From positions 20,923-84,922 of the forward strand of contig CABZRA010000001.1 in the NCBI GenBank assembly GCA_902527995.1: a stretch of 64,000 bases of DNA, written 5' to 3'. The notes under the pieces were generated by a model. It had not been told where the DNA came from and searched no databases. It saw only the letters and a list, made by a program, of their open reading frames with translations. Position numbers and translations under genes: made by a program. The DNA comes from an uncultured SAR86 cluster bacterium. GTDB taxonomy: Bacteria > Pseudomonadota > Gammaproteobacteria > Magnimaribacterales > AG-339-G14. Shown one piece after another: positions 1-64,000 of this stretch (within the stretch, counting starts at the first letter, position 1; each line of letters begins with the position of its first letter).

Positions 1-2
1 CT

Positions 3-2192
3 ACTGACCCAGGTGTAATTATGGTGATTGACGGAATTGCCCAGCCTAGAATTTCAACTATGACACAAAATTTTAACGACGTTGAACGCTTAGAAATTCT
101 AAAGGGACCGCAAGGAGCACTTTATGGTACCAATGCCCTTGGTGGAATAGTTAACGTTGTTTCAAAAAAAGCAACTCAAGAGCAAATGGCAAGATTAAGT
201 ATAGGAGCAGGAACTATTGGCTTGGTTACTTCAGATTTGATGATTCAAGGAGGGGTCACTGACTCGGTCTCTGCAAGATTTAATCTTCAAAAAACTACCG
301 ACGATGGCACCATGACTGAAACAACTTATGGGAATAACAATGGGGCAGATGTTCAGGTCGCAAAATTACAATTTTACGGTGAAACCAATGCTGGCGAGTG
401 GAATGCTTCGTTATCTCATATAACTTTAATGCAGGATGCGGTAATATCTGAACCTTACTTCTTATGTAATTCTGCCAATCCTCTAGCTCATTATGTTTTA
501 ACTCCTGCAGTCCCTGGAAGCACAGATTTCTGTACATCTCTTCCTGCTGCAAATGTTGATGGAGTTCAAGGTGCCAAAAATACCGCTAATGCAATTTATG
601 CTGATTCAATTGCGGATCCTCGAGCTCAAGAGTTAACCACTGATGGTTTTAATTTTACTGAAACAATCAATTTAGGATTGAATTATCAAGTGGATTATGA
701 CGATTATTCTCTTACTGCGCTTTTTGGATACCAAAAGGCTAATTCTGGAGAATCAAGAGACTTTGATTCGTTTGTTTCAGACGTAATGATTCAAAGTCAT
801 GGAGCTGATACTGAAACTATGACTTTTGAATTAAGAGTAGATTCTGAAACAGATTCTGGAATTACTTGGTCTGCGGGTCTATATGCTATGCAAGATGAAG
901 GAACAAGAAGCGATAACTTCTCAACAGGCCCAGCTGGCTTGCCTCATGCTTTTGTTTTAGGTTCAGCAGTAGCAATGGTAAATAACGCTAACGGAACAAC
1001 ATTGAATCCATTAGCAAATCCAGCTGATATGGCATCAGTTATTGCAGGAGTTAATGCTTGTGCTCAATCCGGGACTTGTGCAGCCTATGCTACTCCTACT
1101 ACTCCAAGAGGCAATAACTTTAATGGCACTACTGATCTTGCTAACTTTAATAATGTTCTTGCAGGTGGGAGATTTGACAACATTGCTACAGTCAGTATTG
1201 ACACTGAGGTAACGGCAATTTTTGGAAGCGTTAAATTTCCTTTAGCTGATGATTTATCTTTGCTTTTAGCCGGAAGATATACCGACCATAGTAAGCCGTA
1301 CACTTATACAGGAGCAACTAATGGAATCGGTGTGATACTAATGCCAGCTCCGTTCGATACAGGCGAAATCTCTATTGAAGCAGAAGAATTTACTCCTAAG
1401 GCTACTTTAGAATATGTATTTGATGATAGCCTAGCTTGGTTCACTTATTCCAATGGTTACAAAATTGGCTCACCAAGTTTTGCGCAATGGTCTGCAGCTG
1501 TTGCTAGTGTTCCTTCAGGAGATGAAGAAATAACTATGATGGAAGCAGGTTATAAAACTACCTTTGGTAATGGCAGCCAGCTTGAGTTGATTTATTACGA
1601 TTATGATTATGATAATAAACAAAATCTACTAGTTGCTATGGGACCTACTGGACCATATGGAAAATTAGTATTCGGAGATGCATCAATTTCTGGACTCGAT
1701 TTAGCGTTTAGAACTTTACTAGGTCCAGCAACTAAATTGTCTGTCGCTTATGCTTATATTGATGGCGCATGGGATGATTTTGTTAACGACGCAACTTATG
1801 GTGCTGGTTCAAGTAATCCTAATGGAAAACAGATGGCAGGTTTACCACTACCATTTACTGCAGATAACAATCTTTCTTTGAGTTTGGAACATGTTCAATC
1901 AACAGAATTGGGTGATATTGCTTATACTGCTTCCTATGCTTACAAAGATAAATATATCTTGTTTGTAGAAGACTATCCTGGAGTAGTTGATGTTGATCCA
2001 TACTCTCTATTGAACTTTGACATGACTCTTTCAACTAACGAAGGTTATGATCTTTCGCTGTTCTGCAAGAATTGTTTAGATGAGCAGTACTACAATGTAG
2101 CTCTTATGTTACCAAGAGCTTCTGGAGGAGGAGCAAGAAACCAACTTGCACAAGGAAGACAGATCGGAGTTCAGTGGACTTCTGAATTCTAA
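3..2192 (+). CDS. TonB-dependent outer-membrane receptor (5' end cut by window edge)
   Basis: The frame is open from nt 3, with no stop before the annotated ATG at 21. Plug-domain motif LEILKGPQGALYGTNALGGIVNVVSKK. Long G/N/T/Y/D-rich barrel ending ...GVQWTSEF with a terminal aromatic residue. Confidence 0.9.
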   Translation, partial: TDPGVIMVIDGIAQPRISTMTQNFNDVERLEILKGPQGALYGTNALGGIVNVVSKKATQEQMARLSIGAGTIGLVTSDLMIQGGVTDSVSARFNLQKTTDDGTMTETTYGNNNGADVQVAKLQFYGETNAGEWNASLSHITLMQDAVISEPYFLCNSANPLAHYVLTPAVPGSTDFCTSLPAANVDGVQGAKNTANAIYADSIADPRAQELTTDGFNFTETINLGLNYQVDYDDYSLTALFGYQKANSGESRDFDSFVSDVMIQSHGADTETMTFELRVDSETDSGITWSAGLYAMQDEGTRSDNFSTGPAGLPHAFVLGSAVAMVNNANGTTLNPLANPADMASVIAGVNACAQSGTCAAYATPTTPRGNNFNGTTDLANFNNVLAGGRFDNIATVSIDTEVTAIFGSVKFPLADDLSLLLAGRYTDHSKPYTYTGATNGIGVILMPAPFDTGEISIEAEEFTPKATLEYVFDDSLAWFTYSNGYKIGSPSFAQWSAAVASVPSGDEEITMMEAGYKTTFGNGSQLELIYYDYDYDNKQNLLVAMGPTGPYGKLVFGDASISGLDLAFRTLLGPATKLSVAYAYIDGAWDDFVNDATYGAGSSNPNGKQMAGLPLPFTADNNLSLSLEHVQSTELGDIAYTASYAYKDKYILFVEDYPGVVDVDPYSLLNFDMTLSTNEGYDLSLFCKNCLDEQYYNVALMLPRASGGGARNQLAQGRQIGVQWTSEF

Positions 2193-2221
2193 GTTAGAAC
2201 TTATCATTTAAGTTTATTCAT

Positions 2222-2254
2222 AAAAAAGCGCCTGATTAGTTAGGCGCTTTTTTT
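2222..2254. terminator. Bidirectional rho-independent terminator between convergent genes
   Basis: AAAAAAGCGCCT-(8 nt loop)-AGGCGCTTTTTTT. A perfect GC-rich 6-bp stem is flanked by an A-run on the left and a T-run on the right. It sits exactly between the TBDR stop (2192) and the wHTH gene stop (2253). Confidence 0.8.
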
Positions 2255-2738
2255 ATTTTGGCTCTTGAAGCTCAGCTATTACCTCATTAATTTGTTCAAG
2301 AGAAACGCCAACTTCTTTTTCGAGGATGTCTTTGACGTGAGGCCCTAGGGAATTAACCAAAACTTCAAATAATGAAAGATGCATTGCTACCATTGAAAAA
2401 GCTTCTTCAGTTGGATGATACTCAATTACTCTTTTATCTCTGCTAGGAATTTTTTTGAAATAGCCCTGTTTAGTAGCTCTACTAATTAATCTTTCAATAC
2501 TTCTTGTATTTAAATTAGTGGTACCCACTAAATCACTCATAGTAAAAAACCCTTTGGTTACAAAATTGGAAACCATAATTAATCTGATCAGCTCGTATCG
2601 ACTGTCATTGACATAAACCTGATTCCAATCCGAAGTTTCAGCAAATTTAGCTATTACCTCGTACTTTTTTAGCTCAAAAGTTAGCATGGCTTCCGAAAGC
2701 AGTTTTAGGCTAGCAAGGTTTTTTAATTTATTTTTCAT
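2253..2738 (-). CDS. Winged-helix (MarR-like) transcriptional regulator, putative
   Basis: 161 aa. The segment MSDLVGTTNLNTRSIERLISRATKQGYFKKIPSRDKRVIEYHPTEE resembles a MarR-type HTH plus wing. It is divergent from the sulfatase operon. No family-specific motif was verified. Confidence 0.45.
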   Translation of the reverse strand: MKNKLKNLASLKLLSEAMLTFELKKYEVIAKFAETSDWNQVYVNDSRYELIRLIMVSNFVTKGFFTMSDLVGTTNLNTRSIERLISRATKQGYFKKIPSRDKRVIEYHPTEEAFSMVAMHLSLFEVLVNSLGPHVKDILEKEVGVSLEQINEVIAELQEPK

Positions 2739-2772
2739 AAAGATCGAAAAAATTAAATGTTATATCTTACTT

Positions 2773-2781
2773 TGTTAGAAT
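2773..2781 (+). promoter_or_regulatory. Possible extended -10 promoter element for the sulfatase operon
   Basis: TGtTAGAAT (TGn plus a TAnnnT hexamer) lies 44 nt upstream of the ATG at 2826. I saw no convincing -35. Confidence 0.25.
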
Positions 2782-2825
2782 AGCACTTCCTGGGGAGGAT
2801 TTCTTAAGCCAATTACTGCAGATAA

Positions 2826-4385
2826 ATGAAATTTTTTTTTCTTTTAATAATCGCTCTTGTATCAAGTTGCTTAAAAGCAAACGAGAAGCCCAATATAATA
2901 ATTATTTTAACTGACGATCTTGGCTGGGGAGACGTCTCTTATCATGGAGGTTATATTCCAACCCCAAACATCGATCAATTGGCCCAAGATGGAATGGAAA
3001 TGAATAGGTTCTATGCCAATCCAGTCTGCAGTCCTACCAGGGCATCATTATTGACTGGGCTTCACATTTTTAACCATGGGGTTGTGCGACCCTTTATGAA
3101 TCCTGCAGCCGAACAAACGGGTATGCCACCAGAATTAAAAATTATGCCGCAGTACCTTAAAGAGGCAGGTTATCAAACTGCCTTGTCTGGAAAGTGGCAT
3201 CTTGGAATGGCTAATGAGAAATTTTTACCAACCAATAGAGGTTTTGAAACAAGTTATGGACATTTGACAGGTGGTATAGGCTATTTTGATCATACAGCAG
3301 CCGGTCGATTAGATTGGCATAGAAATGAAAAATCATTAGTCGAGGAAGGTTATTCAACTGAGTTAATTGCTAATGAAGCTATAAATATCATTGAAAATAA
3401 AGATAACAATAGACCTTTATTTTTATATATTGCTTTCAATGCACCGCATACACCGATACAAGCTCCAAATAAAAATATTGAATCTTTTTCCTATTTAGAA
3501 GATAAAAAAGATAGGGTATACGCTGCAAATGTAAATGCCTTAGATCACGAAATAGGGAGGATAATTAAAGCTATAGAAAATAAAGGGATACTAAAAGAGA
3601 CAATTATTATTTTCTTTAGCGATAACGGTCCGGTTTTCGATGTAGATCCAATAGTCAAAGTCATTGCTCCTAATTTAGTTAATGCCAGAGGAAGTACGGC
3701 TGGATTGAGAGGTAGTAAAGTTTCAGCTCTCGAAGGAGGAATAAGAGTTCCTGCAGTAATTTGGTGGAAAGGAAAAATAGAAAACTCAAAATCTGAACAA
3801 TTCTTTTTTGTGCAAGATTTATTACCAACTCTTTTAACCGCGGTAGATATAGAAGTAGATAATGCTAAATTTGACGGTAGAGATAAATGGAAGAATTTAA
3901 TAACGAACGAAATTACCCCACCAATTAATGCTTTAGTTGGGGCAAGAGTTATTTCAGACGAAAGGGCTTTGTTTGATGGGGAATGGAAGCTATATTCAGC
4001 AAAACCTCAATTAATTCCAGTGTCACCATCATATAGTTTATTCAACATTATTGAAGATCCCTTTGAAACTAATGATTTATCTGAAAACGAACCCGAGATC
4101 TTTGAAAGCATGAAAAAAATTCTTACTTCATTACCAGAAAAAGATGTTGTGGGTGATATGAACCCAGCTCATTCTTATCTTCACGGCGATGATAGGCAGG
4201 GAGGCACTGAATTAGGCTCTCCTTGGTTAGAAGGCGATTACGAATTAAACCCTCCACCTTCAATATTTTTATCAATTCTAATTACGATTTGGATTTTAAT
4301 CTTAGCTTTTAAAGAGTATTTATTGGCTCTTCTAGTAATTATTTTAACACCAGTCATATTTTTTAAATTCATAAGAAAATCATGA
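2826..4385 (+). CDS. Cys-type sulfatase (arylsulfatase B / S1-family-like) with C-terminal hydrophobic anchor
   Basis: IIIILTDDLGWGD metal-binding start. Formylglycine signature CSPTRASLLTG. Also SGKWHLG, FNAPHTP and FFSDNGP. The N-terminal signal peptide has a lipobox-like LVSSC. The C-terminus has two ~17-aa hydrophobic segments: SIFLSILITIWILILAF-KE-YLLALLVIILTPVIFF. Confidence 0.9.
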   Translation: MKFFFLLIIALVSSCLKANEKPNIIIILTDDLGWGDVSYHGGYIPTPNIDQLAQDGMEMNRFYANPVCSPTRASLLTGLHIFNHGVVRPFMNPAAEQTGMPPELKIMPQYLKEAGYQTALSGKWHLGMANEKFLPTNRGFETSYGHLTGGIGYFDHTAAGRLDWHRNEKSLVEEGYSTELIANEAINIIENKDNNRPLFLYIAFNAPHTPIQAPNKNIESFSYLEDKKDRVYAANVNALDHEIGRIIKAIENKGILKETIIIFFSDNGPVFDVDPIVKVIAPNLVNARGSTAGLRGSKVSALEGGIRVPAVIWWKGKIENSKSEQFFFVQDLLPTLLTAVDIEVDNAKFDGRDKWKNLITNEITPPINALVGARVISDERALFDGEWKLYSAKPQLIPVSPSYSLFNIIEDPFETNDLSENEPEIFESMKKILTSLPEKDVVGDMNPAHSYLHGDDRQGGTELGSPWLEGDYELNPPPSIFLSILITIWILILAFKEYLLALLVIILTPVIFFKFIRKS

Positions 4386-5023
4386 AATTACCTTTATGGC
4401 TGAGATGGACTATTTTTGGAGTTATAGTTTTTACTTCTCTTATCTTACCCTTAATACTTTTTGAGAGTCCGCTTTCAAAATATGGAGAAATTGCATTGAA
4501 TTGGGCAGGGGATAACGAGTTGTTAGTGTCTTTAGTCGTAATAGTTGCCCTTACAGCTGATGTAATTTTGCCGGTTCCTAATGGGCTGACTAATACCTTA
4601 GCTGGAGTTTCTCTGGGCTGGGCGATAGCGTCTTTAGTAGTTTGGGTGGGTCTTAATTTAGGAGCTTGTGTAGGTTATTTCCTAGGTCGTTTTGCTGCGA
4701 GGCCATTGGCTCAAAAAATGATTAGTGAAAGTGACTTTAGTGAGGCTGAAAAATCCCTTCAAAATTTCAGTACCATAGGATTGATTCTTTCTAGACCAGT
4801 TCCAGCTTTTGCAGAATTGATAACAATAAGCGCAGGTCTAGCAAGAATGTCTTTTATTAAATTTATCCTAGTAGTTGGAATTGTAAATATTGGAGTTGCA
4901 GTTGTATTTTCAGGTATTGGCGCTGCAGCTATGGAAGCTAATTCTTCAACTCTAGCATTTATCGGAGTTGCTGTATTACCAGCCTTATTCTATTGGGCTT
5001 ATATCAAGTTTTATAAAAAATAA
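4382..5023 (+). CDS. VTT-domain / DedA (TVP38/TMEM64-type) integral membrane protein
   Basis: 213 aa and polytopic. LPVPNGLTNTLAGVSLGW...GACVGYFLGRFAARPL resembles the SNARE-associated/VTT core. Its start overlaps the sulfatase stop as ATGA. Confidence 0.7.
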   Translation: MKLPLWLRWTIFGVIVFTSLILPLILFESPLSKYGEIALNWAGDNELLVSLVVIVALTADVILPVPNGLTNTLAGVSLGWAIASLVVWVGLNLGACVGYFLGRFAARPLAQKMISESDFSEAEKSLQNFSTIGLILSRPVPAFAELITISAGLARMSFIKFILVVGIVNIGVAVVFSGIGAAAMEANSSTLAFIGVAVLPALFYWAYIKFYKK

Positions 5024-5030
5024 CTTTAAC

Positions 5031-7517
5031 TTAAAAAGACTGTTGGTAAGTTAATTTCCATTCTTCACCAGGTGCATAGTAAGTAGTTTGGATACTTGCT
5101 AGAACGGGATCTCCAAATTGAGCATAACCATAAAGTTCATCAGTTATATTTTTTCCAACTAAGGTTAAAGTCTGTGAATCGGAAATCTGCAAACTTGAAG
5201 TAAAGTCTAAAGTGGAATAATTATGAAGCTGTGAATAATCATATAATTCCGTAGTCGTAAAATCGTCTCCAACGTGTGTCCAACTCAATGAAGAAGAAAT
5301 CGTTTTAGAATTTAAAGAAAAAACATTTAGTAATGTAATGTTGGTTCTTGACTCAGGACCTTCAGCATCGTAAGCAAATCCGGTTAAATCGTTTCCATTA
5401 TCGTCTACAAACTCTATATATTTACCCCCGTAAGCCCCTCTTGAAGCAAGAACTGAAAAGTAGTCATTGATAAAAGCTTTAATTTCAATTTCGTACCCAT
5501 CAACTTCTGCTTTTTGGATAGGCACGGTAGCAATTGATGCAGCGCCACTATTCGGATCTATCCTAGCGACACTTCTTTGATTGTTGATGTAGTCAAACAA
5601 AAAGATATTTGCATTGACTTGTAATTTGCCATCCAAATAAGTTCCTTTCGTTCCAATTTCATAGTTGTCTGCGGTCTCAGCAGGAAAAGCAGAGACTCTG
5701 TCATCGTTGTTAAACCCACCAGAGGCAAATCCTTTTGCATAGGAAGCATAAAGAAGAGAGCCGTTAGGCAAAGTATAATCTAACGCAAATCTAAACGAGT
5801 CATTTTCAAATTCTTCAGTACCTATACAGTAAGCATCTTTTTGAAAGGTTCCAAATGGACCAAAGCTAATTGACGTTCCCGCGTTAAAGGTTTGAGCACA
5901 AGTTCCTGCAGCGGGAGATCTTAAACCTCCAAAACCGTTACTTAAACCAGGAATAATAGCATCAGAATAAGTTTTAACCATTTTATCTTCACTTGTAAAT
6001 CTGTAACCAAAGGTAACGTTTGTTTCAGTATTAATCGCATAAGTTCCTTCAAAAAAGAATGCATCAGACTTATTTTCTGCAAAAGTAGTTTGTTGGGAGC
6101 TAAGAGCCTGCAAGCTTTGAACAGTAGAACACAATTGAGCTACAGTAAGACTTGTTCCTGGGTTATCACAATCGTTTCCAATTGCAGCAAAAGTAGCCGC
6201 GTGAGTTTCATTAGCTCTTGCATTTACCGTAGCTTGAGTCTCGAGTGTAGTTACTCCGTCAAAATACATTGTATTTAGTTGGTTAATTCCCGATTCATCA
6301 AAAGTATAAGCACCGACAACAAAATCAAGTCTTCCGTTTAGTGCTTCACCAGACCACCTTAGTTCTATTTGGTTAGAGGTTGCATCGTTAACAATGTCTC
6401 TAGGATCTAAATAAGACGCCGAAGTTCCTGCCAGAGGACCAACAAATCTATTTCCATTTACACTAATACCAAGGCTACCATTAAGGGATTCTAAGTCAGA
6501 ATGATTAAAAATTAATTTTAATTCTCCAAAATTTGATTTGTAAGTAGTGTCTATAGTAGTTCTTTTTAAATCATCGTCTACACGAGGACTTGTTATTGAT
6601 GTTCCACTTACACCGGGAACACTAGCATTACAATTTCCTATTATGGCTAAAGCAAGTCCAGGGTCAGCAACAAAAGCTGCTCCCATAAAAGCTGAACTAA
6701 TTATACCTATCTGCCCTGTACCGTTTAAAGGATGGGATATCACCTCGCACGCGCCAAGAACTCTACTTCCATCTCTGTTGTAATTTACGTGCGAGAATAA
6801 AATATCTATATCATTTGAGAGTTTATAAATACCTGAAAGCCTAATAGTTTCGGCATCAATTGCTCCTGAGAATTCGTTACGGGTAGTGTTATATATATAA
6901 CCGTCTTGTTTTTCTTGACTGTAAGAGAATCTAAGGGCGGTGATATCTGAAATTGGAAGATTAGCCATTAAAGCTAATTCGTTCCTAGAATCTGTTCCTG
7001 CACCAACCCTTACTTTATAGTTTTGGGAATCAAAATTAGGCTTATTATAAAAAAAGGAAACCGCCCCAACGGTTGAGTTCTTTCCAAACAAGGTACCTTG
7101 CGGCCCCTTTAAAACTTCAACTCTTTCTAAATCCCAAAGATCTAGAAAGTTGCCTTGTGTTCTAGGAATATAAGCCCCATCAATATAAGTTGCAGCTTGT
7201 GACTCAGACGTAACAGAGATTCCACTACCACCAACGCCTCTTATAGTTACAGCAGCAGTCCCATAAGCTCCATTTTTGACAACCTGCAGATTTGGAGAAA
7301 TACGATCAAGATCCTCGTAAGTAAAGATTCCGATTTCCTCAATAGTTTCACCTGAAAATGCTGATATAGAGATTGGTACGGATTGAGAGTTTTCCTCTCT
7401 TTTTCTTGATGTCACAATAAGCTCTTCAGCGATGCTACTGAAAGAATTTGCTTCTATTTGAGTGTATCCAGCTACAGGATACAAAATCGTAAATAGTAAA
7501 ATTAATCTTAAATTCAT
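5031..7517 (-). CDS. TonB-dependent outer-membrane receptor
   Basis: Signal peptide MNLRLILLFTILYPVAGYTQ. TonB-box-like EELIVTSRKRE. Plug motif LERVEVLKGPQGTLFGKNSTVGAVSF. C-terminal ...KLTYQQSF. I prefer the ATG at 7517 (preceded by GGGGAGAGAA) to the TTG at 7529 used in the track. Confidence 0.93.
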   Translation of the reverse strand: MNLRLILLFTILYPVAGYTQIEANSFSSIAEELIVTSRKREENSQSVPISISAFSGETIEEIGIFTYEDLDRISPNLQVVKNGAYGTAAVTIRGVGGSGISVTSESQAATYIDGAYIPRTQGNFLDLWDLERVEVLKGPQGTLFGKNSTVGAVSFFYNKPNFDSQNYKVRVGAGTDSRNELALMANLPISDITALRFSYSQEKQDGYIYNTTRNEFSGAIDAETIRLSGIYKLSNDIDILFSHVNYNRDGSRVLGACEVISHPLNGTGQIGIISSAFMGAAFVADPGLALAIIGNCNASVPGVSGTSITSPRVDDDLKRTTIDTTYKSNFGELKLIFNHSDLESLNGSLGISVNGNRFVGPLAGTSASYLDPRDIVNDATSNQIELRWSGEALNGRLDFVVGAYTFDESGINQLNTMYFDGVTTLETQATVNARANETHAATFAAIGNDCDNPGTSLTVAQLCSTVQSLQALSSQQTTFAENKSDAFFFEGTYAINTETNVTFGYRFTSEDKMVKTYSDAIIPGLSNGFGGLRSPAAGTCAQTFNAGTSISFGPFGTFQKDAYCIGTEEFENDSFRFALDYTLPNGSLLYASYAKGFASGGFNNDDRVSAFPAETADNYEIGTKGTYLDGKLQVNANIFLFDYINNQRSVARIDPNSGAASIATVPIQKAEVDGYEIEIKAFINDYFSVLASRGAYGGKYIEFVDDNGNDLTGFAYDAEGPESRTNITLLNVFSLNSKTISSSLSWTHVGDDFTTTELYDYSQLHNYSTLDFTSSLQISDSQTLTLVGKNITDELYGYAQFGDPVLASIQTTYYAPGEEWKLTYQQSF

Positions 7518-7580
7518 TTCTCTCCCCAAGACAGAATTAATAATAATGCAATTTCTTTTGTTAGCAACAACTAAATAAGT

Positions 7581-8636
7581 TTAAAAAGCTTTTTGATAAC
7601 CAAGGATAATTTTTTCTTTACTATCCATTTGTAATCCATTTTTATTTTGATTTATTGGAAATAATATCTCAATAGCTAGTCTGTCTGAGTGATCGCTTTC
7701 GAATAAATTAAATACAGTATTAAATCCAATTCCTATTGAAGAAGAGCTACCTCCATAATTGTAAGGGTTTGCTGTTTGCACAGGGCCTGTAATATCTGAA
7801 TCACTACCTTCGATGCTTTCTTCTTTTACAAAGTTGTATCTGAGAGACCATGAAAGACTATTATTAAAAAACTTTTGAAACCAAATAGAGGTTTCATATT
7901 CATTTCCAAATGCCCAATTTTTTTCATTTGCATTTAAAGAAGACTGAATTTGAAAGCCAAGTGAATTGGTAAAAAAATACTTTTTGTGAGTATAGCCAAT
8001 ACTTAATTTGGTTGATTTATCTGAACCTTGCATTCCATAAGGCACAATCATTTCCATTTGTGAATTCATAGGAGTTAAAACGACGTCGGTCTTATTGTTA
8101 TCTCCTATTGCTTGAATGAACCCGATTTTAAAAATTGAATTTTCCGAATCGTTATCCACTATATTAATCAATCCAAATAAAGAAACTTGAGAAAGGGCTT
8201 TAGAAGAAAGATTAAAAGATCCTAATAAATTTCTATTCATCATTCCTTGGTAAGTATTAGAAATCATTTCTAAATCTTTAAACATCATCATGCCCATTAA
8301 TGTAAATTTGTCTGAAGCAGCAAACATTCCACCAAACATATACATCCTCATATCCATTTCCTGAGGCACTATGCTTAAATTAGAAGGCGCATTCTGCATG
8401 CCAGCATTTGGATTAGGGAGAGTAAGAATCTGGCTATCTGTTATGGAGCTTCCTTCAAGTAAGTTTCCTTTCATTTTCATATGGGAAATTCTAAGAGAAA
8501 CCATTATTTCTCCTTTCTTATGTGCGTGATCACCCATTACTCCTATTGGCGCATGAGAAATAGGGGTATCGTCTGTTAAAGAAAGGGGAGCAAAAAAGAA
8601 AAGAAATGGGATAAGAAATTTCACGGGCGAGTGCAT
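7581..8636 (-). CDS. Met/His-rich outer-membrane beta-barrel protein, family uncertain
   Basis: I start at the ATG at 8636, which gives the signal peptide MHSPVKFLIPFLFFFAPLSL. N-terminal HAPIGVMGDHAHKKGEIMVSLRISHMKMKG. Met clusters MDMRMYMFGGMF and LMGMMMF. Alternating beta-strand pattern ending ...ILGYQKAF. Confidence 0.6.
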   Translation of the reverse strand: MHSPVKFLIPFLFFFAPLSLTDDTPISHAPIGVMGDHAHKKGEIMVSLRISHMKMKGNLLEGSSITDSQILTLPNPNAGMQNAPSNLSIVPQEMDMRMYMFGGMFAASDKFTLMGMMMFKDLEMISNTYQGMMNRNLLGSFNLSSKALSQVSLFGLINIVDNDSENSIFKIGFIQAIGDNNKTDVVLTPMNSQMEMIVPYGMQGSDKSTKLSIGYTHKKYFFTNSLGFQIQSSLNANEKNWAFGNEYETSIWFQKFFNNSLSWSLRYNFVKEESIEGSDSDITGPVQTANPYNYGGSSSSIGIGFNTVFNLFESDHSDRLAIEILFPINQNKNGLQMDSKEKIILGYQKAF

Positions 8637-8669
8637 AATACAACAAATATATTTAAAATATTCAAAATT

Positions 8670-9404
8670 ATGATTGACCTTTATTATGCTCCCACACCAA
8701 ATGGTTGGAAAATTTCCATCATGCTTGAAGAATGTGGGCTTGATTACAACGTTATTTTGGTAAATCTGGGCAAAGGTGATCAATTCACTCCAGAGTTTTT
8801 AGAGATTAGCCCAAATAACCGAATGCCCGTCATTGTTGATCACGACAGAGTAATTGATAAAAAGCCCATTAGTATTTTTGAGTCAGGAGCAATTCTGATG
8901 TACCTCGCAGAAAAGACTGGAAAGTTTTTTCCTCAAACTTCTCCAGAGAAGGAAAGAGTTATGGAATGGTTGTTTTGGCAAGTAGGCGGTCTAGGCCCCA
9001 TGGCTGGCCAAGTCAGTCATTTCGTTAATTACGCACCCAATTTTCCTGGCGATCATTCATATTCTGAAAAAAGATATAAAGATGAATATGATCGTTTACT
9101 AGGAGTAATGGACAGAGTGTTAGATGAAAGAGATTATCTTGCTGGAGATTACTCTATCGCTGATATGGCATCTTTTCCTTGGGTTACAGCATATAAAAGA
9201 TATGAAGTAGATCTTGATTTGTTTTCAAATGTTCGAAGATGGTTTGACGATATTAAATCCAGACCCGCAGTAAGAAAAGGTATCGAAGTAGGTAAAGAAG
9301 TTAGAAATTTTGGCAAAGGTATTTCGAAAGAAAGTTTGAAAACAATGTTTGGACAAGATGCTAAAAGCATTGTAGAGATGGCTAAAGCTAAAGAGAAAAA
9401 ATAG
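8670..9404 (+). CDS. yfcG: Nu-class glutathione S-transferase / disulfide reductase (YfcG-like)
   Basis: MIDLYYAPTPNGWKISIMLEECGLDYNVILVNLGKGDQFTPEFLEISPNNRMPVIVDH is near-colinear with E. coli YfcG as I recall it. I use the ATG at 8670 rather than the GTG at 8631. Confidence 0.85.
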   Translation: MIDLYYAPTPNGWKISIMLEECGLDYNVILVNLGKGDQFTPEFLEISPNNRMPVIVDHDRVIDKKPISIFESGAILMYLAEKTGKFFPQTSPEKERVMEWLFWQVGGLGPMAGQVSHFVNYAPNFPGDHSYSEKRYKDEYDRLLGVMDRVLDERDYLAGDYSIADMASFPWVTAYKRYEVDLDLFSNVRRWFDDIKSRPAVRKGIEVGKEVRNFGKGISKESLKTMFGQDAKSIVEMAKAKEKK

Positions 9405-9407
9405 CTT

Positions 9408-10004
9408 TTAAATTTTATCTGCTAATAATTGGATCCGATCATTTCCAAAATACATATCTACATCGTTTAAAAAAAAGGTAGGCGAGCCAAATCCACCTCG
9501 ATCCATTAAATTTTGTGTATTTTCGATTAGTCTTTGTTTAATTTTTGGATCGTTTATAAATTTAAGGAACTCTTCTGAATTAATTTCAAGACTTTCTACT
9601 ATAGATTTGAGACATTCATCCTCCGCTATATTTTCTCCATCAGTCCAATAAGCTTTAAATACTGCCTCTACATAGGGCTCAATTTTTTTATTTTCAATAA
9701 AATAGAAACAACCTCTCATTGCTTTGACGCTATTAACTGGAAAAATTTTTGGCCAGTTGAATGTTATCCCTCTATATTCTGACCAGTCGGCAAGGTCTTT
9801 TTGTGAGTACTCTAACTTTTCTTTGACTGGATTATTTCTACTCTCGTAAACACTTGGATTTGTAGAATTGAAAATGCCTCCAACCAGAATCGGCTTCCAA
9901 ATTATTTCAAACTCCTTCTGTCTAGCAAGATCAAGTATTCCTCTAAAAGATAAATAAGTCCAAGGACTGCTGCAGTCAAAAAAATATTCCAATTTTTTTT
10001 TCAT
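9408..10004 (-). CDS. DsbA-like thioredoxin-fold protein (2-hydroxychromene-2-carboxylate isomerase / kappa-GST-like)
   Basis: The N-terminal YFFDCSSPWTYLSF motif (D-x-x-SP-x-x-Y) and the ~200-aa size are typical of HCCA-isomerase/kappa-GST proteins. The gene directly abuts the upstream CoA-transferase (10004/10005). Confidence 0.7.
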   Translation of the reverse strand: MKKKLEYFFDCSSPWTYLSFRGILDLARQKEFEIIWKPILVGGIFNSTNPSVYESRNNPVKEKLEYSQKDLADWSEYRGITFNWPKIFPVNSVKAMRGCFYFIENKKIEPYVEAVFKAYWTDGENIAEDECLKSIVESLEINSEEFLKFINDPKIKQRLIENTQNLMDRGGFGSPTFFLNDVDMYFGNDRIQLLADKI

Positions 10005-11231
10005 TTAAAAATCTATAATTCCAGCTTCTTTTAATTCTTTAATATCTTTTTCAGTTTTGCCTAAATCAAATAAAATCTGTTTAGTGTGTTCTCCAAGTTC
10101 TGGACCTTTTTTTGGAGTTTTTTTAATTTCGTCTTTTATAAATATAGGACTGTTTACTGTAAGTGTATCGTCGCCGAACGCTTGATCTTCGTACTTAATT
10201 AATACACCGCTATCAAGAAATTGTTTATCTTCGGCTAAATCTTCTGATTTATTCATAAAACCAAAAGTAACCCCGGAATTTTTTAATTTATCGATTGCAT
10301 CAGAAAGATCAATTTGTATAAAGACGTCCTCCAAGATTTTGTAAAGCTCTTTAAAATTTATATTAAGATTTTTAAAATTTGAAAACTTCTCATTCTTATT
10401 CAAATATTCAAGGTTCATGGCTTCTAGGAATTTTGGCCACTCTTTCGCAGCATCGATAATAGCTAAAAGTAAAAATCTTCCATCTTTAGTTTTATACCTT
10501 CCGCCGAAAGGATGTAATGGAGATTCATCTCGACGGTCTGGAAATTCAGCATCGAATAAACCGGCTTGAATATAGCTGCCATTTGACCATGCTCCATTAG
10601 CCATTAAAGAAGTATAGACTTCTCCACCTTTTCCAGTTTTTTCTCTCCTATATAGGGCGGTCATTATGCTTGCAAATAAAGCTACTCCGCTTGGTTGATC
10701 ACCGATTCCAATTGGAACAAAACCAGGAGAAGAATTTTCAGATGGTCTGACAATATCCATTAATCCACTCCTCGCCCACCAAGCTAATACGTCAAAAGCA
10801 GTTCTATGAGAATCCTCACCGTCTTCACCGTATCCTGTTAGAGATCCGTAAACTAGTCGATCGTTGATCGGAAGCAAATCTTTAGCACGAATCTTTAGTT
10901 TCTCTCTTGTTTTTTCAGGCATATTAGTGACAAATACATCTGAGTTCCTAACTAATTCTTTTAAAATTTCTTGGCCTTTGGACGTATTTAAGTCCAAGGC
11001 TAAACTTTTTTTATTTCTGGAAGTTAAATGCCAGCAATAATCTTTTTCACTTTGCGGGTTAACTCTTCTTGTTCTTAGGATAAGATGCCTTAAACTATCT
11101 CCTACTTTTGGAGGTTCAATTTTTATAACCTCAGCGCCAAAATCAGAGAGTATCGTGGTAGATGATGGACCTGCAATAAAACTTGCAGCGTCAATTACTT
11201 TGATTCCTTTTAAAAGCAAATTTTCAGACAT
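10005..11231 (-). CDS. Family III CoA-transferase (CaiB/BaiF type)
   Basis: LKGIKVIDAASFIAGPSSTTILSDFGAEVIKIEPPKVGD is the canonical N-terminal motif. Central IGIGDQPSG carries the candidate catalytic Asp. Length is ~408 aa. Confidence 0.88.
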   Translation of the reverse strand: MSENLLLKGIKVIDAASFIAGPSSTTILSDFGAEVIKIEPPKVGDSLRHLILRTRRVNPQSEKDYCWHLTSRNKKSLALDLNTSKGQEILKELVRNSDVFVTNMPEKTREKLKIRAKDLLPINDRLVYGSLTGYGEDGEDSHRTAFDVLAWWARSGLMDIVRPSENSSPGFVPIGIGDQPSGVALFASIMTALYRREKTGKGGEVYTSLMANGAWSNGSYIQAGLFDAEFPDRRDESPLHPFGGRYKTKDGRFLLLAIIDAAKEWPKFLEAMNLEYLNKNEKFSNFKNLNINFKELYKILEDVFIQIDLSDAIDKLKNSGVTFGFMNKSEDLAEDKQFLDSGVLIKYEDQAFGDDTLTVNSPIFIKDEIKKTPKKGPELGEHTKQILFDLGKTEKDIKELKEAGIIDF

Positions 11232-11253
11232 AAAAAAATATTAACTTGAAACA

Positions 11254-11283
11254 ATGATATTGACTTTATCTTCGGTCTGTCAA
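11254..11283 (-). promoter_or_regulatory. Possible sigma70 promoter for the CoA-transferase unit
   Basis: The minus strand reads TTGACA-N18-TATCAT in the 56-nt pip/CoA-transferase spacer. The -10 ends ~22 nt before the ATG. Confidence 0.35.
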
Positions 11284-11287
11284 TCTT

Positions 11288-12250
11288 CTAGTTTTTTGAA
11301 AATTTATCAGTGGTTTCAACCAATAATTTAGAAATTTCTTTTTCAAAAGCAGAGTGTCCAGAAAAAGGAGCAATTTTTAGTTCAGATTCAGGCCAACGCC
11401 TGTGTAATTCGTAAGCTGTTGTAGGAGGACAAACTACATCGTATCTACCCTGGACAATTACTGAAGGTATATGCCTGATAAGATCGACATTATCCAAGAG
11501 TTGGTTTTCATGATCTAAGAAACCATTGTTCACAAAATAGTGGTTTTCTATTTGAGCAAAGGCCAGAGCAAACTCAGCATTATCAGAATCTTTTATGGCT
11601 TCAGGATTATGATTGATAAAACTCGCTGATGCCTCCCATTTTGACCAAGCTTTTGCTGCGGACAATTTTTTCTCTTCATCATCTCCATTAAAAATTTTTC
11701 GGTAAGCTTCAATTAAATCTGAATGTTCTGTCTTAGGTATTTCATTTAAAAAGCCTTGCCAAGCCTCAGGATACATCTCGCTGGCTCCATATTGATAGAA
11801 CCATTTCAGTTCTTTTTCTCTCAACATGAAAATGCCTCTGAGTACAAGTTCTGAAACGTACTCTGGATGTTTTTGCGCATATGCCAAAGCAAGAGTACTG
11901 CCCCAAGATCCTCCAAATACCAACCATCTCTCTATTTCTAATTTTTTTCTAATTAATTCTATATCTTGTACTAAATGCCAAGTGGTATTATCTTCCAAGC
12001 AAGTATGAGGTTTACTCTTACCACAGCCCCTTTGATCAAAGAGAACGATTCTGTATTTTCTAGGATTAAAAAATCTTCTTGAAAATTTTCCAGCACCACC
12101 ACCCGGACCACCATGCAAGAAGACTGCGGGCTTTCCTTTTGGGTTACCACATTCTTCATAATAAATTTCATGAACTCCACTTTTGATAAAACCCGAGTTG
12201 TAGGGTTCTATAGCGGGGTAGAGAATTTGTTTTTTCTTGAAAAATTTCAT
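11288..12250 (-). CDS. pip: Proline iminopeptidase
   Basis: YYEECGNPKGKPAVFLHGGPGGG, RIVLFDQRGCGKS and the GGSWGSTLAL nucleophile elbow. Confidence 0.92.
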   Translation of the reverse strand: MKFFKKKQILYPAIEPYNSGFIKSGVHEIYYEECGNPKGKPAVFLHGGPGGGAGKFSRRFFNPRKYRIVLFDQRGCGKSKPHTCLEDNTTWHLVQDIELIRKKLEIERWLVFGGSWGSTLALAYAQKHPEYVSELVLRGIFMLREKELKWFYQYGASEMYPEAWQGFLNEIPKTEHSDLIEAYRKIFNGDDEEKKLSAAKAWSKWEASASFINHNPEAIKDSDNAEFALAFAQIENHYFVNNGFLDHENQLLDNVDLIRHIPSVIVQGRYDVVCPPTTAYELHRRWPESELKIAPFSGHSAFEKEISKLLVETTDKFSKN

Positions 12251-12276
12251 AAAAATTTACTTTTTTCTCTGAAAGG

Positions 12277-12349
12277 TGCCCAGAGGCGGGATCGAACCAC
12301 CGACACAAGGATTTTCAGTCCTTTGCTCTACCAACTGAGCTATCTGGGC
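12277..12349 (-). tRNA. tRNA-Phe (anticodon GAA)
   Basis: The reverse complement folds as a cloverleaf: GCCCAGA TA GCTC AGTTGGTA GAGC A AAGGA CTGAAAA TCCTT GTGTC GGTGG TTCGATC CCGCC TCTGGGC A. It is very close to E. coli tRNA-Phe. Genomically only CC follows the discriminator, so the 3' A of CCA is not encoded. Confidence 0.95.
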
Positions 12350-12433
12350 TTGGAAAAGAAATTATATTAGAAGAATCGTCTTTGATGCGCAATCAATTTA
12401 AAATATAGGAATAAATTTTAAGGAAAAAATTCT

Positions 12434-14428
12434 ATGGTGACTGAGAAACTTAAATGGGGTTTGATAGCAAACGGTGCTATCGCGAATGCTTTCGCCAACT
12501 CTATTAAGAATTCTGAAACTTCAGAGCTCAAATCGGTATTTGGACGAAGTAAATCTAAAGTAGAAGCCTTTGCTAAAAAACATAAAATAATTCCTTTCAA
12601 TGATCTCGATAATTTTTTAGACAGCGATTTAGAAGCTGTGTATGTCGCAACTCCTCATGATTCGCATTTCAATTATTCCCTTAAATGCATTCGTCAAAAT
12701 CTACACGTTTTGTGTGAAAAACCTTTAACCATAAATTCTTCTGAATCAATGATTTTGATAAATGAAGCACAAAAGAGAAATGTTTTTCTGATGGAGGCAT
12801 TTATGTACAGATGTCACCCTCAAACATTTAAGGTTTTAGAATTAATTGAGAAACATTTTTTAAATAAGGAAGTAAAAATGCAAAGTTCCTTTGGTTTCTC
12901 AGCAAACGTATCAAAAGAACATAGGCTGAGAAATCTTTGTCTAGCAGGCGGGGCAATTCTCGATGTTGGTTGTTATCCTCTTTCGATGGTGCGATTAATA
13001 TCTGGTAGGTTAAAGAATTTACCTTTTGCAGATCCTTTAGAAATAGTTGTGGAGGGAGAGTTAGATGAAACAGGAGTGGACGCTAAGTCTACGGCGACAG
13101 TAAATTTTTCTGATGGCATTTCTGCCGAAATTAAAACCGCTATTCAAGAAGAGTATAAAAACAATCTTATTGTGGAAGCAGATAATTTAAGACTAGAAAT
13201 CTCCGATCCTTGGCACTGCGGTCAATTTAATAATGGAAAGTCTTTAATTAAGCTTTCAAATAATGGAAAAGACGAATTTTTTGAAATTACAGACGAAGTT
13301 GGTTTGTTTACAAGAGAAATAGATGAAGCTGCTAATTGCATTAAAGAAAATAAATTTGAGTCTCCCTTGATGTCGCATAAAGATACCTTAGGAAATATTT
13401 TATGGTTGGAAAAATGGTATTCAAAACTTGGAATAAAATTCCCCAATAATGAAATCAAGAATTCGGCTATCAAAGATTTAGACTTTAATTTGAACTCAAA
13501 CAAGCATCACAAATTATTTTCTATTTCAGGAAAGTTAGCTCCGAGAATTGTTTTTGGATGTGATAATCAAATATCAGAACTGCATGCATTTTGTATGTTT
13601 GAGCATTTTTATCAGCAGGGCGGGAGAATATTTGATACGGCATATATTTACAATAATGGTCTTTCCGACGGATACCTTGGTGCATGGATAAACGAACGTG
13701 ATTTAAAGGATGAAGTAATAATTTTAGGAAAGGGAGTACACACACCTGATTGTGAGCCAGAAAATATAAAACCACAATTAGAAGAATCTCTTAATCGCAT
13801 GAATTTAGATAGGTTGGATATATATTGTTTACATAGAGACAATCCTGACATCCCAGTTGAAGAGTTCATCGATGAATTGAATAAGTTGCAATCATCTGGT
13901 CTTTTTACATTATTCGGAGCTTCTAATTGGACTTTGGAAAGATTTAGGAAAGCTAACGAGTATGCCGCTAAAAATAATAAGGAAGGATTTAAAGTATTAA
14001 GTAACAACTTCAGTTTAGCAAAAATGAACAAACCAGTTTGGCCTGGATGTGTGAGTTGTGATGAAAAGTATTTAGATTATTTAGTGTCAAATAACATCTA
14101 CTTATTTCCCTGGTCTAGCCAAGCCAGAGGTTTTTTTGTTCAACAAGAATTATTCCCAAAATTTATTCACGGAGCAAATCCAACTTTAGAGGAAGAAACT
14201 AGAGTATGGCATAGTAAAGATAATTTAGATCGAAGAAAAAGATGTTTCGAGTTGTCTGAGAAGCTGAATTGTTCCCCTGTAGAGTTAGCTTTGGCATATG
14301 TTATTAATCGAAATGAATATATATTTCCCTTGATAGGCCCAAGAAATTTGTTTGAATCTGAAAGTTGTATGAAAGCTTTAAGAATTAATCTTAATCAAGA
14401 GCAAATACATTTTCTTATGGAAGGGTAA
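12434..14428 (+). CDS. Two-domain oxidoreductase: N-terminal Gfo/Idh/MocA dehydrogenase fused to C-terminal aldo-keto reductase
   Basis: N-terminal half: KWGLIANGAIANAF Rossmann start, VYVATPHDSH and the LCEKPL motif. C-terminal half (from ~aa 370): GGRIFDTAYIYNNG (Asp/Tyr), ILGKG (Lys), DIYCLHRDN (His) and FGASNW. It is a single uninterrupted 664-aa ORF. Confidence 0.85.
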   Translation: MVTEKLKWGLIANGAIANAFANSIKNSETSELKSVFGRSKSKVEAFAKKHKIIPFNDLDNFLDSDLEAVYVATPHDSHFNYSLKCIRQNLHVLCEKPLTINSSESMILINEAQKRNVFLMEAFMYRCHPQTFKVLELIEKHFLNKEVKMQSSFGFSANVSKEHRLRNLCLAGGAILDVGCYPLSMVRLISGRLKNLPFADPLEIVVEGELDETGVDAKSTATVNFSDGISAEIKTAIQEEYKNNLIVEADNLRLEISDPWHCGQFNNGKSLIKLSNNGKDEFFEITDEVGLFTREIDEAANCIKENKFESPLMSHKDTLGNILWLEKWYSKLGIKFPNNEIKNSAIKDLDFNLNSNKHHKLFSISGKLAPRIVFGCDNQISELHAFCMFEHFYQQGGRIFDTAYIYNNGLSDGYLGAWINERDLKDEVIILGKGVHTPDCEPENIKPQLEESLNRMNLDRLDIYCLHRDNPDIPVEEFIDELNKLQSSGLFTLFGASNWTLERFRKANEYAAKNNKEGFKVLSNNFSLAKMNKPVWPGCVSCDEKYLDYLVSNNIYLFPWSSQARGFFVQQELFPKFIHGANPTLEEETRVWHSKDNLDRRKRCFELSEKLNCSPVELALAYVINRNEYIFPLIGPRNLFESESCMKALRINLNQEQIHFLMEG

Positions 14429-14432
14429 ATTT

Positions 14433-16856
14433 TTACCAAGAAATTTTATCTTTTAATAGAATTTTGTCTGAAGAGGAACCAATCAATATTTCGTGATCTC
14501 CTTTTTTTATTTTCCAGCTTTTTGAAGAGACGTCCCAATAAGAAAAATTTCTTTTATTAAGTTTTAATTTAATACGCTTAGTTTGTCCTTTCTTTAATTT
14601 GATTTTCTTGAAATTTTGCAAGGTCTTAATGGGTTCCTCTTCATCTGTTATTGGACTGCCTATATAACATTGAATAATCTCCTTTCCGTCAAATTTACCA
14701 ATATTTGAAACTTCAAAACTATATAAAATCTTTCCAGCCTCATTTTCAACTTTTAAATTTTTATACTCATAATTAGTGTAAGAAAGACCATGACCAAATG
14801 GGAATAACGGTTTAATTTCTTTTTTTTCATACCATCGGTGCCCGATTAATAATTTCTCTTCATAATTCATTTGAGAATTTTCACCGGGATAAGATGAAAA
14901 AGCTGGGGTGTCTTCAATTTTATTAGGAAAGGAAGTGGGCAGTTTCCCGGAAGGATTTGTTTTTCCAAATATGATATCCATTAAAGCGTTTCCATATTCT
15001 TGACCGCCAAACCATGATTGGATTATAGCTCTAGGTTTCTCAGACCAAGACATACTCACTGGAGCTCCGGTGTTTAAAACCACAACACAATTAGAATTAA
15101 TATCGGTAATTTGGTTAATTAGCTCATCCTGATTACATGGCAATTCAAGATTTTTTCTATCATTACCTTCAGTTTCCCAATCGGAATTAGTTCCTGCAAC
15201 TACAATTAAGATATCTGCTGACTCAGCTAATTTTTTTGCTTCATCTAATAAATTCAATTTATCAGGTGGTAGGCAGCCAAATTGAACTGCAGGAAATCTA
15301 CCCTCAAAGGAGTAAACTATCTCAATTAGATACTTTTTGTTTTTTTCTAAGGTTTGCTTAGTTTTTTTAGGTTCGCTACCAAAAGAAAAGAAAGCTTCTC
15401 CAGGCATAATGTCGTTTGCATTATCAATTATTTCCTCACCATCAATTTTCATAAAACATGGTCCAATTCCAAATACTTCGAATTCATGGATACCTTGTAC
15501 GTCCGGGACATATTCACATGAAAACCTTACTTTTATATTGGGTCTTTCTTCTCGATTGATAATATCTTTTGCAAAACCGTCAAAAACCCAGAATTTATTA
15601 CCTTTGAGTATTTCTGTCTTGAGAAGGTTTGATTGTTTTATATCGCTGTCAAAATATTCAACCTTAAATCCTTTGGGATCAATAAATAAAGATTCATCAA
15701 ACTTTGGGAGGTATTTATGAGTATGAGCACCTTTCGCATACGAAATATTTTTATCTTTTACGTGCTCTTTTAATGCTTCGAGGGGATGAACTTGATAGTG
15801 AGGTTTTAGGCTTGCACTTCCACCTCCAATGATTTGACTTACTTTTGCATTAGGACCTATAACAGCGATTGTTTTATTTTCATAACTTGTTAAGGGCAAA
15901 AAGTTTTCATTTTTTAACAACACCATGCCTTCGCTAGCACATTTTCTCAATAGCTTTCTATGAGGCTTTCTGTTGCTTTCTTTTTCGGGTCTATTCTCTG
16001 GAGCCTGAATTCTTCCAGTAAATTCCATTGTTGCTAAGATCCTTCTAACTTTGTCATCAATTAGTTCTTGGGATACCTTATTTTTTTCAACAGCTTCTTT
16101 TAGCTTTTCTCCCCATGTGTGTCCTGGGCCAGGCATTTCCATGTCTAAACCACCCTTTGCATTTTCAACAGTTTCTAAAGCAGCTCCCCAATCACTTACA
16201 ACATATCCATCAAAACCCCATTCTTTTTTTAAGATATTTGTTAACAATTCTTGATGAGAACTACAGTAAATATTATTTAGTTTGTTATATGCTGACATTA
16301 CAGACTTAGCTTTGGCTTTTTTAACACCCATTTCAAATGGTAAAAGATATACTTCTCTTAACGTTCTTTCATCTAAGTTAGAACTTACTGTGTGTCTTTC
16401 AAATTCTGTATCATTGGCAACAAAGTGTTTAAGGCAAGCTGAAACTTTTTTTGATTGAACGCCTTTGACATAAGACACAGCTATTTTTCCAGCTAAGATT
16501 GGATCCTCAGAAAAATTCTCAAAATGCCTTCCTCCCAAAGGATGTCTATGAAGATTTATAGTCGGCCCAAGAAGAACGTCTACATCTTTATCTAAAGCTT
16601 CTTCGCCTAACGCAGTTCCAATTTTTTTAATTAATTTTTTATTCCATGTAGATCCCATCGAGATAGGACAAGGGAAGCAGGCGGAGCTTTTACCAGATGT
16701 AGAATCACCTCTCACACCATTGGGTCCGTCAGACATTTTTATGCTTGGGATCCTAAGCCTTGGTATTTTGTTGGAATACCATGAATTGAAACCAGTTAAC
16801 AGGGAAATTTTTTCCTCCAAGCTGAGTTTTTCTATTAATGTATTTACATCAAGCAT
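14433..16856 (-). CDS. GH3 beta-glucosidase with inserted PA14 domain
   Basis: SDGPNGVR and the GFDGYVVSDWGA nucleophile motif. A PA14-like insertion runs FKVEYFDSD...VRFSCEYVPDVQGIHEFEVFGIGPCFMKIDGEEIID...YLIEIVYSFEG. A fibronectin-like C-terminus follows. There is no signal peptide. Confidence 0.9.
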   Translation of the reverse strand: MLDVNTLIEKLSLEEKISLLTGFNSWYSNKIPRLRIPSIKMSDGPNGVRGDSTSGKSSACFPCPISMGSTWNKKLIKKIGTALGEEALDKDVDVLLGPTINLHRHPLGGRHFENFSEDPILAGKIAVSYVKGVQSKKVSACLKHFVANDTEFERHTVSSNLDERTLREVYLLPFEMGVKKAKAKSVMSAYNKLNNIYCSSHQELLTNILKKEWGFDGYVVSDWGAALETVENAKGGLDMEMPGPGHTWGEKLKEAVEKNKVSQELIDDKVRRILATMEFTGRIQAPENRPEKESNRKPHRKLLRKCASEGMVLLKNENFLPLTSYENKTIAVIGPNAKVSQIIGGGSASLKPHYQVHPLEALKEHVKDKNISYAKGAHTHKYLPKFDESLFIDPKGFKVEYFDSDIKQSNLLKTEILKGNKFWVFDGFAKDIINREERPNIKVRFSCEYVPDVQGIHEFEVFGIGPCFMKIDGEEIIDNANDIMPGEAFFSFGSEPKKTKQTLEKNKKYLIEIVYSFEGRFPAVQFGCLPPDKLNLLDEAKKLAESADILIVVAGTNSDWETEGNDRKNLELPCNQDELINQITDINSNCVVVLNTGAPVSMSWSEKPRAIIQSWFGGQEYGNALMDIIFGKTNPSGKLPTSFPNKIEDTPAFSSYPGENSQMNYEEKLLIGHRWYEKKEIKPLFPFGHGLSYTNYEYKNLKVENEAGKILYSFEVSNIGKFDGKEIIQCYIGSPITDEEEPIKTLQNFKKIKLKKGQTKRIKLKLNKRNFSYWDVSSKSWKIKKGDHEILIGSSSDKILLKDKISW

Positions 16857-16872
16857 GAGATTAACTCGAACT

Positions 16873-17139
16873 TTAAATTTCTGTAAAACCTAAAGCTGTA
16901 TCGTGATCTTTATTATCTAAAAATAATTCAAGCTGAGTATTAAGATAATTTCTGTCATCTTTCTTTGAAAGGTCTAATTGCTTCTCATTTATTAGTGTCG
17001 TTTGAAGAATAACCCATTCATCCCAAGCTTTCTTAGAAACAGAGTTGAAAAGTTCTTCGCCTTTTGGCCCGGGATAGGGAGGTCTGACCATTTTTGGTAA
17101 GTCCTCTTTAAATTTTCTACAAAATACTGTTTCACTCAT
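16873..17139 (-). CDS. yggX: Fe(II)-trafficking / oxidative-damage protection protein YggX
   Basis: MSETVFCRKF...YPG..GEELFNSVSKKAWDEWVILQTTLINEKQLD matches the YggX pattern. ATGA overlap with the mutY stop, the conserved mutY-yggX pair. Confidence 0.9.
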   Translation of the reverse strand: MSETVFCRKFKEDLPKMVRPPYPGPKGEELFNSVSKKAWDEWVILQTTLINEKQLDLSKKDDRNYLNTQLELFLDNKDHDTALGFTEI

Positions 17140-18149
17140 ATTTTATTTAATATTTCTCTTACAGGCTTTGGAACTCCCATATTAACTGAATCAGATATAT
17201 TTACCCAATTATAAAGACTCCTATTAATCGGTAATCTATCTTTATTTTTGATAGTGTAAATCTTAAGAGATATTAAGAGTTTTTTATGTGAAAGTTGATG
17301 CACGAAGTTAGGAAAATCTTCTTCAATTGGATCAAGATTTGTAATTTTTTTGAGCGGCAAAAATGCCTTGTCAGGTAGTAGCCAAAGATTTTGCCATATT
17401 CCTGATTCCTTATTTCTTTTAAGAAGAACTTTAGTTTTTGTTTTAATTAAAACCCACTCAATTATTTTTTCTTTTTTTTCTATTTTATTAAGTTTTACAG
17501 GTATCTCGTTTTGAATGTTTTTTTCTTTAGCACTACAGCAAGCAACTATAGGACACATTTTACATTCAGGATTTTTAGGCCTACATATTGTAGCTCCAAG
17601 ATCCATTAAACCTTGAGAATATTGTTTGTGTTTAGCGCTTGGAAGTAGAATTTTAGCGAACTCTTTTAATGATTTTTCAGTCTTATAATGATTCATGGGC
17701 GATTTATTACCTAACATTCTCAACAAAACTCTTTTTACATTTCCATCAAGAATTACTCCAGGCTTTTTGAATCCAAGCGAAAGTATTGCCCCAGCTGTCG
17801 AAAATCCGATGCCGGGAAGCATCATTAAGTCCTCTAAAGTATCTGGAAGAGAGCAATTGAAATCTTTTTCTAAAATTACCGCAGTTTTATGAATATTTTT
17901 TGCCCTAGAGTAATATCCAAGACCAGACCAAAGGGACAGGACATCGTCCAAACTAGTTTTTGCCAGACTCTCAATATTTGGATATTTAGAGGTAAAGTTT
18001 TCAAAGTAGGGCATTACAGTTTTAACTTGAGTTTGTTGCAGCATAATTTCAGAAATCCAGATTTTGTAAGGATCTTCAACTTGCCAAGGAAGATTTTTTC
18101 TTCCGCTAACCTCATACCAAGATATAATTTTTTGAGAAAAATTATTCAT
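17136..18149 (-). CDS. mutY: A/G-specific adenine DNA glycosylase
   Basis: LPWQ..DPYKIWISEIMLQQTQVKTV. HhH-GPD core LPGIGFSTAGAIL. 4Fe-4S cluster CRPKNPECKMCPIVACC. NUDIX-like C-terminal domain. Confidence 0.93.
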   Translation of the reverse strand: MNNFSQKIISWYEVSGRKNLPWQVEDPYKIWISEIMLQQTQVKTVMPYFENFTSKYPNIESLAKTSLDDVLSLWSGLGYYSRAKNIHKTAVILEKDFNCSLPDTLEDLMMLPGIGFSTAGAILSLGFKKPGVILDGNVKRVLLRMLGNKSPMNHYKTEKSLKEFAKILLPSAKHKQYSQGLMDLGATICRPKNPECKMCPIVACCSAKEKNIQNEIPVKLNKIEKKEKIIEWVLIKTKTKVLLKRNKESGIWQNLWLLPDKAFLPLKKITNLDPIEEDFPNFVHQLSHKKLLISLKIYTIKNKDRLPINRSLYNWVNISDSVNMGVPKPVREILNKI

Positions 18150-18176
18150 AAACTTATTTTAAATCCTGTGCTCCGT

Positions 18177-18182
18177 TATAAT
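18177..18182 (+). promoter_or_regulatory. Possible -10 box (TATAAT) for hisB, implying a very short or absent leader
   Basis: A perfect TATAAT ends 8 nt before the hisB ATG (18191) in the 41-nt mutY/hisB spacer. No good -35 and no SD are visible. Confidence 0.3.
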
Positions 18183-18190
18183 AGCTTTTT

Positions 18191-18778
18191 ATGAGAAAAA
18201 TAGATTTAGAAAGAAATACGAAAGAAACTCAAATTTCTTTATCGTTAAATTTAGATGGCAGTGGGAAAAGTGACCATGCAATTGATTTGCCATTTTTTTC
18301 CCATATGCTTGAACAAGTTTCAAAGCATGGCGATTTTGATATTGATTTATCAGCAACTGGCGATCTTGAAGTAGATGCCCATCACACAGTAGAGGATGTA
18401 GGAATTTGTATGGGAGATGCATTCAATAAAGCATTAGGCGAAAAAAAAGGCATCAAAAGATTTGGTTCTGCATATGCTCCCTTAGATGAAGCTTTGTCGA
18501 GAGTCGTTGTAGATTTTTCAGGCAGGCCTGGTTTAAGTTGGAATGTAGAATTTACTAAAGACGCCATAAACGACTTTGATTTACAACTGCTAAGGGAATT
18601 TTTTCAGGGTTTTACAAATAAAGCCCTCGCGACAATACATATAGATAACTTAAAAGGTATTAATGCTCATCATCAAGCTGAAACAATTTTTAAAGCTTTT
18701 GCATTAGCGCTTAAACAAGCGTGCGCCCTTGATGAGTCTAAAATTGACCAAATCCCATCTACCAAAGGCTCCCTTTAG
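18191..18778 (+). CDS. hisB: Imidazoleglycerol-phosphate dehydratase
   Basis: RNTKETQISLSLNLDGSG, DAHHTVEDVGICMG and NAHHQAETIFKAFA motifs. Confidence 0.95.
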   Translation: MRKIDLERNTKETQISLSLNLDGSGKSDHAIDLPFFSHMLEQVSKHGDFDIDLSATGDLEVDAHHTVEDVGICMGDAFNKALGEKKGIKRFGSAYAPLDEALSRVVVDFSGRPGLSWNVEFTKDAINDFDLQLLREFFQGFTNKALATIHIDNLKGINAHHQAETIFKAFALALKQACALDESKIDQIPSTKGSL

Positions 18779-18792
18779 GAGGTTTTTTTATA

Positions 18793-19404
18793 ATGCAAAT
18801 TGGTATCGTAGACTATGGTGCAAGTAATATTTTTTCTGTTCTTAGAGCAATAAGCTTTCTAGGAGCCGAAGCAAAAATAGTCACTAATCCTAAAGGATTA
18901 AAATCTATTGATAAGATAATTCTCCCAGGTCAAGGATCAATGGGATCCTGCATAAATAACTTAAAAAAAAATGATCTGTTTGAAAGTTTAAAAAAGTCAT
19001 TATCAGAAAAACCATATTTGGGAATTTGTTTGGGCTTACAAGTTTTATTTTCTCTAAGTGAGGAATCTCCAAAAGATAAAGGATTAAATATTTTTCCAGA
19101 AAAAGTAGAACGACTTTCTAAAAAAGGGAATTTAAAGATTCCTCACATGGGGTGGAATCAAGTTGAATTTAAGAAAGATCACTTTATAAACAATGATATT
19201 CCCAATTCAACCAATTTTTATTTTGTCCACTCTTTTGCCTCAAAAAAACTTAATAAAAAAAATATTTTCTCTCAAACTAAGCATGGAGAAATTTTTAATT
19301 CTGCAGTTCTCCACGAGAATATAATTGGTGTTCAGTTTCATCCTGAAAAAAGCGGTGATCCTGGATTAAAATTTTTAAAAAATTTTATTGATTGGAAAAT
19401 ATGA
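18793..19404 (+). CDS. hisH: Imidazole glycerol phosphate synthase, glutaminase subunit
   Basis: IGIVDYGASNIFSV, LGICLGLQVLF (catalytic Cys), PHMGWNQV and GVQFHPEKS. GGAGG RBS upstream. Confidence 0.95.
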   Translation: MQIGIVDYGASNIFSVLRAISFLGAEAKIVTNPKGLKSIDKIILPGQGSMGSCINNLKKNDLFESLKKSLSEKPYLGICLGLQVLFSLSEESPKDKGLNIFPEKVERLSKKGNLKIPHMGWNQVEFKKDHFINNDIPNSTNFYFVHSFASKKLNKKNIFSQTKHGEIFNSAVLHENIIGVQFHPEKSGDPGLKFLKNFIDWKI

Positions 19405-20123
19405 TTCCCATCCCTGCAATAGATATTCAAAATGGAAAATGTGTCAGATTAGAAAGAGGTGATCTTGACACAACAAAAATTTACTTTAACGATCCTACTG
19501 ACGCAGCCGAGCATTGGATAAGATTGGGCGCTAAACGAATTCATTTGGTAGATCTTGATGGAGCGAATGATGGAAAGTCTACAAATTTTGCAGCCATAGA
19601 AAAAATTAAACGATCTTTTCCAAATGTTTTTTTTCAACTGGGTGGCGGAATAAGAAATCTTGATACCTTGAAGAATTATGAGAATTTAGGCATCGACTAT
19701 TTTATTTTGGGCAGTGTTGCAATTACAGACAAAGACTTTTTCATAAACGCTTGCGAAATGTATCCTGAAAGAATTATTTTAGGATTGGATGCAAAGAAAG
19801 GTTTTGTTGCAACCGAGGCTTGGACAAAAACCTCAGACGTATTAGCAACCGATCTTCTGGAAGACTTTAAAGACTTGCCTATTTTCCAGATTATTTATAC
19901 AGATATAGATAAAGACGGCATGATGATGGGTCCAAATATTGAAGAAACAAAAAAATTAGCCCAAGCGTCGAAATTTCCAGTTATTGCATCAGGAGGAGTA
20001 AGTAGATTAGAAGACCTAGAAAAATTGTCACTAGTAAAAAATGTCTTCGGAGCTATATGTGGAAAAGCCTTATATGAAGGTTCGATTAATTTAGACGAAA
20101 TCTTAGAGAGGTTTAACAGTTAA
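19401..20123 (+). CDS. hisA: ProFAR isomerase (1-(5-phosphoribosyl)-5-[(5-phosphoribosylamino)methylideneamino]imidazole-4-carboxamide isomerase)
   Basis: [30 protein letters not shown] and ASGGVS. I prefer the ATG at 19401 (ATGA overlap with the hisH stop) to the TTG at 19392. Confidence 0.93.
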
Positions 20124-20887
20124 TGTCACTTACGGCTAGAATCATTCCTTGTTTGGATGTAAGAGGCGGGCGAGTTGTTAAGGGTATAAATTTTGAAAAT
20201 ATCGTCGATGCTGGCGATCCAGCAGAAGTTGCAAAAAGGTATGATCTTGAAGGTGCAGATGAGATATGTATGTTGGACATAGACGCTTCTTATCAAGAAA
20301 GATCCACGACTCTAACTACAGTTGAAGCAATAGCTAATCAAGTTTTTATACCATTTACAGTGGGTGGAGGAATTAAAAAAATTCAAGACATTGAGGTTTT
20401 ATTAAAATCTGGAGCGGATAAAGTTTCTATTAATACTTCAGCAATCTTGGAGCCTGAATTAATTCAACACGCTTCCAGAGAATTTGGTTCACAATGTATT
20501 GTTGTTGCAATTGACGCAAAAAAGGAAGGAGACTTATGGTCAGTTTTCACTCACGGCGGAAAAAATAAAACTCTACTAAATGCAATTGATTGGGCAAAAA
20601 AAGTAGAAGATCTAGGAGCGGGTGAAATTTTAATGACTTCGATGGATAAGGATGGAACTAAGAGCGGGTATGATAACGAATTGAATCAAAAGCTTGCTTC
20701 TGCATTAGAAATTCCTTTAATAGCATCTGGAGGTGCTGGTACTTTAGATCACTTAGTTGATGCTATCAAAATAGGAGAAGCCGATGCTGTCTTGGCTGCA
20801 AGTATTTTTCACTATAAAGAAATCTCAATTGAAAGAGTAAAAGAAGAACTTTTAAAAAATAAGATATCTGTAAGATCAAATAGTTAA
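20123..20887 (+). CDS. hisF: Imidazole glycerol phosphate synthase, cyclase subunit
   Basis: [31 protein letters not shown] and [12 protein letters not shown] junction with hisA. Confidence 0.95.
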
Positions 20888-21493
20888 TCTCACATACCTT
20901 TCTTTAAAAAAAGAGTAAACAATTGGCTCGCCGGTTGCGATTTCAAGCTTAACTATGTCATTGGAGGAAATATTTTCTATCTTTTTTATAAGAGCTCTCA
21001 AAGAATTACCATGAGCAGTAACTAAAATATTTTTTTTCTTATCAAGCTCAGGTTTAATAGTTTTTTCAAAGTAAGGTAAAACCCTGTTCAGGGTATCTTT
21101 TAAACTCTCTCCCCCTGGAGGAGGAATATTATAAGAACGTCGCCAAATATGAACTTGTTCTTCACCCCATTCTTTTCTTGCTTCATCTTTATTTAAGCCA
21201 GATAAATCTCCATAGTCTCTCTCATTAAGAGCAATATTCTTAAACGTTTCAATTTCTTGTTTTATTTCTTCTATGATAATTTCTCCAGTATTTTGAGCTC
21301 TCTCTAATTCAGAAGTGAAATGTAAATCAAAACTCAAACCAAGAGACTTTATTTTCTCTCCAGTTTTTCTAGCTTCTTGCCTTCCAAGTTTTGTCAGAGG
21401 GGGATTTTTCCAGCCTGTGAAAAGATTTTTTTCATTCCATTCGCTTTGACCATGCCTTACCAGCACTAAATAATTATTTTTATCTTCAGTCAT
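20876..21493 (-). CDS. gpmA: 2,3-bisphosphoglycerate-dependent phosphoglycerate mutase (short form)
   Basis: [63 protein letters not shown] and AHGNSLRAL. Its 3' end overlaps the hisF 3' end by 12 nt. Confidence 0.9.
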
Positions 21494-21529
21494 AGTTAAT
21501 ATTTTTAAATACGTTATGATACTCCTGTA

Positions 21530-21937
21530 ATGCCTTATTTCTTTGAATTTTTAATAACAAATTGGTTTTTAGTGCTTCCTTTACTGGTAGCCATCTCTTT
21601 ATTTTTTTACTCTGAGAATTCTAGAAAAGCTATAAAATTAGACCCTCAAGAAGTAATCTTTCAACTAAATAATAAAGATGCTTTATTGATAGATTTAAGA
21701 AACGAAAAAGAATTTTCCAAGGGAAAGATTAGTCAAGCCATATATATCGGCCCTGATTTAGAAAACTGTAAAAAAGAAATAGAAAAAAATTCAGAAAAAC
21801 CTGTAGTGCTTTTTTGTCAAAACGGTAATAAATCCGATGAGTTTTCAAAAGAATTAAAAAAAGCTGGAAAAAACACTTTTATCCTTAAAGGAGGTATTAA
21901 TACTTGGACGGCAGATGGGTTGCCTTTGTTGGATTAG
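21530..21937 (+). CDS. Membrane-anchored single-domain rhodanese (YibN-like)
   Basis: An N-terminal TM helix ([21 protein letters not shown]) is followed by a rhodanese fold, [19 protein letters not shown]...[12 protein letters not shown]. The architecture is the same as E. coli YibN. Confidence 0.8.
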
Positions 21938-21960
21938 ATCAATTAAAAGTTATTCAAAGA

Positions 21961-23358
21961 TTAAAAATCTAATTCTTGCATTTTTCGAGCAAGAGTATTT
22001 CGACCCCATCCTAAAAGTTTTGCAGCTTCGCTTTTTTTGCCTTTCGAAGCTTTCAAAGCAACTTTGATAAGAGTTTTTTCAAACATTGGGACAGTCGAGT
22101 TGAGAATGTGATCTTCACCATTAAGCAATTCTTTCGATGCCCAGGTTTCAAGCATATCGTTCCAAGTTAAGTCAGGACCTTTTTTTTGAATTATTAAATC
22201 ATTGGGTAAATCAGCAATGACAATTTCTTGTGCTGAAGAAAGAACGGTTAAAGAATGACATAAGTTTTGTAACTGTAATACGTTACCGGGCCAAATTAAA
22301 TTTCTAAATAGTTCTTCAACTTCACTAGATAAAATCTTAGGTTCGGATTTTAATTCTTCACTGTACTTATTAAGAAAATAGTTTGCCAACAAAGGGATGT
22401 CTTCTTTTCTTTCCCTTAAAGGAGGTAAAGCAATTCTTATGACATTTAAGCGGTGAAATAGATCTTCTCTGAAAGCTCCAGTTTTTACTTTGTCATTCAA
22501 GTTTTGATTTGTAGCTGCAATAATTCTTACATCAACTTTTACAGGATCAGTGCCACCAATTCTGTAAAATTCTCCTGAAGACAATACCCTTAAAATTCTT
22601 GTTTGAGTTTCAAAAGGCATGTCTCCTATTTCATCTAGAAAAAGTGTTCCTTCATGAGCTTGCTCAAACCTACCTAATTTTTTTTGTGACGCACCCGTAA
22701 AAGCTCCTTTTTCATATCCAAATAGTTCCGATTCTAATAGTTCTATCGGAATGTCAGCCATATTTAAGGAAATTAATTTCTTATTTTGTCTATCAGAGTG
22801 TTCATAAATCGCTCTTGCAACTAATTCTTTACCAGTTCCCGACTCCCCATATAAAAGCACTGTGCTACTTGAATGGGATAGTTTCCCTATTGAATTGAAT
22901 AAATCCTGCATTACATTTGATTTCCCAATGAGTTTTCCACCTTTGGTATCTATTTCCTCGCCAGAAGTAGATTTTTTTTGCTTCTTTTTTTGCTCGCTTA
23001 AAGCTTTAGTAATTTTGTCTATCGCTCCATTTAAATCAAATGGTTTTGCTATATAGTCCCACGCACCGTTTTCAAAAGCTTGTACAGTAGTATCCAAGTC
23101 AGAATGAGCTGTCATCATAATTACAGGAATATTTGGATAGTCATTTTTAAAAGTATCTAGAAGATCCATACCGTCTCTTCCTGGCATTTTAAGATCTGTT
23201 AAAAGTACGTGCGGTTTCTCTATATCCAAGTGATTTACAACTTCATTTCCGTCTTCAAAAACATTTACATGAAAGCCAGCGTCTAAAAGACCCTTTTCAA
23301 GTATAAATCTTATAGATTCATCATCATCTGCAATCCAAACCTTTTTTGGCCTAGGCAT
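21961..23358 (-). CDS. ntrC: Nitrogen-regulation response regulator NtrC (sigma54 activator)
   Basis: Receiver domain VWIADDDESIRFIL...DLKMPGRDG. AAA+ Walker A GESGTGKE. The sigma54-contact loop GAFTGA. C-terminal Fis-type HTH AAKLLGWGRNTLARKM. Confidence 0.92.
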   Translation of the reverse strand: MPRPKKVWIADDDESIRFILEKGLLDAGFHVNVFEDGNEVVNHLDIEKPHVLLTDLKMPGRDGMDLLDTFKNDYPNIPVIMMTAHSDLDTTVQAFENGAWDYIAKPFDLNGAIDKITKALSEQKKKQKKSTSGEEIDTKGGKLIGKSNVMQDLFNSIGKLSHSSSTVLLYGESGTGKELVARAIYEHSDRQNKKLISLNMADIPIELLESELFGYEKGAFTGASQKKLGRFEQAHEGTLFLDEIGDMPFETQTRILRVLSSGEFYRIGGTDPVKVDVRIIAATNQNLNDKVKTGAFREDLFHRLNVIRIALPPLRERKEDIPLLANYFLNKYSEELKSEPKILSSEVEELFRNLIWPGNVLQLQNLCHSLTVLSSAQEIVIADLPNDLIIQKKGPDLTWNDMLETWASKELLNGEDHILNSTVPMFEKTLIKVALKASKGKKSEAAKLLGWGRNTLARKMQELDF

Positions 23359-24454
23359 TTAATTCCTCCCTTACAACTTCTGAATTATCTTCAATCGGCA
23401 AAATCACAGAAAAAGTCGTCCCATTTGAGTTGCTTACACAATCTATTTCACCTTTATGCTGATTTATTATTCCTCTGGCAATAGCTAAACCAAGCCCAGA
23501 TGTAATTTCTTTTGTAGAAACTAATGGGAAAAAAATTGAGTCTATTAAATCATCTGGTATTCCAGGACCATTATCTGAAATCTCAATCAAGCATGCAGAT
23601 TTATAATATGATTTATTCAAGAAAGTTTCGTACATAATTCTTGTTCTTAAAATTAGTTTATTTCCTTTTTTACTTGCGTCGATAGCTTCAACAGAATTTC
23701 TAGCCAAGTTATAGAAAACTTGTCCTAATAGGTTATCGTCAACATTAAGCAGTGGAATACTTGGGTCATAATCCCTTTCAACAGATATTTCTTTAAGATT
23801 TAAAGAATCGACGAAGTTGGGAATCTTTTCAAGTATGCTATGAACATTGAAAGGTTTTGGATTAAGTTGAAAATTCTTTTTTGAAACCTGATCAATAATC
23901 TTAGCTATCCTGTCCGTTTCTTTAAGAATTATATTTAAAAATTCTTGATTTTCAGAATCATCTACTTTGTTCATTAATAGTTGCGCAGATCCTTTTATTC
24001 CACTTAAAGGATTTTTTATTTCATGAGCCAACACTTTTGAAAAAGCATTCGTTATTACATCTCCTTTAAATCTTCGTTCCCTCTTTGATTCAATTGAAGT
24101 TTTATCTGCACTAAAGAATTCAAAAACAATAAACTGTTCTTTTTTATCATCCTCGAAATATGTCGCTAAGAAAGAAGTTTTCTTTTTTAAATTATTGTTT
24201 AAAAATAAAGTGGTTATATGCCTTTTCAGATGACTTTTATTTTCAAATAACTCTTTTAGCTCTAAATCATTTTTTGGCTTTTCAAAAAAAATTTCTGATA
24301 TGTCTTTATTTTTTGCTTTCTCAAAAGACGTATTAAGAAAATCCTCCGCAGACTTATTGAGATATATAACTTGAAGTTTTTTATCAACGATCAATATTTT
24401 TGAAGAAAGGAAATCTAGAGCTAAGTTCGAGAAGGTTTTTGATTTATTAGTCAT
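23351..24454 (-). CDS. ntrB: Nitrogen-regulation sensor histidine kinase NtrB
   Basis: H-box AHEIKNPLSGIKGSAQLL. N, G1 and G2 boxes: NLARNSVEA, DNGPGIP, GLGLAIARG. Overlaps ntrC by 8 nt. I prefer the ATG at 24454 to the TTG at 24463. Confidence 0.9.
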   Translation of the reverse strand: MTNKSKTFSNLALDFLSSKILIVDKKLQVIYLNKSAEDFLNTSFEKAKNKDISEIFFEKPKNDLELKELFENKSHLKRHITTLFLNNNLKKKTSFLATYFEDDKKEQFIVFEFFSADKTSIESKRERRFKGDVITNAFSKVLAHEIKNPLSGIKGSAQLLMNKVDDSENQEFLNIILKETDRIAKIIDQVSKKNFQLNPKPFNVHSILEKIPNFVDSLNLKEISVERDYDPSIPLLNVDDNLLGQVFYNLARNSVEAIDASKKGNKLILRTRIMYETFLNKSYYKSACLIEISDNGPGIPDDLIDSIFFPLVSTKEITSGLGLAIARGIINQHKGEIDCVSNSNGTTFSVILPIEDNSEVVREELNA

Positions 24455-24560
24455 ACTAAACAACTCGAAAAACTGCTTTTTATAAAAGCAATTAGAGATT
24501 TAAAAAGCTTACCTATATCTGTTAGTGATTTTTTCATCGCAAGTTTTATCCGATTTAATA

Positions 24561-24590
24561 TAGTTCTTCTGTCCTGTGACAGAAGAACTA
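24561..24590 (-). terminator. Strong hairpin between GS and ntrB (terminator/attenuator or mRNA-stabilising stem)
   Basis: A perfect 13-bp inverted repeat, TAGTTCTTCTGTC-ctgt-GACAGAAGAACTA, starts 20 nt downstream of the GS stop. The downstream tract on the transcribed strand (UAUUAAAU) is only moderately U-rich. Confidence 0.5.
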
Positions 24591-24609
24591 TTCAAAATAC
24601 CTTAAGGTT

Positions 24610-25590
24610 TTACTTTGTTAAAGTCCCAACAATATGAGCTAGAATTTTATATGGATCAGCATTTGAAGCAGGTCTCCTGTCTTCTAAATAGCCATTCCAA
24701 TCATGTTCAACGGTATAAACCGGAATTCTTATACTAGCTCCTCTATCACTGACTCCATATGAGAATTCAGTAATCTTTTGAGTTTCGTGAAGACCAGTTA
24801 ATCGCATATCATTATCTGAACCGTAAGAGGCTATTCCTTCAGTGTGTACTTCACCTAATTTCTCACACATTGACTCAAATAGTTCTTTTGAACCTTTGGT
24901 TCTCATTTCTTCGTTTGAAAAATTAGAGTGCATTCCTGATCCATTCCAATCACCAGTTTTTGGCTTTGGATGAATATTTACTCCGACGCCAAATTCTTCT
25001 GCAATTTTGAACAATAGATATCTACTAACCCATAAGTCATCTGCAGCTTTAATACCTTTACCAAAGCATTGATACTCCCATTGCCCTAATGCAACCTCAG
25101 CATTCGTTCCAGTTAATGTAATTCCAAGCTCTAAGCAAGCTTCAAGATGTGCATCAGAAATTTCTCTTCCAACAACATTACTGGCACCAACTCCGCAATA
25201 GTATTCTCCTTGCTCTTTAGGTGTTCCATCTTCCCAACCTAGGGGCTCGCCTGATTTTGGATCTGTAAAGAAAAACTCTTGTTCAAAACCGAACCACCAC
25301 TCATCAGTAACTACTTCTGCAGCTGCAGCTCTAAAATTTGAAGAATGAGTTGTATGATCAGCTGATTGAACTTGGGTCAGAACTAAATCATGTCCATGAG
25401 GGTTAGAGTAATGTTGGACTGGAAGTAATAAACAGTCTGAACTTCCTCCCTCAGCCTGAAGTGTGGATGAACCATCAAATGACCAATCTGGTGGTGTATC
25501 ATCTTCAGTAGCTTTAACTTTGCTACGCATATTAGCTTCTGGTTCGTAGCCATCTAACCAGATGTATTCATAAGTTTTCATATCTGACAT
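24610..25590 (-). CDS. glnII: Glutamine synthetase, type II (eukaryote-like GSII)
   Basis: YIWLDG......RSK, DGSST.QAEG..SD, WFGFEQEFF, YYCGVG, NAEVALGQWEYQ, DWNGSGMHSNFS and RGASIRIP are GSII hallmarks. Size (~326 aa) is GSII-like, not the ~470 aa of GSI. The ATG at 25590 is preceded by AGGAGA. Confidence 0.9.
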   Translation of the reverse strand: MSDMKTYEYIWLDGYEPEANMRSKVKATEDDTPPDWSFDGSSTLQAEGGSSDCLLLPVQHYSNPHGHDLVLTQVQSADHTTHSSNFRAAAAEVVTDEWWFGFEQEFFFTDPKSGEPLGWEDGTPKEQGEYYCGVGASNVVGREISDAHLEACLELGITLTGTNAEVALGQWEYQCFGKGIKAADDLWVSRYLLFKIAEEFGVGVNIHPKPKTGDWNGSGMHSNFSNEEMRTKGSKELFESMCEKLGEVHTEGIASYGSDNDMRLTGLHETQKITEFSYGVSDRGASIRIPVYTVEHDWNGYLEDRRPASNADPYKILAHIVGTLTK

Positions 25591-25695
25591 TATGTCTCCT
25601 AAATTTGTTTGTCGATTTATAATAATATCAAACAAAGTGGTTAATTCTAGTGCATTTTTTGCTCTTTTTTTATACAAGAATTGCACTATTATAGA

Positions 25696-26262
25696 TCAAT
25701 TAGTCATAAAATCGTAAATCATAAATAGATGTCTACCAAAGCCCTCGAATTGATGAGTTCCGTTATTTTCAATAAGCACTAGTGACTTTCTAAAATAATT
25801 TATTGTCAATTTTTGATCAAGCACTTCATCACCAAGCTGAACTAAACAAAAATGATTCATTGGAAAACTTAATTCACTAGTTTTGAGATCTAATAATTCT
25901 TGGTAATTAGATTCTGTAAATCTATATTTTTCTTTAGATTGATAATTAGAATGTACACCAATAATATCTTTCATAGATTCAAGATGCTCTGGAACAACTG
26001 GATTAATTAGAACATTTTTGATTCCATAAATGTTTCCTAGATAAGAGGAATAAAATCCACCTAGGGAACTTCCTATGATTGATATTTTTTGATTTTCTTT
26101 TTCAATTATTTCACTTAATAGATTTATTGAATCTTTAGGAGATATTGGAAGCTCAGGTATTATTAAATTTTTCTTGTCTTGAGCTGATATAAATTTTTTA
26201 AATATTTTTGCTTTGGTGGACTCCGGTGAGCTGTTAAAGCCATGTAGGTATAAAAGTTTCAA
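25696..26262 (-). CDS. yqiA: Esterase YqiA (alpha/beta hydrolase, UPF0227)
   Basis: The N-terminal KLLYLHGFNSSPESTKA matches the YqiA signature. GSSLGGFY is the nucleophile elbow. Apparent TTG start. Confidence 0.85.
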   Translation of the reverse strand: MKLLYLHGFNSSPESTKAKIFKKFISAQDKKNLIIPELPISPKDSINLLSEIIEKENQKISIIGSSLGGFYSSYLGNIYGIKNVLINPVVPEHLESMKDIIGVHSNYQSKEKYRFTESNYQELLDLKTSELSFPMNHFCLVQLGDEVLDQKLTINYFRKSLVLIENNGTHQFEGFGRHLFMIYDFMTN

Positions 26263-26698
26263 TTGATTGTCCTTCCTCTACACATAAGTTTAAAAATTCT
26301 TTTGTAAATGAATTCCATTGCAATCTTTCATCTTTTAAGAAACCAAATTTTAAACTTGTCTGAAAAATTTCCAATAAACTTACATGGAAATTTTGAAATC
26401 TTGTAACTTCTACTAACTTAGCTTCATGATAGATTCTCAAATTTAACTTAAGAGTTTTTTTATCTATAGGAGATTTCATTAATACTTCTAAGTTTGAGGT
26501 GTAATCTGACATTTTTTTTAATTTAAAATTAACCTCATAGTCATCCTTGTTTTGATCGTCGAGCATAGGAAGTTTAAAAATAAAGTTTTTGTCTTCTTTG
26601 GTATTAGAAATTAGTTTGGATACTAATAAAAAATTCGTAGCTTGAAAAAATTGAAGCTCCTTTAGTTTTTTATATTCCTGTTTATACATTTTTAACAT
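26234..26698 (-). CDS. yqiB: DUF1249 protein (YqiB-like)
   Basis: LNLRIYHEAKLVEVT aligns with E. coli YqiB ...VRLYHDAMVAEV as I recall it. The size is similar and the position is immediately upstream of yqiA. Confidence 0.65.
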   Translation of the reverse strand: MLKMYKQEYKKLKELQFFQATNFLLVSKLISNTKEDKNFIFKLPMLDDQNKDDYEVNFKLKKMSDYTSNLEVLMKSPIDKKTLKLNLRIYHEAKLVEVTRFQNFHVSLLEIFQTSLKFGFLKDERLQWNSFTKEFLNLCVEEGQSIETFIPTWL

Positions 26699-26804
26699 TT
26701 TATTTGTATTTGAAAGAAAGTAACTATCCTTAAAATTTTCATTATTTGAATATATCTAAAACTTTATAGCTTTAGTCTAATGCCTAATCTACTTTATTTT
26801 CAAA

Positions 26805-27434
26805 CTAGTCATAAGATGCCCATAGCACATTAGCAACAGTGGATCTATATGGCTTCCAAATTTCGCTAATGGCCCTCATCTCATCTTCAGATGGTCTGGC
26901 ATCAAAACCCTTTATTTTTTTTATAGCTATTTGAAGACCAAGGTCTTTTACAGGCCATATATCTGGCCTATCCAAAGAGGCAAGCATGTAGCATTCTGCT
27001 GTCCATTCTCCTATACCCTTGATTTTAATGAGGTTTTCTTTAAGTAATTCATCACTCATTCTATGTAATTTATAGAAACTTATTTCCTTATGTTTTATTG
27101 ATTCAGCAAGAATGCGACAGTAAGAAATTTTTTGTCTGCTCAATCCAGTTTCTTTAAGAACTGTGTCTGATAGTTTTAAAAATTCTTCTGGGTTAAATCT
27201 ATTCAATTTTTTTTTTATTCTAAAAAAAATTGCTTTTGCTGAAGCAACAGATAACTGCTGTTCTGTGATAAGTCTTATAAGGCCTTCAAAACCTTTAGGA
27301 CGTTTGAACTTTCTGAAATTTGAGTTATCGAGAAATAGACTCTCCAGATCTTTATCTTTTTCTATTAAATAAAAAATCTCTTTTTTTAATGGATGAGATT
27401 TAAGATGTTTTAAATGGGAGTAATTTTTTTGCAT
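26805..27434 (-). CDS. HhH-GPD DNA glycosylase (3-methyladenine DNA glycosylase II / AlkA-like)
   Basis: LIRLITEQQLSVASAKAIF, IKGIGEWTAECYML and WPVKDLGLQ carrying the catalytic Asp. ATG at 27434. Overlaps the upstream gene by 35 nt. Confidence 0.8.
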   Translation of the reverse strand: MQKNYSHLKHLKSHPLKKEIFYLIEKDKDLESLFLDNSNFRKFKRPKGFEGLIRLITEQQLSVASAKAIFFRIKKKLNRFNPEEFLKLSDTVLKETGLSRQKISYCRILAESIKHKEISFYKLHRMSDELLKENLIKIKGIGEWTAECYMLASLDRPDIWPVKDLGLQIAIKKIKGFDARPSEDEMRAISEIWKPYRSTVANVLWASYD

Positions 27435-28545
27435 CTTCAAGGTAATAATTAATATGAAGTTCTTCTTTGGTTACAAAATCTTCAATAGCTTCACTAAATC
27501 TTTCGTCGGCAATCCAGTGAGCAGAATAAGTTTCAGTGGGCGCAAATCCTCTTTTAATTTTATGTTCCCCTTGCACGCCGGGATCAAATTTTTTTAACTT
27601 ATTTTTTATACAATAATCTATTCCTTGGTAGTAACAACACTCAAAGTGAAGACAATCAAATTCTTCAATACAACCCCAATATCTACCATAAAGATTTTGA
27701 TCATCTCTAAAAAAAAGAGAACCCCCAACCATCTCATCGTTACTCTTCTTTTTTGCAAAAACTATAACCAAGTTTTTAAAAAGAGTTGCTGGGAAGTTTA
27801 AAAAAAATTGTTTTGTAAGATAACCAGAAAAACCACTTCTCTTGATATTAGTAGATAAATAAAATTTATAAAACTTGTTTAACAAATCATAATTTAAGCT
27901 TTCTCCCGAAAAAGTTTCTATTATCAATTCTTGTTCTATTATCTTATTCCTTTCTTTTCTTACATTTTTTCTATGTCTTGCTCTAAATGAATTTAAATAG
28001 TCTTCAAAACTTTTAAAATTTTCATTGAACCAGATAAATTGAGCATTCTTTCTGATACTCAAATTAGAATCATCAAAAAAATCAACTTCCTCTTCTCTCG
28101 GAAATAGAATATGCCATGAGGAAATGTTATTTTTAGCAGCAATATTTTTTATTCCTTCTTTAATCATTTCAAATAATTCTTTTTTATTTTCTCCGTCTTT
28201 GATTAGAAGTCTTGGACCAGAAGCAGGAGTATGTGGAATGGAGCTTACTAATTTTGGATAGTAATCTAAACCATGTTGATAAAAGGCATTGGCCCAAGAA
28301 TGATCAAACACAAATTCTCCTTGAGAATGACTTTTTAAGTAAAGGGGCATACCGGCGAGAAGAGAATTCCCCTTAGATATTGCAACGTGAAGGGGGATCC
28401 AGCCAGTTTTAGCGCCTACGCAGCTAGTACTTTCCAATAACTGAAGAAAATCATGCTTTAAAAATGGATAATTTATGTCATTTAGAAGTGAATCCCATTC
28501 CTTCTTAGAGATCTCTTCAATTGAACTATGAAAACTTATTTTCAT
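27400..28545 (-). CDS. COG3146 / DUF482 FemAB-like GNAT-fold protein of unknown function
   Basis: ~380 aa. The N-terminal ...WDSLL....PFLKHDFLQLLE.S.CVGAKTGW and C-terminal FDPGVQGEHKIKRGF motifs are typical of this family. TAATG junction with ubiA. Confidence 0.7.
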   Translation of the reverse strand: MKISFHSSIEEISKKEWDSLLNDINYPFLKHDFLQLLESTSCVGAKTGWIPLHVAISKGNSLLAGMPLYLKSHSQGEFVFDHSWANAFYQHGLDYYPKLVSSIPHTPASGPRLLIKDGENKKELFEMIKEGIKNIAAKNNISSWHILFPREEEVDFFDDSNLSIRKNAQFIWFNENFKSFEDYLNSFRARHRKNVRKERNKIIEQELIIETFSGESLNYDLLNKFYKFYLSTNIKRSGFSGYLTKQFFLNFPATLFKNLVIVFAKKKSNDEMVGGSLFFRDDQNLYGRYWGCIEEFDCLHFECCYYQGIDYCIKNKLKKFDPGVQGEHKIKRGFAPTETYSAHWIADERFSEAIEDFVTKEELHINYYLEDAKKLLPFKTS

Positions 28546-29399
28546 TAGATGAAAGTATCGACAAAAAAAGATAAAAACATTAAAAAGCCTAAAATATTAT
28601 TTTTTCTAAAAAAATTAAAACTTGAATTGGGGCTAGTGAAATCAGTCTTAAAAAAAATTATCAAGAAAAAAATTATAGTAACAAAAAAGAGAATAAAAAA
28701 TGTATTACTTAAAGCATTTAACAAACCTATATAACCAAAAAGTAATAAACCTATGAGGCCAAAGAGAAAAATAGAAGATTTTTCGAATCCCTCAAAGAAA
28801 ATAGCAGCACTTCCGACACCTAAAATTTTGTCGTCTTTTCTATCTGAGATAGCATAAGAAGTGTCATAGGATAAAATCCAAAAAAGATTGGCTAGCATTA
28901 AAATTAAACATTCAATCGTTATAGAATTTAAGCTTGCTGCAAAAGCTATTGGAATGCCTCCAGAGAAAGTTATCCCTAAGATAATCTGGGGAAGATTTAA
29001 AAATCTTTTTGAAAAAGGATAAAGAATAATTAAGCACATAAAAATTAGAGAGATATAAAAAGACAATAAGTTGAGTTGTGATAACAGAACTAGAGCCAAA
29101 AAAATTAAAAAAAATGTTAATAACAGAGCCTCTTTTAATGAAACTTTACTGGCGGCAATGGGCCTAGTTAATGTTCTTTGTACTTTCGCGTCAATATCTT
29201 TATCTACTAAGTCATTTATCACGCAACCAGCTGATCTCATTACTAAAGCTCCCAAGCTCAAAATAATAATAAGACGCAAACTTACATCGCCACCAGAAGC
29301 TACAAAAAGAGCAATTAATGTTGGCCATAAAAGAAGTAAGGTTCCAACGGGTTTATCTAAGCGCATTAAGTAAAAATAGTTTTTCAATCTTTCAGTCAC
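28545..29399 (-). CDS. ubiA: 4-hydroxybenzoate polyprenyltransferase
   Basis: LMRLDKPVGTLLLLWPTLIALFVA and the NDLVDKDIDAKVQRTLTRPIA Asp-rich motif. Polytopic. GTG start. Confidence 0.92.
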   Translation of the reverse strand: MTERLKNYFYLMRLDKPVGTLLLLWPTLIALFVASGGDVSLRLIIILSLGALVMRSAGCVINDLVDKDIDAKVQRTLTRPIAASKVSLKEALLLTFFLIFLALVLLSQLNLLSFYISLIFMCLIILYPFSKRFLNLPQIILGITFSGGIPIAFAASLNSITIECLILMLANLFWILSYDTSYAISDRKDDKILGVGSAAIFFEGFEKSSIFLFGLIGLLLFGYIGLLNALSNTFFILFFVTIIFFLIIFFKTDFTSPNSSFNFFRKNNILGFLMFLSFFVDTFI

Positions 29400-29443
29400 A
29401 CTGATATATTATTCAAAAATTAATAACCTGACAGATATTTATT

Positions 29444-29638
29444 ATGGAAGATTTTAGAAAATGGGAGTGCATAGTCTGTGGATGGATTTACGACGAAGCT
29501 GAGGGATTACCTGAAGAAGGCATTCCTCCAGGAACCAAATGGGAAGATGTGCCTCACGACTGGGTCTGCCCCGATTGTGGAGTGGGTAAAGAAGACTTCG
29601 ACATGATCCCATTAGAGGGCTCTGGAAAGAGTTATTAA
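29444..29638 (+). CDS. Rubredoxin
   Basis: Two CxxCG knuckles, CIVCGWIYDE and CPDCGVGKEDF. 64 aa. Confidence 0.95.
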   Translation: MEDFRKWECIVCGWIYDEAEGLPEEGIPPGTKWEDVPHDWVCPDCGVGKEDFDMIPLEGSGKSY

Positions 29639-30870
29639 TGTCTTATACATCAAGAATTTTGTTATCAATGTTTTTGGGAATCTCTCTTGGTTCCTCAATC
29701 AATTATCTTTTTTTGGATTACAGTTTAGTAATATTCATAATAGAAATTTTAAGTGCCTTAGGAGCAATATTTATTTCATCTTTAAAATTGATGGTGGTCC
29801 CTTTGGTATTTTTTTCACTAGTAACTGGAGTTGCGCAAATTACTGACTCTGCAAAGCTTGGTTCAATAAGCATCAAAGCAATTTTCTTATACTTAGCAAC
29901 AACCTCGATAGCTATTTCATTGGCTTTATTTTTTTCAAATTTTATCGACATAGGCAGTGGAGCTGGATTAGTGTCTGAAGCCAAATTCGTTGCGCCTTCT
30001 GCTCCTTCATTAAAAGAAGTATTTGTAAATATTTTTCCAACAAATCCAATTGCGGCAATGGCAAATGGCGAAATGCTTCAAGTAATTGTTTTTTCTCTAT
30101 TAGTTGGGTTGGGCGTTAAATCTCTATCCGCCTCTACAAATTTAATTAATTTTTTTGATTCTGGAAATAATTTGATGTTAAAAATTGTTGAATTAATTAT
30201 TTGGTTTGCACCTATAGGTATATTTTGCTTACTTACCGATATATTTTCTCAAATAGGCTTTTCAATAATTTATGATCTAGCTGGATATTTCTTTCTGCTG
30301 ATAGCTGTCCTACTGTTCCATGGAATTTTTATTTACAGCTTTTTTCTTTATTTCTTTACCAGACTAAATCCAATCGTTTTTTATAGTAAATTAAAAGAAG
30401 TAATATTTTTTGCTTTTAGTACTTCATCTAGCAGCGCAACTATGCCGCTTACTTTAAAGACGGCTAAAGATAAACTTGGCGTGGATCAGTCGGTCGCTTC
30501 TTTCACTATCCCTCTAGGAGCCACGATTAATATGGATGGAACTGCAATAATGCAAGGAGTTGCTACTGTCTTTATTGCTCAAGTCTATGGAATTGATTTG
30601 ACTATGATGGACTTTTTAATGGTGATTCTCACAGCAACACTTGCTTCGATTGGGACAGCAGGTGTGCCCGGTGTGGGCTTGATAATGCTTGCAATGGTAC
30701 TTCAACAAGTGGGGTTACCAGTAGAAGGCATTGCGCTAATAATTGGAGTTGATAGATTGCTTGATATGGTGAGAACATCCGTGAATGTTTGCGGCGATTC
30801 AATGATTGCCTGTTTGATTTCTTCCAGTGAAAATAACTTGAGTCAGGAAATTTTTTATGGTGATAGGTGA
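29638..30870 (+). CDS. Dicarboxylate/amino acid:cation symporter (DAACS family)
   Basis: FSTSSSSATMPLTL, IPLGATINMDGTA, GVPGVGLIML and DRLLDMVRTSVNVCGD. TAATG junction with rubredoxin. Confidence 0.88.
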   Translation: MSYTSRILLSMFLGISLGSSINYLFLDYSLVIFIIEILSALGAIFISSLKLMVVPLVFFSLVTGVAQITDSAKLGSISIKAIFLYLATTSIAISLALFFSNFIDIGSGAGLVSEAKFVAPSAPSLKEVFVNIFPTNPIAAMANGEMLQVIVFSLLVGLGVKSLSASTNLINFFDSGNNLMLKIVELIIWFAPIGIFCLLTDIFSQIGFSIIYDLAGYFFLLIAVLLFHGIFIYSFFLYFFTRLNPIVFYSKLKEVIFFAFSTSSSSATMPLTLKTAKDKLGVDQSVASFTIPLGATINMDGTAIMQGVATVFIAQVYGIDLTMMDFLMVILTATLASIGTAGVPGVGLIMLAMVLQQVGLPVEGIALIIGVDRLLDMVRTSVNVCGDSMIACLISSSENNLSQEIFYGDR

Positions 30871-30933
30871 AATCAAATTTATGAAAAATACTTAGATTTC
30901 TGATAAATTATTTTGACCTTTTAGGAGAAAATC

Positions 30934-32916
30934 ATGGAATTAAATCTTATCCTTCCGCCTTTATTAGGCATCTTCGGCTTGGTTGTTGCTTTACTCTTAT
31001 TTGCGCTTGTTATGAAGTATGACGGTGGCACTGATGAGGTAAAGAAAATTGGCGATCAAATCCACTTAGGAGCTATGGTTTTTATGAGAAGAGAATATTC
31101 TTACCTAGCATTATTTGTCTCTGTTCTGATAGTTTTATCGTATATTTTTCTCGGGTTTAATACCGCTTTGGCTGTTACAGCTGGAGCACTTTCTTCTTCA
31201 TTAGCTGGATGGTTGGGCATGTTTGCAGCTACAAAGGCTAACGTTCGAACTGCAACCGCTGCCAGTAAAGAGGGAGCTCAATCAGCATTATCTGTAGCTT
31301 TTTATGGCGGGTCTATTATGGGTCTGTGTGTGGCTTCTTTAGGCCTTGTTGGACTCGGCGGTTTATATTTTTATTTTGGCGGTGACCCAGAAACTGCAAG
31401 AGCAATTGAAGGTTTTGGGATGGGGGCTTCATGTGTCGCTTTATTCTCCAGAGTAGGAGGAGGAATTTATACAAAGAGTGCTGATGTTGGAGCCGATCTA
31501 GTTGGGAAAGTTGAGGCAGGAATTCCTGAAGATGACCCAAGAAATCCAGGAGTAATAGCAGACAATGTGGGAGATAACGTTGGTGATGTAGCTGGAATGG
31601 GTTCAGATATATTTGAATCATATTGTGGTTCTATGATTGCATCAATCGCCATAGCAGCAACTATTGACGATACCGGCATGATGGCGCTTCCATTAGCTCT
31701 GGCTTCATTAGGTTTACTTGCCTCAATTTTAGGAATTTTTATTGTGAGAGTTTTTTCCAAAGCAGATCCTGGAACTGCTCTAAGAACTGGGACCATGGGA
31801 TCTGCAGTATTATTTGTAGTAGCTGCTTATTTTTTAATACAGCTGTTATTAGATGAAAATGCTTTTTATACTTGGTTAGCTGTTCTTTCAGGAGCAGTTG
31901 GAGGTGTGCTGATTGGTCTGATTACAGAGTATTACACAGGTTCTTCGCCAGTAGAAAAAATTGCTAAGTCAGGGGAAACGGGTCCAGCTACTGTCATGAT
32001 CACTGGTTTATCTGTGGGAATGCAGTCAGTGGTTTTACCTATATTAATACTTGCTTCCATAATATTAGTTTCAACCAGTTTAGTAGGACTTTATGGTGTG
32101 GGAATTGCTGCTGTAGGAATGTTGGCTACAGTCGGAATAACTATGGCAATCGACGCTTATGGACCTGTCGCAGACAATGCAGGTGGGATAGCAGAAATGT
32201 CTGGAATGGGGAGCGAAACAAGAGAAATTACTGATTCGTTAGATGAACTTGGAAATTCTACCGCTGCTATTGGAAAGGGGTTTGCAATTGGAGCAGCAGC
32301 CCTTGCTGCCCTTGCTATTATAGCTGCCTTTGTCGAAACTGTTTCTCATAACAATGAGCAATTTGAATTGGTCTTATCTGATCCTCAAGTTTTAGTTGGT
32401 ATGTTTATTGGCATATCCATTCCTTTTTTGATTTCATCTATAACTATGACCGCAGTTGGGGATGCGGCTTTTGACATGATAAATGAAATTAGAAGGCAAT
32501 TTAGAGAAATTCCAGGCCTCTTGGAAGGAAACGCAGAACCTGATACTGCTAGATGCGTAGATATCGCAACATCGGCTGCTCTTAAAAGAATGTTATTGCC
32601 AGGAATAATTGCTGTTGGCGCCCCAGTAATTGTCGGGTTTGGTTTAAGTCCTGAATCTTTAGGCGGAATGCTTGGCGGAGGATTGATTGGATGCGTTTCA
32701 ATGGCCTTAATGATGGCTAATGCTGGAGGCGCTTGGGATAATGCAAAAAAATTCATAGAAAAAGGCAACTTAGGTGGAAAAGGTACCGATACCCATTCAG
32801 CAGCAGTAGTTGGTGACACAGTGGGCGATCCTTTTAAAGATACTTCTGGGCCTTCTATGAATATTTTAATTAACGTAATGGCAATAGTTAGCTTGGTTAT
32901 TTCCCCTCTGTTATAA
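30934..32916 (+). CDS. hppA: Membrane-bound cation-pumping pyrophosphatase (K+-dependent type; predicted Na+-translocating)
   Basis: [55 protein letters not shown] and [24 protein letters not shown]. Confidence 0.93.
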
Positions 32917-32940
32917 AAAAAATAATTTTCTATAAAGTCT

Positions 32941-35031
32941 TTATTGAGCAGCAATTAAATTTTCCTTTTTCCCAATCCATCTAAGCATTAGAAGATCAAC
33001 TAATTCAGAGTTTCCCTCAAGTTCTTTAGCAAGTTGTTCTGATTTATCTAAGAACTGAGCATCTCTAATAAGATCTGCAATTTTTAATTCCATCCCTCCT
33101 GATTGCTTAGTTCCTAAAATTTCTCCAGAACCTCTTAATTTCATATCTATTTCAGAAATTTCGAACCCATCATTAGTTTTTTTCATAGCAGTCATTCTTG
33201 CTTCGGCAGTTTCTCCTAGGTTGCCTTCATATAGAAGAATACAATGGGCTTTCATGTTTGGACCTCTTCCCACTCTTCCTCTAAGTTGATGCAACTGAGA
33301 CAGTCCAAGTCTTTCAGCATTTTCAATAACCATTAAACTTGCATTTGGAACATCCATGCCCACTTCAATGACTGTGGTACAAACAAGTACGTTAATCTTC
33401 CCACTTCTGAACTCTTCAATTACCTTATCTTTTTGATTTTTTGGTAATTTACTATGGACTATTCCTACTTTTAAATTTTCACTATTTTCTTCTAACCATT
33501 TCTTTGATGATTCAGCGTTTTGCACATCTAAATTCTCAGATTCTTCGATCATAGTGCATAACCAAAATGCCTGATTTCCATTTTCACAAATAATTTCTAT
33601 ACGTTTTATTAACTCATCTCTTTTTTTATTTGACATCACAGAAGTAGATACAGGGTTTCTACCTGGAGGCATTTCGCTGATTTTTGAAACGTTAAGGTCT
33701 GCAAACATGGTCATTGCTAAGGTTCTTGGAATTGGAGTAGCAGTCATGAAAAGCTGATGAGGCATGATACCTTTTGCAGTTTTCTGAAGTATCTCAAATC
33801 TTTGTTTAACTCCAAACCTTTGCTGTTCGTCTACAACTACTAGAGCAAGGTCTCTTAAAGAAACTCTTTCTTGAAAAACAGAATGTGTACCAATTAAGAT
33901 TTTTGTCTTACCAGATATCAATCCTTCGTTAACTTTTTCCCACTCATTTTTTTTTGTTTTTCCTGTCAAAAGAGCTATATCTAGATCTTCATTTTTCATC
34001 CAAAAAGAAAAATTTTTAAAATGTTGTTCCGCTAGAACTTCTGTCGGACAAAGTAAAACTGTTTGAAAATTATTTTTTGCTACGGACAACATTGCAGCAG
34101 CCGCGACTATAGTTTTTCCGGAACCAACATCTCCTTGAACGAGTCTTCTCATAGGTTTTGTTTGACTTAGATCTTGGTTGATTTCGTCTATTACTAAGTT
34201 CTGAGAATTTGTTAATTTAAATGGGAGATTTTCTTTAAAGCCCTCTAAGATTTCATCTAGAGTTTCCACACTAGGACTCATCATTTTGTCTATCCGGCTG
34301 GTAGAAATTTTTACACCAATAAGGTTTGTTAACAATTCTTCAACGATCAATCTTTTTTGAGCAGGATGAGAAAAATTCTTTATTTTTAAAATTTCATCTT
34401 TTATAGACGGATTATGAATTGTATGGAGAGATTTTCTTATGGAAAGTTTTGACACATTATTTTTAGAGAAAGTTTCGTCAATTTTTTTTTCATACAAATT
34501 TTCGCTAGGCATTTCTCTAATGCAGTTCTTTATTATACTTCTAAGTCTATATTGGGTAATTTTGCTTGAACCAAGTGAATAGATAGGCGTTAGAGTATTG
34601 TCTAAAGGAGGTCTTTTATTAGAATCAAATATTTTATAACTAGGATGAAATATTTCTAATTTTCCTCCAGTATCTCTTACGACTCCGTAAATCCTTATTT
34701 TTAAACCTTTGATAAATGCTTTTACCTGAGGAGTAGAAAAGAAAAAAAGACGTATTTGAATAAAACCAGTACCATCAGTGATTTTCGCAAAGAACGCTCT
34801 TCTTCCAGGATAATAGATTTTACTTTCAAGAATTTCGCCTTCAATTTGATAAGCATTTCCGGGCTCCACATCAATTATCTTCGTTAATTTTGTTCTATTT
34901 TCGTAGCTCTTGGGCAAGTAAAAGAGCGCGTCTTGTATCGTTTCTATTCCTAATTTTTGTAGTTGATTTTTTACTTTAGGACCAACGCCTTTTATGCCGT
35001 CGATAGATTTATTTAACAAATATTCGGTCAC
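32941..35031 (-). CDS. recG: ATP-dependent DNA helicase RecG
   Basis: Wedge/OB N-terminus. Walker [16 protein letters not shown] (DExx box). [11 protein letters not shown] motif VI. Confidence 0.94.
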
Positions 35032-35408
35032 TAAATCTTTACAGCAATAGTCTCTATTTCTACTAAACTATTTTTTGGCAGTTTTGAAACTTCATAAGCT
35101 GCTCTAGCCGGATAAGGTTTTTTAAACAGATCTGCCATAACTTTGTTAACTAATTCAAAATTATCCAAATCATCTAAAAGAATAGTCAATTTGACTACAT
35201 TTTCAAAGGATAGCTTTTCTACTTTCAAAATATTTTTTATATTTAAAAAAGTTTGTCTTATTTGATTTTCAACTCCATCAACAAGCTCCATAGTTTTGGG
35301 TTCTAAAGGAATCTGTCCGGATATAAATAATAAATTTTCTGTTGCAATAGCTTGAGAGTAAGTTCCTATAGCTTGTGGCGCATTAATAGTCTTAATCTCT
35401 TTTTTCAT
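35031..35408 (-). CDS. ridA: RidA/YjgF-family reactive-intermediate deaminase
   Basis: APQAIGTYSQAI...LFISGQIP...PARAAYEVSKLPKNSLVEIE. ~125 aa. Confidence 0.9.
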   Translation of the reverse strand: MKKEIKTINAPQAIGTYSQAIATENLLFISGQIPLEPKTMELVDGVENQIRQTFLNIKNILKVEKLSFENVVKLTILLDDLDNFELVNKVMADLFKKPYPARAAYEVSKLPKNSLVEIETIAVKI

Positions 35409-35409
35409 T

Positions 35410-37545
35410 CTATTCTTGTAAGTCCTTATTTTGTAATCGGAAAACAGACAACACTGGACCTAATCTTCTTAGCTTTCTCATAATTCTTGCTAGGTGATCT
35501 CTATCGGTAACATTCATTACAATATACATTTGAATGCTATTTCCTATGGGTGTATCTGTTTTAAAACTTTCTATGTTAGCTTGATAGTTTGAAATTACTG
35601 TAGAAATTTCAGCTAAGAGTCCTGGTTTGTCTTCTGACAGTACTTTAATCTCAACCGAAAAATCACCCTCTACTTTTTCATCCCAATTAACTTGTGCACA
35701 CAATGCCGGATCTTTTCTAATTGATCTAATGTTTTTACATCGTTCCGTATGAATCACTATTCCTTTTGTATTTGAAAAGTGAGCTATGATGTTATCTCCA
35801 GGTATAGGCCTGCAGCAAGTAGCATATGATATCGCTAAACCTTCAGAGCCACTGATTTGTATATTTGATAATTCGATAAGGTCAGATTGATCAAAGTCTA
35901 AAAATTGAATTATTTGATGAGCCACAACCAAACTCGATCTTTTTCCTGAGCCAATTTCCTCAAATAGTTCTCTGACACTTTTGACATTTATGGAGGTAAG
36001 AAGCTTATCCATTCTATTTTTTGGAATATTTCTTAATTTTATTTCATGAGGCGCCAACGCTTGCTCTAGTATGGATTTGCCTAACTTTCTAGCCTTGGAA
36101 AGCTTTAAATCTCTCAAATTATTTCTAATTGAGCTCCTGGCTCTTGAGGTCCTTACAAATTCTAACCACGAAGAATTAGCTTGAGGGATGTTATCTGTAA
36201 TGATGCTAATTGTTTGCCCGCTTTCAAGGGGAACGTTAATTGGAGCTAAATTCTTATTAATTCTGCAGCCTCGACAATGGATTCCAATATCCGAATGAAC
36301 AGCAAAAGCAAAGTCTATGGGAGTAGATCCCTTAGGAAGTTCGATTATGTCTCCTTTTGGAGTAAAAACATATATTTCATTAGGTACGAGGCCTGTTTTA
36401 ACTATTTCGATGAAATCTTGAGGATCGTCGACATTTTTTTTAACCTCCATAAGCGTGTTGACCCATCTCTTCGCTCGAACTTGAGCAGGATTTTCTTTAT
36501 TACCGGTCTTATAAATCCAATGTGCAGCAATTCCATACTCTGCAAGCTCATCCATATCATTTGTTCTAATCTGTACTTCTATTGGCAGACCATCAAAGGT
36601 AATAATTCCAGTGTGGATTGATTGATAAGAGTTTGATTTAGGAATAGCTATGTAATCTTTGAATCTTCCTTCAATAGGTTTAAATGAATTATGCAAAATA
36701 CCTAAAGCTTTATAACAATCCATCACAGAATTTGTTGTAATTTTAAAAGCATATACATCTAGGACTTGATCTAAACTTTTTGTTTGAGTTTTCATTTTTT
36801 TGAATATCCCATAAAGATGTTTAACCCTTCCATTAACTTGACTGTTAAGTTCATATTCGTTTAATTTTTCTTTTATTGAACTTTCTATTTTCCTCAAGAT
36901 TTTTTTTCTTCCTTTAGTATTTTTTTTGATAGCGTTTTTTAAGACTTTATTTTTATAGGGATGAATAACTTCAAACGCTAAATCTTCCAATTCTCTATAG
37001 AATTGATGCATACCTAATCTATGGGCAATAGGTGCATAGATTTCTAAAGTTTCTGTTGCAATTCTTTTTTGTTTGTCTTTATTTAAATATTTAAGTGTTC
37101 GCATATTGTGAAGTCTGTCTGCTAGTTTCAGGACAATTACACGAATATCCTTAGACATTGCTAAAAGCATTTTTTGAAAGTTTTCAGCCTGTTCTTCTTG
37201 TTTTGAAGTAAGAGATATTTTGTCGAGTTTGCTAACCCCATCTACTAAGTTAGCAACATCAACGTTAAATTCGTTTTTTAAATATGACTTAGGTATACCA
37301 GAATCTTCAATGACATCGTGAAGAATAGCAGCAGTAAGACAATCTCCATCCATTTTAAAATCTGCTAAGATTTTTGCTACAGCAATTGGATGAGAAACAT
37401 AGGGATCTCCGCTGGATCTAAATTGTCCTGAATGAGCATTGGAAGCATAAAAAAAAGCCTTTTTGACTTGTTCGAGTTGCTTATCGTCTAAATACTCGCT
37501 CAAACTTGAAGATAACTTGGAAATTGATTTAGTTTCTGCTGTCAT
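35410..37545 (-). CDS. spoT: Bifunctional (p)ppGpp synthetase/hydrolase
   Basis: HD hydrolase motifs (HPIAVA, LHDVIEDS). Synthetase domain (YRSIHT-like SYQSIHTGI). TGS and ACT C-terminal domains. Lies downstream of rpoZ. Confidence 0.93.
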   Translation of the reverse strand: MTAETKSISKLSSSLSEYLDDKQLEQVKKAFFYASNAHSGQFRSSGDPYVSHPIAVAKILADFKMDGDCLTAAILHDVIEDSGIPKSYLKNEFNVDVANLVDGVSKLDKISLTSKQEEQAENFQKMLLAMSKDIRVIVLKLADRLHNMRTLKYLNKDKQKRIATETLEIYAPIAHRLGMHQFYRELEDLAFEVIHPYKNKVLKNAIKKNTKGRKKILRKIESSIKEKLNEYELNSQVNGRVKHLYGIFKKMKTQTKSLDQVLDVYAFKITTNSVMDCYKALGILHNSFKPIEGRFKDYIAIPKSNSYQSIHTGIITFDGLPIEVQIRTNDMDELAEYGIAAHWIYKTGNKENPAQVRAKRWVNTLMEVKKNVDDPQDFIEIVKTGLVPNEIYVFTPKGDIIELPKGSTPIDFAFAVHSDIGIHCRGCRINKNLAPINVPLESGQTISIITDNIPQANSSWLEFVRTSRARSSIRNNLRDLKLSKARKLGKSILEQALAPHEIKLRNIPKNRMDKLLTSINVKSVRELFEEIGSGKRSSLVVAHQIIQFLDFDQSDLIELSNIQISGSEGLAISYATCCRPIPGDNIIAHFSNTKGIVIHTERCKNIRSIRKDPALCAQVNWDEKVEGDFSVEIKVLSEDKPGLLAEISTVISNYQANIESFKTDTPIGNSIQMYIVMNVTDRDHLARIMRKLRRLGPVLSVFRLQNKDLQE

Positions 37546-37590
37546 ACAGAAAGTTTAACAAATTTATTTAATTATCTGACCATTAGGTAA

Positions 37591-37848
37591 TTAGTCTTCG
37601 TCAGATTGAAGTTGTTCTGAAAATTCTTCTTCCAGTGCATCAAAATTGAAACTGTCAATATTTTCTAAGGTAACGTTACCTGCTGCAATTTCTCTTAAAG
37701 CAATTACAGTTGGTTTATCGTCATCAGGCTCCACAGTAGGCTCTCTGCCGTCAACCGCGAGCTGTTTAACTCTTTTTGCAGCAAGTTTTACCATCTCATA
37801 TCGATTTGGTATTTGCTTCAAACAATCTTCAACTGTAATTCTGGCCAT
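37591..37848 (-). CDS. rpoZ: DNA-directed RNA polymerase subunit omega
   Basis: [30 protein letters not shown]. Confidence 0.95.
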
Positions 37849-37880
37849 AAAGAGATCGGATTCTACTCAATATTATTGGT

Positions 37881-38504
37881 TTAATCTAGTAAGTTTTTTA
37901 AAAGATTTTCAGTAACTCGAGTTTTAAATTCTTTTTTAGAAGTTTTTTCTAAAATTATATTTTTTAAATCCGATAAAGCATTTTCAAAGTCGTCGTTAAG
38001 AACTAAATAATCATAAAAAGGGTACTTAGATATTTCTTCTTTAGCTGCTGATAAGCGCATAGTTATCGACTCTTCTGACTCTGTGCCTCTTTTTTCAAGT
38101 CTACTTCTTAGAATATTATAGGAGGGCGGTATGAGAAAAATATTCTTTACCGAAGTAAATTTTTCCTTGATATTAAAAGCACCTTGCCAGTCTAATTCTA
38201 ATAAAATGTCTCTTGTCTTTAATAATTCTTCAGTTATTTTTTTATCTGTTCCATAAAAATTTTTGAAAACTTCTGCAGATTCCAAGAAATCATTATTCTT
38301 AATTTTTTTCTTAAATTCATCGATATCAATGAAGTAATAATTTTTGCCATTTTTTTCGTTAGATCTTTTCGTTCTTGTTGTAAAAGAAATTGATAAACTC
38401 AATTTTTCTGCACTAGGGTCAGACAAAAGAGCTTCAATAAGACTAGACTTACCTCCTCCAGAAGGGCTTGAGATTACAAAAAGATTATTTAAGTTTTTAT
38501 CCAT
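37881..38504 (-). CDS. gmk: Guanylate kinase
   Basis: P-loop SSPSGGGKSSL, then TTRTKRSNEKNGKNYYF. I prefer the ATG at 38504 to the TTG at 38537, which would overlap pyrE. Confidence 0.92.
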   Translation of the reverse strand: MDKNLNNLFVISSPSGGGKSSLIEALLSDPSAEKLSLSISFTTRTKRSNEKNGKNYYFIDIDEFKKKIKNNDFLESAEVFKNFYGTDKKITEELLKTRDILLELDWQGAFNIKEKFTSVKNIFLIPPSYNILRSRLEKRGTESEESITMRLSAAKEEISKYPFYDYLVLNDDFENALSDLKNIILEKTSKKEFKTRVTENLLKNLLD

Positions 38505-38531
38505 TAAGAAAGTGTCTAGAATATCAAATAT

Positions 38532-39095
38532 ATGCAATCTTTTTTAGAAAAAGCTGAAGAACTCAACGCTATAAAATTTGGGGATTTCACTTTAAAATCT
38601 GGTATAAAAAGTAAGTATTTTTTTGATATTTCTAAATTTTTCGATAATAGTTCTTTATCTATCTTATCCAAACATTATGTTGAATTGATTCTTAAAAATA
38701 ATTTAGATTTTAATTGTATGTTTGGACCTGCTTATAAAGGAATTCCACTTACTGCTGCTGTGAGCTTAGAATACTTTAATAAAACTGGAAGACAAATAAG
38801 CTTGGCTTTTGATAGGAAAGAAGCAAAACTTCATGGAGAAGGTGGGAATTTCATCGGAAATTTAGAAGGAAAACAGGTTTTAATAATTGATGATGTTTTA
38901 ACCGCAGGAACCGCAATCAAAGGAACAGTTGATTATTTAAAAAAAAATAACGCAACATTAGTTGCCGCATTAGTTGCTTTTGATCGCGAAGAAAAAAACA
39001 AATCTGGAAATTTATATAAATCATTATTAACACAAGACGGAATTAATATTTATTCTATTGCTAAATTTTCTGACTTAGACTTAAAAAATGTTTAG
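38532..39095 (+). CDS. pyrE: Orotate phosphoribosyltransferase
   Basis: FGDFTLKSGIKSKYFFD, GPAYKGIPL and the PRPP-binding loop VLIIDDVLTAGTA. Confidence 0.92.
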   Translation: MQSFLEKAEELNAIKFGDFTLKSGIKSKYFFDISKFFDNSSLSILSKHYVELILKNNLDFNCMFGPAYKGIPLTAAVSLEYFNKTGRQISLAFDRKEAKLHGEGGNFIGNLEGKQVLIIDDVLTAGTAIKGTVDYLKKNNATLVAALVAFDREEKNKSGNLYKSLLTQDGINIYSIAKFSDLDLKNV

Positions 39096-39681
39096 TGGAA
39101 TTGTTCAAGAGTATTCAAAATCTGTTTTAAAAGACACAAAACCTTACGGTTTAAGTTTGTCTATAAAAGTTACAAAAAAATTTACTAAAGGTCTTAAAAA
39201 AGGAGATAGTGTTGCTGTAAATGGAGTTTGCTTAACAGTGAAAAAATTTAAACCTGGACAAATATATTTTGATGTAATTCATGAATCATTAAAACTAACA
39301 AATTTAAATAATTTAGACTCAAAAGTACCTGCTAATTTAGAAAGATCATTGAAGCTTGGAGATGAAATAGGTGGTCATTTAGTTTCTGGACATATTCATA
39401 CCAAGGCAAAGGTTTTAAGTTTTGAAAAAGGAAAAGAAAACCTTCTTAAAGTTCAACTTCCAAGATCGATTTCTAATTACATTCTGAAAAAAGGGTACGT
39501 AGCAATTAATGGAATCAGTCTTACAGTAGTTAAAGTAAATAGTAAATCGTTTTTAACTTCTATAATTCCTGAAACTCTTGAAAATACTAATCTTAAATTC
39601 ATCCAAGATGGCACAATTGTAAATATAGAGGCTGACCAACAGACGGTGACGATTGTAGAAACCTTGAAAAAATTAAGATAA
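39088..39681 (+). CDS. ribE: Riboflavin synthase
   Basis: MFSGIVQE, VAVNGVCLTV and the repeated AINGISLTV lumazine-binding motifs. Confidence 0.92.
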   Translation: MFSGIVQEYSKSVLKDTKPYGLSLSIKVTKKFTKGLKKGDSVAVNGVCLTVKKFKPGQIYFDVIHESLKLTNLNNLDSKVPANLERSLKLGDEIGGHLVSGHIHTKAKVLSFEKGKENLLKVQLPRSISNYILKKGYVAINGISLTVVKVNSKSFLTSIIPETLENTNLKFIQDGTIVNIEADQQTVTIVETLKKLR

Positions 39682-40122
39682 AAGTTTTTTAACCAACCCA
39701 CTTGCAATTCCAGCGTCAGCCTTACCAGTAATTTTTGGTTTTAACACACCCATTACTTTGCCCATATCTTTTACTGATTCTGCATTAACTTCTTCAATAA
39801 TTTCATCAATCAATGCTGATAACTCTTCTTCGGTTAATTGCTCTGGAAGATAATTTTGGATTATTTCAATTTCATCTTTTTCTTTTTGGGCTAATTCCAG
39901 TCGATTCGCAGTTTCAAATTGAGAAATTGAATCTTTTCTTTGTTTTATCATTTTTGTAAGAATTTCCAATGCTTCGTTGTCGGTTAAAGTTTTTGCTTTA
40001 TTTTTTTCTTCTAACTTTAAAGCCGAAACTATTAATCTGAGCGTAGAGGCTTTAAATTTTTCACCCGATTTGAGCGAATTTTTTACTTCTTCTTGAATAG
40101 AAGATAATAATACTTCGGACAT
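39673..40122 (-). CDS. GatB/YqeY-domain protein
   Basis: LKSGEKFKASTLRLIVSALK...DSISQF....R.ELAQKEKDEIEIIQNYLP. Lies downstream of rpsU. Confidence 0.85.
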   Translation of the reverse strand: MSEVLLSSIQEEVKNSLKSGEKFKASTLRLIVSALKLEEKNKAKTLTDNEALEILTKMIKQRKDSISQFETANRLELAQKEKDEIEIIQNYLPEQLTEEELSALIDEIIEEVNAESVKDMGKVMGVLKPKITGKADAGIASGLVKKLLS

Positions 40123-40128
40123 GAATTT

Positions 40129-40347
40129 TTAGAAGCGAGCCCTTAGGGGCGGCATAGTACCCATTTTTCTTCTTTTTGAAGCTCTTTTAACGGCTGCAGC
40201 AGCTTTTCTTTTTCTGACAGAAGTGGGTTTTTCGTAAAATTCTCTCTTTCTCACTTCAGCAATTACGCCAGCTTTATCACAAGACCTTTTAAAACGTCTT
40301 AGTCCTGCATCAAAAGACTCTGTATCTTTAAGTTTTATTATTGGCAT
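40129..40347 (-). CDS. rpsU: 30S ribosomal protein S21
   Basis: [48 protein letters not shown], starting from the ATG at 40347. Confidence 0.95.
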
Positions 40348-40431
40348 ATCGTTTAGGTTCGCAATTCTATCTATCAAATTGAAATAATGCAAAATATTTG
40401 GATGACGTTTTTGATCTGTTATGATTGAAAA

Positions 40432-41454
40432 ATGCTTGTGTTAGGGATTGAAACTTCATGTGATGAGACTGGAATTGCTTTGTACGATGGTACCAATAAT
40501 AAAATCGTATTTGAATGTCTTTACAGCCAAGCGGATAAACATTCTTTGTATGGTGGTGTGGTTCCAGAGCTAGCAGCTAGAGATCACGTGAATAAATTTT
40601 TACCTCTTTTAAAAAAAGGCTTAAGTGACTCAGGATGTTGTTTGAAAGAAATTGACGCCATTGCTTACACCAAAGGTCCTGGCTTAAGAGGGCCGCTTAT
40701 GGTGGGAGCTTCTTTTGCAAAGTCTCTTGGATTTGCTCTAAATAAACCTGTGATAGCTGTACATCATATGGAAGCTCATTTGCTGATGGCTAAATATGAT
40801 GCTCCAGAATTGGTCTATCCTTTTCTTACTTTATTAGTTTCCGGTGGTCATACCATCTTGGCAAAAGTTGATAAATCCGGATCTTATAAAATCCTAGGTC
40901 AAACAATAGACGATGCTGTTGGAGAGGCCTTTGATAAAACTGCAAAAATGTTGGGCCTAAAATATCCGGGGGGGCCAGAGATAGAAAAAAGATCCATACA
41001 AGGTAAAAGTATGAATTTTAGTTTTCCTAGACCAGTAATAAATTCAGATGATTATAATTTTAGTTTTAGCGGTTTGAAAACGTCTGTTTTATATAAGATC
41101 AATTCATTAAAAAAAGAAGGAAATCTTTCCGAGGACCTAATTTCAAATGTCTGTTTCGAATTTCAAAATGCTGTAATTGATTGCTTGCTTCACAAGACAA
41201 AAAAAGCTTTAAAAGATTTTAGTTTAAATCAGGTTGTTCTCTCAGGAGGAGTTGCAGCAAATAAAGAGTTAAGAAGAAGATTCTCAAAAGAGTTAGGGGA
41301 GGAATATTCTGCAATCTATCCTGATTTTTCTCACTGTACTGATAATGGAACGATGATAGCTTTTACAGGTTTTGAAAAACTTAACCTTTACAAAGAAGAT
41401 AATAAAATTTTTGTGAATCCAAGATGGAGTTTGGAGGAGATAGCAAATGGATAA
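40432..41454 (+). CDS. tsaD: tRNA N6-adenosine threonylcarbamoyltransferase
   Basis: [27 protein letters not shown] and GVAANKELR. Divergent from rpsU, as in most Gammaproteobacteria. Confidence 0.95.
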
Positions 41455-41803
41455 AGTATTCATCAAAGATCTGGAAGTAGAAACAATAATTGGAATTTTT
41501 GGCTGGGAACGCGAAGTCAAACAGAAAGTTAGAATCAGCATGGAAATGAGTTTTGATATATCTAAGGCTGGAAAATCAGATGAAATAGACGATGCGCTAG
41601 ATTACAAAAAACTAGGCAAATCAGTTATAAATTTAGTTTCAAATTCTTCTTTCTTTTTAGTTGAAAAAATGGCGGAAGAAATAGCTAAATTAGTTCTTAA
41701 GAATAAAAACATATCTGAATTAAGATTACGTGTTGAAAAGCCAGGAGCATTAAGAGGTTCAAAGTCAGTAGGAGTTGAAATTTTAAGATGTCAAAAAACA
41801 TAG
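41447..41803 (+). CDS. folB: Dihydroneopterin aldolase
   Basis: [27 protein letters not shown]...DYKKL...LVEKMAEEIA. Confidence 0.88.
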   Translation: MDKVFIKDLEVETIIGIFGWEREVKQKVRISMEMSFDISKAGKSDEIDDALDYKKLGKSVINLVSNSSFFLVEKMAEEIAKLVLKNKNISELRLRVEKPGALRGSKSVGVEILRCQKT

Positions 41804-42273
41804 AAATATCAATTAGTTTAGGAAGTAATATTGATCCTAAAAAAAATCTTATTGAAGCGAACGCATTAATCAAAAGGAAATTTAGTTTTTTAAATTCTTC
41901 AAATATTTACTCTAGTAAATCTGCTGGATTCGTAGGAAATGATTTTCTCAATCAAGTTACTGTTTGTTCAACAAATCTCAAATTTGAAAAAGTGATTACC
42001 ACATTAAAAACAATAGAATCATCCATGGGGAGAAAAAAAGAAAAAGAGAAATTTTCTGACAGATTGATAGATTTAGATCTTTTGACATATGGCAACGAAA
42101 TTATTGATAATTTTGGAAAAGAAGTACCTCACAAAGATATAGAAAAGTATTCATTTGTTTTAGTTCCTTTAGCAGAAGTCTTACCTAATAACATTCACCC
42201 AAAACTAGGAATGACTTTTACAGAATTATTAAAAACTAAAAATTTTGATTCTGAAGTTACAAAAATCTATTAA
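41788..42273 (+). CDS. folK: 2-amino-4-hydroxy-6-hydroxymethyldihydropteridine pyrophosphokinase
   Basis: ISLGSNI, the RLIDLDLL motif and PHKDIEKYSFVLVPLAEV. Confidence 0.88.
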   Translation: MSKNIEISISLGSNIDPKKNLIEANALIKRKFSFLNSSNIYSSKSAGFVGNDFLNQVTVCSTNLKFEKVITTLKTIESSMGRKKEKEKFSDRLIDLDLLTYGNEIIDNFGKEVPHKDIEKYSFVLVPLAEVLPNNIHPKLGMTFTELLKTKNFDSEVTKIY

Positions 42274-43838
42274 ATTTCTTCGCCAAGACTCCTAGCTTTG
42301 CTAAGTAAGTTATCTTCTTCTTGCTTTAGGTTAATGCAAGCAATAGATATAAAAATTACAGGAATAATTAAAACAATTAGAACAAGAGCCATTGACAGTC
42401 TTAAGCCGTCTCCACTCGTCATACCCTGGTTAAAAAATACGTCACTCAATTGGCCCACAGTGTAGGGCCCTAAAGCAAGTCCTATCATACTTAAAGTTAG
42501 AATGAAAAATGCAGCAGCCATTCCTCTCATCCTAGGTAAAACTAAGTCTGTGACTGTTGAAGCTGCACATCCTAAATATGATGCACTAACTAAGTGATAT
42601 AAAAAATTCCAAACAAGCGAGAGATTTGTATTTGACGTATAGATAAAACCTAAACAAGTAATTGCAGTTAAAAAACATGCAGCAATAATTAAGTAGAGCT
42701 TAGCATTTACATATTTGACTCTTAATTTATCTCCTAGGTAACCACCGCCAACAACTCCTAAAAAGGAGCCCACAATTGTAAGAATTCCTATAAGCAATCC
42801 AATTTCAGATGCTTCCATACCGTGATTTCTGATGTAGAAAGCTGGTTGAAATGCTGTATAGCCATAACTCACAAAAGGAAGAAAAGGAACTGAAATTAAA
42901 GAAAATAATAAAGCCTTATTTTTAAACATTATCTCAAAAGCAACTCTGTCTCTAGTTTTAAGAGTTTGGATCCAAGAAAAAACTAAGTAAGCTCCAACCC
43001 CCCAAGCCGTCCATTGAAGAAAATCTTCAGTAAATTTATATAAATAAAAGCAACTAAGAAAAAGTATAAAACCCATAATAAAATTGAATAACAATTTATT
43101 GAGCAAGTTCTTTGAACCTATAAGCGATAAAGGCGTAAGACCTAAAAATTCTTTAAAAGTATCAAAAAAAGGAGAACTACTAGGTTTTGTTTCAATTCCT
43201 TCACTCAAGCCTCTCTTCGGTTCTCTTATAAATGCATATGTAATAACTGCTAACACAATTCCTGGAAAGCCAACGGCCATAAACGCAACTTGCCACCCTT
43301 TAAGACCAAAAGGAGCAAGCGTTGCATCTGGATACCAACCATTCCACGTATCCAAAATCGATCCCCCTAAAAAAAGTCCTATTCCTGCACCGATGTATAG
43401 TCCGCTGGAATAAATAGCTAAAACTGTAGCCCTCACTTTGGGTGAAAAATAATCGGACAATAAAGAATAAGCAGCAGGGGAGGCGGTAGATTCGCCAATT
43501 CCTACTCCAAATCTATAGATTGATAGAGCAAAAAAAGATTTTGCTAAACCTGAAAGAAACGTCATCAAGCTCCAAAATGCTAATCCAATACTTATTAGAT
43601 TTTTTCTATTCCATGTATCGGCAAGTTTTCCCATTGGAATTCCTACTACTGAATAAAAAACACCAAAAGCCGTGCCGAAAAGAAAACCAATGTCACTATC
43701 AGAAATACCCAGATCGGCTTTAATGTCCTCTGCAAGAATGGTGAGAATTTGCCTATCAATAAAATTAAATATGTAAACTACAACCAAAAGACAAAGTGCT
43801 ACTTTTGCGTTGAATCCTCCAACTTTATTCTTATCCAT
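42270..43838 (-). CDS. MFS transporter (Spinster-like)
   Basis: ~12 or more TM segments. The MFS signature GKLADTWNRKNLI sits between TM2 and TM3. Confidence 0.8.
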   Translation of the reverse strand: MDKNKVGGFNAKVALCLLVVVYIFNFIDRQILTILAEDIKADLGISDSDIGFLFGTAFGVFYSVVGIPMGKLADTWNRKNLISIGLAFWSLMTFLSGLAKSFFALSIYRFGVGIGESTASPAAYSLLSDYFSPKVRATVLAIYSSGLYIGAGIGLFLGGSILDTWNGWYPDATLAPFGLKGWQVAFMAVGFPGIVLAVITYAFIREPKRGLSEGIETKPSSSPFFDTFKEFLGLTPLSLIGSKNLLNKLLFNFIMGFILFLSCFYLYKFTEDFLQWTAWGVGAYLVFSWIQTLKTRDRVAFEIMFKNKALLFSLISVPFLPFVSYGYTAFQPAFYIRNHGMEASEIGLLIGILTIVGSFLGVVGGGYLGDKLRVKYVNAKLYLIIAACFLTAITCLGFIYTSNTNLSLVWNFLYHLVSASYLGCAASTVTDLVLPRMRGMAAAFFILTLSMIGLALGPYTVGQLSDVFFNQGMTSGDGLRLSMALVLIVLIIPVIFISIACINLKQEEDNLLSKARSLGEEI

Positions 43839-43954
43839 ATTTAAATTTTTCGACTTTTTTCCCTAATTTATAAAGCCTTTGAAGTAAGAAACAATAAGTA
43901 ATCTGTTTCAAAAATTAAAAAAAATTTAAATTTCACTCCAACTCCCTAAGTTTT

Positions 43955-45004
43955 CTATTTTACAAATGTCCAACCTAAATCAGCTAGCATTAGAGTCTGC
44001 GGGAATAACTTATCTGCGTCTTTGCCCGCAGCAGTTCCATCTCTAACTCTACCTGTTATGCCCTGTAATATAGCAGCTAACTTAAACATACTAAAAGCCA
44101 TATAGGTGTTCCATTCATTTTCACTAATTTCAAATTCAGAATTTTCTACGTACATCTCAACGTATTTGTTTAAATCTGGAATATTTAAGTCTTTGCATTT
44201 TTGGGGGTCAGACAAAATAGGATTTATAAAATATTGCAAACAGTGATAACTAAAATCTGCAACAGGATCGCCGAGCGTTGAAAGTTCCCAGTCCAAGATG
44301 GATGCAATCTTATTATTTTTTGTGTTCACAATTACATTAGTTAAGCTAAAGTCTCCATGCACTAATCTAGTTGGTTTCTCTGAAGGAAGATTTTCTGGTA
44401 ACCAATCAATTAAATTGTTCATTGATGATATTTCCTCTGTTTCCGAATTTCGGTATTGTTTGGTCCATCTGGAAACTTGACGTGCAACATAATTTCCAGG
44501 TTTTCCAAAATTTTCTAATCCTACTTTGAAAGGATCGACAGAATGTAGGTTTGCCATAGTTTCATTCATTGATGCATAAATTTCGAATCTATCTGATTTA
44601 GTGCCATGAGGTATATGCGATTCCCAAATAACCGTTCCATCAATATATTCCATTACAAAAAATTCAGTGCCAATCAAGTTTTCATCTTCACAATGAATAT
44701 AAGCTTTTGGCACAGGAACATCCGTTTTGTTTAGGGCTGAAATAACTTCAAATTCTCTTTCTACTGCATGAGCAGTTTTGAGTAAAATGCCAGGAGGCTT
44801 CCTTCTGAGAACATAAGATGAATTTTCTGTTTTTAAAAGATAAGTAGGGTTGGACTGACCTCCTATAAATTCCTCTATTTTTAATGGACCAGAAAAGTCA
44901 GGAATTTTTTTTTCAAGGTATTCAGAAAGAATAGATGAATCTATGAAATGTTTTTTTGACATCTCTTTTGTCCCATTCATCTCACCTTCAACCTTCTTAA
45001 TCAT
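43955..45004 (-). CDS. APH-fold phosphotransferase (ACAD10/11-N-terminal-like kinase), substrate unknown
   Basis: GGQSNPTYLL...YVLRRKPPG nucleotide-binding region, the LVHGDFSLTNV catalytic loop and ILDWELSTLGDP. The start could instead be an internal ATG (M9 or M16). Confidence 0.75.
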   Translation of the reverse strand: MIKKVEGEMNGTKEMSKKHFIDSSILSEYLEKKIPDFSGPLKIEEFIGGQSNPTYLLKTENSSYVLRRKPPGILLKTAHAVEREFEVISALNKTDVPVPKAYIHCEDENLIGTEFFVMEYIDGTVIWESHIPHGTKSDRFEIYASMNETMANLHSVDPFKVGLENFGKPGNYVARQVSRWTKQYRNSETEEISSMNNLIDWLPENLPSEKPTRLVHGDFSLTNVIVNTKNNKIASILDWELSTLGDPVADFSYHCLQYFINPILSDPQKCKDLNIPDLNKYVEMYVENSEFEISENEWNTYMAFSMFKLAAILQGITGRVRDGTAAGKDADKLFPQTLMLADLGWTFVK

Positions 45005-45028
45005 GACTTCTATTATTTTTAAATTATC

Positions 45029-45748
45029 TTAATTTAGAGATCTTCCGCCATCAACTCTAAGAATTTGTCCAGTAATGTACTTATTTTGACTGAGATAAAA
45101 AACAGCAGATGAAATATCTTCTTCTTTTCCAATTCTTCCGAGTGGTATGTTAGAGACAAGAGTTTCCTCGTCAGAAGACCCATCTGAGGGCAATAATATT
45201 GCCCCTGGAGCAACAGCATTTACTCTTATTTCTGGAGCTAATTCTTTTGCAAGAGATTTCGTAAGAGTTTCTAAACCTCCTTTTGCAACTGAATATATCG
45301 AGTAGTCCTTCATTCCTCTAATAATCATTGCATCAGATAAATTGATTACGGTACCTAAGTTTTGTTTAAGACAACTTGCAAAATATTTAACGATGATTAG
45401 GGGCCCTTTGACATTTGAATTTATAAGATCATCCCAATCATTTAAATTGTCTTCATCGAGAGGAGTTGAAAAAAAAGAAGAAGCGTTATTAATTAATACA
45501 TCCAATTTACCGTATTTTTTCAAAATACTTTCGCAAAATGAGTTGTAATTTCCATAATCATTAAGGTCAAATTTTACTGTTTCTACTGAGTTAGCCCGAA
45601 CAGAATTTAATTCTTTTTTTAAATTTTCAGCTTCTTCGTCTGAAGAATTGTAATGACAAATTATAGAGAATCCGTTCTCATGAAATTTTTTACAGATCGA
45701 TTTACCTATTCTTTTTGCTCCACCTGTGACTAATGCTACTTTATTCAT
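45029..45748 (-). CDS. Pteridine/dihydrofolate reductase-type SDR (FolM/PTR1-like)
   Basis: VALVTGGAKRIG is the TGGxxRIG variant typical of pteridine reductases. Also NNAS, the YSVAKGG catalytic Y-x-x-x-K and VDGGRSL. Confidence 0.7.
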   Translation of the reverse strand: MNKVALVTGGAKRIGKSICKKFHENGFSIICHYNSSDEEAENLKKELNSVRANSVETVKFDLNDYGNYNSFCESILKKYGKLDVLINNASSFFSTPLDEDNLNDWDDLINSNVKGPLIIVKYFASCLKQNLGTVINLSDAMIIRGMKDYSIYSVAKGGLETLTKSLAKELAPEIRVNAVAPGAILLPSDGSSDEETLVSNIPLGRIGKEEDISSAVFYLSQNKYITGQILRVDGGRSLN

Positions 45749-46808
45749 TTATAAATTCCTTAATTAACAAAATTCTTTTATCAAAAATCTCTTGTTTGAT
45801 GAGTTTAGAACTTTGATTATTAATTTTTTTAGGTTTAACTTTTGTAAGCTTATCTAATAAGTTCAAAAAGTCTAAATTATTTAAAATTTCATTTTCATTT
45901 ACTCTTAATTTGTAAAGATTATAAATTTTATTGGCTCGATTCTTATCCCTAAAAGCATCTATCTTCATTAAAGCTTCTAGGACAAGCTTAGATGAAATCT
46001 CGCTGCTCAAAGTATTAACGAATGCCGAAAAATGATTAGAATATTTTTTAAATTTATTGGGTACTTTTACTTTTCTATCTAATTTTACGTTCAAAGTTAA
46101 AAGCGCCCATTTTTCTTCATCTGAAAAAGAGTTCTTTTTAAAGTTTTTTAAAAAGATTAAATTTTTTGAGAATGTCTCAAGGTCGCTTGTAAAAGAAAAT
46201 AAAGCTCCAATTTCTTCCAAAATTTCAAAGTAGAGATGTGAATCTTTCATAGATAGACACTTTTGTGTTTCCATCCAAATTCTTTCAAATGAGAGATTGT
46301 TGAGCTCTCCTGAGGCACAAATTTCTTTCATAAAGGAGATTGTTTCTCCATAAATTTTAAAATCAAATTTATTCAAGTAAGTATAAAACCTTGCTACTCT
46401 AAAGACCCTTAAAGGGTCCTCTTTAAAAGCATTGGATATGTGCCTTAATACTCTGTTTTCGATATCCTTTAATCCTCCATAAGGATCTATTAATTCTCCA
46501 GCTTCTGTTTTAGCAATCGCGTTAACTGTTAAATCTCTCCTCAACAAATCTTCTTCGATAGTTATTTTTTTATTCACATCAAATTCGAAGTCTTTGTGTC
46601 CTAATCCGGTTTTGACTTCTTTTCTTGCGAGGGCATATTCTTCTTTAGTATCTGGATGCAAAAAAACAGGAAAGCTTTTTCCGACAGAAATGAAGCCTTT
46701 TTGAAGCATTTCTTTTTCTGAAGCCCCAATTACAACCCAATCTTTCTCACTAGACTGAATATTTAAAATTTCATCCCTAACTGCTCCTCCAACTAAAAAA
46801 ATTTTCAT
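45741..46808 (-). CDS. cca: CCA-adding tRNA nucleotidyltransferase (class II), without recognisable HD domain
   Basis: MKIFLVGGAVRDEIL, DWVVIG, FPVFLHP...EYALAR, RRDLTVNA, EDPLRVFRVARF. Confidence 0.9.
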   Translation of the reverse strand: MKIFLVGGAVRDEILNIQSSEKDWVVIGASEKEMLQKGFISVGKSFPVFLHPDTKEEYALARKEVKTGLGHKDFEFDVNKKITIEEDLLRRDLTVNAIAKTEAGELIDPYGGLKDIENRVLRHISNAFKEDPLRVFRVARFYTYLNKFDFKIYGETISFMKEICASGELNNLSFERIWMETQKCLSMKDSHLYFEILEEIGALFSFTSDLETFSKNLIFLKNFKKNSFSDEEKWALLTLNVKLDRKVKVPNKFKKYSNHFSAFVNTLSSEISSKLVLEALMKIDAFRDKNRANKIYNLYKLRVNENEILNNLDFLNLLDKLTKVKPKKINNQSSKLIKQEIFDKRILLIKEFINE

Positions 46809-47639
46809 TTAAGTTCTATTTACCTCGTATTTTTTTTGATCTTCAAGTCTTATGAAAGTAAGTTTATTCCCCCAGACACAGCCGGTATCTAATCCAATGA
46901 TATTTTTTTTTCTAGTTTTTCCATTCAGCGCGGCCCAATGACCAAATATTAAACAGTCTTCCTCTTCCATTGCATCTATCTTAAATTTAAACCAAGGCAA
47001 ATAGTTATATGGAAGATCTTTTAAGCCTTTTTTAAATGAAAACAAAATCTTGCCATTATCGTTGCAAACCCTGATCCTTGTTAAAGCATTGATAAAGAAA
47101 GAAAGTTTATCTTGTAGTGAAACGATTTTAAAATTAGTTTTTCTATGATGGAAAAAAATCTTTTTAATGTTTTTTTTAGGATTTTTTTGTATAAATTTCT
47201 GACTAAGATTGTTCAATCTTAAGCAATCTTCGAAACTCAAATTATGTGGGAGACCTGCGTGCACCATTATTATTTTCTTTTTTGTCCCACTTTTAAGGTT
47301 AATTTTTTTAGAAAAGAAAAAGGGTTGTTTAATCAAGAATTCAGCATATTTTTTACAATCTCGATGCTTTAAAACTTCTTTTAAAGTGTCATTCTTTTGC
47401 TTTTTTCTCTCTGAGTAATATCTAGCTAAAAAATGTAAGTCATGATTTCCAAGTACCATATGCACCCTAGAGCGAAGTTCGTAAATTTTTTTAAGAGTTT
47501 TAAGAGAATCAGGTCCTCTATTTATCAAATCTCCTGTTATCCAAAGATAGTCTTTTTCTTTATTAAATTTTATTTTTTTTAATCCTTTCTCAAATTCTTC
47601 GTAACATCCTTGAATATCTCCAACTGCGTAATTAGCCAT
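46809..47639 (-). CDS. apaH: Symmetrical bis(5'-nucleosyl)-tetraphosphatase
   Basis: ANYAVGDIQGC, GDLINRGPDS, LGNHDLH and GHWAAL metallophosphatase motifs. Confidence 0.92.
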   Translation of the reverse strand: MANYAVGDIQGCYEEFEKGLKKIKFNKEKDYLWITGDLINRGPDSLKTLKKIYELRSRVHMVLGNHDLHFLARYYSERKKQKNDTLKEVLKHRDCKKYAEFLIKQPFFFSKKINLKSGTKKKIIMVHAGLPHNLSFEDCLRLNNLSQKFIQKNPKKNIKKIFFHHRKTNFKIVSLQDKLSFFINALTRIRVCNDNGKILFSFKKGLKDLPYNYLPWFKFKIDAMEEEDCLIFGHWAALNGKTRKKNIIGLDTGCVWGNKLTFIRLEDQKKYEVNRT

Positions 47640-48426
47640 GACTTTTTAGGAGTTTAGACAATTCAAGAAAGTTTTGGGTACTTAACTGATCAGGGCGAAG
47701 ATTAAAATCTAAATCAATTTTTTTGATTTCACTTTCATTAAAAATTTTTGTAAGAGTTTTTTTTATCTTTTTCCTTTTTGCACTAAATAAATGATTAAGA
47801 ATTTTTTTTAAATTATTAAGTTCATTTTGGTCAAGAAACTCCTTTTTAGGTTTAAATTTTACAAAAGAGCTATCAACTTTTGGCGATGGGTTGAAAAAAG
47901 ATTTGTCAACATTCTTTAAAATTTTAACTTCAAATAAATAGTCACAAATTACACTTAGTTTTCCATAAGACTTAGAATTTTCATTTCCAACACACCTTTC
48001 TGCAAATTCTTTTTGTAACATAAAATGCATATCAATTATCAGTTCTGAATTTTTAATACACCACTCAATTATTGGGCTCGAAAGATTATAGGGAAGGTTG
48101 CCTGCTAGACGGATACTTTTTCTTTTTTTAGTGATAGTACTTAAATCAAAAGTTAGTAAGTTTTCATTTATAAGTTTAAAGTTATTTTTTTTTATAAATT
48201 TCTCTTCTAACAAAGAGATTAGGTTTTTATCTATTTCTATAGAAGTGCAAAAGTCTGACCTATCTAAAATCAATTTAGTAAAATTTCCTGTCCCAGGCCC
48301 AATTTCAAGGAACCTATCGTAATTTTCTATACCCATTAAATTAGCCAGTTCGTCAAGTAAAATCTGATCTTCTAGGAAGTTTTGACCAAATCTTTTTTTT
48401 GGATAAACTTTATTAAAATTTTTCAC
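47632..48426 (-). CDS. rsmA: 16S rRNA (adenine1518/1519-N6)-dimethyltransferase
   Basis: KRFGQNFL, the EIGPGTGNFT SAM motif and GNLPYNLSSPI. Confidence 0.93.
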   Translation of the reverse strand: MKNFNKVYPKKRFGQNFLEDQILLDELANLMGIENYDRFLEIGPGTGNFTKLILDRSDFCTSIEIDKNLISLLEEKFIKKNNFKLINENLLTFDLSTITKKRKSIRLAGNLPYNLSSPIIEWCIKNSELIIDMHFMLQKEFAERCVGNENSKSYGKLSVICDYLFEVKILKNVDKSFFNPSPKVDSSFVKFKPKKEFLDQNELNNLKKILNHLFSAKRKKIKKTLTKIFNESEIKKIDLDFNLRPDQLSTQNFLELSKLLKSHG

Positions 48427-49379
48427 TCAACCATTTCTAATGATGTTCTAATCGCTTCTTGTGCACTAGCGTCGTTTGCAGAAAATTTTTTGGCTATGTC
48501 ATAAGCCGTGCCATGATCTACAGAGACTCTTATAAAAGGTAAGCCTAGAGTAATATTTACGGAATTTCCAAATCCTAAAGTTTTTAAAACAGGTAAACCT
48601 TGATCATGAAACATCGAAAGGAAGGCATCATATCTGTCTAATTTTTCTGGCACAAATGCTGTATCTGCTGGTTCTGGCCCATCAACATTGAGTTTATTTT
48701 TTTTTAGTTTATCTATTAAGGGCTTTATTACTTCTATTTCTTCAGATCCTAAAAAACCTTTTTCTCCAGCGTGAGGATTTAAGCCTAAAACACATATTTT
48801 AGGACTTTTTAATTTCCATTTTTGTTTTAATTCGTCAATTAGAATTTTAAGAATAATTTCTAGTTTTTTTGTTGAGATATTTTTACTCACATCTTTTAGA
48901 GGAATATGAGTAGTAGCTAAAGCAACTTTCAAAACTTTGTTTGCTAAAAGCATAACAACATTCTTTCTATTTGAAATGTCAGCAAGAAATTCTGTATGAC
49001 CCGAAAATTCAAAACCATATTCATTTATTAAAGCTTTATTAATTGGACCTGTAATTATTGCAGAATATTTCTTATCTAGAGCTCCTAAAGAAGCTTCAAA
49101 CAATACGTCTAAAATATATTTAGCATTTTGTGTGTTCGGTTTTCCTAGAACTACTTTAGCCGCCAGGGGAATATGTCGGACATTTATTGTTCCTGAAGTT
49201 TTAGAATCTTTTTTGAATTTTAAATTAAGATTAAGTTTTTTATTTAAAGATTCAAAATGATCAATATCTCCAATGAGAACAAATTTCTTGTAGTTTTTTT
49301 TATTTTTACTTAATGCTTTTAAGCAAACTTCTGGACCAATCCCGGCAGGATCTCCAGGACTTATTGCAATTAGACTCAT
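48423..49379 (-). CDS. pdxA: 4-hydroxythreonine-4-phosphate dehydrogenase
   Basis: ISPGDPAGIGPE, SGHTEFL, GLNPHAGE and SVDHGTA. Confidence 0.93.
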   Translation of the reverse strand: MSLIAISPGDPAGIGPEVCLKALSKNKKNYKKFVLIGDIDHFESLNKKLNLNLKFKKDSKTSGTINVRHIPLAAKVVLGKPNTQNAKYILDVLFEASLGALDKKYSAIITGPINKALINEYGFEFSGHTEFLADISNRKNVVMLLANKVLKVALATTHIPLKDVSKNISTKKLEIILKILIDELKQKWKLKSPKICVLGLNPHAGEKGFLGSEEIEVIKPLIDKLKKNKLNVDGPEPADTAFVPEKLDRYDAFLSMFHDQGLPVLKTLGFGNSVNITLGLPFIRVSVDHGTAYDIAKKFSANDASAQEAIRTSLEMVE

Positions 49380-50626
49380 GATCTTTTTTTAATTTCTACG
49401 AATGAATCTGAGCGCATCTCTTGGAGAGTACTTTCTAATTGTTCTTGGAATTTTCTTTCAAAAAGAATTCTGTAAGCTTTGTTTCGTTGCAGAGTTATTG
49501 ATATATCTTCTTTTCTTTTATCTAACACCTCTGCAATGTGCCATCCAAAGGAACTTTTAAACGGCTCTGTAACATTATTAAGGTCAGAATTATCGAGGGC
49601 TTCCTTAAATGCAGGGGCATAATTATCAGTAGAGGACCATCCAAGGGAGCCTCCGTCTAATTTGGAACCAGGATCGTCTGAGTATAATCTCGCAAGAATC
49701 TCGAAAGACTCACCTTGATTCAATTTTTCTTTTATTTCTTTTATCAACTTTTCAGCTTGACTATCGCTTCTAACTTCTGATGTCTGAACGAGAATATGTC
49801 TTGAAAGAACTTGATCTTCAATTTTTACCGTATCTCCTCTTTTGTCTTTAAGATAAAGGATATGAAAACCTGCTCCACTTTTAATTGGACCCCTAAATTC
49901 TCCTAGCTGCATTTCACTAATAATATTTGTGAACAAAGTAGGAATATTTGAAACTCTTTTCCATGACAATTCTTCTTCAGTTTGTTTAGATTGGTCTTCA
50001 ATTTTTTTCAAGTTTTCAAAATTATCACCATTTTTTAGACTGGCTAGGATTTCGTTCGCATCTTCTTCATTTTTCACTAAGATTTGATCGAATTTATATT
50101 CAATTACAAGAAGATTTTGTCCATCTGTAGAGTTAATAAAATTATTTAATTCTTGCTCTGAAATAAATACTTTAGGACCAACCATCCCTCTTTGAACCCT
50201 TGCGATAATCATTTCTTTTTTTACTTCTTCTCTAAGCTTCTCATAGGATTCACCTTGAGATTCAATTTCTTTTTTAAAATCTATCAAACTTAAATTGTTG
50301 TTAGCCGCAAGTAAGGACATTGATTCGTTAAGTTCTTGATCGCTAATTCTCACTCCAGCTTTAAAAGCTCTTTGGATTTGAAGTTCTTGAATAATTAAAT
50401 TTTCTAAGATCTGTTCTTCTAAAAATTTTTCAGGAGGTAGCGGCCTATCAACATTAGCCTCTTTAAAATTTTTAAGATAAGTTTCTTTAGCCTCTAAAAA
50501 TTGGGATTCCATAATTATGCCATCCCCTGCGATTGCAATTATTTGATCAAGACTAATTTTTTCTGAAAATATTGAGGCGGTAAAGAATAAAATAACCAAT
50601 ACTTTTATAAATTTCATAACAACCAT
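49376..50626 (-). CDS. surA: Periplasmic chaperone / PPIase SurA
   Basis: Signal peptide. SurA N-domain. Two parvulin modules (GFHILYLKD and FGWHIAEVLDKR). An alternative ATG at 50617 would give MKFIKVL... Confidence 0.9.
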   Translation of the reverse strand: MVVMKFIKVLVILFFTASIFSEKISLDQIIAIAGDGIIMESQFLEAKETYLKNFKEANVDRPLPPEKFLEEQILENLIIQELQIQRAFKAGVRISDQELNESMSLLAANNNLSLIDFKKEIESQGESYEKLREEVKKEMIIARVQRGMVGPKVFISEQELNNFINSTDGQNLLVIEYKFDQILVKNEEDANEILASLKNGDNFENLKKIEDQSKQTEEELSWKRVSNIPTLFTNIISEMQLGEFRGPIKSGAGFHILYLKDKRGDTVKIEDQVLSRHILVQTSEVRSDSQAEKLIKEIKEKLNQGESFEILARLYSDDPGSKLDGGSLGWSSTDNYAPAFKEALDNSDLNNVTEPFKSSFGWHIAEVLDKRKEDISITLQRNKAYRILFERKFQEQLESTLQEMRSDSFVEIKKRS

Positions 50627-50627
50627 T

Positions 50628-52700
50628 TTAGTTCAAAGTTCTTCTTTTTATATAATTATCTATGGGTCTTCCCAACGAGCCCAAACCCTTTAATTCAAAA
50701 TAAATTCTAAAACTTTCCTGATTGTAGTCGTCGTAAATGTTTTCATTTAAAACTTTTACCCAATCAAGTTCTTTTGAATGAATTAAAGCCATGCCTAATT
50801 TTAGTCCTGGATTTTCGTATTCTAAACCTAATACAAAATTAGTCAGATTAGAATTTTCAATATCGTAAATAATCTTTGAGCTGAAATTGTATTCATAATT
50901 TCCATTAAACCGAAATTCTGCATCTAATTGATTTAGCTTTTTTTTAGCAGAATCGTTTAAAAGATATGAATTTATATTCTCTGCCCAAAAATAATTAAAT
51001 ACAAAAGAAGAAATAGAAAAATTTCTTTCAAAATTAAAGTTAAATGTATTAAATTCTTTTTCATCATCTATCTTTAAATTTAAATTTAGTTCTGAATTTT
51101 CATCAGTTAAATAGCTAAATTTTAAATCATACGGTTCTGGAAGAATAAAAGTTTTGTCTAAAATTCTAATTTCTCTCGAACTACTAATTTTTTTTGAAAA
51201 ATTAAATTCTATAAACTTTCGTTTAGAGTCATAAATTTCATTAGCCCATCCCAAAATAATATCCTTTTTTTCTGATAAGAAATTTTTACCCGCTAAATCA
51301 TTAAATATAAAACTATTTTGACGCAAAGAGATTCCAGAATTAATTAAAGGTATACCATTTTGATTTTTTTTGGGCGAAAATGAAAATATAAGATAGGGTT
51401 TCAAAAAATCAACTTTTAAAGAATCTTTCTTAATAAAATTTTTAGAAAACTTTAGTTTTATTTCTGGCTGAATTCTTTCAATAGATGAAGTTTCTAAATT
51501 AAATTTACTTAGATTTAATTTTGCCGATATTTCTGTCAATAGAGAGTTTTTATAAGTTGAATAATTTAAATATGGAGAGACATCATAACTCTCAAGCCTT
51601 TCTTTTCTCGAATCGTTAAAAGCCCCTCCTTTTCTGTAAAAAGATATATAAGAATTTATCCCATAGTTAAAGAATTTATTTTTTTCAAACCAAGATAACT
51701 CAAGTTTTGGTAGTTCCTGAAATTGATTCTCACCTAATGGATTCACTATTTTAAATGAATTAACTTTCAAAACAGCTTTATGTTTATCCGAAAAACTAGA
51801 AATAATTAATTGCTGAGGTGAATAGAGAGTTTTTGAAGTTCCATTAAAATCCCCCCCAAAATCATTTAAAAAGAATGTGTCACTAACATTTGCATATTTA
51901 ATTTCAAGAAAAGAATTTTCCTTAAATGTTTGAGAGTGAGTAAAGTTGAAAGACCAGCGAAAAGAGTTTTTACTGTAATTTTTTTCATATTCTTTGTCAT
52001 TAGTCAAAATAGAACTATTAATTACTCCGTTGAAAGTATTAGCTAGATAACGTAATTCATTAGAAATACCAAAGCCTCTTTTTGAAATATATCTTGGCTC
52101 CAATGTCGCATCTAAATTTTCTTTTAGGTTCAGGTAATAAGGTATGGATGCATCAATTCCTGATTTATTTGATATGTTAATTTCAGGCAGTAAAAAACCG
52201 CTTTTCCTCTCAGATGAAGCTGGAAATGAACCTTTTGGCCATGCACCAATTGTCTTACCATGAACTTTCAGTTTAGCGTCTTTAAAATTAACTGATTCAG
52301 AATCTTCACTAAAAGAAATTTCTGAAGCCTCAACCCACCAAATTTTTTCCAAACAAGGACAAAGAGAAAAACTAACATCTTTGATGGTAATATTTTCCTT
52401 AGAAAAGTTTAATTTCTCAGCCTCACCCCAAAAATTGTTTTCTTCAACTAAGAATGAAAGAGATTCAGAATAACCTTGTTGGTTTTTTTGATCTAACACA
52501 AATTTTTCCGTTGAGATCGATAAATTATCAATTTGAATTGAAACAGAGTTTTCCAAGACTAAGTTTTCTTCCAAATTAGAAGATATTTTTCCTGCAGAGT
52601 AACTTATTTTCTGGCCGAAACTAAAACCTCCTACGATAATTAAAAAGAAGAGAAAATAATATCTTGATATTAAAGTTATTTTTTTGGAAAAATTAAACAT
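50628..52700 (-). CDS. lptD: LPS-assembly outer-membrane protein LptD
   Basis: Upstream of surA in the conserved operon. N-terminal OstA/LptA-like jellyroll followed by a very large Asn/Ser/Phe/Tyr-rich barrel (...YYLNL..., ...LEYENPGLKLG...). Confidence 0.88.
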   Translation of the reverse strand: MFNFSKKITLISRYYFLFFLIIVGGFSFGQKISYSAGKISSNLEENLVLENSVSIQIDNLSISTEKFVLDQKNQQGYSESLSFLVEENNFWGEAEKLNFSKENITIKDVSFSLCPCLEKIWWVEASEISFSEDSESVNFKDAKLKVHGKTIGAWPKGSFPASSERKSGFLLPEINISNKSGIDASIPYYLNLKENLDATLEPRYISKRGFGISNELRYLANTFNGVINSSILTNDKEYEKNYSKNSFRWSFNFTHSQTFKENSFLEIKYANVSDTFFLNDFGGDFNGTSKTLYSPQQLIISSFSDKHKAVLKVNSFKIVNPLGENQFQELPKLELSWFEKNKFFNYGINSYISFYRKGGAFNDSRKERLESYDVSPYLNYSTYKNSLLTEISAKLNLSKFNLETSSIERIQPEIKLKFSKNFIKKDSLKVDFLKPYLIFSFSPKKNQNGIPLINSGISLRQNSFIFNDLAGKNFLSEKKDIILGWANEIYDSKRKFIEFNFSKKISSSREIRILDKTFILPEPYDLKFSYLTDENSELNLNLKIDDEKEFNTFNFNFERNFSISSFVFNYFWAENINSYLLNDSAKKKLNQLDAEFRFNGNYEYNFSSKIIYDIENSNLTNFVLGLEYENPGLKLGMALIHSKELDWVKVLNENIYDDYNQESFRIYFELKGLGSLGRPIDNYIKRRTLN

Positions 52701-52769
52701 AATAAAATTACGTTTGTAATGATATTAGATGCTATTGAAGGTTAAAATACAATTTTAATAGGAGATTAA

Positions 52770-53630
52770 ATGACAAAATTAACTAATAAAACTTTATTCA
52801 TTTCAGGGGCAAGCAGAGGAATTGGTTTAGCGATTGCCAAAAGGGCTGCTGCTGATGGAGCAAATATAATTCTTGCGGCAAAGACTGCCGAACCTCATCC
52901 AAAACTTCCAGGCACGATTTACACAGCTGCCGATGAAATAGAAAGTGTCGGAGGAAAAGCTTTTCCAGTAATTTGTGATATCAGATCAGAGGAGCAAGTA
53001 GATAATGCTGTTTCCACTGGGGCAGATCATTTTGGCGGTATAGATATTTGTATAAATAATGCCAGCGCCATACAGCTTACGGGCACGTTACAGACCGATA
53101 TGAAAAGATACGATTTAATGAATCAAATCAACGCTAGAGGAACCTTTTTAACTTCAAAAAAATGCCTACCTTTTTTATTAAAAGCTGAAAATCCTCATAT
53201 ATTAAATCTTTCACCACCATTGGATATGAAGCCTTATTGGTTTTCAAATCATGTTGCATACACAATTGCTAAATTTGGAATGAGTTTATGTGTTTTAGGA
53301 ATGGCAGAAGAATTCAAAGAGCAAGGAGTCGCAGTAAATGCATTATGGCCAAGAACTGCAATAGCAACTGCAGCTGTACAGAATGTTTTAGGAGGAGATG
53401 AAATGTCAAAAATTTCAAGGACTCCTGAAATTATGGCAGACGCAGCGCATGTAATTCTTACCAAAAATTCTAAAGAATTTTCTGGAAACTTTTGCATCGA
53501 TGACAATTTGCTTGCAGATAACGGAGTTAAAGACTTTTCTAAATATGCGTCAGTTCCGTTTGATCAATTGGCTCCAGACTTTTTTGTTCCTGAAGATATT
53601 CCGGCTCCTGAAGAGGCAAAAAATAGCTAG
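52770..53630 (+). CDS. SDR-family oxidoreductase (HSDL2-like)
   Basis: LFISGASRGIGLAIAKRAAADGANIILAAKTAEPHPKLPGTIYTAADEIE, NNASA and YTIAKFG (Y-x-x-x-K). AGGAGA RBS. Confidence 0.8.
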   Translation: MTKLTNKTLFISGASRGIGLAIAKRAAADGANIILAAKTAEPHPKLPGTIYTAADEIESVGGKAFPVICDIRSEEQVDNAVSTGADHFGGIDICINNASAIQLTGTLQTDMKRYDLMNQINARGTFLTSKKCLPFLLKAENPHILNLSPPLDMKPYWFSNHVAYTIAKFGMSLCVLGMAEEFKEQGVAVNALWPRTAIATAAVQNVLGGDEMSKISRTPEIMADAAHVILTKNSKEFSGNFCIDDNLLADNGVKDFSKYASVPFDQLAPDFFVPEDIPAPEEAKNS

Positions 53631-53639
53631 GATGATTTT

Positions 53640-54656
53640 TTGAGCCTGGAGATATCTGTTTCTCAAAATAATTGGCTTTTAAAGTCTTTTAAAGAGAGTG
53701 GCTTTGGCAATATAACTTCTACCTCACAATTAAGAATTGAATCTAGCCAAAGAGAATTTTTTAGAGTTAAGTCAATAAAAAGGTCTTTAATCTTAATGGT
53801 CGTACCAGCAGGTATTGACGAAAGCGTTTCGTTGTTTGTAACGATAGGGAGATTTTTAAAAAAAAATAAAGTTAATGTTCCAGAGATTTTTGCTTATGAC
53901 GAAAATCTTGGCTTAATTCTTGTAGAAGATTTTGGAGACAATCTTTATCAGTTTAATTTAGATAATTCTCCTGATCTGTATTATGAACAGGCGATAAATG
54001 AACTAATTAAAATTCAATCATCGAATAAAGATGATATTTTTCTTAAATCCTTAAATGAAGAAATCTTTGATATGAATTGGGAGTTATTTGAAAAAGACTT
54101 TTATAGGAATTTTCTGGCTTTGTCAGATGAAAAGCTTCTTCATAAAATAAAAAAAAATTACAATTTCGTATGTAGTCAACTCGAAAATCAGCCCAAAGTA
54201 GTTTGCCATTATGATTATGAATGCAGGAATTTAATTTTTACGAGTTCAAAAAAAGCCGGAATTTTAGATTTTCAAGATGCTTTAATAGGACCTATTGGTT
54301 TAGATTTAGCCTCATTATTTAAGGATCTTTATTATGAGTGGCCTGAAGAAAAAATTCATAATTGGTACAAAATTTACATTTCAAAAATAAAAAAAAAGTT
54401 AGGTTTAGAACTTAGCTTTGAGTTACTTGTCAAATTTATAGATTTTGCAAGCATTCAAAGGCAAATAAGAATTTTAGGAAAGTTGTCTCAAGTTTACCAA
54501 CAGCTAAGCAGAGAGGAACGCATAAAAGATTTTCCTAGATTAATTGATTATCTGGTTGAAACGTCTTCAAGATATGTAGAACTAGAGAACTTATCTTTTG
54601 CAATAAGTTCTCTACGAGAACCTCTAGAAAATAAAATGGACAAAATTTTTTCGTGA
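53640..54656 (+). CDS. amgK: APH-fold anomeric MurNAc/GlcNAc kinase (AmgK-like)
   Basis: APH-type motifs (VCHYDYECRNLIF, ILDFQDALIGPIGLDLASL). GTGA-coupled to a murU-like gene. The position next to lptD is as in Pseudomonas. TTG start. Confidence 0.7.
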   Translation: MSLEISVSQNNWLLKSFKESGFGNITSTSQLRIESSQREFFRVKSIKRSLILMVVPAGIDESVSLFVTIGRFLKKNKVNVPEIFAYDENLGLILVEDFGDNLYQFNLDNSPDLYYEQAINELIKIQSSNKDDIFLKSLNEEIFDMNWELFEKDFYRNFLALSDEKLLHKIKKNYNFVCSQLENQPKVVCHYDYECRNLIFTSSKKAGILDFQDALIGPIGLDLASLFKDLYYEWPEEKIHNWYKIYISKIKKKLGLELSFELLVKFIDFASIQRQIRILGKLSQVYQQLSREERIKDFPRLIDYLVETSSRYVELENLSFAISSLREPLENKMDKIFS

Positions 54657-55318
54657 AAGCTTTTATTTTAGCTGCTGGCAAAGGAGAAAGGTTAAAGCCT
54701 TTAACTAATGATACTCCTAAACCATTGATTTCGATCAAGGGGAAACCTTTGCTTGAATGGAATTTACTAAAGCTAAAAAGTGCAGGAATAACAGATGTCG
54801 TAATAAATTTACATTATTTGGGAGAAGAAATAATAAATTACTTTGGAGATGGAAAAAATTTTGATTTAAATATTCAATACTCTAAAGAGCAGAATTTGTT
54901 AGACACTGGGGGAGCCTTAATCCAAGGAAAATTTTATTTGGATGATTCACCTTTCATTTTGCTTAGTGGTGATTTATGGACAAATTATCCTTTCAGTAGA
55001 TTGGTTACCAAAGACCTAAAAAGCAAAGCTCATTTGGTGCTAATAAAAAACCATGATGAATTTAAGGGGGATTTTAATTTAATTGATTCTAAAATATGTG
55101 TCGATGTAAAAAATAACGAATTCACTTATTCAGGTATCTCTTTGATTGATCCATCTATTATTCCAAATGAGGAACCGACTTCTAAAGAATTATGGAGAGA
55201 TATTTTAGAAGCCCATGCAAAACAAGAACAACTCACCGGGGAAGTTTTCCACGGCTTTGTAAAAAATATAAATAGTCTCATTGACCTTGAACAATTAGAC
55301 GTTGCAATCTCTGAATAG
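54653..55318 (+). CDS. murU: MurNAc-alpha-1-phosphate uridylyltransferase (MurU-like nucleotidyltransferase)
   Basis: The N-terminal MKAFILAAGKGERLKPLT nucleotidyltransferase motif. ~220 aa. Paired with amgK. Confidence 0.75.
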   Translation: MKAFILAAGKGERLKPLTNDTPKPLISIKGKPLLEWNLLKLKSAGITDVVINLHYLGEEIINYFGDGKNFDLNIQYSKEQNLLDTGGALIQGKFYLDDSPFILLSGDLWTNYPFSRLVTKDLKSKAHLVLIKNHDEFKGDFNLIDSKICVDVKNNEFTYSGISLIDPSIIPNEEPTSKELWRDILEAHAKQEQLTGEVFHGFVKNINSLIDLEQLDVAISE

Positions 55319-55330
55319 TAAAATTTCTGT

Positions 55331-55999
55331 ATGCCAAAACAATCAAACATAATCGCACCATCGATTTTATCTGCAGATTTTTCAAGGCTGGGAGAAGAAG
55401 TCTTGGATGTGTTAGATGCTGGCGCAGACTGGATTCATTTTGATGTTATGGACAATCATTTTGTTCCGAATTTAACTGTAGGACCCATGGTATGTAAATC
55501 ATTGCGAGAAAATAATATTTCTTGTCCAATCGATGTGCATCTGATGGTACAACCAGTTGATGATTTAATAAAAATGTTTGCTGATTCAGGAGCTTCATCA
55601 ATAACTTTCCATCCAGAAGCTTCTGAAGATCCGGAAAAATCTTTAACTTTAATTGAAGATTTAGGATGTAAACCAGGGTTGGTTTTAAATCCAGATATTT
55701 CACTTGACATTATTAATCCTTATTTAGAAAACCTTTATATGGTCCTGCTTATGAGCGTATTTCCGGGATTTGGCGGTCAAAAATTTATCCCTGAGGTGTT
55801 AGATAAGGTAAAAAACCTTAGAACATTAATAGATGAAAAAAATATTGCAACTCGATTGGAAATTGATGGCGGAGTAAATTCAAAAAATATTTCTGAGATT
55901 TCTAAAGCAGGCGCTGATACTTTTGTTGCTGGATCTGCCATTTTTAATGTTAAAAACTATTCCGATGCTATTAAAAACTTTAGGAATAATTTTTCTTAA
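55331..55999 (+). CDS. rpe: Ribulose-phosphate 3-epimerase
   Basis: IAPSILSADF, HFDVMDNHFVPNLT, DVHLMV, FPGFGGQKF and IDGGV. Confidence 0.95.
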   Translation: MPKQSNIIAPSILSADFSRLGEEVLDVLDAGADWIHFDVMDNHFVPNLTVGPMVCKSLRENNISCPIDVHLMVQPVDDLIKMFADSGASSITFHPEASEDPEKSLTLIEDLGCKPGLVLNPDISLDIINPYLENLYMVLLMSVFPGFGGQKFIPEVLDKVKNLRTLIDEKNIATRLEIDGGVNSKNISEISKAGADTFVAGSAIFNVKNYSDAIKNFRNNFS

Positions 56000-56375
56000 T
56001 CTTAATATCAACATAATTCTTGCTAGCGAAATTGATAGCATTAAATGTGTTGACGGGTTTTCCTTTGAAAATAATTCAAAAAGTTGTGTCAAATTTTTGA
56101 CAAGTGAAAATGAAAGAAAAAAAGGTCTGATGTTTCAAAAAAAGTTAGAGCCTGATCATGAGCTTCATTTTTTATGGAATGATTCAAAATATCGATGCAT
56201 GTGGATGAAAAATACTAGCATTCCAATTGATATACTTTTCATTGATGAAAAGAAAAATTTTGTTCTAGAAGAAGGAATGCCTTTTTCAAAGAAAAAAATT
56301 TGTCACGAAGCAAAAATTGTTATTGAGGCTAATAAGGGTGAGTTAGCACAAAAATATGCTTTACTCTATGAATGA
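55965..56375 (+). CDS. DUF192-domain protein
   Basis: ERKKGLMFQKKL...HFLW......WMKNTSIPIDILFID matches the DUF192 pattern. The start is uncertain. M15 of the tracked ORF gives a signal-peptide-like MLLKTLGIIFLNLNINIILA and still overlaps rpe by 35 nt. Confidence 0.6.
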   Translation: MLLKTLGIIFLNLNINIILASEIDSIKCVDGFSFENNSKSCVKFLTSENERKKGLMFQKKLEPDHELHFLWNDSKYRCMWMKNTSIPIDILFIDEKKNFVLEEGMPFSKKKICHEAKIVIEANKGELAQKYALLYE

Positions 56376-56387
56376 AAGATTTTAAAA

Positions 56388-57734
56388 ATGAAAAGAAAAG
56401 CTTTTTTTAAAAATATTTCTGGAGATGGAATTTCTCCTTTAGAGATATATTTAAAGTTTCTTGATGAAAATAATTCTTACTTCTTCGAAAGTGTTGAAGG
56501 AGGAGAGAAATGGGCTAAGTACTCCATTATTGGCATACCGACTAAAAATAAGATCAACTTAGGAGATAATCCTTTAGATGAGATTGATGCATTCATGAAA
56601 TCACATCAAACAGAAAAAATTAAGGGTTTACCAGATTTTTCAGGAGGATTGGTTGGGTTTTTTAGCTATGACACGATTCGACTTATAGAAAATAAACTGA
56701 GATTTTCAAAGAAGCCAAAATTAGGTTATGACGATATTTCTTTAATGATCTCAAATGAAATTATCGTTTATGACAATTATGAGAAAAGTTTATTTATTAT
56801 TGTGAATGATTACGAGAACAACGAAAAAAATGCCTATATTAGAATCGAAGAGATACTTGAGAAGATAAAGTCTCCTAGTACTGAAAAACTACAGCCAAAA
56901 AAAAATAATATAAAATTTATTTCTTCAGTTTCTAAAGAAAATTATTTAAAAAACGTTGAAACAATCAAAGATTACATTCTTGAAGGAGATGTAATGCAAG
57001 TAGTTTATGGTCAAGAGTTTTCAAGTCCTTTTACTGGCTCTCCCATATCTTTGTATAAGGCGTTGAGAAAATTAAATCCTTCACCCTATATGTATTTTTT
57101 GAAGATAGATGATCTACACATTGTCGGTGCTTCACCAGAAATCTTAGTGAGACTTCAAAATAATCAGGTAACTGTAAGACCAATCGCTGGGACTGTTAAA
57201 AGAGGAAAAACCGATGAGGAAGACAAAGAGCTCTCGGAAAAATTAAGGAATGATGAAAAAGAAATTGCTGAGCATTTGATGTTAATTGATTTAGGAAGAA
57301 ATGATGTTGGCAGAATCGCTAAAACTGGAAGTGTTGAAACTACTGATCAAATGATCATAGAAAAATATTCCCATGTGATGCATTTGGTTTCTAACGTAAT
57401 TGGAGATCTAAAAGAAAATCAGTCTGCTATAGACGTTTTGAAAGCTACTCTACCAGCAGGAACTTTATCTGGCGCTCCAAAAGTAAGAGCTATGGAGATC
57501 ATTGATGAATTAGAGCCTGACCGTCGAGGTATCTATGGAGGTGCAATTGGTTATTTATCATGGACAGGAAATATGGATACGGCAATTGCTATCAGAACGG
57601 CTGTTATACAAGACGACATAATAAAAGTAAGGGCTGGTGGCGGAATCGTTCATGATTCTGACCCAGAATCTGAGTATCAGGAGTCTTTAAATAAAGCTCA
57701 ATCTATTTTTAATGCCATAGAGGAGATGGATTAA
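56388..57734 (+). CDS. trpE: Anthranilate synthase component I
   Basis: FFESVEGGEKWAKYSIIG, SPYMYF, GASPE, RPIAGT, IAEHLMLIDLGRND and GAPK..AMEII.ELE...RG.YGG. Confidence 0.94.
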   Translation: MKRKAFFKNISGDGISPLEIYLKFLDENNSYFFESVEGGEKWAKYSIIGIPTKNKINLGDNPLDEIDAFMKSHQTEKIKGLPDFSGGLVGFFSYDTIRLIENKLRFSKKPKLGYDDISLMISNEIIVYDNYEKSLFIIVNDYENNEKNAYIRIEEILEKIKSPSTEKLQPKKNNIKFISSVSKENYLKNVETIKDYILEGDVMQVVYGQEFSSPFTGSPISLYKALRKLNPSPYMYFLKIDDLHIVGASPEILVRLQNNQVTVRPIAGTVKRGKTDEEDKELSEKLRNDEKEIAEHLMLIDLGRNDVGRIAKTGSVETTDQMIIEKYSHVMHLVSNVIGDLKENQSAIDVLKATLPAGTLSGAPKVRAMEIIDELEPDRRGIYGGAIGYLSWTGNMDTAIAIRTAVIQDDIIKVRAGGGIVHDSDPESEYQESLNKAQSIFNAIEEMD

Positions 57735-58300
57735 TGTTATTAATGATAGATAACTATGATTCTTTTACCTACAACCTGGTTCAATATTTCGGTGAATTAG
57801 GTCAAGAGGTAAAAGTATATCGGAATGACGAAATCTGCGTTGATGAGGCAAGAGAATTAAATCCAGAATATTTAGTGATTTCTCCAGGGCCTTGCGCTCC
57901 TAAAGAGGCTGGAATTTCTTTAGATATCATTAAGGCTTTTAAGCGAGATCTTCCAATACTGGGAGTTTGTTTAGGACACCAAGCTATAGGTGAAGCTTTT
58001 GGAGGAAAAATTGTTAAAGCCCCTAAACCCATGCATGGAAAGCTTTCAAAAATTGATCATGACTCAAATTTTCTTTTTTCTAAAATAGAAAATAATTTTT
58101 CTGTTACTCGTTATCATTCTTTGACAATAGACCCCAATTCTTTGCCAGACGAAATCATGGTTAATGCAAAATCAGAAGATGGAGTAATTATGGGTATTCA
58201 ACACAGAGAATTTAATATTTCAGGAGTGCAATTTCATCCCGAATCAATCAAAACAGAAAATGGAAAAAAAATCCTTTTGAATTTTCTTGACAGTAAATGA
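57734..58300 (+). CDS. trpG: Anthranilate synthase component II (glutamine amidotransferase)
   Basis: MLLMIDNYDSFTYNLVQY, SPGPC, GVCLGHQAIG and GVQFHPES. Confidence 0.94.
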   Translation: MLLMIDNYDSFTYNLVQYFGELGQEVKVYRNDEICVDEARELNPEYLVISPGPCAPKEAGISLDIIKAFKRDLPILGVCLGHQAIGEAFGGKIVKAPKPMHGKLSKIDHDSNFLFSKIENNFSVTRYHSLTIDPNSLPDEIMVNAKSEDGVIMGIQHREFNISGVQFHPESIKTENGKKILLNFLDSK

Positions 58301-59328
58301 ATTCTCTAGAACTAATTAAAAAAGTACCTTCAGGTAATTTATCCCAAGAGGAATCAGCAAACATCATCCAAGACATCTTTCTAGGGAGAGTACCCGATCA
58401 AAAAATAGAAGATTTCTTAATTAATCTTTCTGAAAAAGGGGAAACCTCAGATGAGTTAACTGGCGCAGTTTTAGCTATGCGTAATTCCAGTATAAAAGTT
58501 AACGTAAAAACTGATAATCGTTTAGTTGATTGCTGTGGTACAGGAGGATTAGGTAAAAGCATGATGAATGTATCTACTTCTGCGGCCTTTGTTGCAGCAG
58601 CGGCTGAGGTCAAAGTTGCCAAACATGGCAACAGAACAGCGACTGGAAAAAGTGGAAGTGCTGATCTTCTTGAAGCGGCTAACTTAAACTTAAATTTATC
58701 GCCTGACCAAGTCGCAAAATGTATAGAGAAAATAGGTATTGGCTTTATTTTTGCTCAAAATTTTCATCCCGGAATGAAATATGTCATGCCTGCAAGAAAA
58801 CGAATAGCAAATAAAACGATTTTTAACTTACTTGGGCCCCTTACCAATCCGGCCAATGCAAAAAGGCAAAGTCTAGGGGTGTACGATTCTAAGTGGATTC
58901 TTCCTGTCGCAGAGACTTTAAAAAATCTTGGCGCCCATAAAGCGATGGTGTTCCATTCCAATGATGGATTAGACGAGATTAGTACGGTCGACAAAACCTT
59001 AGTAGCCGAATTGGATAATGATAATATCAAGGAATATGAAATTGACCCAAAAGCTTTTGATATTCATCAAAATAATTTGAAGGATTTACAAATAAGTTCA
59101 CCTATTGAAAGTTTAAAGCTCATTAAAGCGACTTTTCAAAATGACAATTTTTTGTCTGGTAAAGATATTACTGCTCTGAATTCAGCTGCGGTAATTTATG
59201 TCTCTGGACAGACGGATAATTTTTCTCGAGCCTTTGAGATTGCAATTAATGTTTTAGAATCTGGGAAAGCTCAAAAAAAGTTAGAGGAATTGATATCTTT
59301 TTCAAATAAATTTGATGAATCAACTTAG
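58297..59328 (+). CDS. trpD: Anthranilate phosphoribosyltransferase
   Basis: DCCGTGG, KHGNR..TGKSGSADLLEA and NLLGPLTNP. Confidence 0.94.
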   Translation: MNSLELIKKVPSGNLSQEESANIIQDIFLGRVPDQKIEDFLINLSEKGETSDELTGAVLAMRNSSIKVNVKTDNRLVDCCGTGGLGKSMMNVSTSAAFVAAAAEVKVAKHGNRTATGKSGSADLLEAANLNLNLSPDQVAKCIEKIGIGFIFAQNFHPGMKYVMPARKRIANKTIFNLLGPLTNPANAKRQSLGVYDSKWILPVAETLKNLGAHKAMVFHSNDGLDEISTVDKTLVAELDNDNIKEYEIDPKAFDIHQNNLKDLQISSPIESLKLIKATFQNDNFLSGKDITALNSAAVIYVSGQTDNFSRAFEIAINVLESGKAQKKLEELISFSNKFDEST

Positions 59329-60097
59329 CAAAATAATAGAAACTACAAAAGAAACTGTAAAAAAGTCGATTTCTTACAGACAGATTTCCTCTTTAGAGGA
59401 GGATTTTGAAAAATATTCTAAACGAGCTTTTGTAAGTGCAATTTCAGAAAAAGTATTTAAAGAGGAGACTGCAATTATAGCTGAGATAAAAAAGGCGTCT
59501 CCAAGCAAAGGTCTTATTAGAGAGGATTTTGACCCAAAAAAAATTGCTGAAGAATATGAGACCAATGGAGCGACGTGTTTGAGTATTTTGACAGATGAAC
59601 CTTTTTTTCAAGGAAAACTAGAGTATCTAGCGACCGTTAGAAATTCATGTGAACTGCCTATTTTAAGAAAAGATTTTATAATAGACCCCTATCAAATATA
59701 TGAAACAAAGGCTTATGGAGGAGATTGTATTCTTTTGATTGTTGCTGCGTTAGACATAATGCAACTAAAAGATTTTTCACAGTTGGCTCAAGAATTAGAT
59801 CTAGATATCTTAGTAGAAGTTCACTCCGAAAAGGAACTCACAGGGGCCTTATCAATAAGCCCTACCTTGGTTGGGATCAATAATAGAGATTTAACAACCT
59901 TTGAGGTCGATAAAAATTTATCTTTAAAGTTATCCAAAAAGATCCCCAGAGATATCACCGTGGTTTCAGAGAGTGGAATAAATTCAAAAGAAGATATCCT
60001 GTCATCAAAAGAGCAGGGCATACATAGTTTTTTAATCGGAGAGAGTTTGATGAGAGAACCTAGTCCAGGAGAAGCTTTAAAAAAAATACTTGATTAA
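59312..60097 (+). CDS. trpC: Indole-3-glycerol phosphate synthase
   Basis: IIAEIKKASPSKG, LSILTDEPFFQG, LRKDFIIDPYQI, VEVH, GINNRDL and VSESGI. Confidence 0.94.
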   Translation: MMNQLSKIIETTKETVKKSISYRQISSLEEDFEKYSKRAFVSAISEKVFKEETAIIAEIKKASPSKGLIREDFDPKKIAEEYETNGATCLSILTDEPFFQGKLEYLATVRNSCELPILRKDFIIDPYQIYETKAYGGDCILLIVAALDIMQLKDFSQLAQELDLDILVEVHSEKELTGALSISPTLVGINNRDLTTFEVDKNLSLKLSKKIPRDITVVSESGINSKEDILSSKEQGIHSFLIGESLMREPSPGEALKKILD

Positions 60098-60102
60098 AAA
60101 AA

Positions 60103-61368
60103 TTATTGTTTTCTTTTACCAATGTCCTTTCTGTAAAAAGAACCTTCCCAATTTATTTTCGATGTTGCTTTGTAAGTTATTTCATAGGCATCATTCAAAT
60201 CATCGCCTAGACCAGTCACGCACAAAACTCTACCCCCGTTAGAACGAATTTCATTTAGCTCCTTTTTTGTTCCACAATGAAAAACTTTGACAGATGAACT
60301 TTCTTCGCAAATTCCAGATATTGGGAATCCTATTTTATAATTTTCAGGATATCCTTCAGAAGCCATAACAACTCCTAATGCGAACCTATCATCCCACTCA
60401 ATGGATTGATTTTGCAATTTTTTACTTGCAGCCTTAAAACATAAATCTAAAAAATCACTTTTCATTCTCATTAATATTGGTTGTGTCTCAGGGTCTCCAA
60501 ATCTGCAGTTATATTCCAAAACTTTAATATCCTCCCCATCAATCATTAAGCCAGCATACAAGAAACCTTTATATACTATGTTTCTTCTTTTAAGCTCGTT
60601 CAAAGTAGGCTGAATTATCTCGTAAAGGACTTTTTTATTGAATTCCTCGGTAATTAAAGGAGTAGGTGAAAAAGCACCCATCCCTCCTGTATTAGGACCT
60701 TTGTCACCCTCGTCTCTTTGTTTGTGATCTTGAGAGCTCGCTAAAGGCACGATATTCTCTCCATCACAGAGGACAATAAAACTTGCCTCTTCACCATTCA
60801 AAAACTCTTCAATAACTAAATTATTCCCCGCGGAGCCTAATTTTTTGGCGACCATCAAAGAATTTAAAGCTTCCAAGGCTTCTTCTCTAGAAAAAGCAAC
60901 AATCACTCCTTTACCTCCGGCGAGTCCATCCGCTTTAAGGACAATAGGAATATCACAATTTTCAATAAATTTTTTTGCTATTAAGGGATCAGAAAAGACT
61001 TTGTAGTCAGCGGTTGGAATGTTCGCTCTCTTCAAAACGTCTTTCATAAAGATTTTTGAACCTTCCATTTGCGCGGCAAGTTTATTTGGCCCCAAACAGA
61101 GTAAGTTATTATCTTCAAATAGATCAATTAAGCCCAGGACTAGTGGCGCTTCAGGACCAACTATAGTTAGGTCTATTTCTTGTTTTTTTGCAAACGATAG
61201 TAATCCTTGCAAATCCTCTGCTTTTAAATCAACATTTTCTGTTTTAGGCTCTTCCTCTGTGCCAGCATTTCCCGGAGCCACATATATTTTTGTACACAAT
61301 TCACTTTGAGATAGTTTCCATGCAAGCGCATGTTCTCTGCCACCAGAACCAATCACTAGAACTTTCAT
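60103..61368 (-). CDS. purD: Phosphoribosylamine-glycine ligase
   Basis: MKVLVIGSGGREHALAWKL, ADGLAGGKGV, EEFL.GEE.S, EYNCRFGDPE and RVLCVTG. Confidence 0.95.
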   Translation of the reverse strand: MKVLVIGSGGREHALAWKLSQSELCTKIYVAPGNAGTEEEPKTENVDLKAEDLQGLLSFAKKQEIDLTIVGPEAPLVLGLIDLFEDNNLLCLGPNKLAAQMEGSKIFMKDVLKRANIPTADYKVFSDPLIAKKFIENCDIPIVLKADGLAGGKGVIVAFSREEALEALNSLMVAKKLGSAGNNLVIEEFLNGEEASFIVLCDGENIVPLASSQDHKQRDEGDKGPNTGGMGAFSPTPLITEEFNKKVLYEIIQPTLNELKRRNIVYKGFLYAGLMIDGEDIKVLEYNCRFGDPETQPILMRMKSDFLDLCFKAASKKLQNQSIEWDDRFALGVVMASEGYPENYKIGFPISGICEESSSVKVFHCGTKKELNEIRSNGGRVLCVTGLGDDLNDAYEITYKATSKINWEGSFYRKDIGKRKQ

Positions 61369-62928
61369 TTAGTGTCTAAAATGTCTCATTCCAGTAAAAA
61401 TCATTATCATGTTTGCTTCATCAGCAGCTGAAATCACTTCTTCGTCTCTGATAGAACCTCCAGGCTGAATAACACATGAAATTCCGTTTTTTGCAGCTTC
61501 ATCAATACTATCTCTGAATGGAAAGAAGGCATCTGAGGCCATACATGAGTCTTTTAAATTAAATCCTGCTTTATTAGCTTTTCTTACTGCAATTTCTGCA
61601 CTATCTATTCTGCTCATCTGCCCAGCACCAATTCCTAAGGTTTGGTTATTAAAGGCGTAAACAATTGCGTTTGATTTAACATATTTACAAACTTTCCAGG
61701 CAAAAAGAGAATTAGTTAATTCATCTTGATTTGGAATTCTTTTCGAAACAGTTTTTAAGTCATTTACATCAATTTCTCCTGTATCGATGCTTTGAAGGAG
61801 TAGGCCAGAATTTACTGAATGAAATTGCATGCCTGAGTCGCTTTTTTTTAAATTTTTGATTTCTAATAATCTGACATTTTTTTTATCTTGAAAAGACCTT
61901 AATGCACCATTTGTAAATTTCGGTGCTGCCAAGACCTCTATAAATTGATTATCCTTTAAAAAATTAGATGTTTTTTCGTCCAATTCCCTATTAAAAGCAA
62001 TGATTCCTCCAAAAGCTGAATTTGGATCACAAGCGAATGCTTTTTTATAAGCGTCTAAAATATTTTCAGAGGAAGCTACTCCACAAGGATTAGCATGCTT
62101 CACTATTACACAAGTAGGCTTAGAAAAATTAGAAACACATTCTATGGCAGCGTCTGTATCCGAAATATTATTGTAAGAAAGTTCTTTTCCTTGCATTTGA
62201 ACAGCTGACGAAATCCCAGATGATTCTTTATTGTTATCTAAATAAAATGCTGCTTTTTGATGTGGATTCTCCCCATATCTCAACTTGTCAGTTTTACTAA
62301 ATTTTCCAAAAATAGAGTTAGGAAAGTCATTTTGACCTAGCGTCTCAAGATAATCTGAAATAGCTAGATCATAATGTGAAATTAAGCTGAAAGCTTTTTT
62401 AGAAAGCATCAGTCTAGTTTCATAAGAAATTTCTTTATTTTTTACAAACTCATTTTTAAAGTTTTCATAGTCGTTTGGAGAAGATATTACAGCTACATGA
62501 TAAAAGTTTTTTGCTGCAGCTCTGGTCATTGCAGGACCACCTATGTCTATATTTTCAATTGCATCTTCCAAAGAGCTTTGCTTTGAAATTGTTTTTTCAA
62601 AAGGGTATAGATTGACTACTATAAGGTCAATTTCCTCTATAGAATTTTTCTCTATTTCATTTTTATCTTGAATCCTTCTAGATAGGATTCCTGCGTGAAC
62701 TTTAGGATGTAAAGTTTTGACTCTTCCTCCCATCATTTCCGGAGATCCAGTAAAAGATGCAATATCTGTCACCTCAATATTATTTTCCTTTAAATGTCGT
62801 AGAGTGCCTCCGGTAGAAATAATTTCAACATTCTCTTTTTGCAAAAATTTAGCTAACTCTATAATGCCAGTTTTATCTGAAACACTTAGCAAAGCTCTTC
62901 GTATTTTTATGGAAGAGTTTTTTGACAT
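61369..62928 (-). CDS. purH: Bifunctional AICAR transformylase / IMP cyclohydrolase
   Basis: ALLSVSDKTG, STGGT, GRVKTLHPKVH, NLYPF, KHANPCG, GIGAGQMSR and QPGGSIRD. Confidence 0.95.
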   Translation of the reverse strand: MSKNSSIKIRRALLSVSDKTGIIELAKFLQKENVEIISTGGTLRHLKENNIEVTDIASFTGSPEMMGGRVKTLHPKVHAGILSRRIQDKNEIEKNSIEEIDLIVVNLYPFEKTISKQSSLEDAIENIDIGGPAMTRAAAKNFYHVAVISSPNDYENFKNEFVKNKEISYETRLMLSKKAFSLISHYDLAISDYLETLGQNDFPNSIFGKFSKTDKLRYGENPHQKAAFYLDNNKESSGISSAVQMQGKELSYNNISDTDAAIECVSNFSKPTCVIVKHANPCGVASSENILDAYKKAFACDPNSAFGGIIAFNRELDEKTSNFLKDNQFIEVLAAPKFTNGALRSFQDKKNVRLLEIKNLKKSDSGMQFHSVNSGLLLQSIDTGEIDVNDLKTVSKRIPNQDELTNSLFAWKVCKYVKSNAIVYAFNNQTLGIGAGQMSRIDSAEIAVRKANKAGFNLKDSCMASDAFFPFRDSIDEAAKNGISCVIQPGGSIRDEEVISAADEANMIMIFTGMRHFRH

Positions 62929-62930
62929 TA

Positions 62931-63176
62931 CTAAATAAGTTTGTGGGCTTTTAATTTTGTTCTAAGAGTTCCCCTGTTTATGCCTAACATTTTACTTGCT
63001 TCAGACTGATTCCAATTACAATGAATCATTACTTCTTCTAGTAGAGGTTTTTCAACTTCTTTCATAACCATCTCAAAGACATCTTTTGCTTTGTTCCCGT
63101 CCAAATTTTTAAAATACCTTCTCATTGAGAGTCCTACTTGATATTTCAGGGTTTTTTTTTCTTCGTTTGCTGCCAT
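62931..63176 (-). CDS. fis: DNA-binding protein Fis (short form)
   Basis: The C-terminal HTH NQSEASKMLGINRGTLRTKLK is diagnostic. Lies upstream of purH. 81 aa. Confidence 0.85.
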   Translation of the reverse strand: MAANEEKKTLKYQVGLSMRRYFKNLDGNKAKDVFEMVMKEVEKPLLEEVMIHCNWNQSEASKMLGINRGTLRTKLKAHKLI

Positions 63177-63178
63177 TT

Positions 63179-63736
63179 CTAGTTAATTATTGAAGATAGT
63201 TGATTTCCTAATCTCAATAAATCAAATTTATTTCCCCTTTTATTTAATTCAGTTATTGAACAATTATCTGGATAAAAGCAGACCATAGATGCATTATTTT
63301 CTATATGAGCTACTATAGTATTTATCACCATAAAATGGGAAAAAATAATTGTTGGTTTTTCAATTTTTTTAATTTCTGAAATTATTTTGTCACGCCAATT
63401 TTTTTGAGGATTTTCAAGTTCGTCTATATTTTTATTAAAAATCTCTTTTAACCATTTTTGCCGATTTTTAAAAGAAACCCCAGGAGATGGAATCTCAGCA
63501 AAGGCAGGATCAATTGATAGATGTTTATTAAGTTTTGTTTTTAACTTTTCAGCAGTTTCTATGGCTCTTTTCAAGGGACTACTTATCAAATCAAAATTTT
63601 CAATATCTTCAAACTTGAATAAAGTATCAGCACATTCTAAAGCCTGAGTAACCCCTAAATTACTCAATCCAGGGTCTGAAGATTCTTCCCAAGAAGCAGA
63701 TGCTTCCCCGTGTCGAACTAATATAAGTTTCGTCAT
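63179..63736 (-). CDS. Histidine-phosphatase superfamily protein (PGAM/SixA-like)
   Basis: LILVRHGEA (RHG catalytic motif), SSPLKRAIETA and a later SHF(H) motif. 185 aa. Confidence 0.7.
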   Translation of the reverse strand: MTKLILVRHGEASASWEESSDPGLSNLGVTQALECADTLFKFEDIENFDLISSPLKRAIETAEKLKTKLNKHLSIDPAFAEIPSPGVSFKNRQKWLKEIFNKNIDELENPQKNWRDKIISEIKKIEKPTIIFSHFMVINTIVAHIENNASMVCFYPDNCSITELNKRGNKFDLLRLGNQLSSIIN

Positions 63737-63772
63737 ATTTTAATTCTTGTCGAGATTATGAATAATAACCGA

Positions 63773-64000
63773 ATGAGAATACCAAGGATATATTATCCTA
63801 AAGAACTTAGAGAAAATTCTAAAATAAAATTAACTGCTAAAGGATTCAATCATTTAAAAGTTCTTAAACTAAACAAAGGGAACAAGGTCGAAATCTTCAA
63901 TGGCAAAGGAAAAACTTCGATTGGAGTAATAGAATATTTTGGTCGTGATGAATTATCAATAAGACTTAATGAAAAAATAAATCAAGAAACTGAAATTTTT
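63773..64000 (+). CDS. rsmE: 16S rRNA (uracil1498-N3)-methyltransferase, N-terminal part (3' end cut by window edge)
   Basis: My own translation from the ATG at 63773 gives MRIPRIYYPKELRENSKIKLTAKGFNHLKVLKLNKGNKVEIFNGKGKTSIGVIEYFG..., the typical RsmE PUA-like N-terminus. It is open to the end of the window. An in-frame ATG at 63758 is an alternative start. It is absent from the ORF track because it has no stop. Confidence 0.8.
   Translation, partial: MRIPRIYYPKELRENSKIKLTAKGFNHLKVLKLNKGNKVEIFNGKGKTSIGVIEYFGRDELSIRLNEKINQETEIF

Follow-up and report, generated by a model that had tools for sequence, protein, structure and literature searches.

The locus under study occupies positions 1 to 8636 of the window, which is the whole stretch of 64,000 nt that was analysed, from contig CABZRA010000001.1 of the uncultured SAR86 cluster bacterium GCA_902527995.1. 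Few bacterial groups of the surface ocean are as abundant as SAR86, whose diet has been inferred mostly from genomes. The first gene encodes a TonB-dependent receptor cut at its 5' end by the window edge (TBDR1, positions 3 to 2192, plus strand). It converges on a small presumed transcription regulator (REG, 2253 to 2738, minus strand, 161 aa), with a bidirectional intrinsic terminator between them (2222 to 2253). REG is divergent, over an intergenic region of 87 bp (2739 to 2825), from a sulfatase gene (2826 to 4385, plus strand, 519 aa), and the stop of the latter is overlapped by the start of a gene for a DedA/VTT-domain inner-membrane protein (4382 to 5023, plus strand). A second TonB-dependent receptor gene (TBDR2, 5031 to 7529, minus strand) is convergent with DedA at a gap of 7 bp, and immediately upstream of it is the gene of a Met/His-rich outer-membrane barrel (OMP, 7581 to 8633, minus strand). 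All of these features had been listed in the initial annotation, and its gene calls were correct; the layout of REG facing a co-transcribed sulfatase-DedA pair was likewise right. The two genes of the pair overlap by 4 nt.

The sulfatase matches all 301 positions of the PF00884 profile at E 8.1e-60, with 203 bits where the cut-off is 25. The C/S-x-P-x-R formylglycine signature, here C68-S-P-T-R72, is invariant in 15 orthologs, as are D30, D31, K123, H125, H208, D266, N267 and K298, which we take to correspond to the known metal-binding and catalytic residues of AtsA and ARSA. Among solved structures, the closest are those of ARSB (1fsu, 2.8e-59), 6bia, carrageenan sulfatases of S1_19 and AtsA of P. 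aeruginosa. Judged from its sequence, the protein is an S1 formylglycine-dependent sulfatase with intact catalytic residues, and its activity is predicted. The 61 genes in the window include none for an FGE or anSME maturation enzyme.

Hydrophobic stretches lie at both ends of the sulfatase, at residues 1-19 and 474-519. The first had been read as carrying a lipobox. This was rejected, since the N-terminal Cys is not conserved among the orthologs, which points to a cleaved signal peptide instead. The enzyme is probably exported by this signal and tethered to the inner membrane, on the periplasmic side, by its C-terminal tail. The tail is present in all SAR86 orthologs (54-98% identical and about 517-525 aa long among the matches listed) and absent from the non-SAR86 homologs among the loci listed. 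Human steryl-sulfatase (1p49 and 8eg3, E 7e-29 and 2e-30) is also an S1 homolog of the window sulfatase; hydrophobic helices hold it in the membrane, and its substrate is a lipophilic sulfate ester. However, its anchor is an internal helical hairpin and not a C-terminal tail, and ARSB and the S1_19 enzymes are closer to the window sulfatase.

The conservation of this anchor across SAR86 favors a reading in which the whole locus works as a single system that takes up and desulfates an amphipathic substrate, for instance a sulfolipid, a sterol sulfate or a sulfoglycolipid. The TonB-dependent receptors and the OMP channel would import the substrate, the anchored sulfatase would desulfate it at the membrane, DedA would flip or move the lipid, and REG would control the genes. 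The available text of Freel et al. 2024 (PMC11582366) also proposes sulfoglycolipids or sulfolipids as substrates of the SAR86 arylsulfatases. The DedA protein itself is well identified (PF09335, 62.1 bits against a cut-off of 33.9, with several hydrophobic segments); its assignment to the UptA undecaprenyl-phosphate transporters, a DedA subfamily, was rejected (NF052604, 39.1 bits against 250). L081, L082, L092 and L103 all retain its overlap of 1-4 nt with the sulfatase, which is thus kept in all three lineages that share the order TBDR1-REG-sulfatase-DedA-TBDR2, referred to here as the type-A arrangement. Moreover, the distant locus L010 has a DedA gene 3.5 kb from the sulfatase, on the opposite strand and non-adjacent. 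It is the sole case in the 18 SAR86 species representatives listed, and by our estimate a DedA within 4 kb of the sulfatase is unlikely to arise by chance in any single genome. Against these points, gene overlaps are normal in the genome of the window, and none of the 62 non-SAR86 sulfatase loci listed has a DedA-like gene within 10 kb, even at a tblastn E<=1. Taken with the evidence on OMP and on conservation given below, we consider such a system unlikely.

The OMP would be the channel of this system. Its start is the ATG at 8633; a TTG at 8783 was rejected. The AF2 model (pLDDT 86) has 12 long strands in a barrel, preceded by a conserved segment at residues 24-42, and a Foldseek search with it returned FapF (4.5e-13) and the COG4313 channel 4rl8 (6.9e-12; TM-score 0.58 when normalised by the query and 0.74 when normalised by the target). 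No Pfam family matched the OMP at E<=10, including PF13557 (Phenol_MetA_deg), and no PDB sequence matched its family profile of 27 members at the same limit. As modeled, the OMP has the COG4313/Phenol_MetA_deg channel architecture by fold and not by sequence. The COG4313 channels Pput2725, TcpY and SphA and FapF have the 12-stranded barrel in common with the model, and Pput2725 also has a conserved segment before strand 1, but the OMP differs from all of them by its lack of sequence similarity to Pfam or PDB entries. The family carries an invariant methionine ladder (14 invariant Met, together with H27, H36 and H38) and the motif HAPIGVMGDHxHKKGE, for which we know of no described counterpart. 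COG4313 channels take up hydrophobic molecules (PMC4493636), and the shared fold would agree with an amphipathic substrate. Nevertheless, OMP is deleted in L090 and, independently, in L092/L094, and it is absent from L103, which represents the third lineage. Its presence varies by strain, it is dispensable within populations, and its relatives at 46-51% identity are found in a different neighborhood.

As for the receptors, the Plug domain (PF07715) of TBDR1 is matched from profile position 61 onward only, and therefore the gene extends past the 5' end of the window; the full-length ortholog in L091 has 828 aa. TBDR2 has a full Plug domain (1.3e-16). The TBDR1 translation terminates in WTSEF, and both receptors end in Phe. 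PF00593 is on record for TBDR1 orthologs and for the TBDR2 ortholog of L103, and it was not found at E<=0.01 in TBDR1 or TBDR2 of the window itself. In L001, L004 and L083, which are sister lineages, the sulfatase has receptors of the TBDR1 subfamily (37-46% identity, compared with about 23-25% between TBDR1 and other SAR86 receptors) 2-5 kb upstream. TBDR1 evolves faster than its neighbors, with 46% and 69% identity across lineages against 72-88%. TBDR2 is 72-98% identical across the three type-A lineages, and none of the other SAR86 loci listed has an ortholog of it close to the sulfatase.

A SusC-type receptor was rejected (TIGR04056, 24.9 bits against a cut-off of 368), and so was a SusC/SusD polysaccharide-utilisation locus, as the first 8.6 kb contain neither SusD nor a glycoside hydrolase. 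The absence of glycoside hydrolases and a permease, as originally described, is correct for these 8.6 kb and does not extend to the wider window, which has a GH3 gene (14433-16856) and an MFS transporter gene (42270-43838). The SusC/SusD loci of Bacteroidota that contain sulfatases resemble the present locus in the closeness of a TonB receptor, a sulfatase and a regulator. The window differs from them in having no SusD, no adjacent carbohydrate-active enzymes, receptors that are not of the SusC type, and unconserved neighbors.

REG had no Pfam or NCBIfam match above threshold and no match to a MarR Pfam family even at E<=10; what matches there were, to Penicillinase_R and HTH_36, fell below threshold, and its distant relatives likewise have sub-threshold winged-helix matches only. 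The AF2 model (pLDDT 84) shows a helix-turn-helix and a two-strand wing with flanking N- and C-terminal helices. Almost all Foldseek matches of this model are MarR, Rot or MecI proteins, and they are weak (E 2e-3 to 2e-2, TM-scores 0.33-0.42, with a probability mostly above 0.95). The family is tiny, with 14 clusters among 5.8e9 proteins and 17 profile matches among 1.84e9 representatives. A small repressor-like protein divergent from its neighbor across 87 bp is a classic regulatory layout, and this orphan winged-helix protein may regulate the sulfatase. REG has the divergent layout of MarR-family repressors that face their own operons and, as predicted, may have their fold, but differs from them in the missing MarR match, the small family and the lack of an operator palindrome. 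An extended -10-like element, TGtTAGAAT, lies on the sulfatase strand at 2773-2781. When the intergenic regions of seven loci from two lineages are aligned, TGnTAGAATArCA and a GGGAG block are conserved, and no conserved operator palindrome is seen.

Whether the six genes of the initial annotation are a co-conserved unit was examined through the genes within 10 kb of the orthologous sulfatase. Among the matches listed there were 18 SAR86 species representatives; REG, OMP or a TBDR2 ortholog was found in none of them (0/18), and the non-adjacent DedA of L010 was the single DedA case (1/18). The co-conserved unit was thus not supported, and a lack of co-conservation in relatives is what the initial annotation had named as refuting its proposal. 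Among the loci listed, the type-A arrangement is confined to three close lineages of one nested sulfatase subclade and, on the sulfatase tree, arose once. Its five-gene core is kept in these lineages at 72-88% identity, although L103 has another gene beyond TBDR2, and this persistence could reflect selection for the block; it also speaks for the amphipathic-substrate system. However, such a system would lack co-conservation outside one subclade, and both the 46-51% OMP relatives and the most distant REG relative are in other neighborhoods. With the confinement to one nested subclade, and with OMP lost or absent in some of its members, the proposal of a polysaccharide-utilisation-type locus or conserved uptake system is not supported.

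A different neighborhood of the sulfatase is conserved in most other SAR86. In 12 of the 18 species representatives listed, the sulfatase is near at least one of an MhpA-like hydroxylase gene (NF004829, 443 bits against a cut-off of 390), a FAH-family hydrolase gene and a VOC-family dioxygenase-like gene, the last being of the two-domain extradiol type or of the single-domain type. Also recurrent in these loci are GST-like genes, TetR, a RutE-like reductase and MMSDH, and some of the loci have a TonB-dependent receptor. Operon-like spacing is common: TetR and the sulfatase overlap by 1 nt in L104, and the gaps in L001 are 0-40 nt. The sulfatase of L083, which is 81% identical to that of the window, is in the same aromatic cluster. 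As most other SAR86 sulfatases are among genes for aromatic rings, the layout in the window is a lineage-specific arrangement and not a conserved uptake system, and the six genes should not be entered in catalogues as a new one. A sulfated lipid, sterol or glycolipid had been suggested as the substrate on the basis of the membrane anchor, DedA and the barrel fold. The neighborhood in other SAR86 points instead to aromatic (phenolic) sulfate esters, which are the most likely substrates.

We therefore assign a probability of about 0.5 to the reading that this is an ordinary lineage-specific stretch of the streamlined SAR86 (Magnimaribacterales) genome, with a tethered sulfatase that acts on aromatic sulfate esters and no six-gene system. 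An aromatic sulfate ester would cross the outer membrane, probably through a receptor of the TBDR1 type, and the periplasmic sulfatase would strip off its sulfate. Uptake of the phenolic product, its hydroxylation and cleavage of the ring would follow. In the sublineage of the window, the ancestral aromatic-catabolism neighbors no longer adjoin the sulfatase, with DedA now co-transcribed and REG divergent. In this reading DedA, TBDR2 and OMP are near the sulfatase through genome compaction and shared descent, and they need not be its partners. The orthologous sulfatase among aromatic-ring genes also argues against the amphipathic-substrate system. A related proposal is that the sulfatase-DedA pair, TBDR1, TBDR2 and REG were brought together recently as a module for sterol sulfates or sulfated membrane lipids, in which the tail-anchored sulfatase would act at the inner-membrane surface and DedA would present or flip the substrate or remove the product. 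If true, this DedA would be the first known to be tied to a catabolic enzyme, but we regard the proposal as quite improbable.

It is possible, although we think rather unlikely, that no neighbor works with the sulfatase at all, including both receptors and REG, and that kinship and tight packing keep the block together. Several observations agree with this. The housekeeping genes on the TBDR2/OMP side (PIP, CoA-transferase, DsbA and GST, where visible) are syntenic across type-A lineages 1 and 2. Coding sequence fills 96% of the window, and about half of the co-directional neighbor pairs overlap (21/41); in so compact a genome, close spacing and gene overlap are poor indicators of shared function. 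SAR86 genomes have a disproportionate number of TonB-dependent receptors (PMC3358033), and therefore a receptor nearby is expected by chance. The REG relative of L098 (47% identity, the most distant one) adjoins a TonB-dependent receptor and a DUF1330/ADH/SDR/NMO cluster, with no sulfatase visible on that contig, and the missing operator palindrome between REG and the sulfatase is in line with this. On the other hand, TBDR1-subfamily receptors lie upstream of the sulfatase not only in the type-A lineages but also in their type-B sisters, and the divergent position of REG is the classic one for a regulator. Furthermore, L104-L107, L016 and L017 have TetR, the sulfatase and a TonB-dependent receptor in a single cluster, and so the link of receptor, regulator and sulfatase recurs. 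The coupling of these three, as first suggested, is seen in other SAR86, though not as a six-gene unit.

Sulfate-ester loci of Pseudomonas have the arylsulfatase AtsA and, in P. putida S-313, the TonB receptor SftP and the regulator SftR for aryl or alkyl sulfate esters. They serve sulfur scavenging under CysB/SftR control and have ABC transporters. The likeness is that of a proteobacterial arylsulfatase with a TonB-dependent receptor and a regulator, but SAR86 differs in its lack of sulfate assimilation, its orphan winged-helix regulator and its membrane-anchored sulfatase. AtsA of P. aeruginosa is strongly induced by sulfur starvation (PMC12581299), and the sulfatase of the window might similarly free ester sulfate as a sulfur supply; its ortholog in L002 and L003 is beside cysteine-synthase-like and cystathionine-gamma-lyase-like genes. 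However, SAR86 is described as being without sulfate uptake and assimilatory reduction (PMC3358033, and the available text of PMC11582366), and therefore the freed sulfate would be unusable; there are also no sulfur-assimilation genes in the window. This makes sulfur scavenging very improbable here. Because SAR86 cannot assimilate sulfate, desulfation would serve the supply of carbon and not of sulfur.

The available text of Freel et al. 2024 (PMC11582366) reports arylsulfatases (aslA/arsB), predicted to be periplasmic, in all Magnimaribacterales families, against a background of many TonB-dependent receptors and aromatic-degradation genes. The window sulfatase most likely belongs to this gene family. 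The C-terminal anchor, the hydroxylase/FAH/dioxygenase/GST neighborhood and the pairing with DedA are not described in that part of the paper. If the neighborhood evidence is right, the anchored sulfatase universal in SAR86 feeds an aromatic ring-cleavage pathway and not the use of lipids or polysaccharides, and sulfated phenolics would be an overlooked carbon source of SAR86. No described system with the composition of this locus was found in the literature searched, as the initial annotation had supposed.

The terminator between TBDR1 and REG has a 14-bp stem with 5 G-C pairs, an A-run on the left and a T-run on the right, and it is the strongest terminator-like site of the entire 64 kb. Just one other stem of at least 10 pairs has a T-run, and it is within a gene. 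In a lineage about 80% identical to the window, the position and fold of the terminator are kept although the stem sequence differs; the conserved hairpin of L082, L092 and L093, again with a different stem sequence, folds at -21 to -25 kcal/mol.

The genes and the terminator that the initial annotation placed in the region 1-8636 are all present, and its description was correct in all essentials. The region opens with a TonB-dependent receptor gene (TBDR1, 3-2192, plus strand) that is truncated by the window edge and retains only the last third of the Plug domain; a full-length ortholog has 828 aa. A bidirectional terminator with a 14-bp stem (2222-2253) follows, which is the strongest in the window, and a lineage of ~80% identity keeps its hairpin although the stem sequence differs. 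The gene of a predicted winged-helix protein, REG (161 aa, 2253-2738, minus strand), is separated by a divergent gap of 87 bp (2739-2825) from the sulfatase gene (2826-4385, plus strand). The VTT-domain gene, here called DedA (4382-5023, plus strand), starts 4 nt before the end of the sulfatase gene. A second receptor gene (TBDR2, 5031-7529, minus strand) converges with DedA at a distance of 7 bp, and the gene of a Met/His-rich outer membrane barrel (OMP, 7581-8633, minus strand) precedes TBDR2 on that strand with a spacing of 51 bp. A YghU/YfcG-like GST gene begins 36 bp past OMP on the opposite strand. The overlap between the sulfatase and DedA is real and conserved, and has to be read against the 21 of 41 co-directional neighbour pairs that overlap in this window, which has a G+C content of 36-40% and is 96% coding. 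The window belongs to a SAR86 (Magnimaribacterales) genome; all near-identical contigs and named relatives come from SAR86. Convergent genes are also closely packed, with gaps as small as 3-7 bp or overlaps and no terminator, as at DedA/TBDR2 (5023/5031).

It had been proposed that these six genes form an uptake-and-desulfation system resembling a polysaccharide-utilisation locus. The genome scan, which used the sulfatase alignment as a query against one genome per GTDB species, gave at least 18 SAR86 loci with full-length, tail-bearing sulfatase orthologs at 54-79% identity. Among the matches listed, none of the 18 SAR86 species representatives had REG, OMP or a TBDR2 ortholog within 10 kb of the sulfatase, and DedA was found within this distance in one (L010), where it shows 61% identity and lies 3.5 kb away on the opposite strand with five genes intervening. 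A 161-aa ORF adjoining DedA in L010 was considered as a REG homolog and rejected, as BLASTP showed no similarity. No DedA-like gene was detected within 10 kb of the sulfatase at any of the 62 non-SAR86 loci among the matches listed, even at E<=1. The neighbourhood test from the DedA side is weak, since a metagenome scan with this gene yielded no more than two loci, which were near-identical. The components are therefore not co-conserved outside three lineages, which largely refutes the six-gene unit, although a theme of receptor, regulator and sulfatase recurs in SAR86 with other partners.

Among the matches listed, the order TBDR1/REG/sulfatase-DedA/TBDR2 (type A) was found only in the window's own lineage (L081, L090, L091 and L099, 92-100% identity), in a second lineage (L082 and L092 to L095, ~80%) and in a third (L103, ~76%). 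In the neighbour-joining tree of the sulfatase, the first two lineages group together in a single subclade that lies within the SAR86 sulfatases, and the sisters of this subclade (L001, L004 and L083) have an aromatic-cluster context, which indicates that the window arrangement is a single derived state. L103 was not in the tree and was assigned to type A by gene order and by 69-77% identity over all five genes. The genes past OMP are also syntenic in the first two lineages (GST, DsbA-like, CoA-transferase and prolyl aminopeptidase), so the conservation of the block adds little beyond shared ancestry.

The first receptor of the block is less conserved than its surroundings. TBDR1 identity is 46% in the second lineage (L092:10531-13029) and 69% in the third (L103:181-2652), and that of its neighbours is 72-88%. 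This difference points either to faster evolution of the receptor or to its exchange while the position stayed fixed. The sister lineages of type B, the SAR86 loci with other contexts, nevertheless have receptors of the TBDR1 subfamily upstream of their sulfatase (37-46% identity, compared with ~23-25% for unrelated SAR86 receptors). Past TBDR1, the second lineage carries a DUF1330/Fe-ADH/SDR/NMO cluster, and in the window's lineage just one small DUF1330 gene is visible, adjoining the receptor (L091:1065-1379). In the type-B loci L009, L011, L015 and L018, the sulfatase is immediately preceded by a DUF1330 gene, and these genes may be what remains of a common ancestral locus.

The sulfatase is the only gene of this region with a traceable history. 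It matches PF00884 at 8e-60, and the CSPTR motif and the usual Asp, Asn, Lys and His residues are invariant in 15 orthologs, so that the protein appears to be a competent S1 enzyme. Its closest solved structures are human ARSB, S1_19 carrageenan sulfatases and Pseudomonas AtsA, and an exact-sequence look-up of the window sulfatase gave no match. The N-terminus is hydrophobic; its Cys varies among the orthologs, so we read this terminus as a cleaved signal peptide rather than a lipobox. The C-terminus consists of 46 hydrophobic residues with basic residues at the end. This tail was present in all SAR86 orthologs examined and missing from the closest non-SAR86 homologs (<=43% identity). We infer from these features that the enzyme is periplasmic and anchored in the inner membrane. 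The novelty of the locus is modest and lies in this SAR86-specific tail-anchored sulfatase and its lineage-specific arrangement.

Across SAR86, the sulfatase is accompanied by an aromatic hydroxylase, a ring-cleaving dioxygenase, a GST-like gene and an FAH hydrolase. Among the matches listed, 12 of the 18 loci had at least one of an MhpA-like hydroxylase, FAH hydrolase or VOC-family gene within 10 kb. The recurring genes in these 12 genomes encode an MhpA-like FAD hydroxylase (NF004829, 443 bits vs the 390 cut-off), an FAH-family hydrolase, a two-domain VOC extradiol-type dioxygenase, GST-like proteins, TetR, a RutE-like malonic semialdehyde reductase and methylmalonate-semialdehyde dehydrogenase, with a TonB receptor inside this context in some of them. 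Their spacing around the sulfatase is operon-like. The pattern is clear around P0107, an abundant ortholog with 68% identity, in L104 to L107, where the order is aldehyde dehydrogenase (minus), hydroxylase, TetR, sulfatase, nitroreductase-family (minus), VOC (minus), GST (minus), TBDR and FAH (L104:6233-17842), and the sulfatase overlaps TetR by 1 nt. Clusters of this kind also occur in L016, L017, L001 (8144-14542) and L083 (8150-14555). Among the matches listed, most SAR86 species have the sulfatase in such a cluster, often with a TBDR, which makes it a candidate locus for aryl-sulfate catabolism. No description of it was found in the accessible portions of the SAR86 literature, and we consider it a better lead than the six-gene locus. 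No FGE or anSME maturation gene, sulfatase paralog or aromatic-cluster gene occurs elsewhere within the 64-kb window.

In terms of established pathways, a GST together with an FAH hydrolase recalls the gentisate and homogentisate routes, in which a maleyl isomerase is paired with a fumaryl hydrolase. Because the sulfatase travels with aromatic catabolism genes, we favour aromatic sulfate esters as its probable substrate; their sulfate would be removed in the periplasm and the phenol product broken down in the cytoplasm. As far as the available excerpts of the literature go, seagrasses and green macroalgae contain sulfated phenolics. SAR86 lacks sulfate assimilation (PMC3358033, PMC11582366), so the gain from desulfation would be carbon. 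In one SAR86 lineage, the sulfatase immediately follows cysteine-synthase-like and cystathionine-gamma-lyase-like genes (L002:7741-11557, L003:1114-4930), an odd arrangement for a group without this pathway. Sulfolipids, proposed as sulfatase substrates in the literature (PMC11582366), would fit the membrane anchor, the pairing with DedA and the predicted hydrophobic-channel fold of OMP, but none of these links is conserved. DedA itself scores above the VTT-domain threshold and below the cut-off of the UptA equivalog model.

The OMP belongs to a family of marine "hypothetical" proteins and had no sequence match in Pfam or PDB. Its AF2 model is a 12-stranded barrel (pLDDT 86) with FapF and the COG4313 channel Pput2725 as best fold matches. 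COG4313 channels have been linked to the import of hydrophobic compounds, for example trichlorophenol and sphingosine (PMC4493636). The family has 14 invariant methionines, with a ladder on one strand face (M93/95/97/99/103), and an invariant N-terminal HAPIGVMGDHxHKKGE motif (conserved stretches in residues 24-123). These features suggest that the barrel binds a soft metal (copper) or provides a hydrophobic slide; PcoB-type structures were absent from the best 50 fold matches. Some members carry an extra Met/His-rich insert.

The OMP gene has undergone two independent internal deletions and is absent from a third lineage (L103:7959-8065). L090, with 97-99% DNA identity to the window, lacks positions 7656-8589 (L090:6492-6660), and L092 and L094 lack about 7664-8423 (L092:4861-5163), their close relatives L093 and L095 being intact. 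In L103, a Rieske-oxygenase-like gene is found where OMP would be expected. These losses indicate that OMP is dispensable, and its presence/absence polymorphism might reflect phage or toxin pressure on a surface protein. Relatives at 46-51% identity have a different conserved context, consisting of TBDR, GST, a 226-aa protein, beta-carbonic anhydrase, OMP and DUF2939; the barrel gene thus comes after a beta-carbonic anhydrase in other SAR86.

REG matched no family above threshold. Its AF2 model (pLDDT 84) shows a helix-turn-helix with a two-strand wing and matches MarR/Rot/MecI repressors weakly but consistently. The family comprises 14 clusters among 5.8 billion proteins; an exhaustive profile search found 17 hits, mostly fragments, among 1.84 billion representative proteins, and no bridge to the MarR Pfam families. 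REG belongs to an orphan family with a predicted winged-helix fold. Its most distant relative (47%, L098) is flanked by another TBDR on one side and a DUF1330/hydrolase/ADH/SDR/NMO cluster on the other, and no sulfatase is visible on that contig. The layout makes it plausible that REG regulates the divergent sulfatase-DedA operon. No operator palindrome is conserved between the two genes; only an extended -10-like TGnTAGAAT (2773-2781) and a GGGGAGG/GGGAGA block (2786-2810) are kept. The block, kept between lineages ~30 nt 5' of the sulfatase start codon, is too far upstream for a normal ribosome-binding site and may be a leader element.

The remainder of the 64 kb is housekeeping (his, trp and pur genes, ntrBC, recG, spoT, lptD and surA). 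It includes the gene of a 664-aa protein in which a GFO/IDH/MocA oxidoreductase is fused to an aldo-keto reductase (12434-14428), convergent with the gene of a GH3 glycosidase (14433-16856) that contains a PA14 insert.
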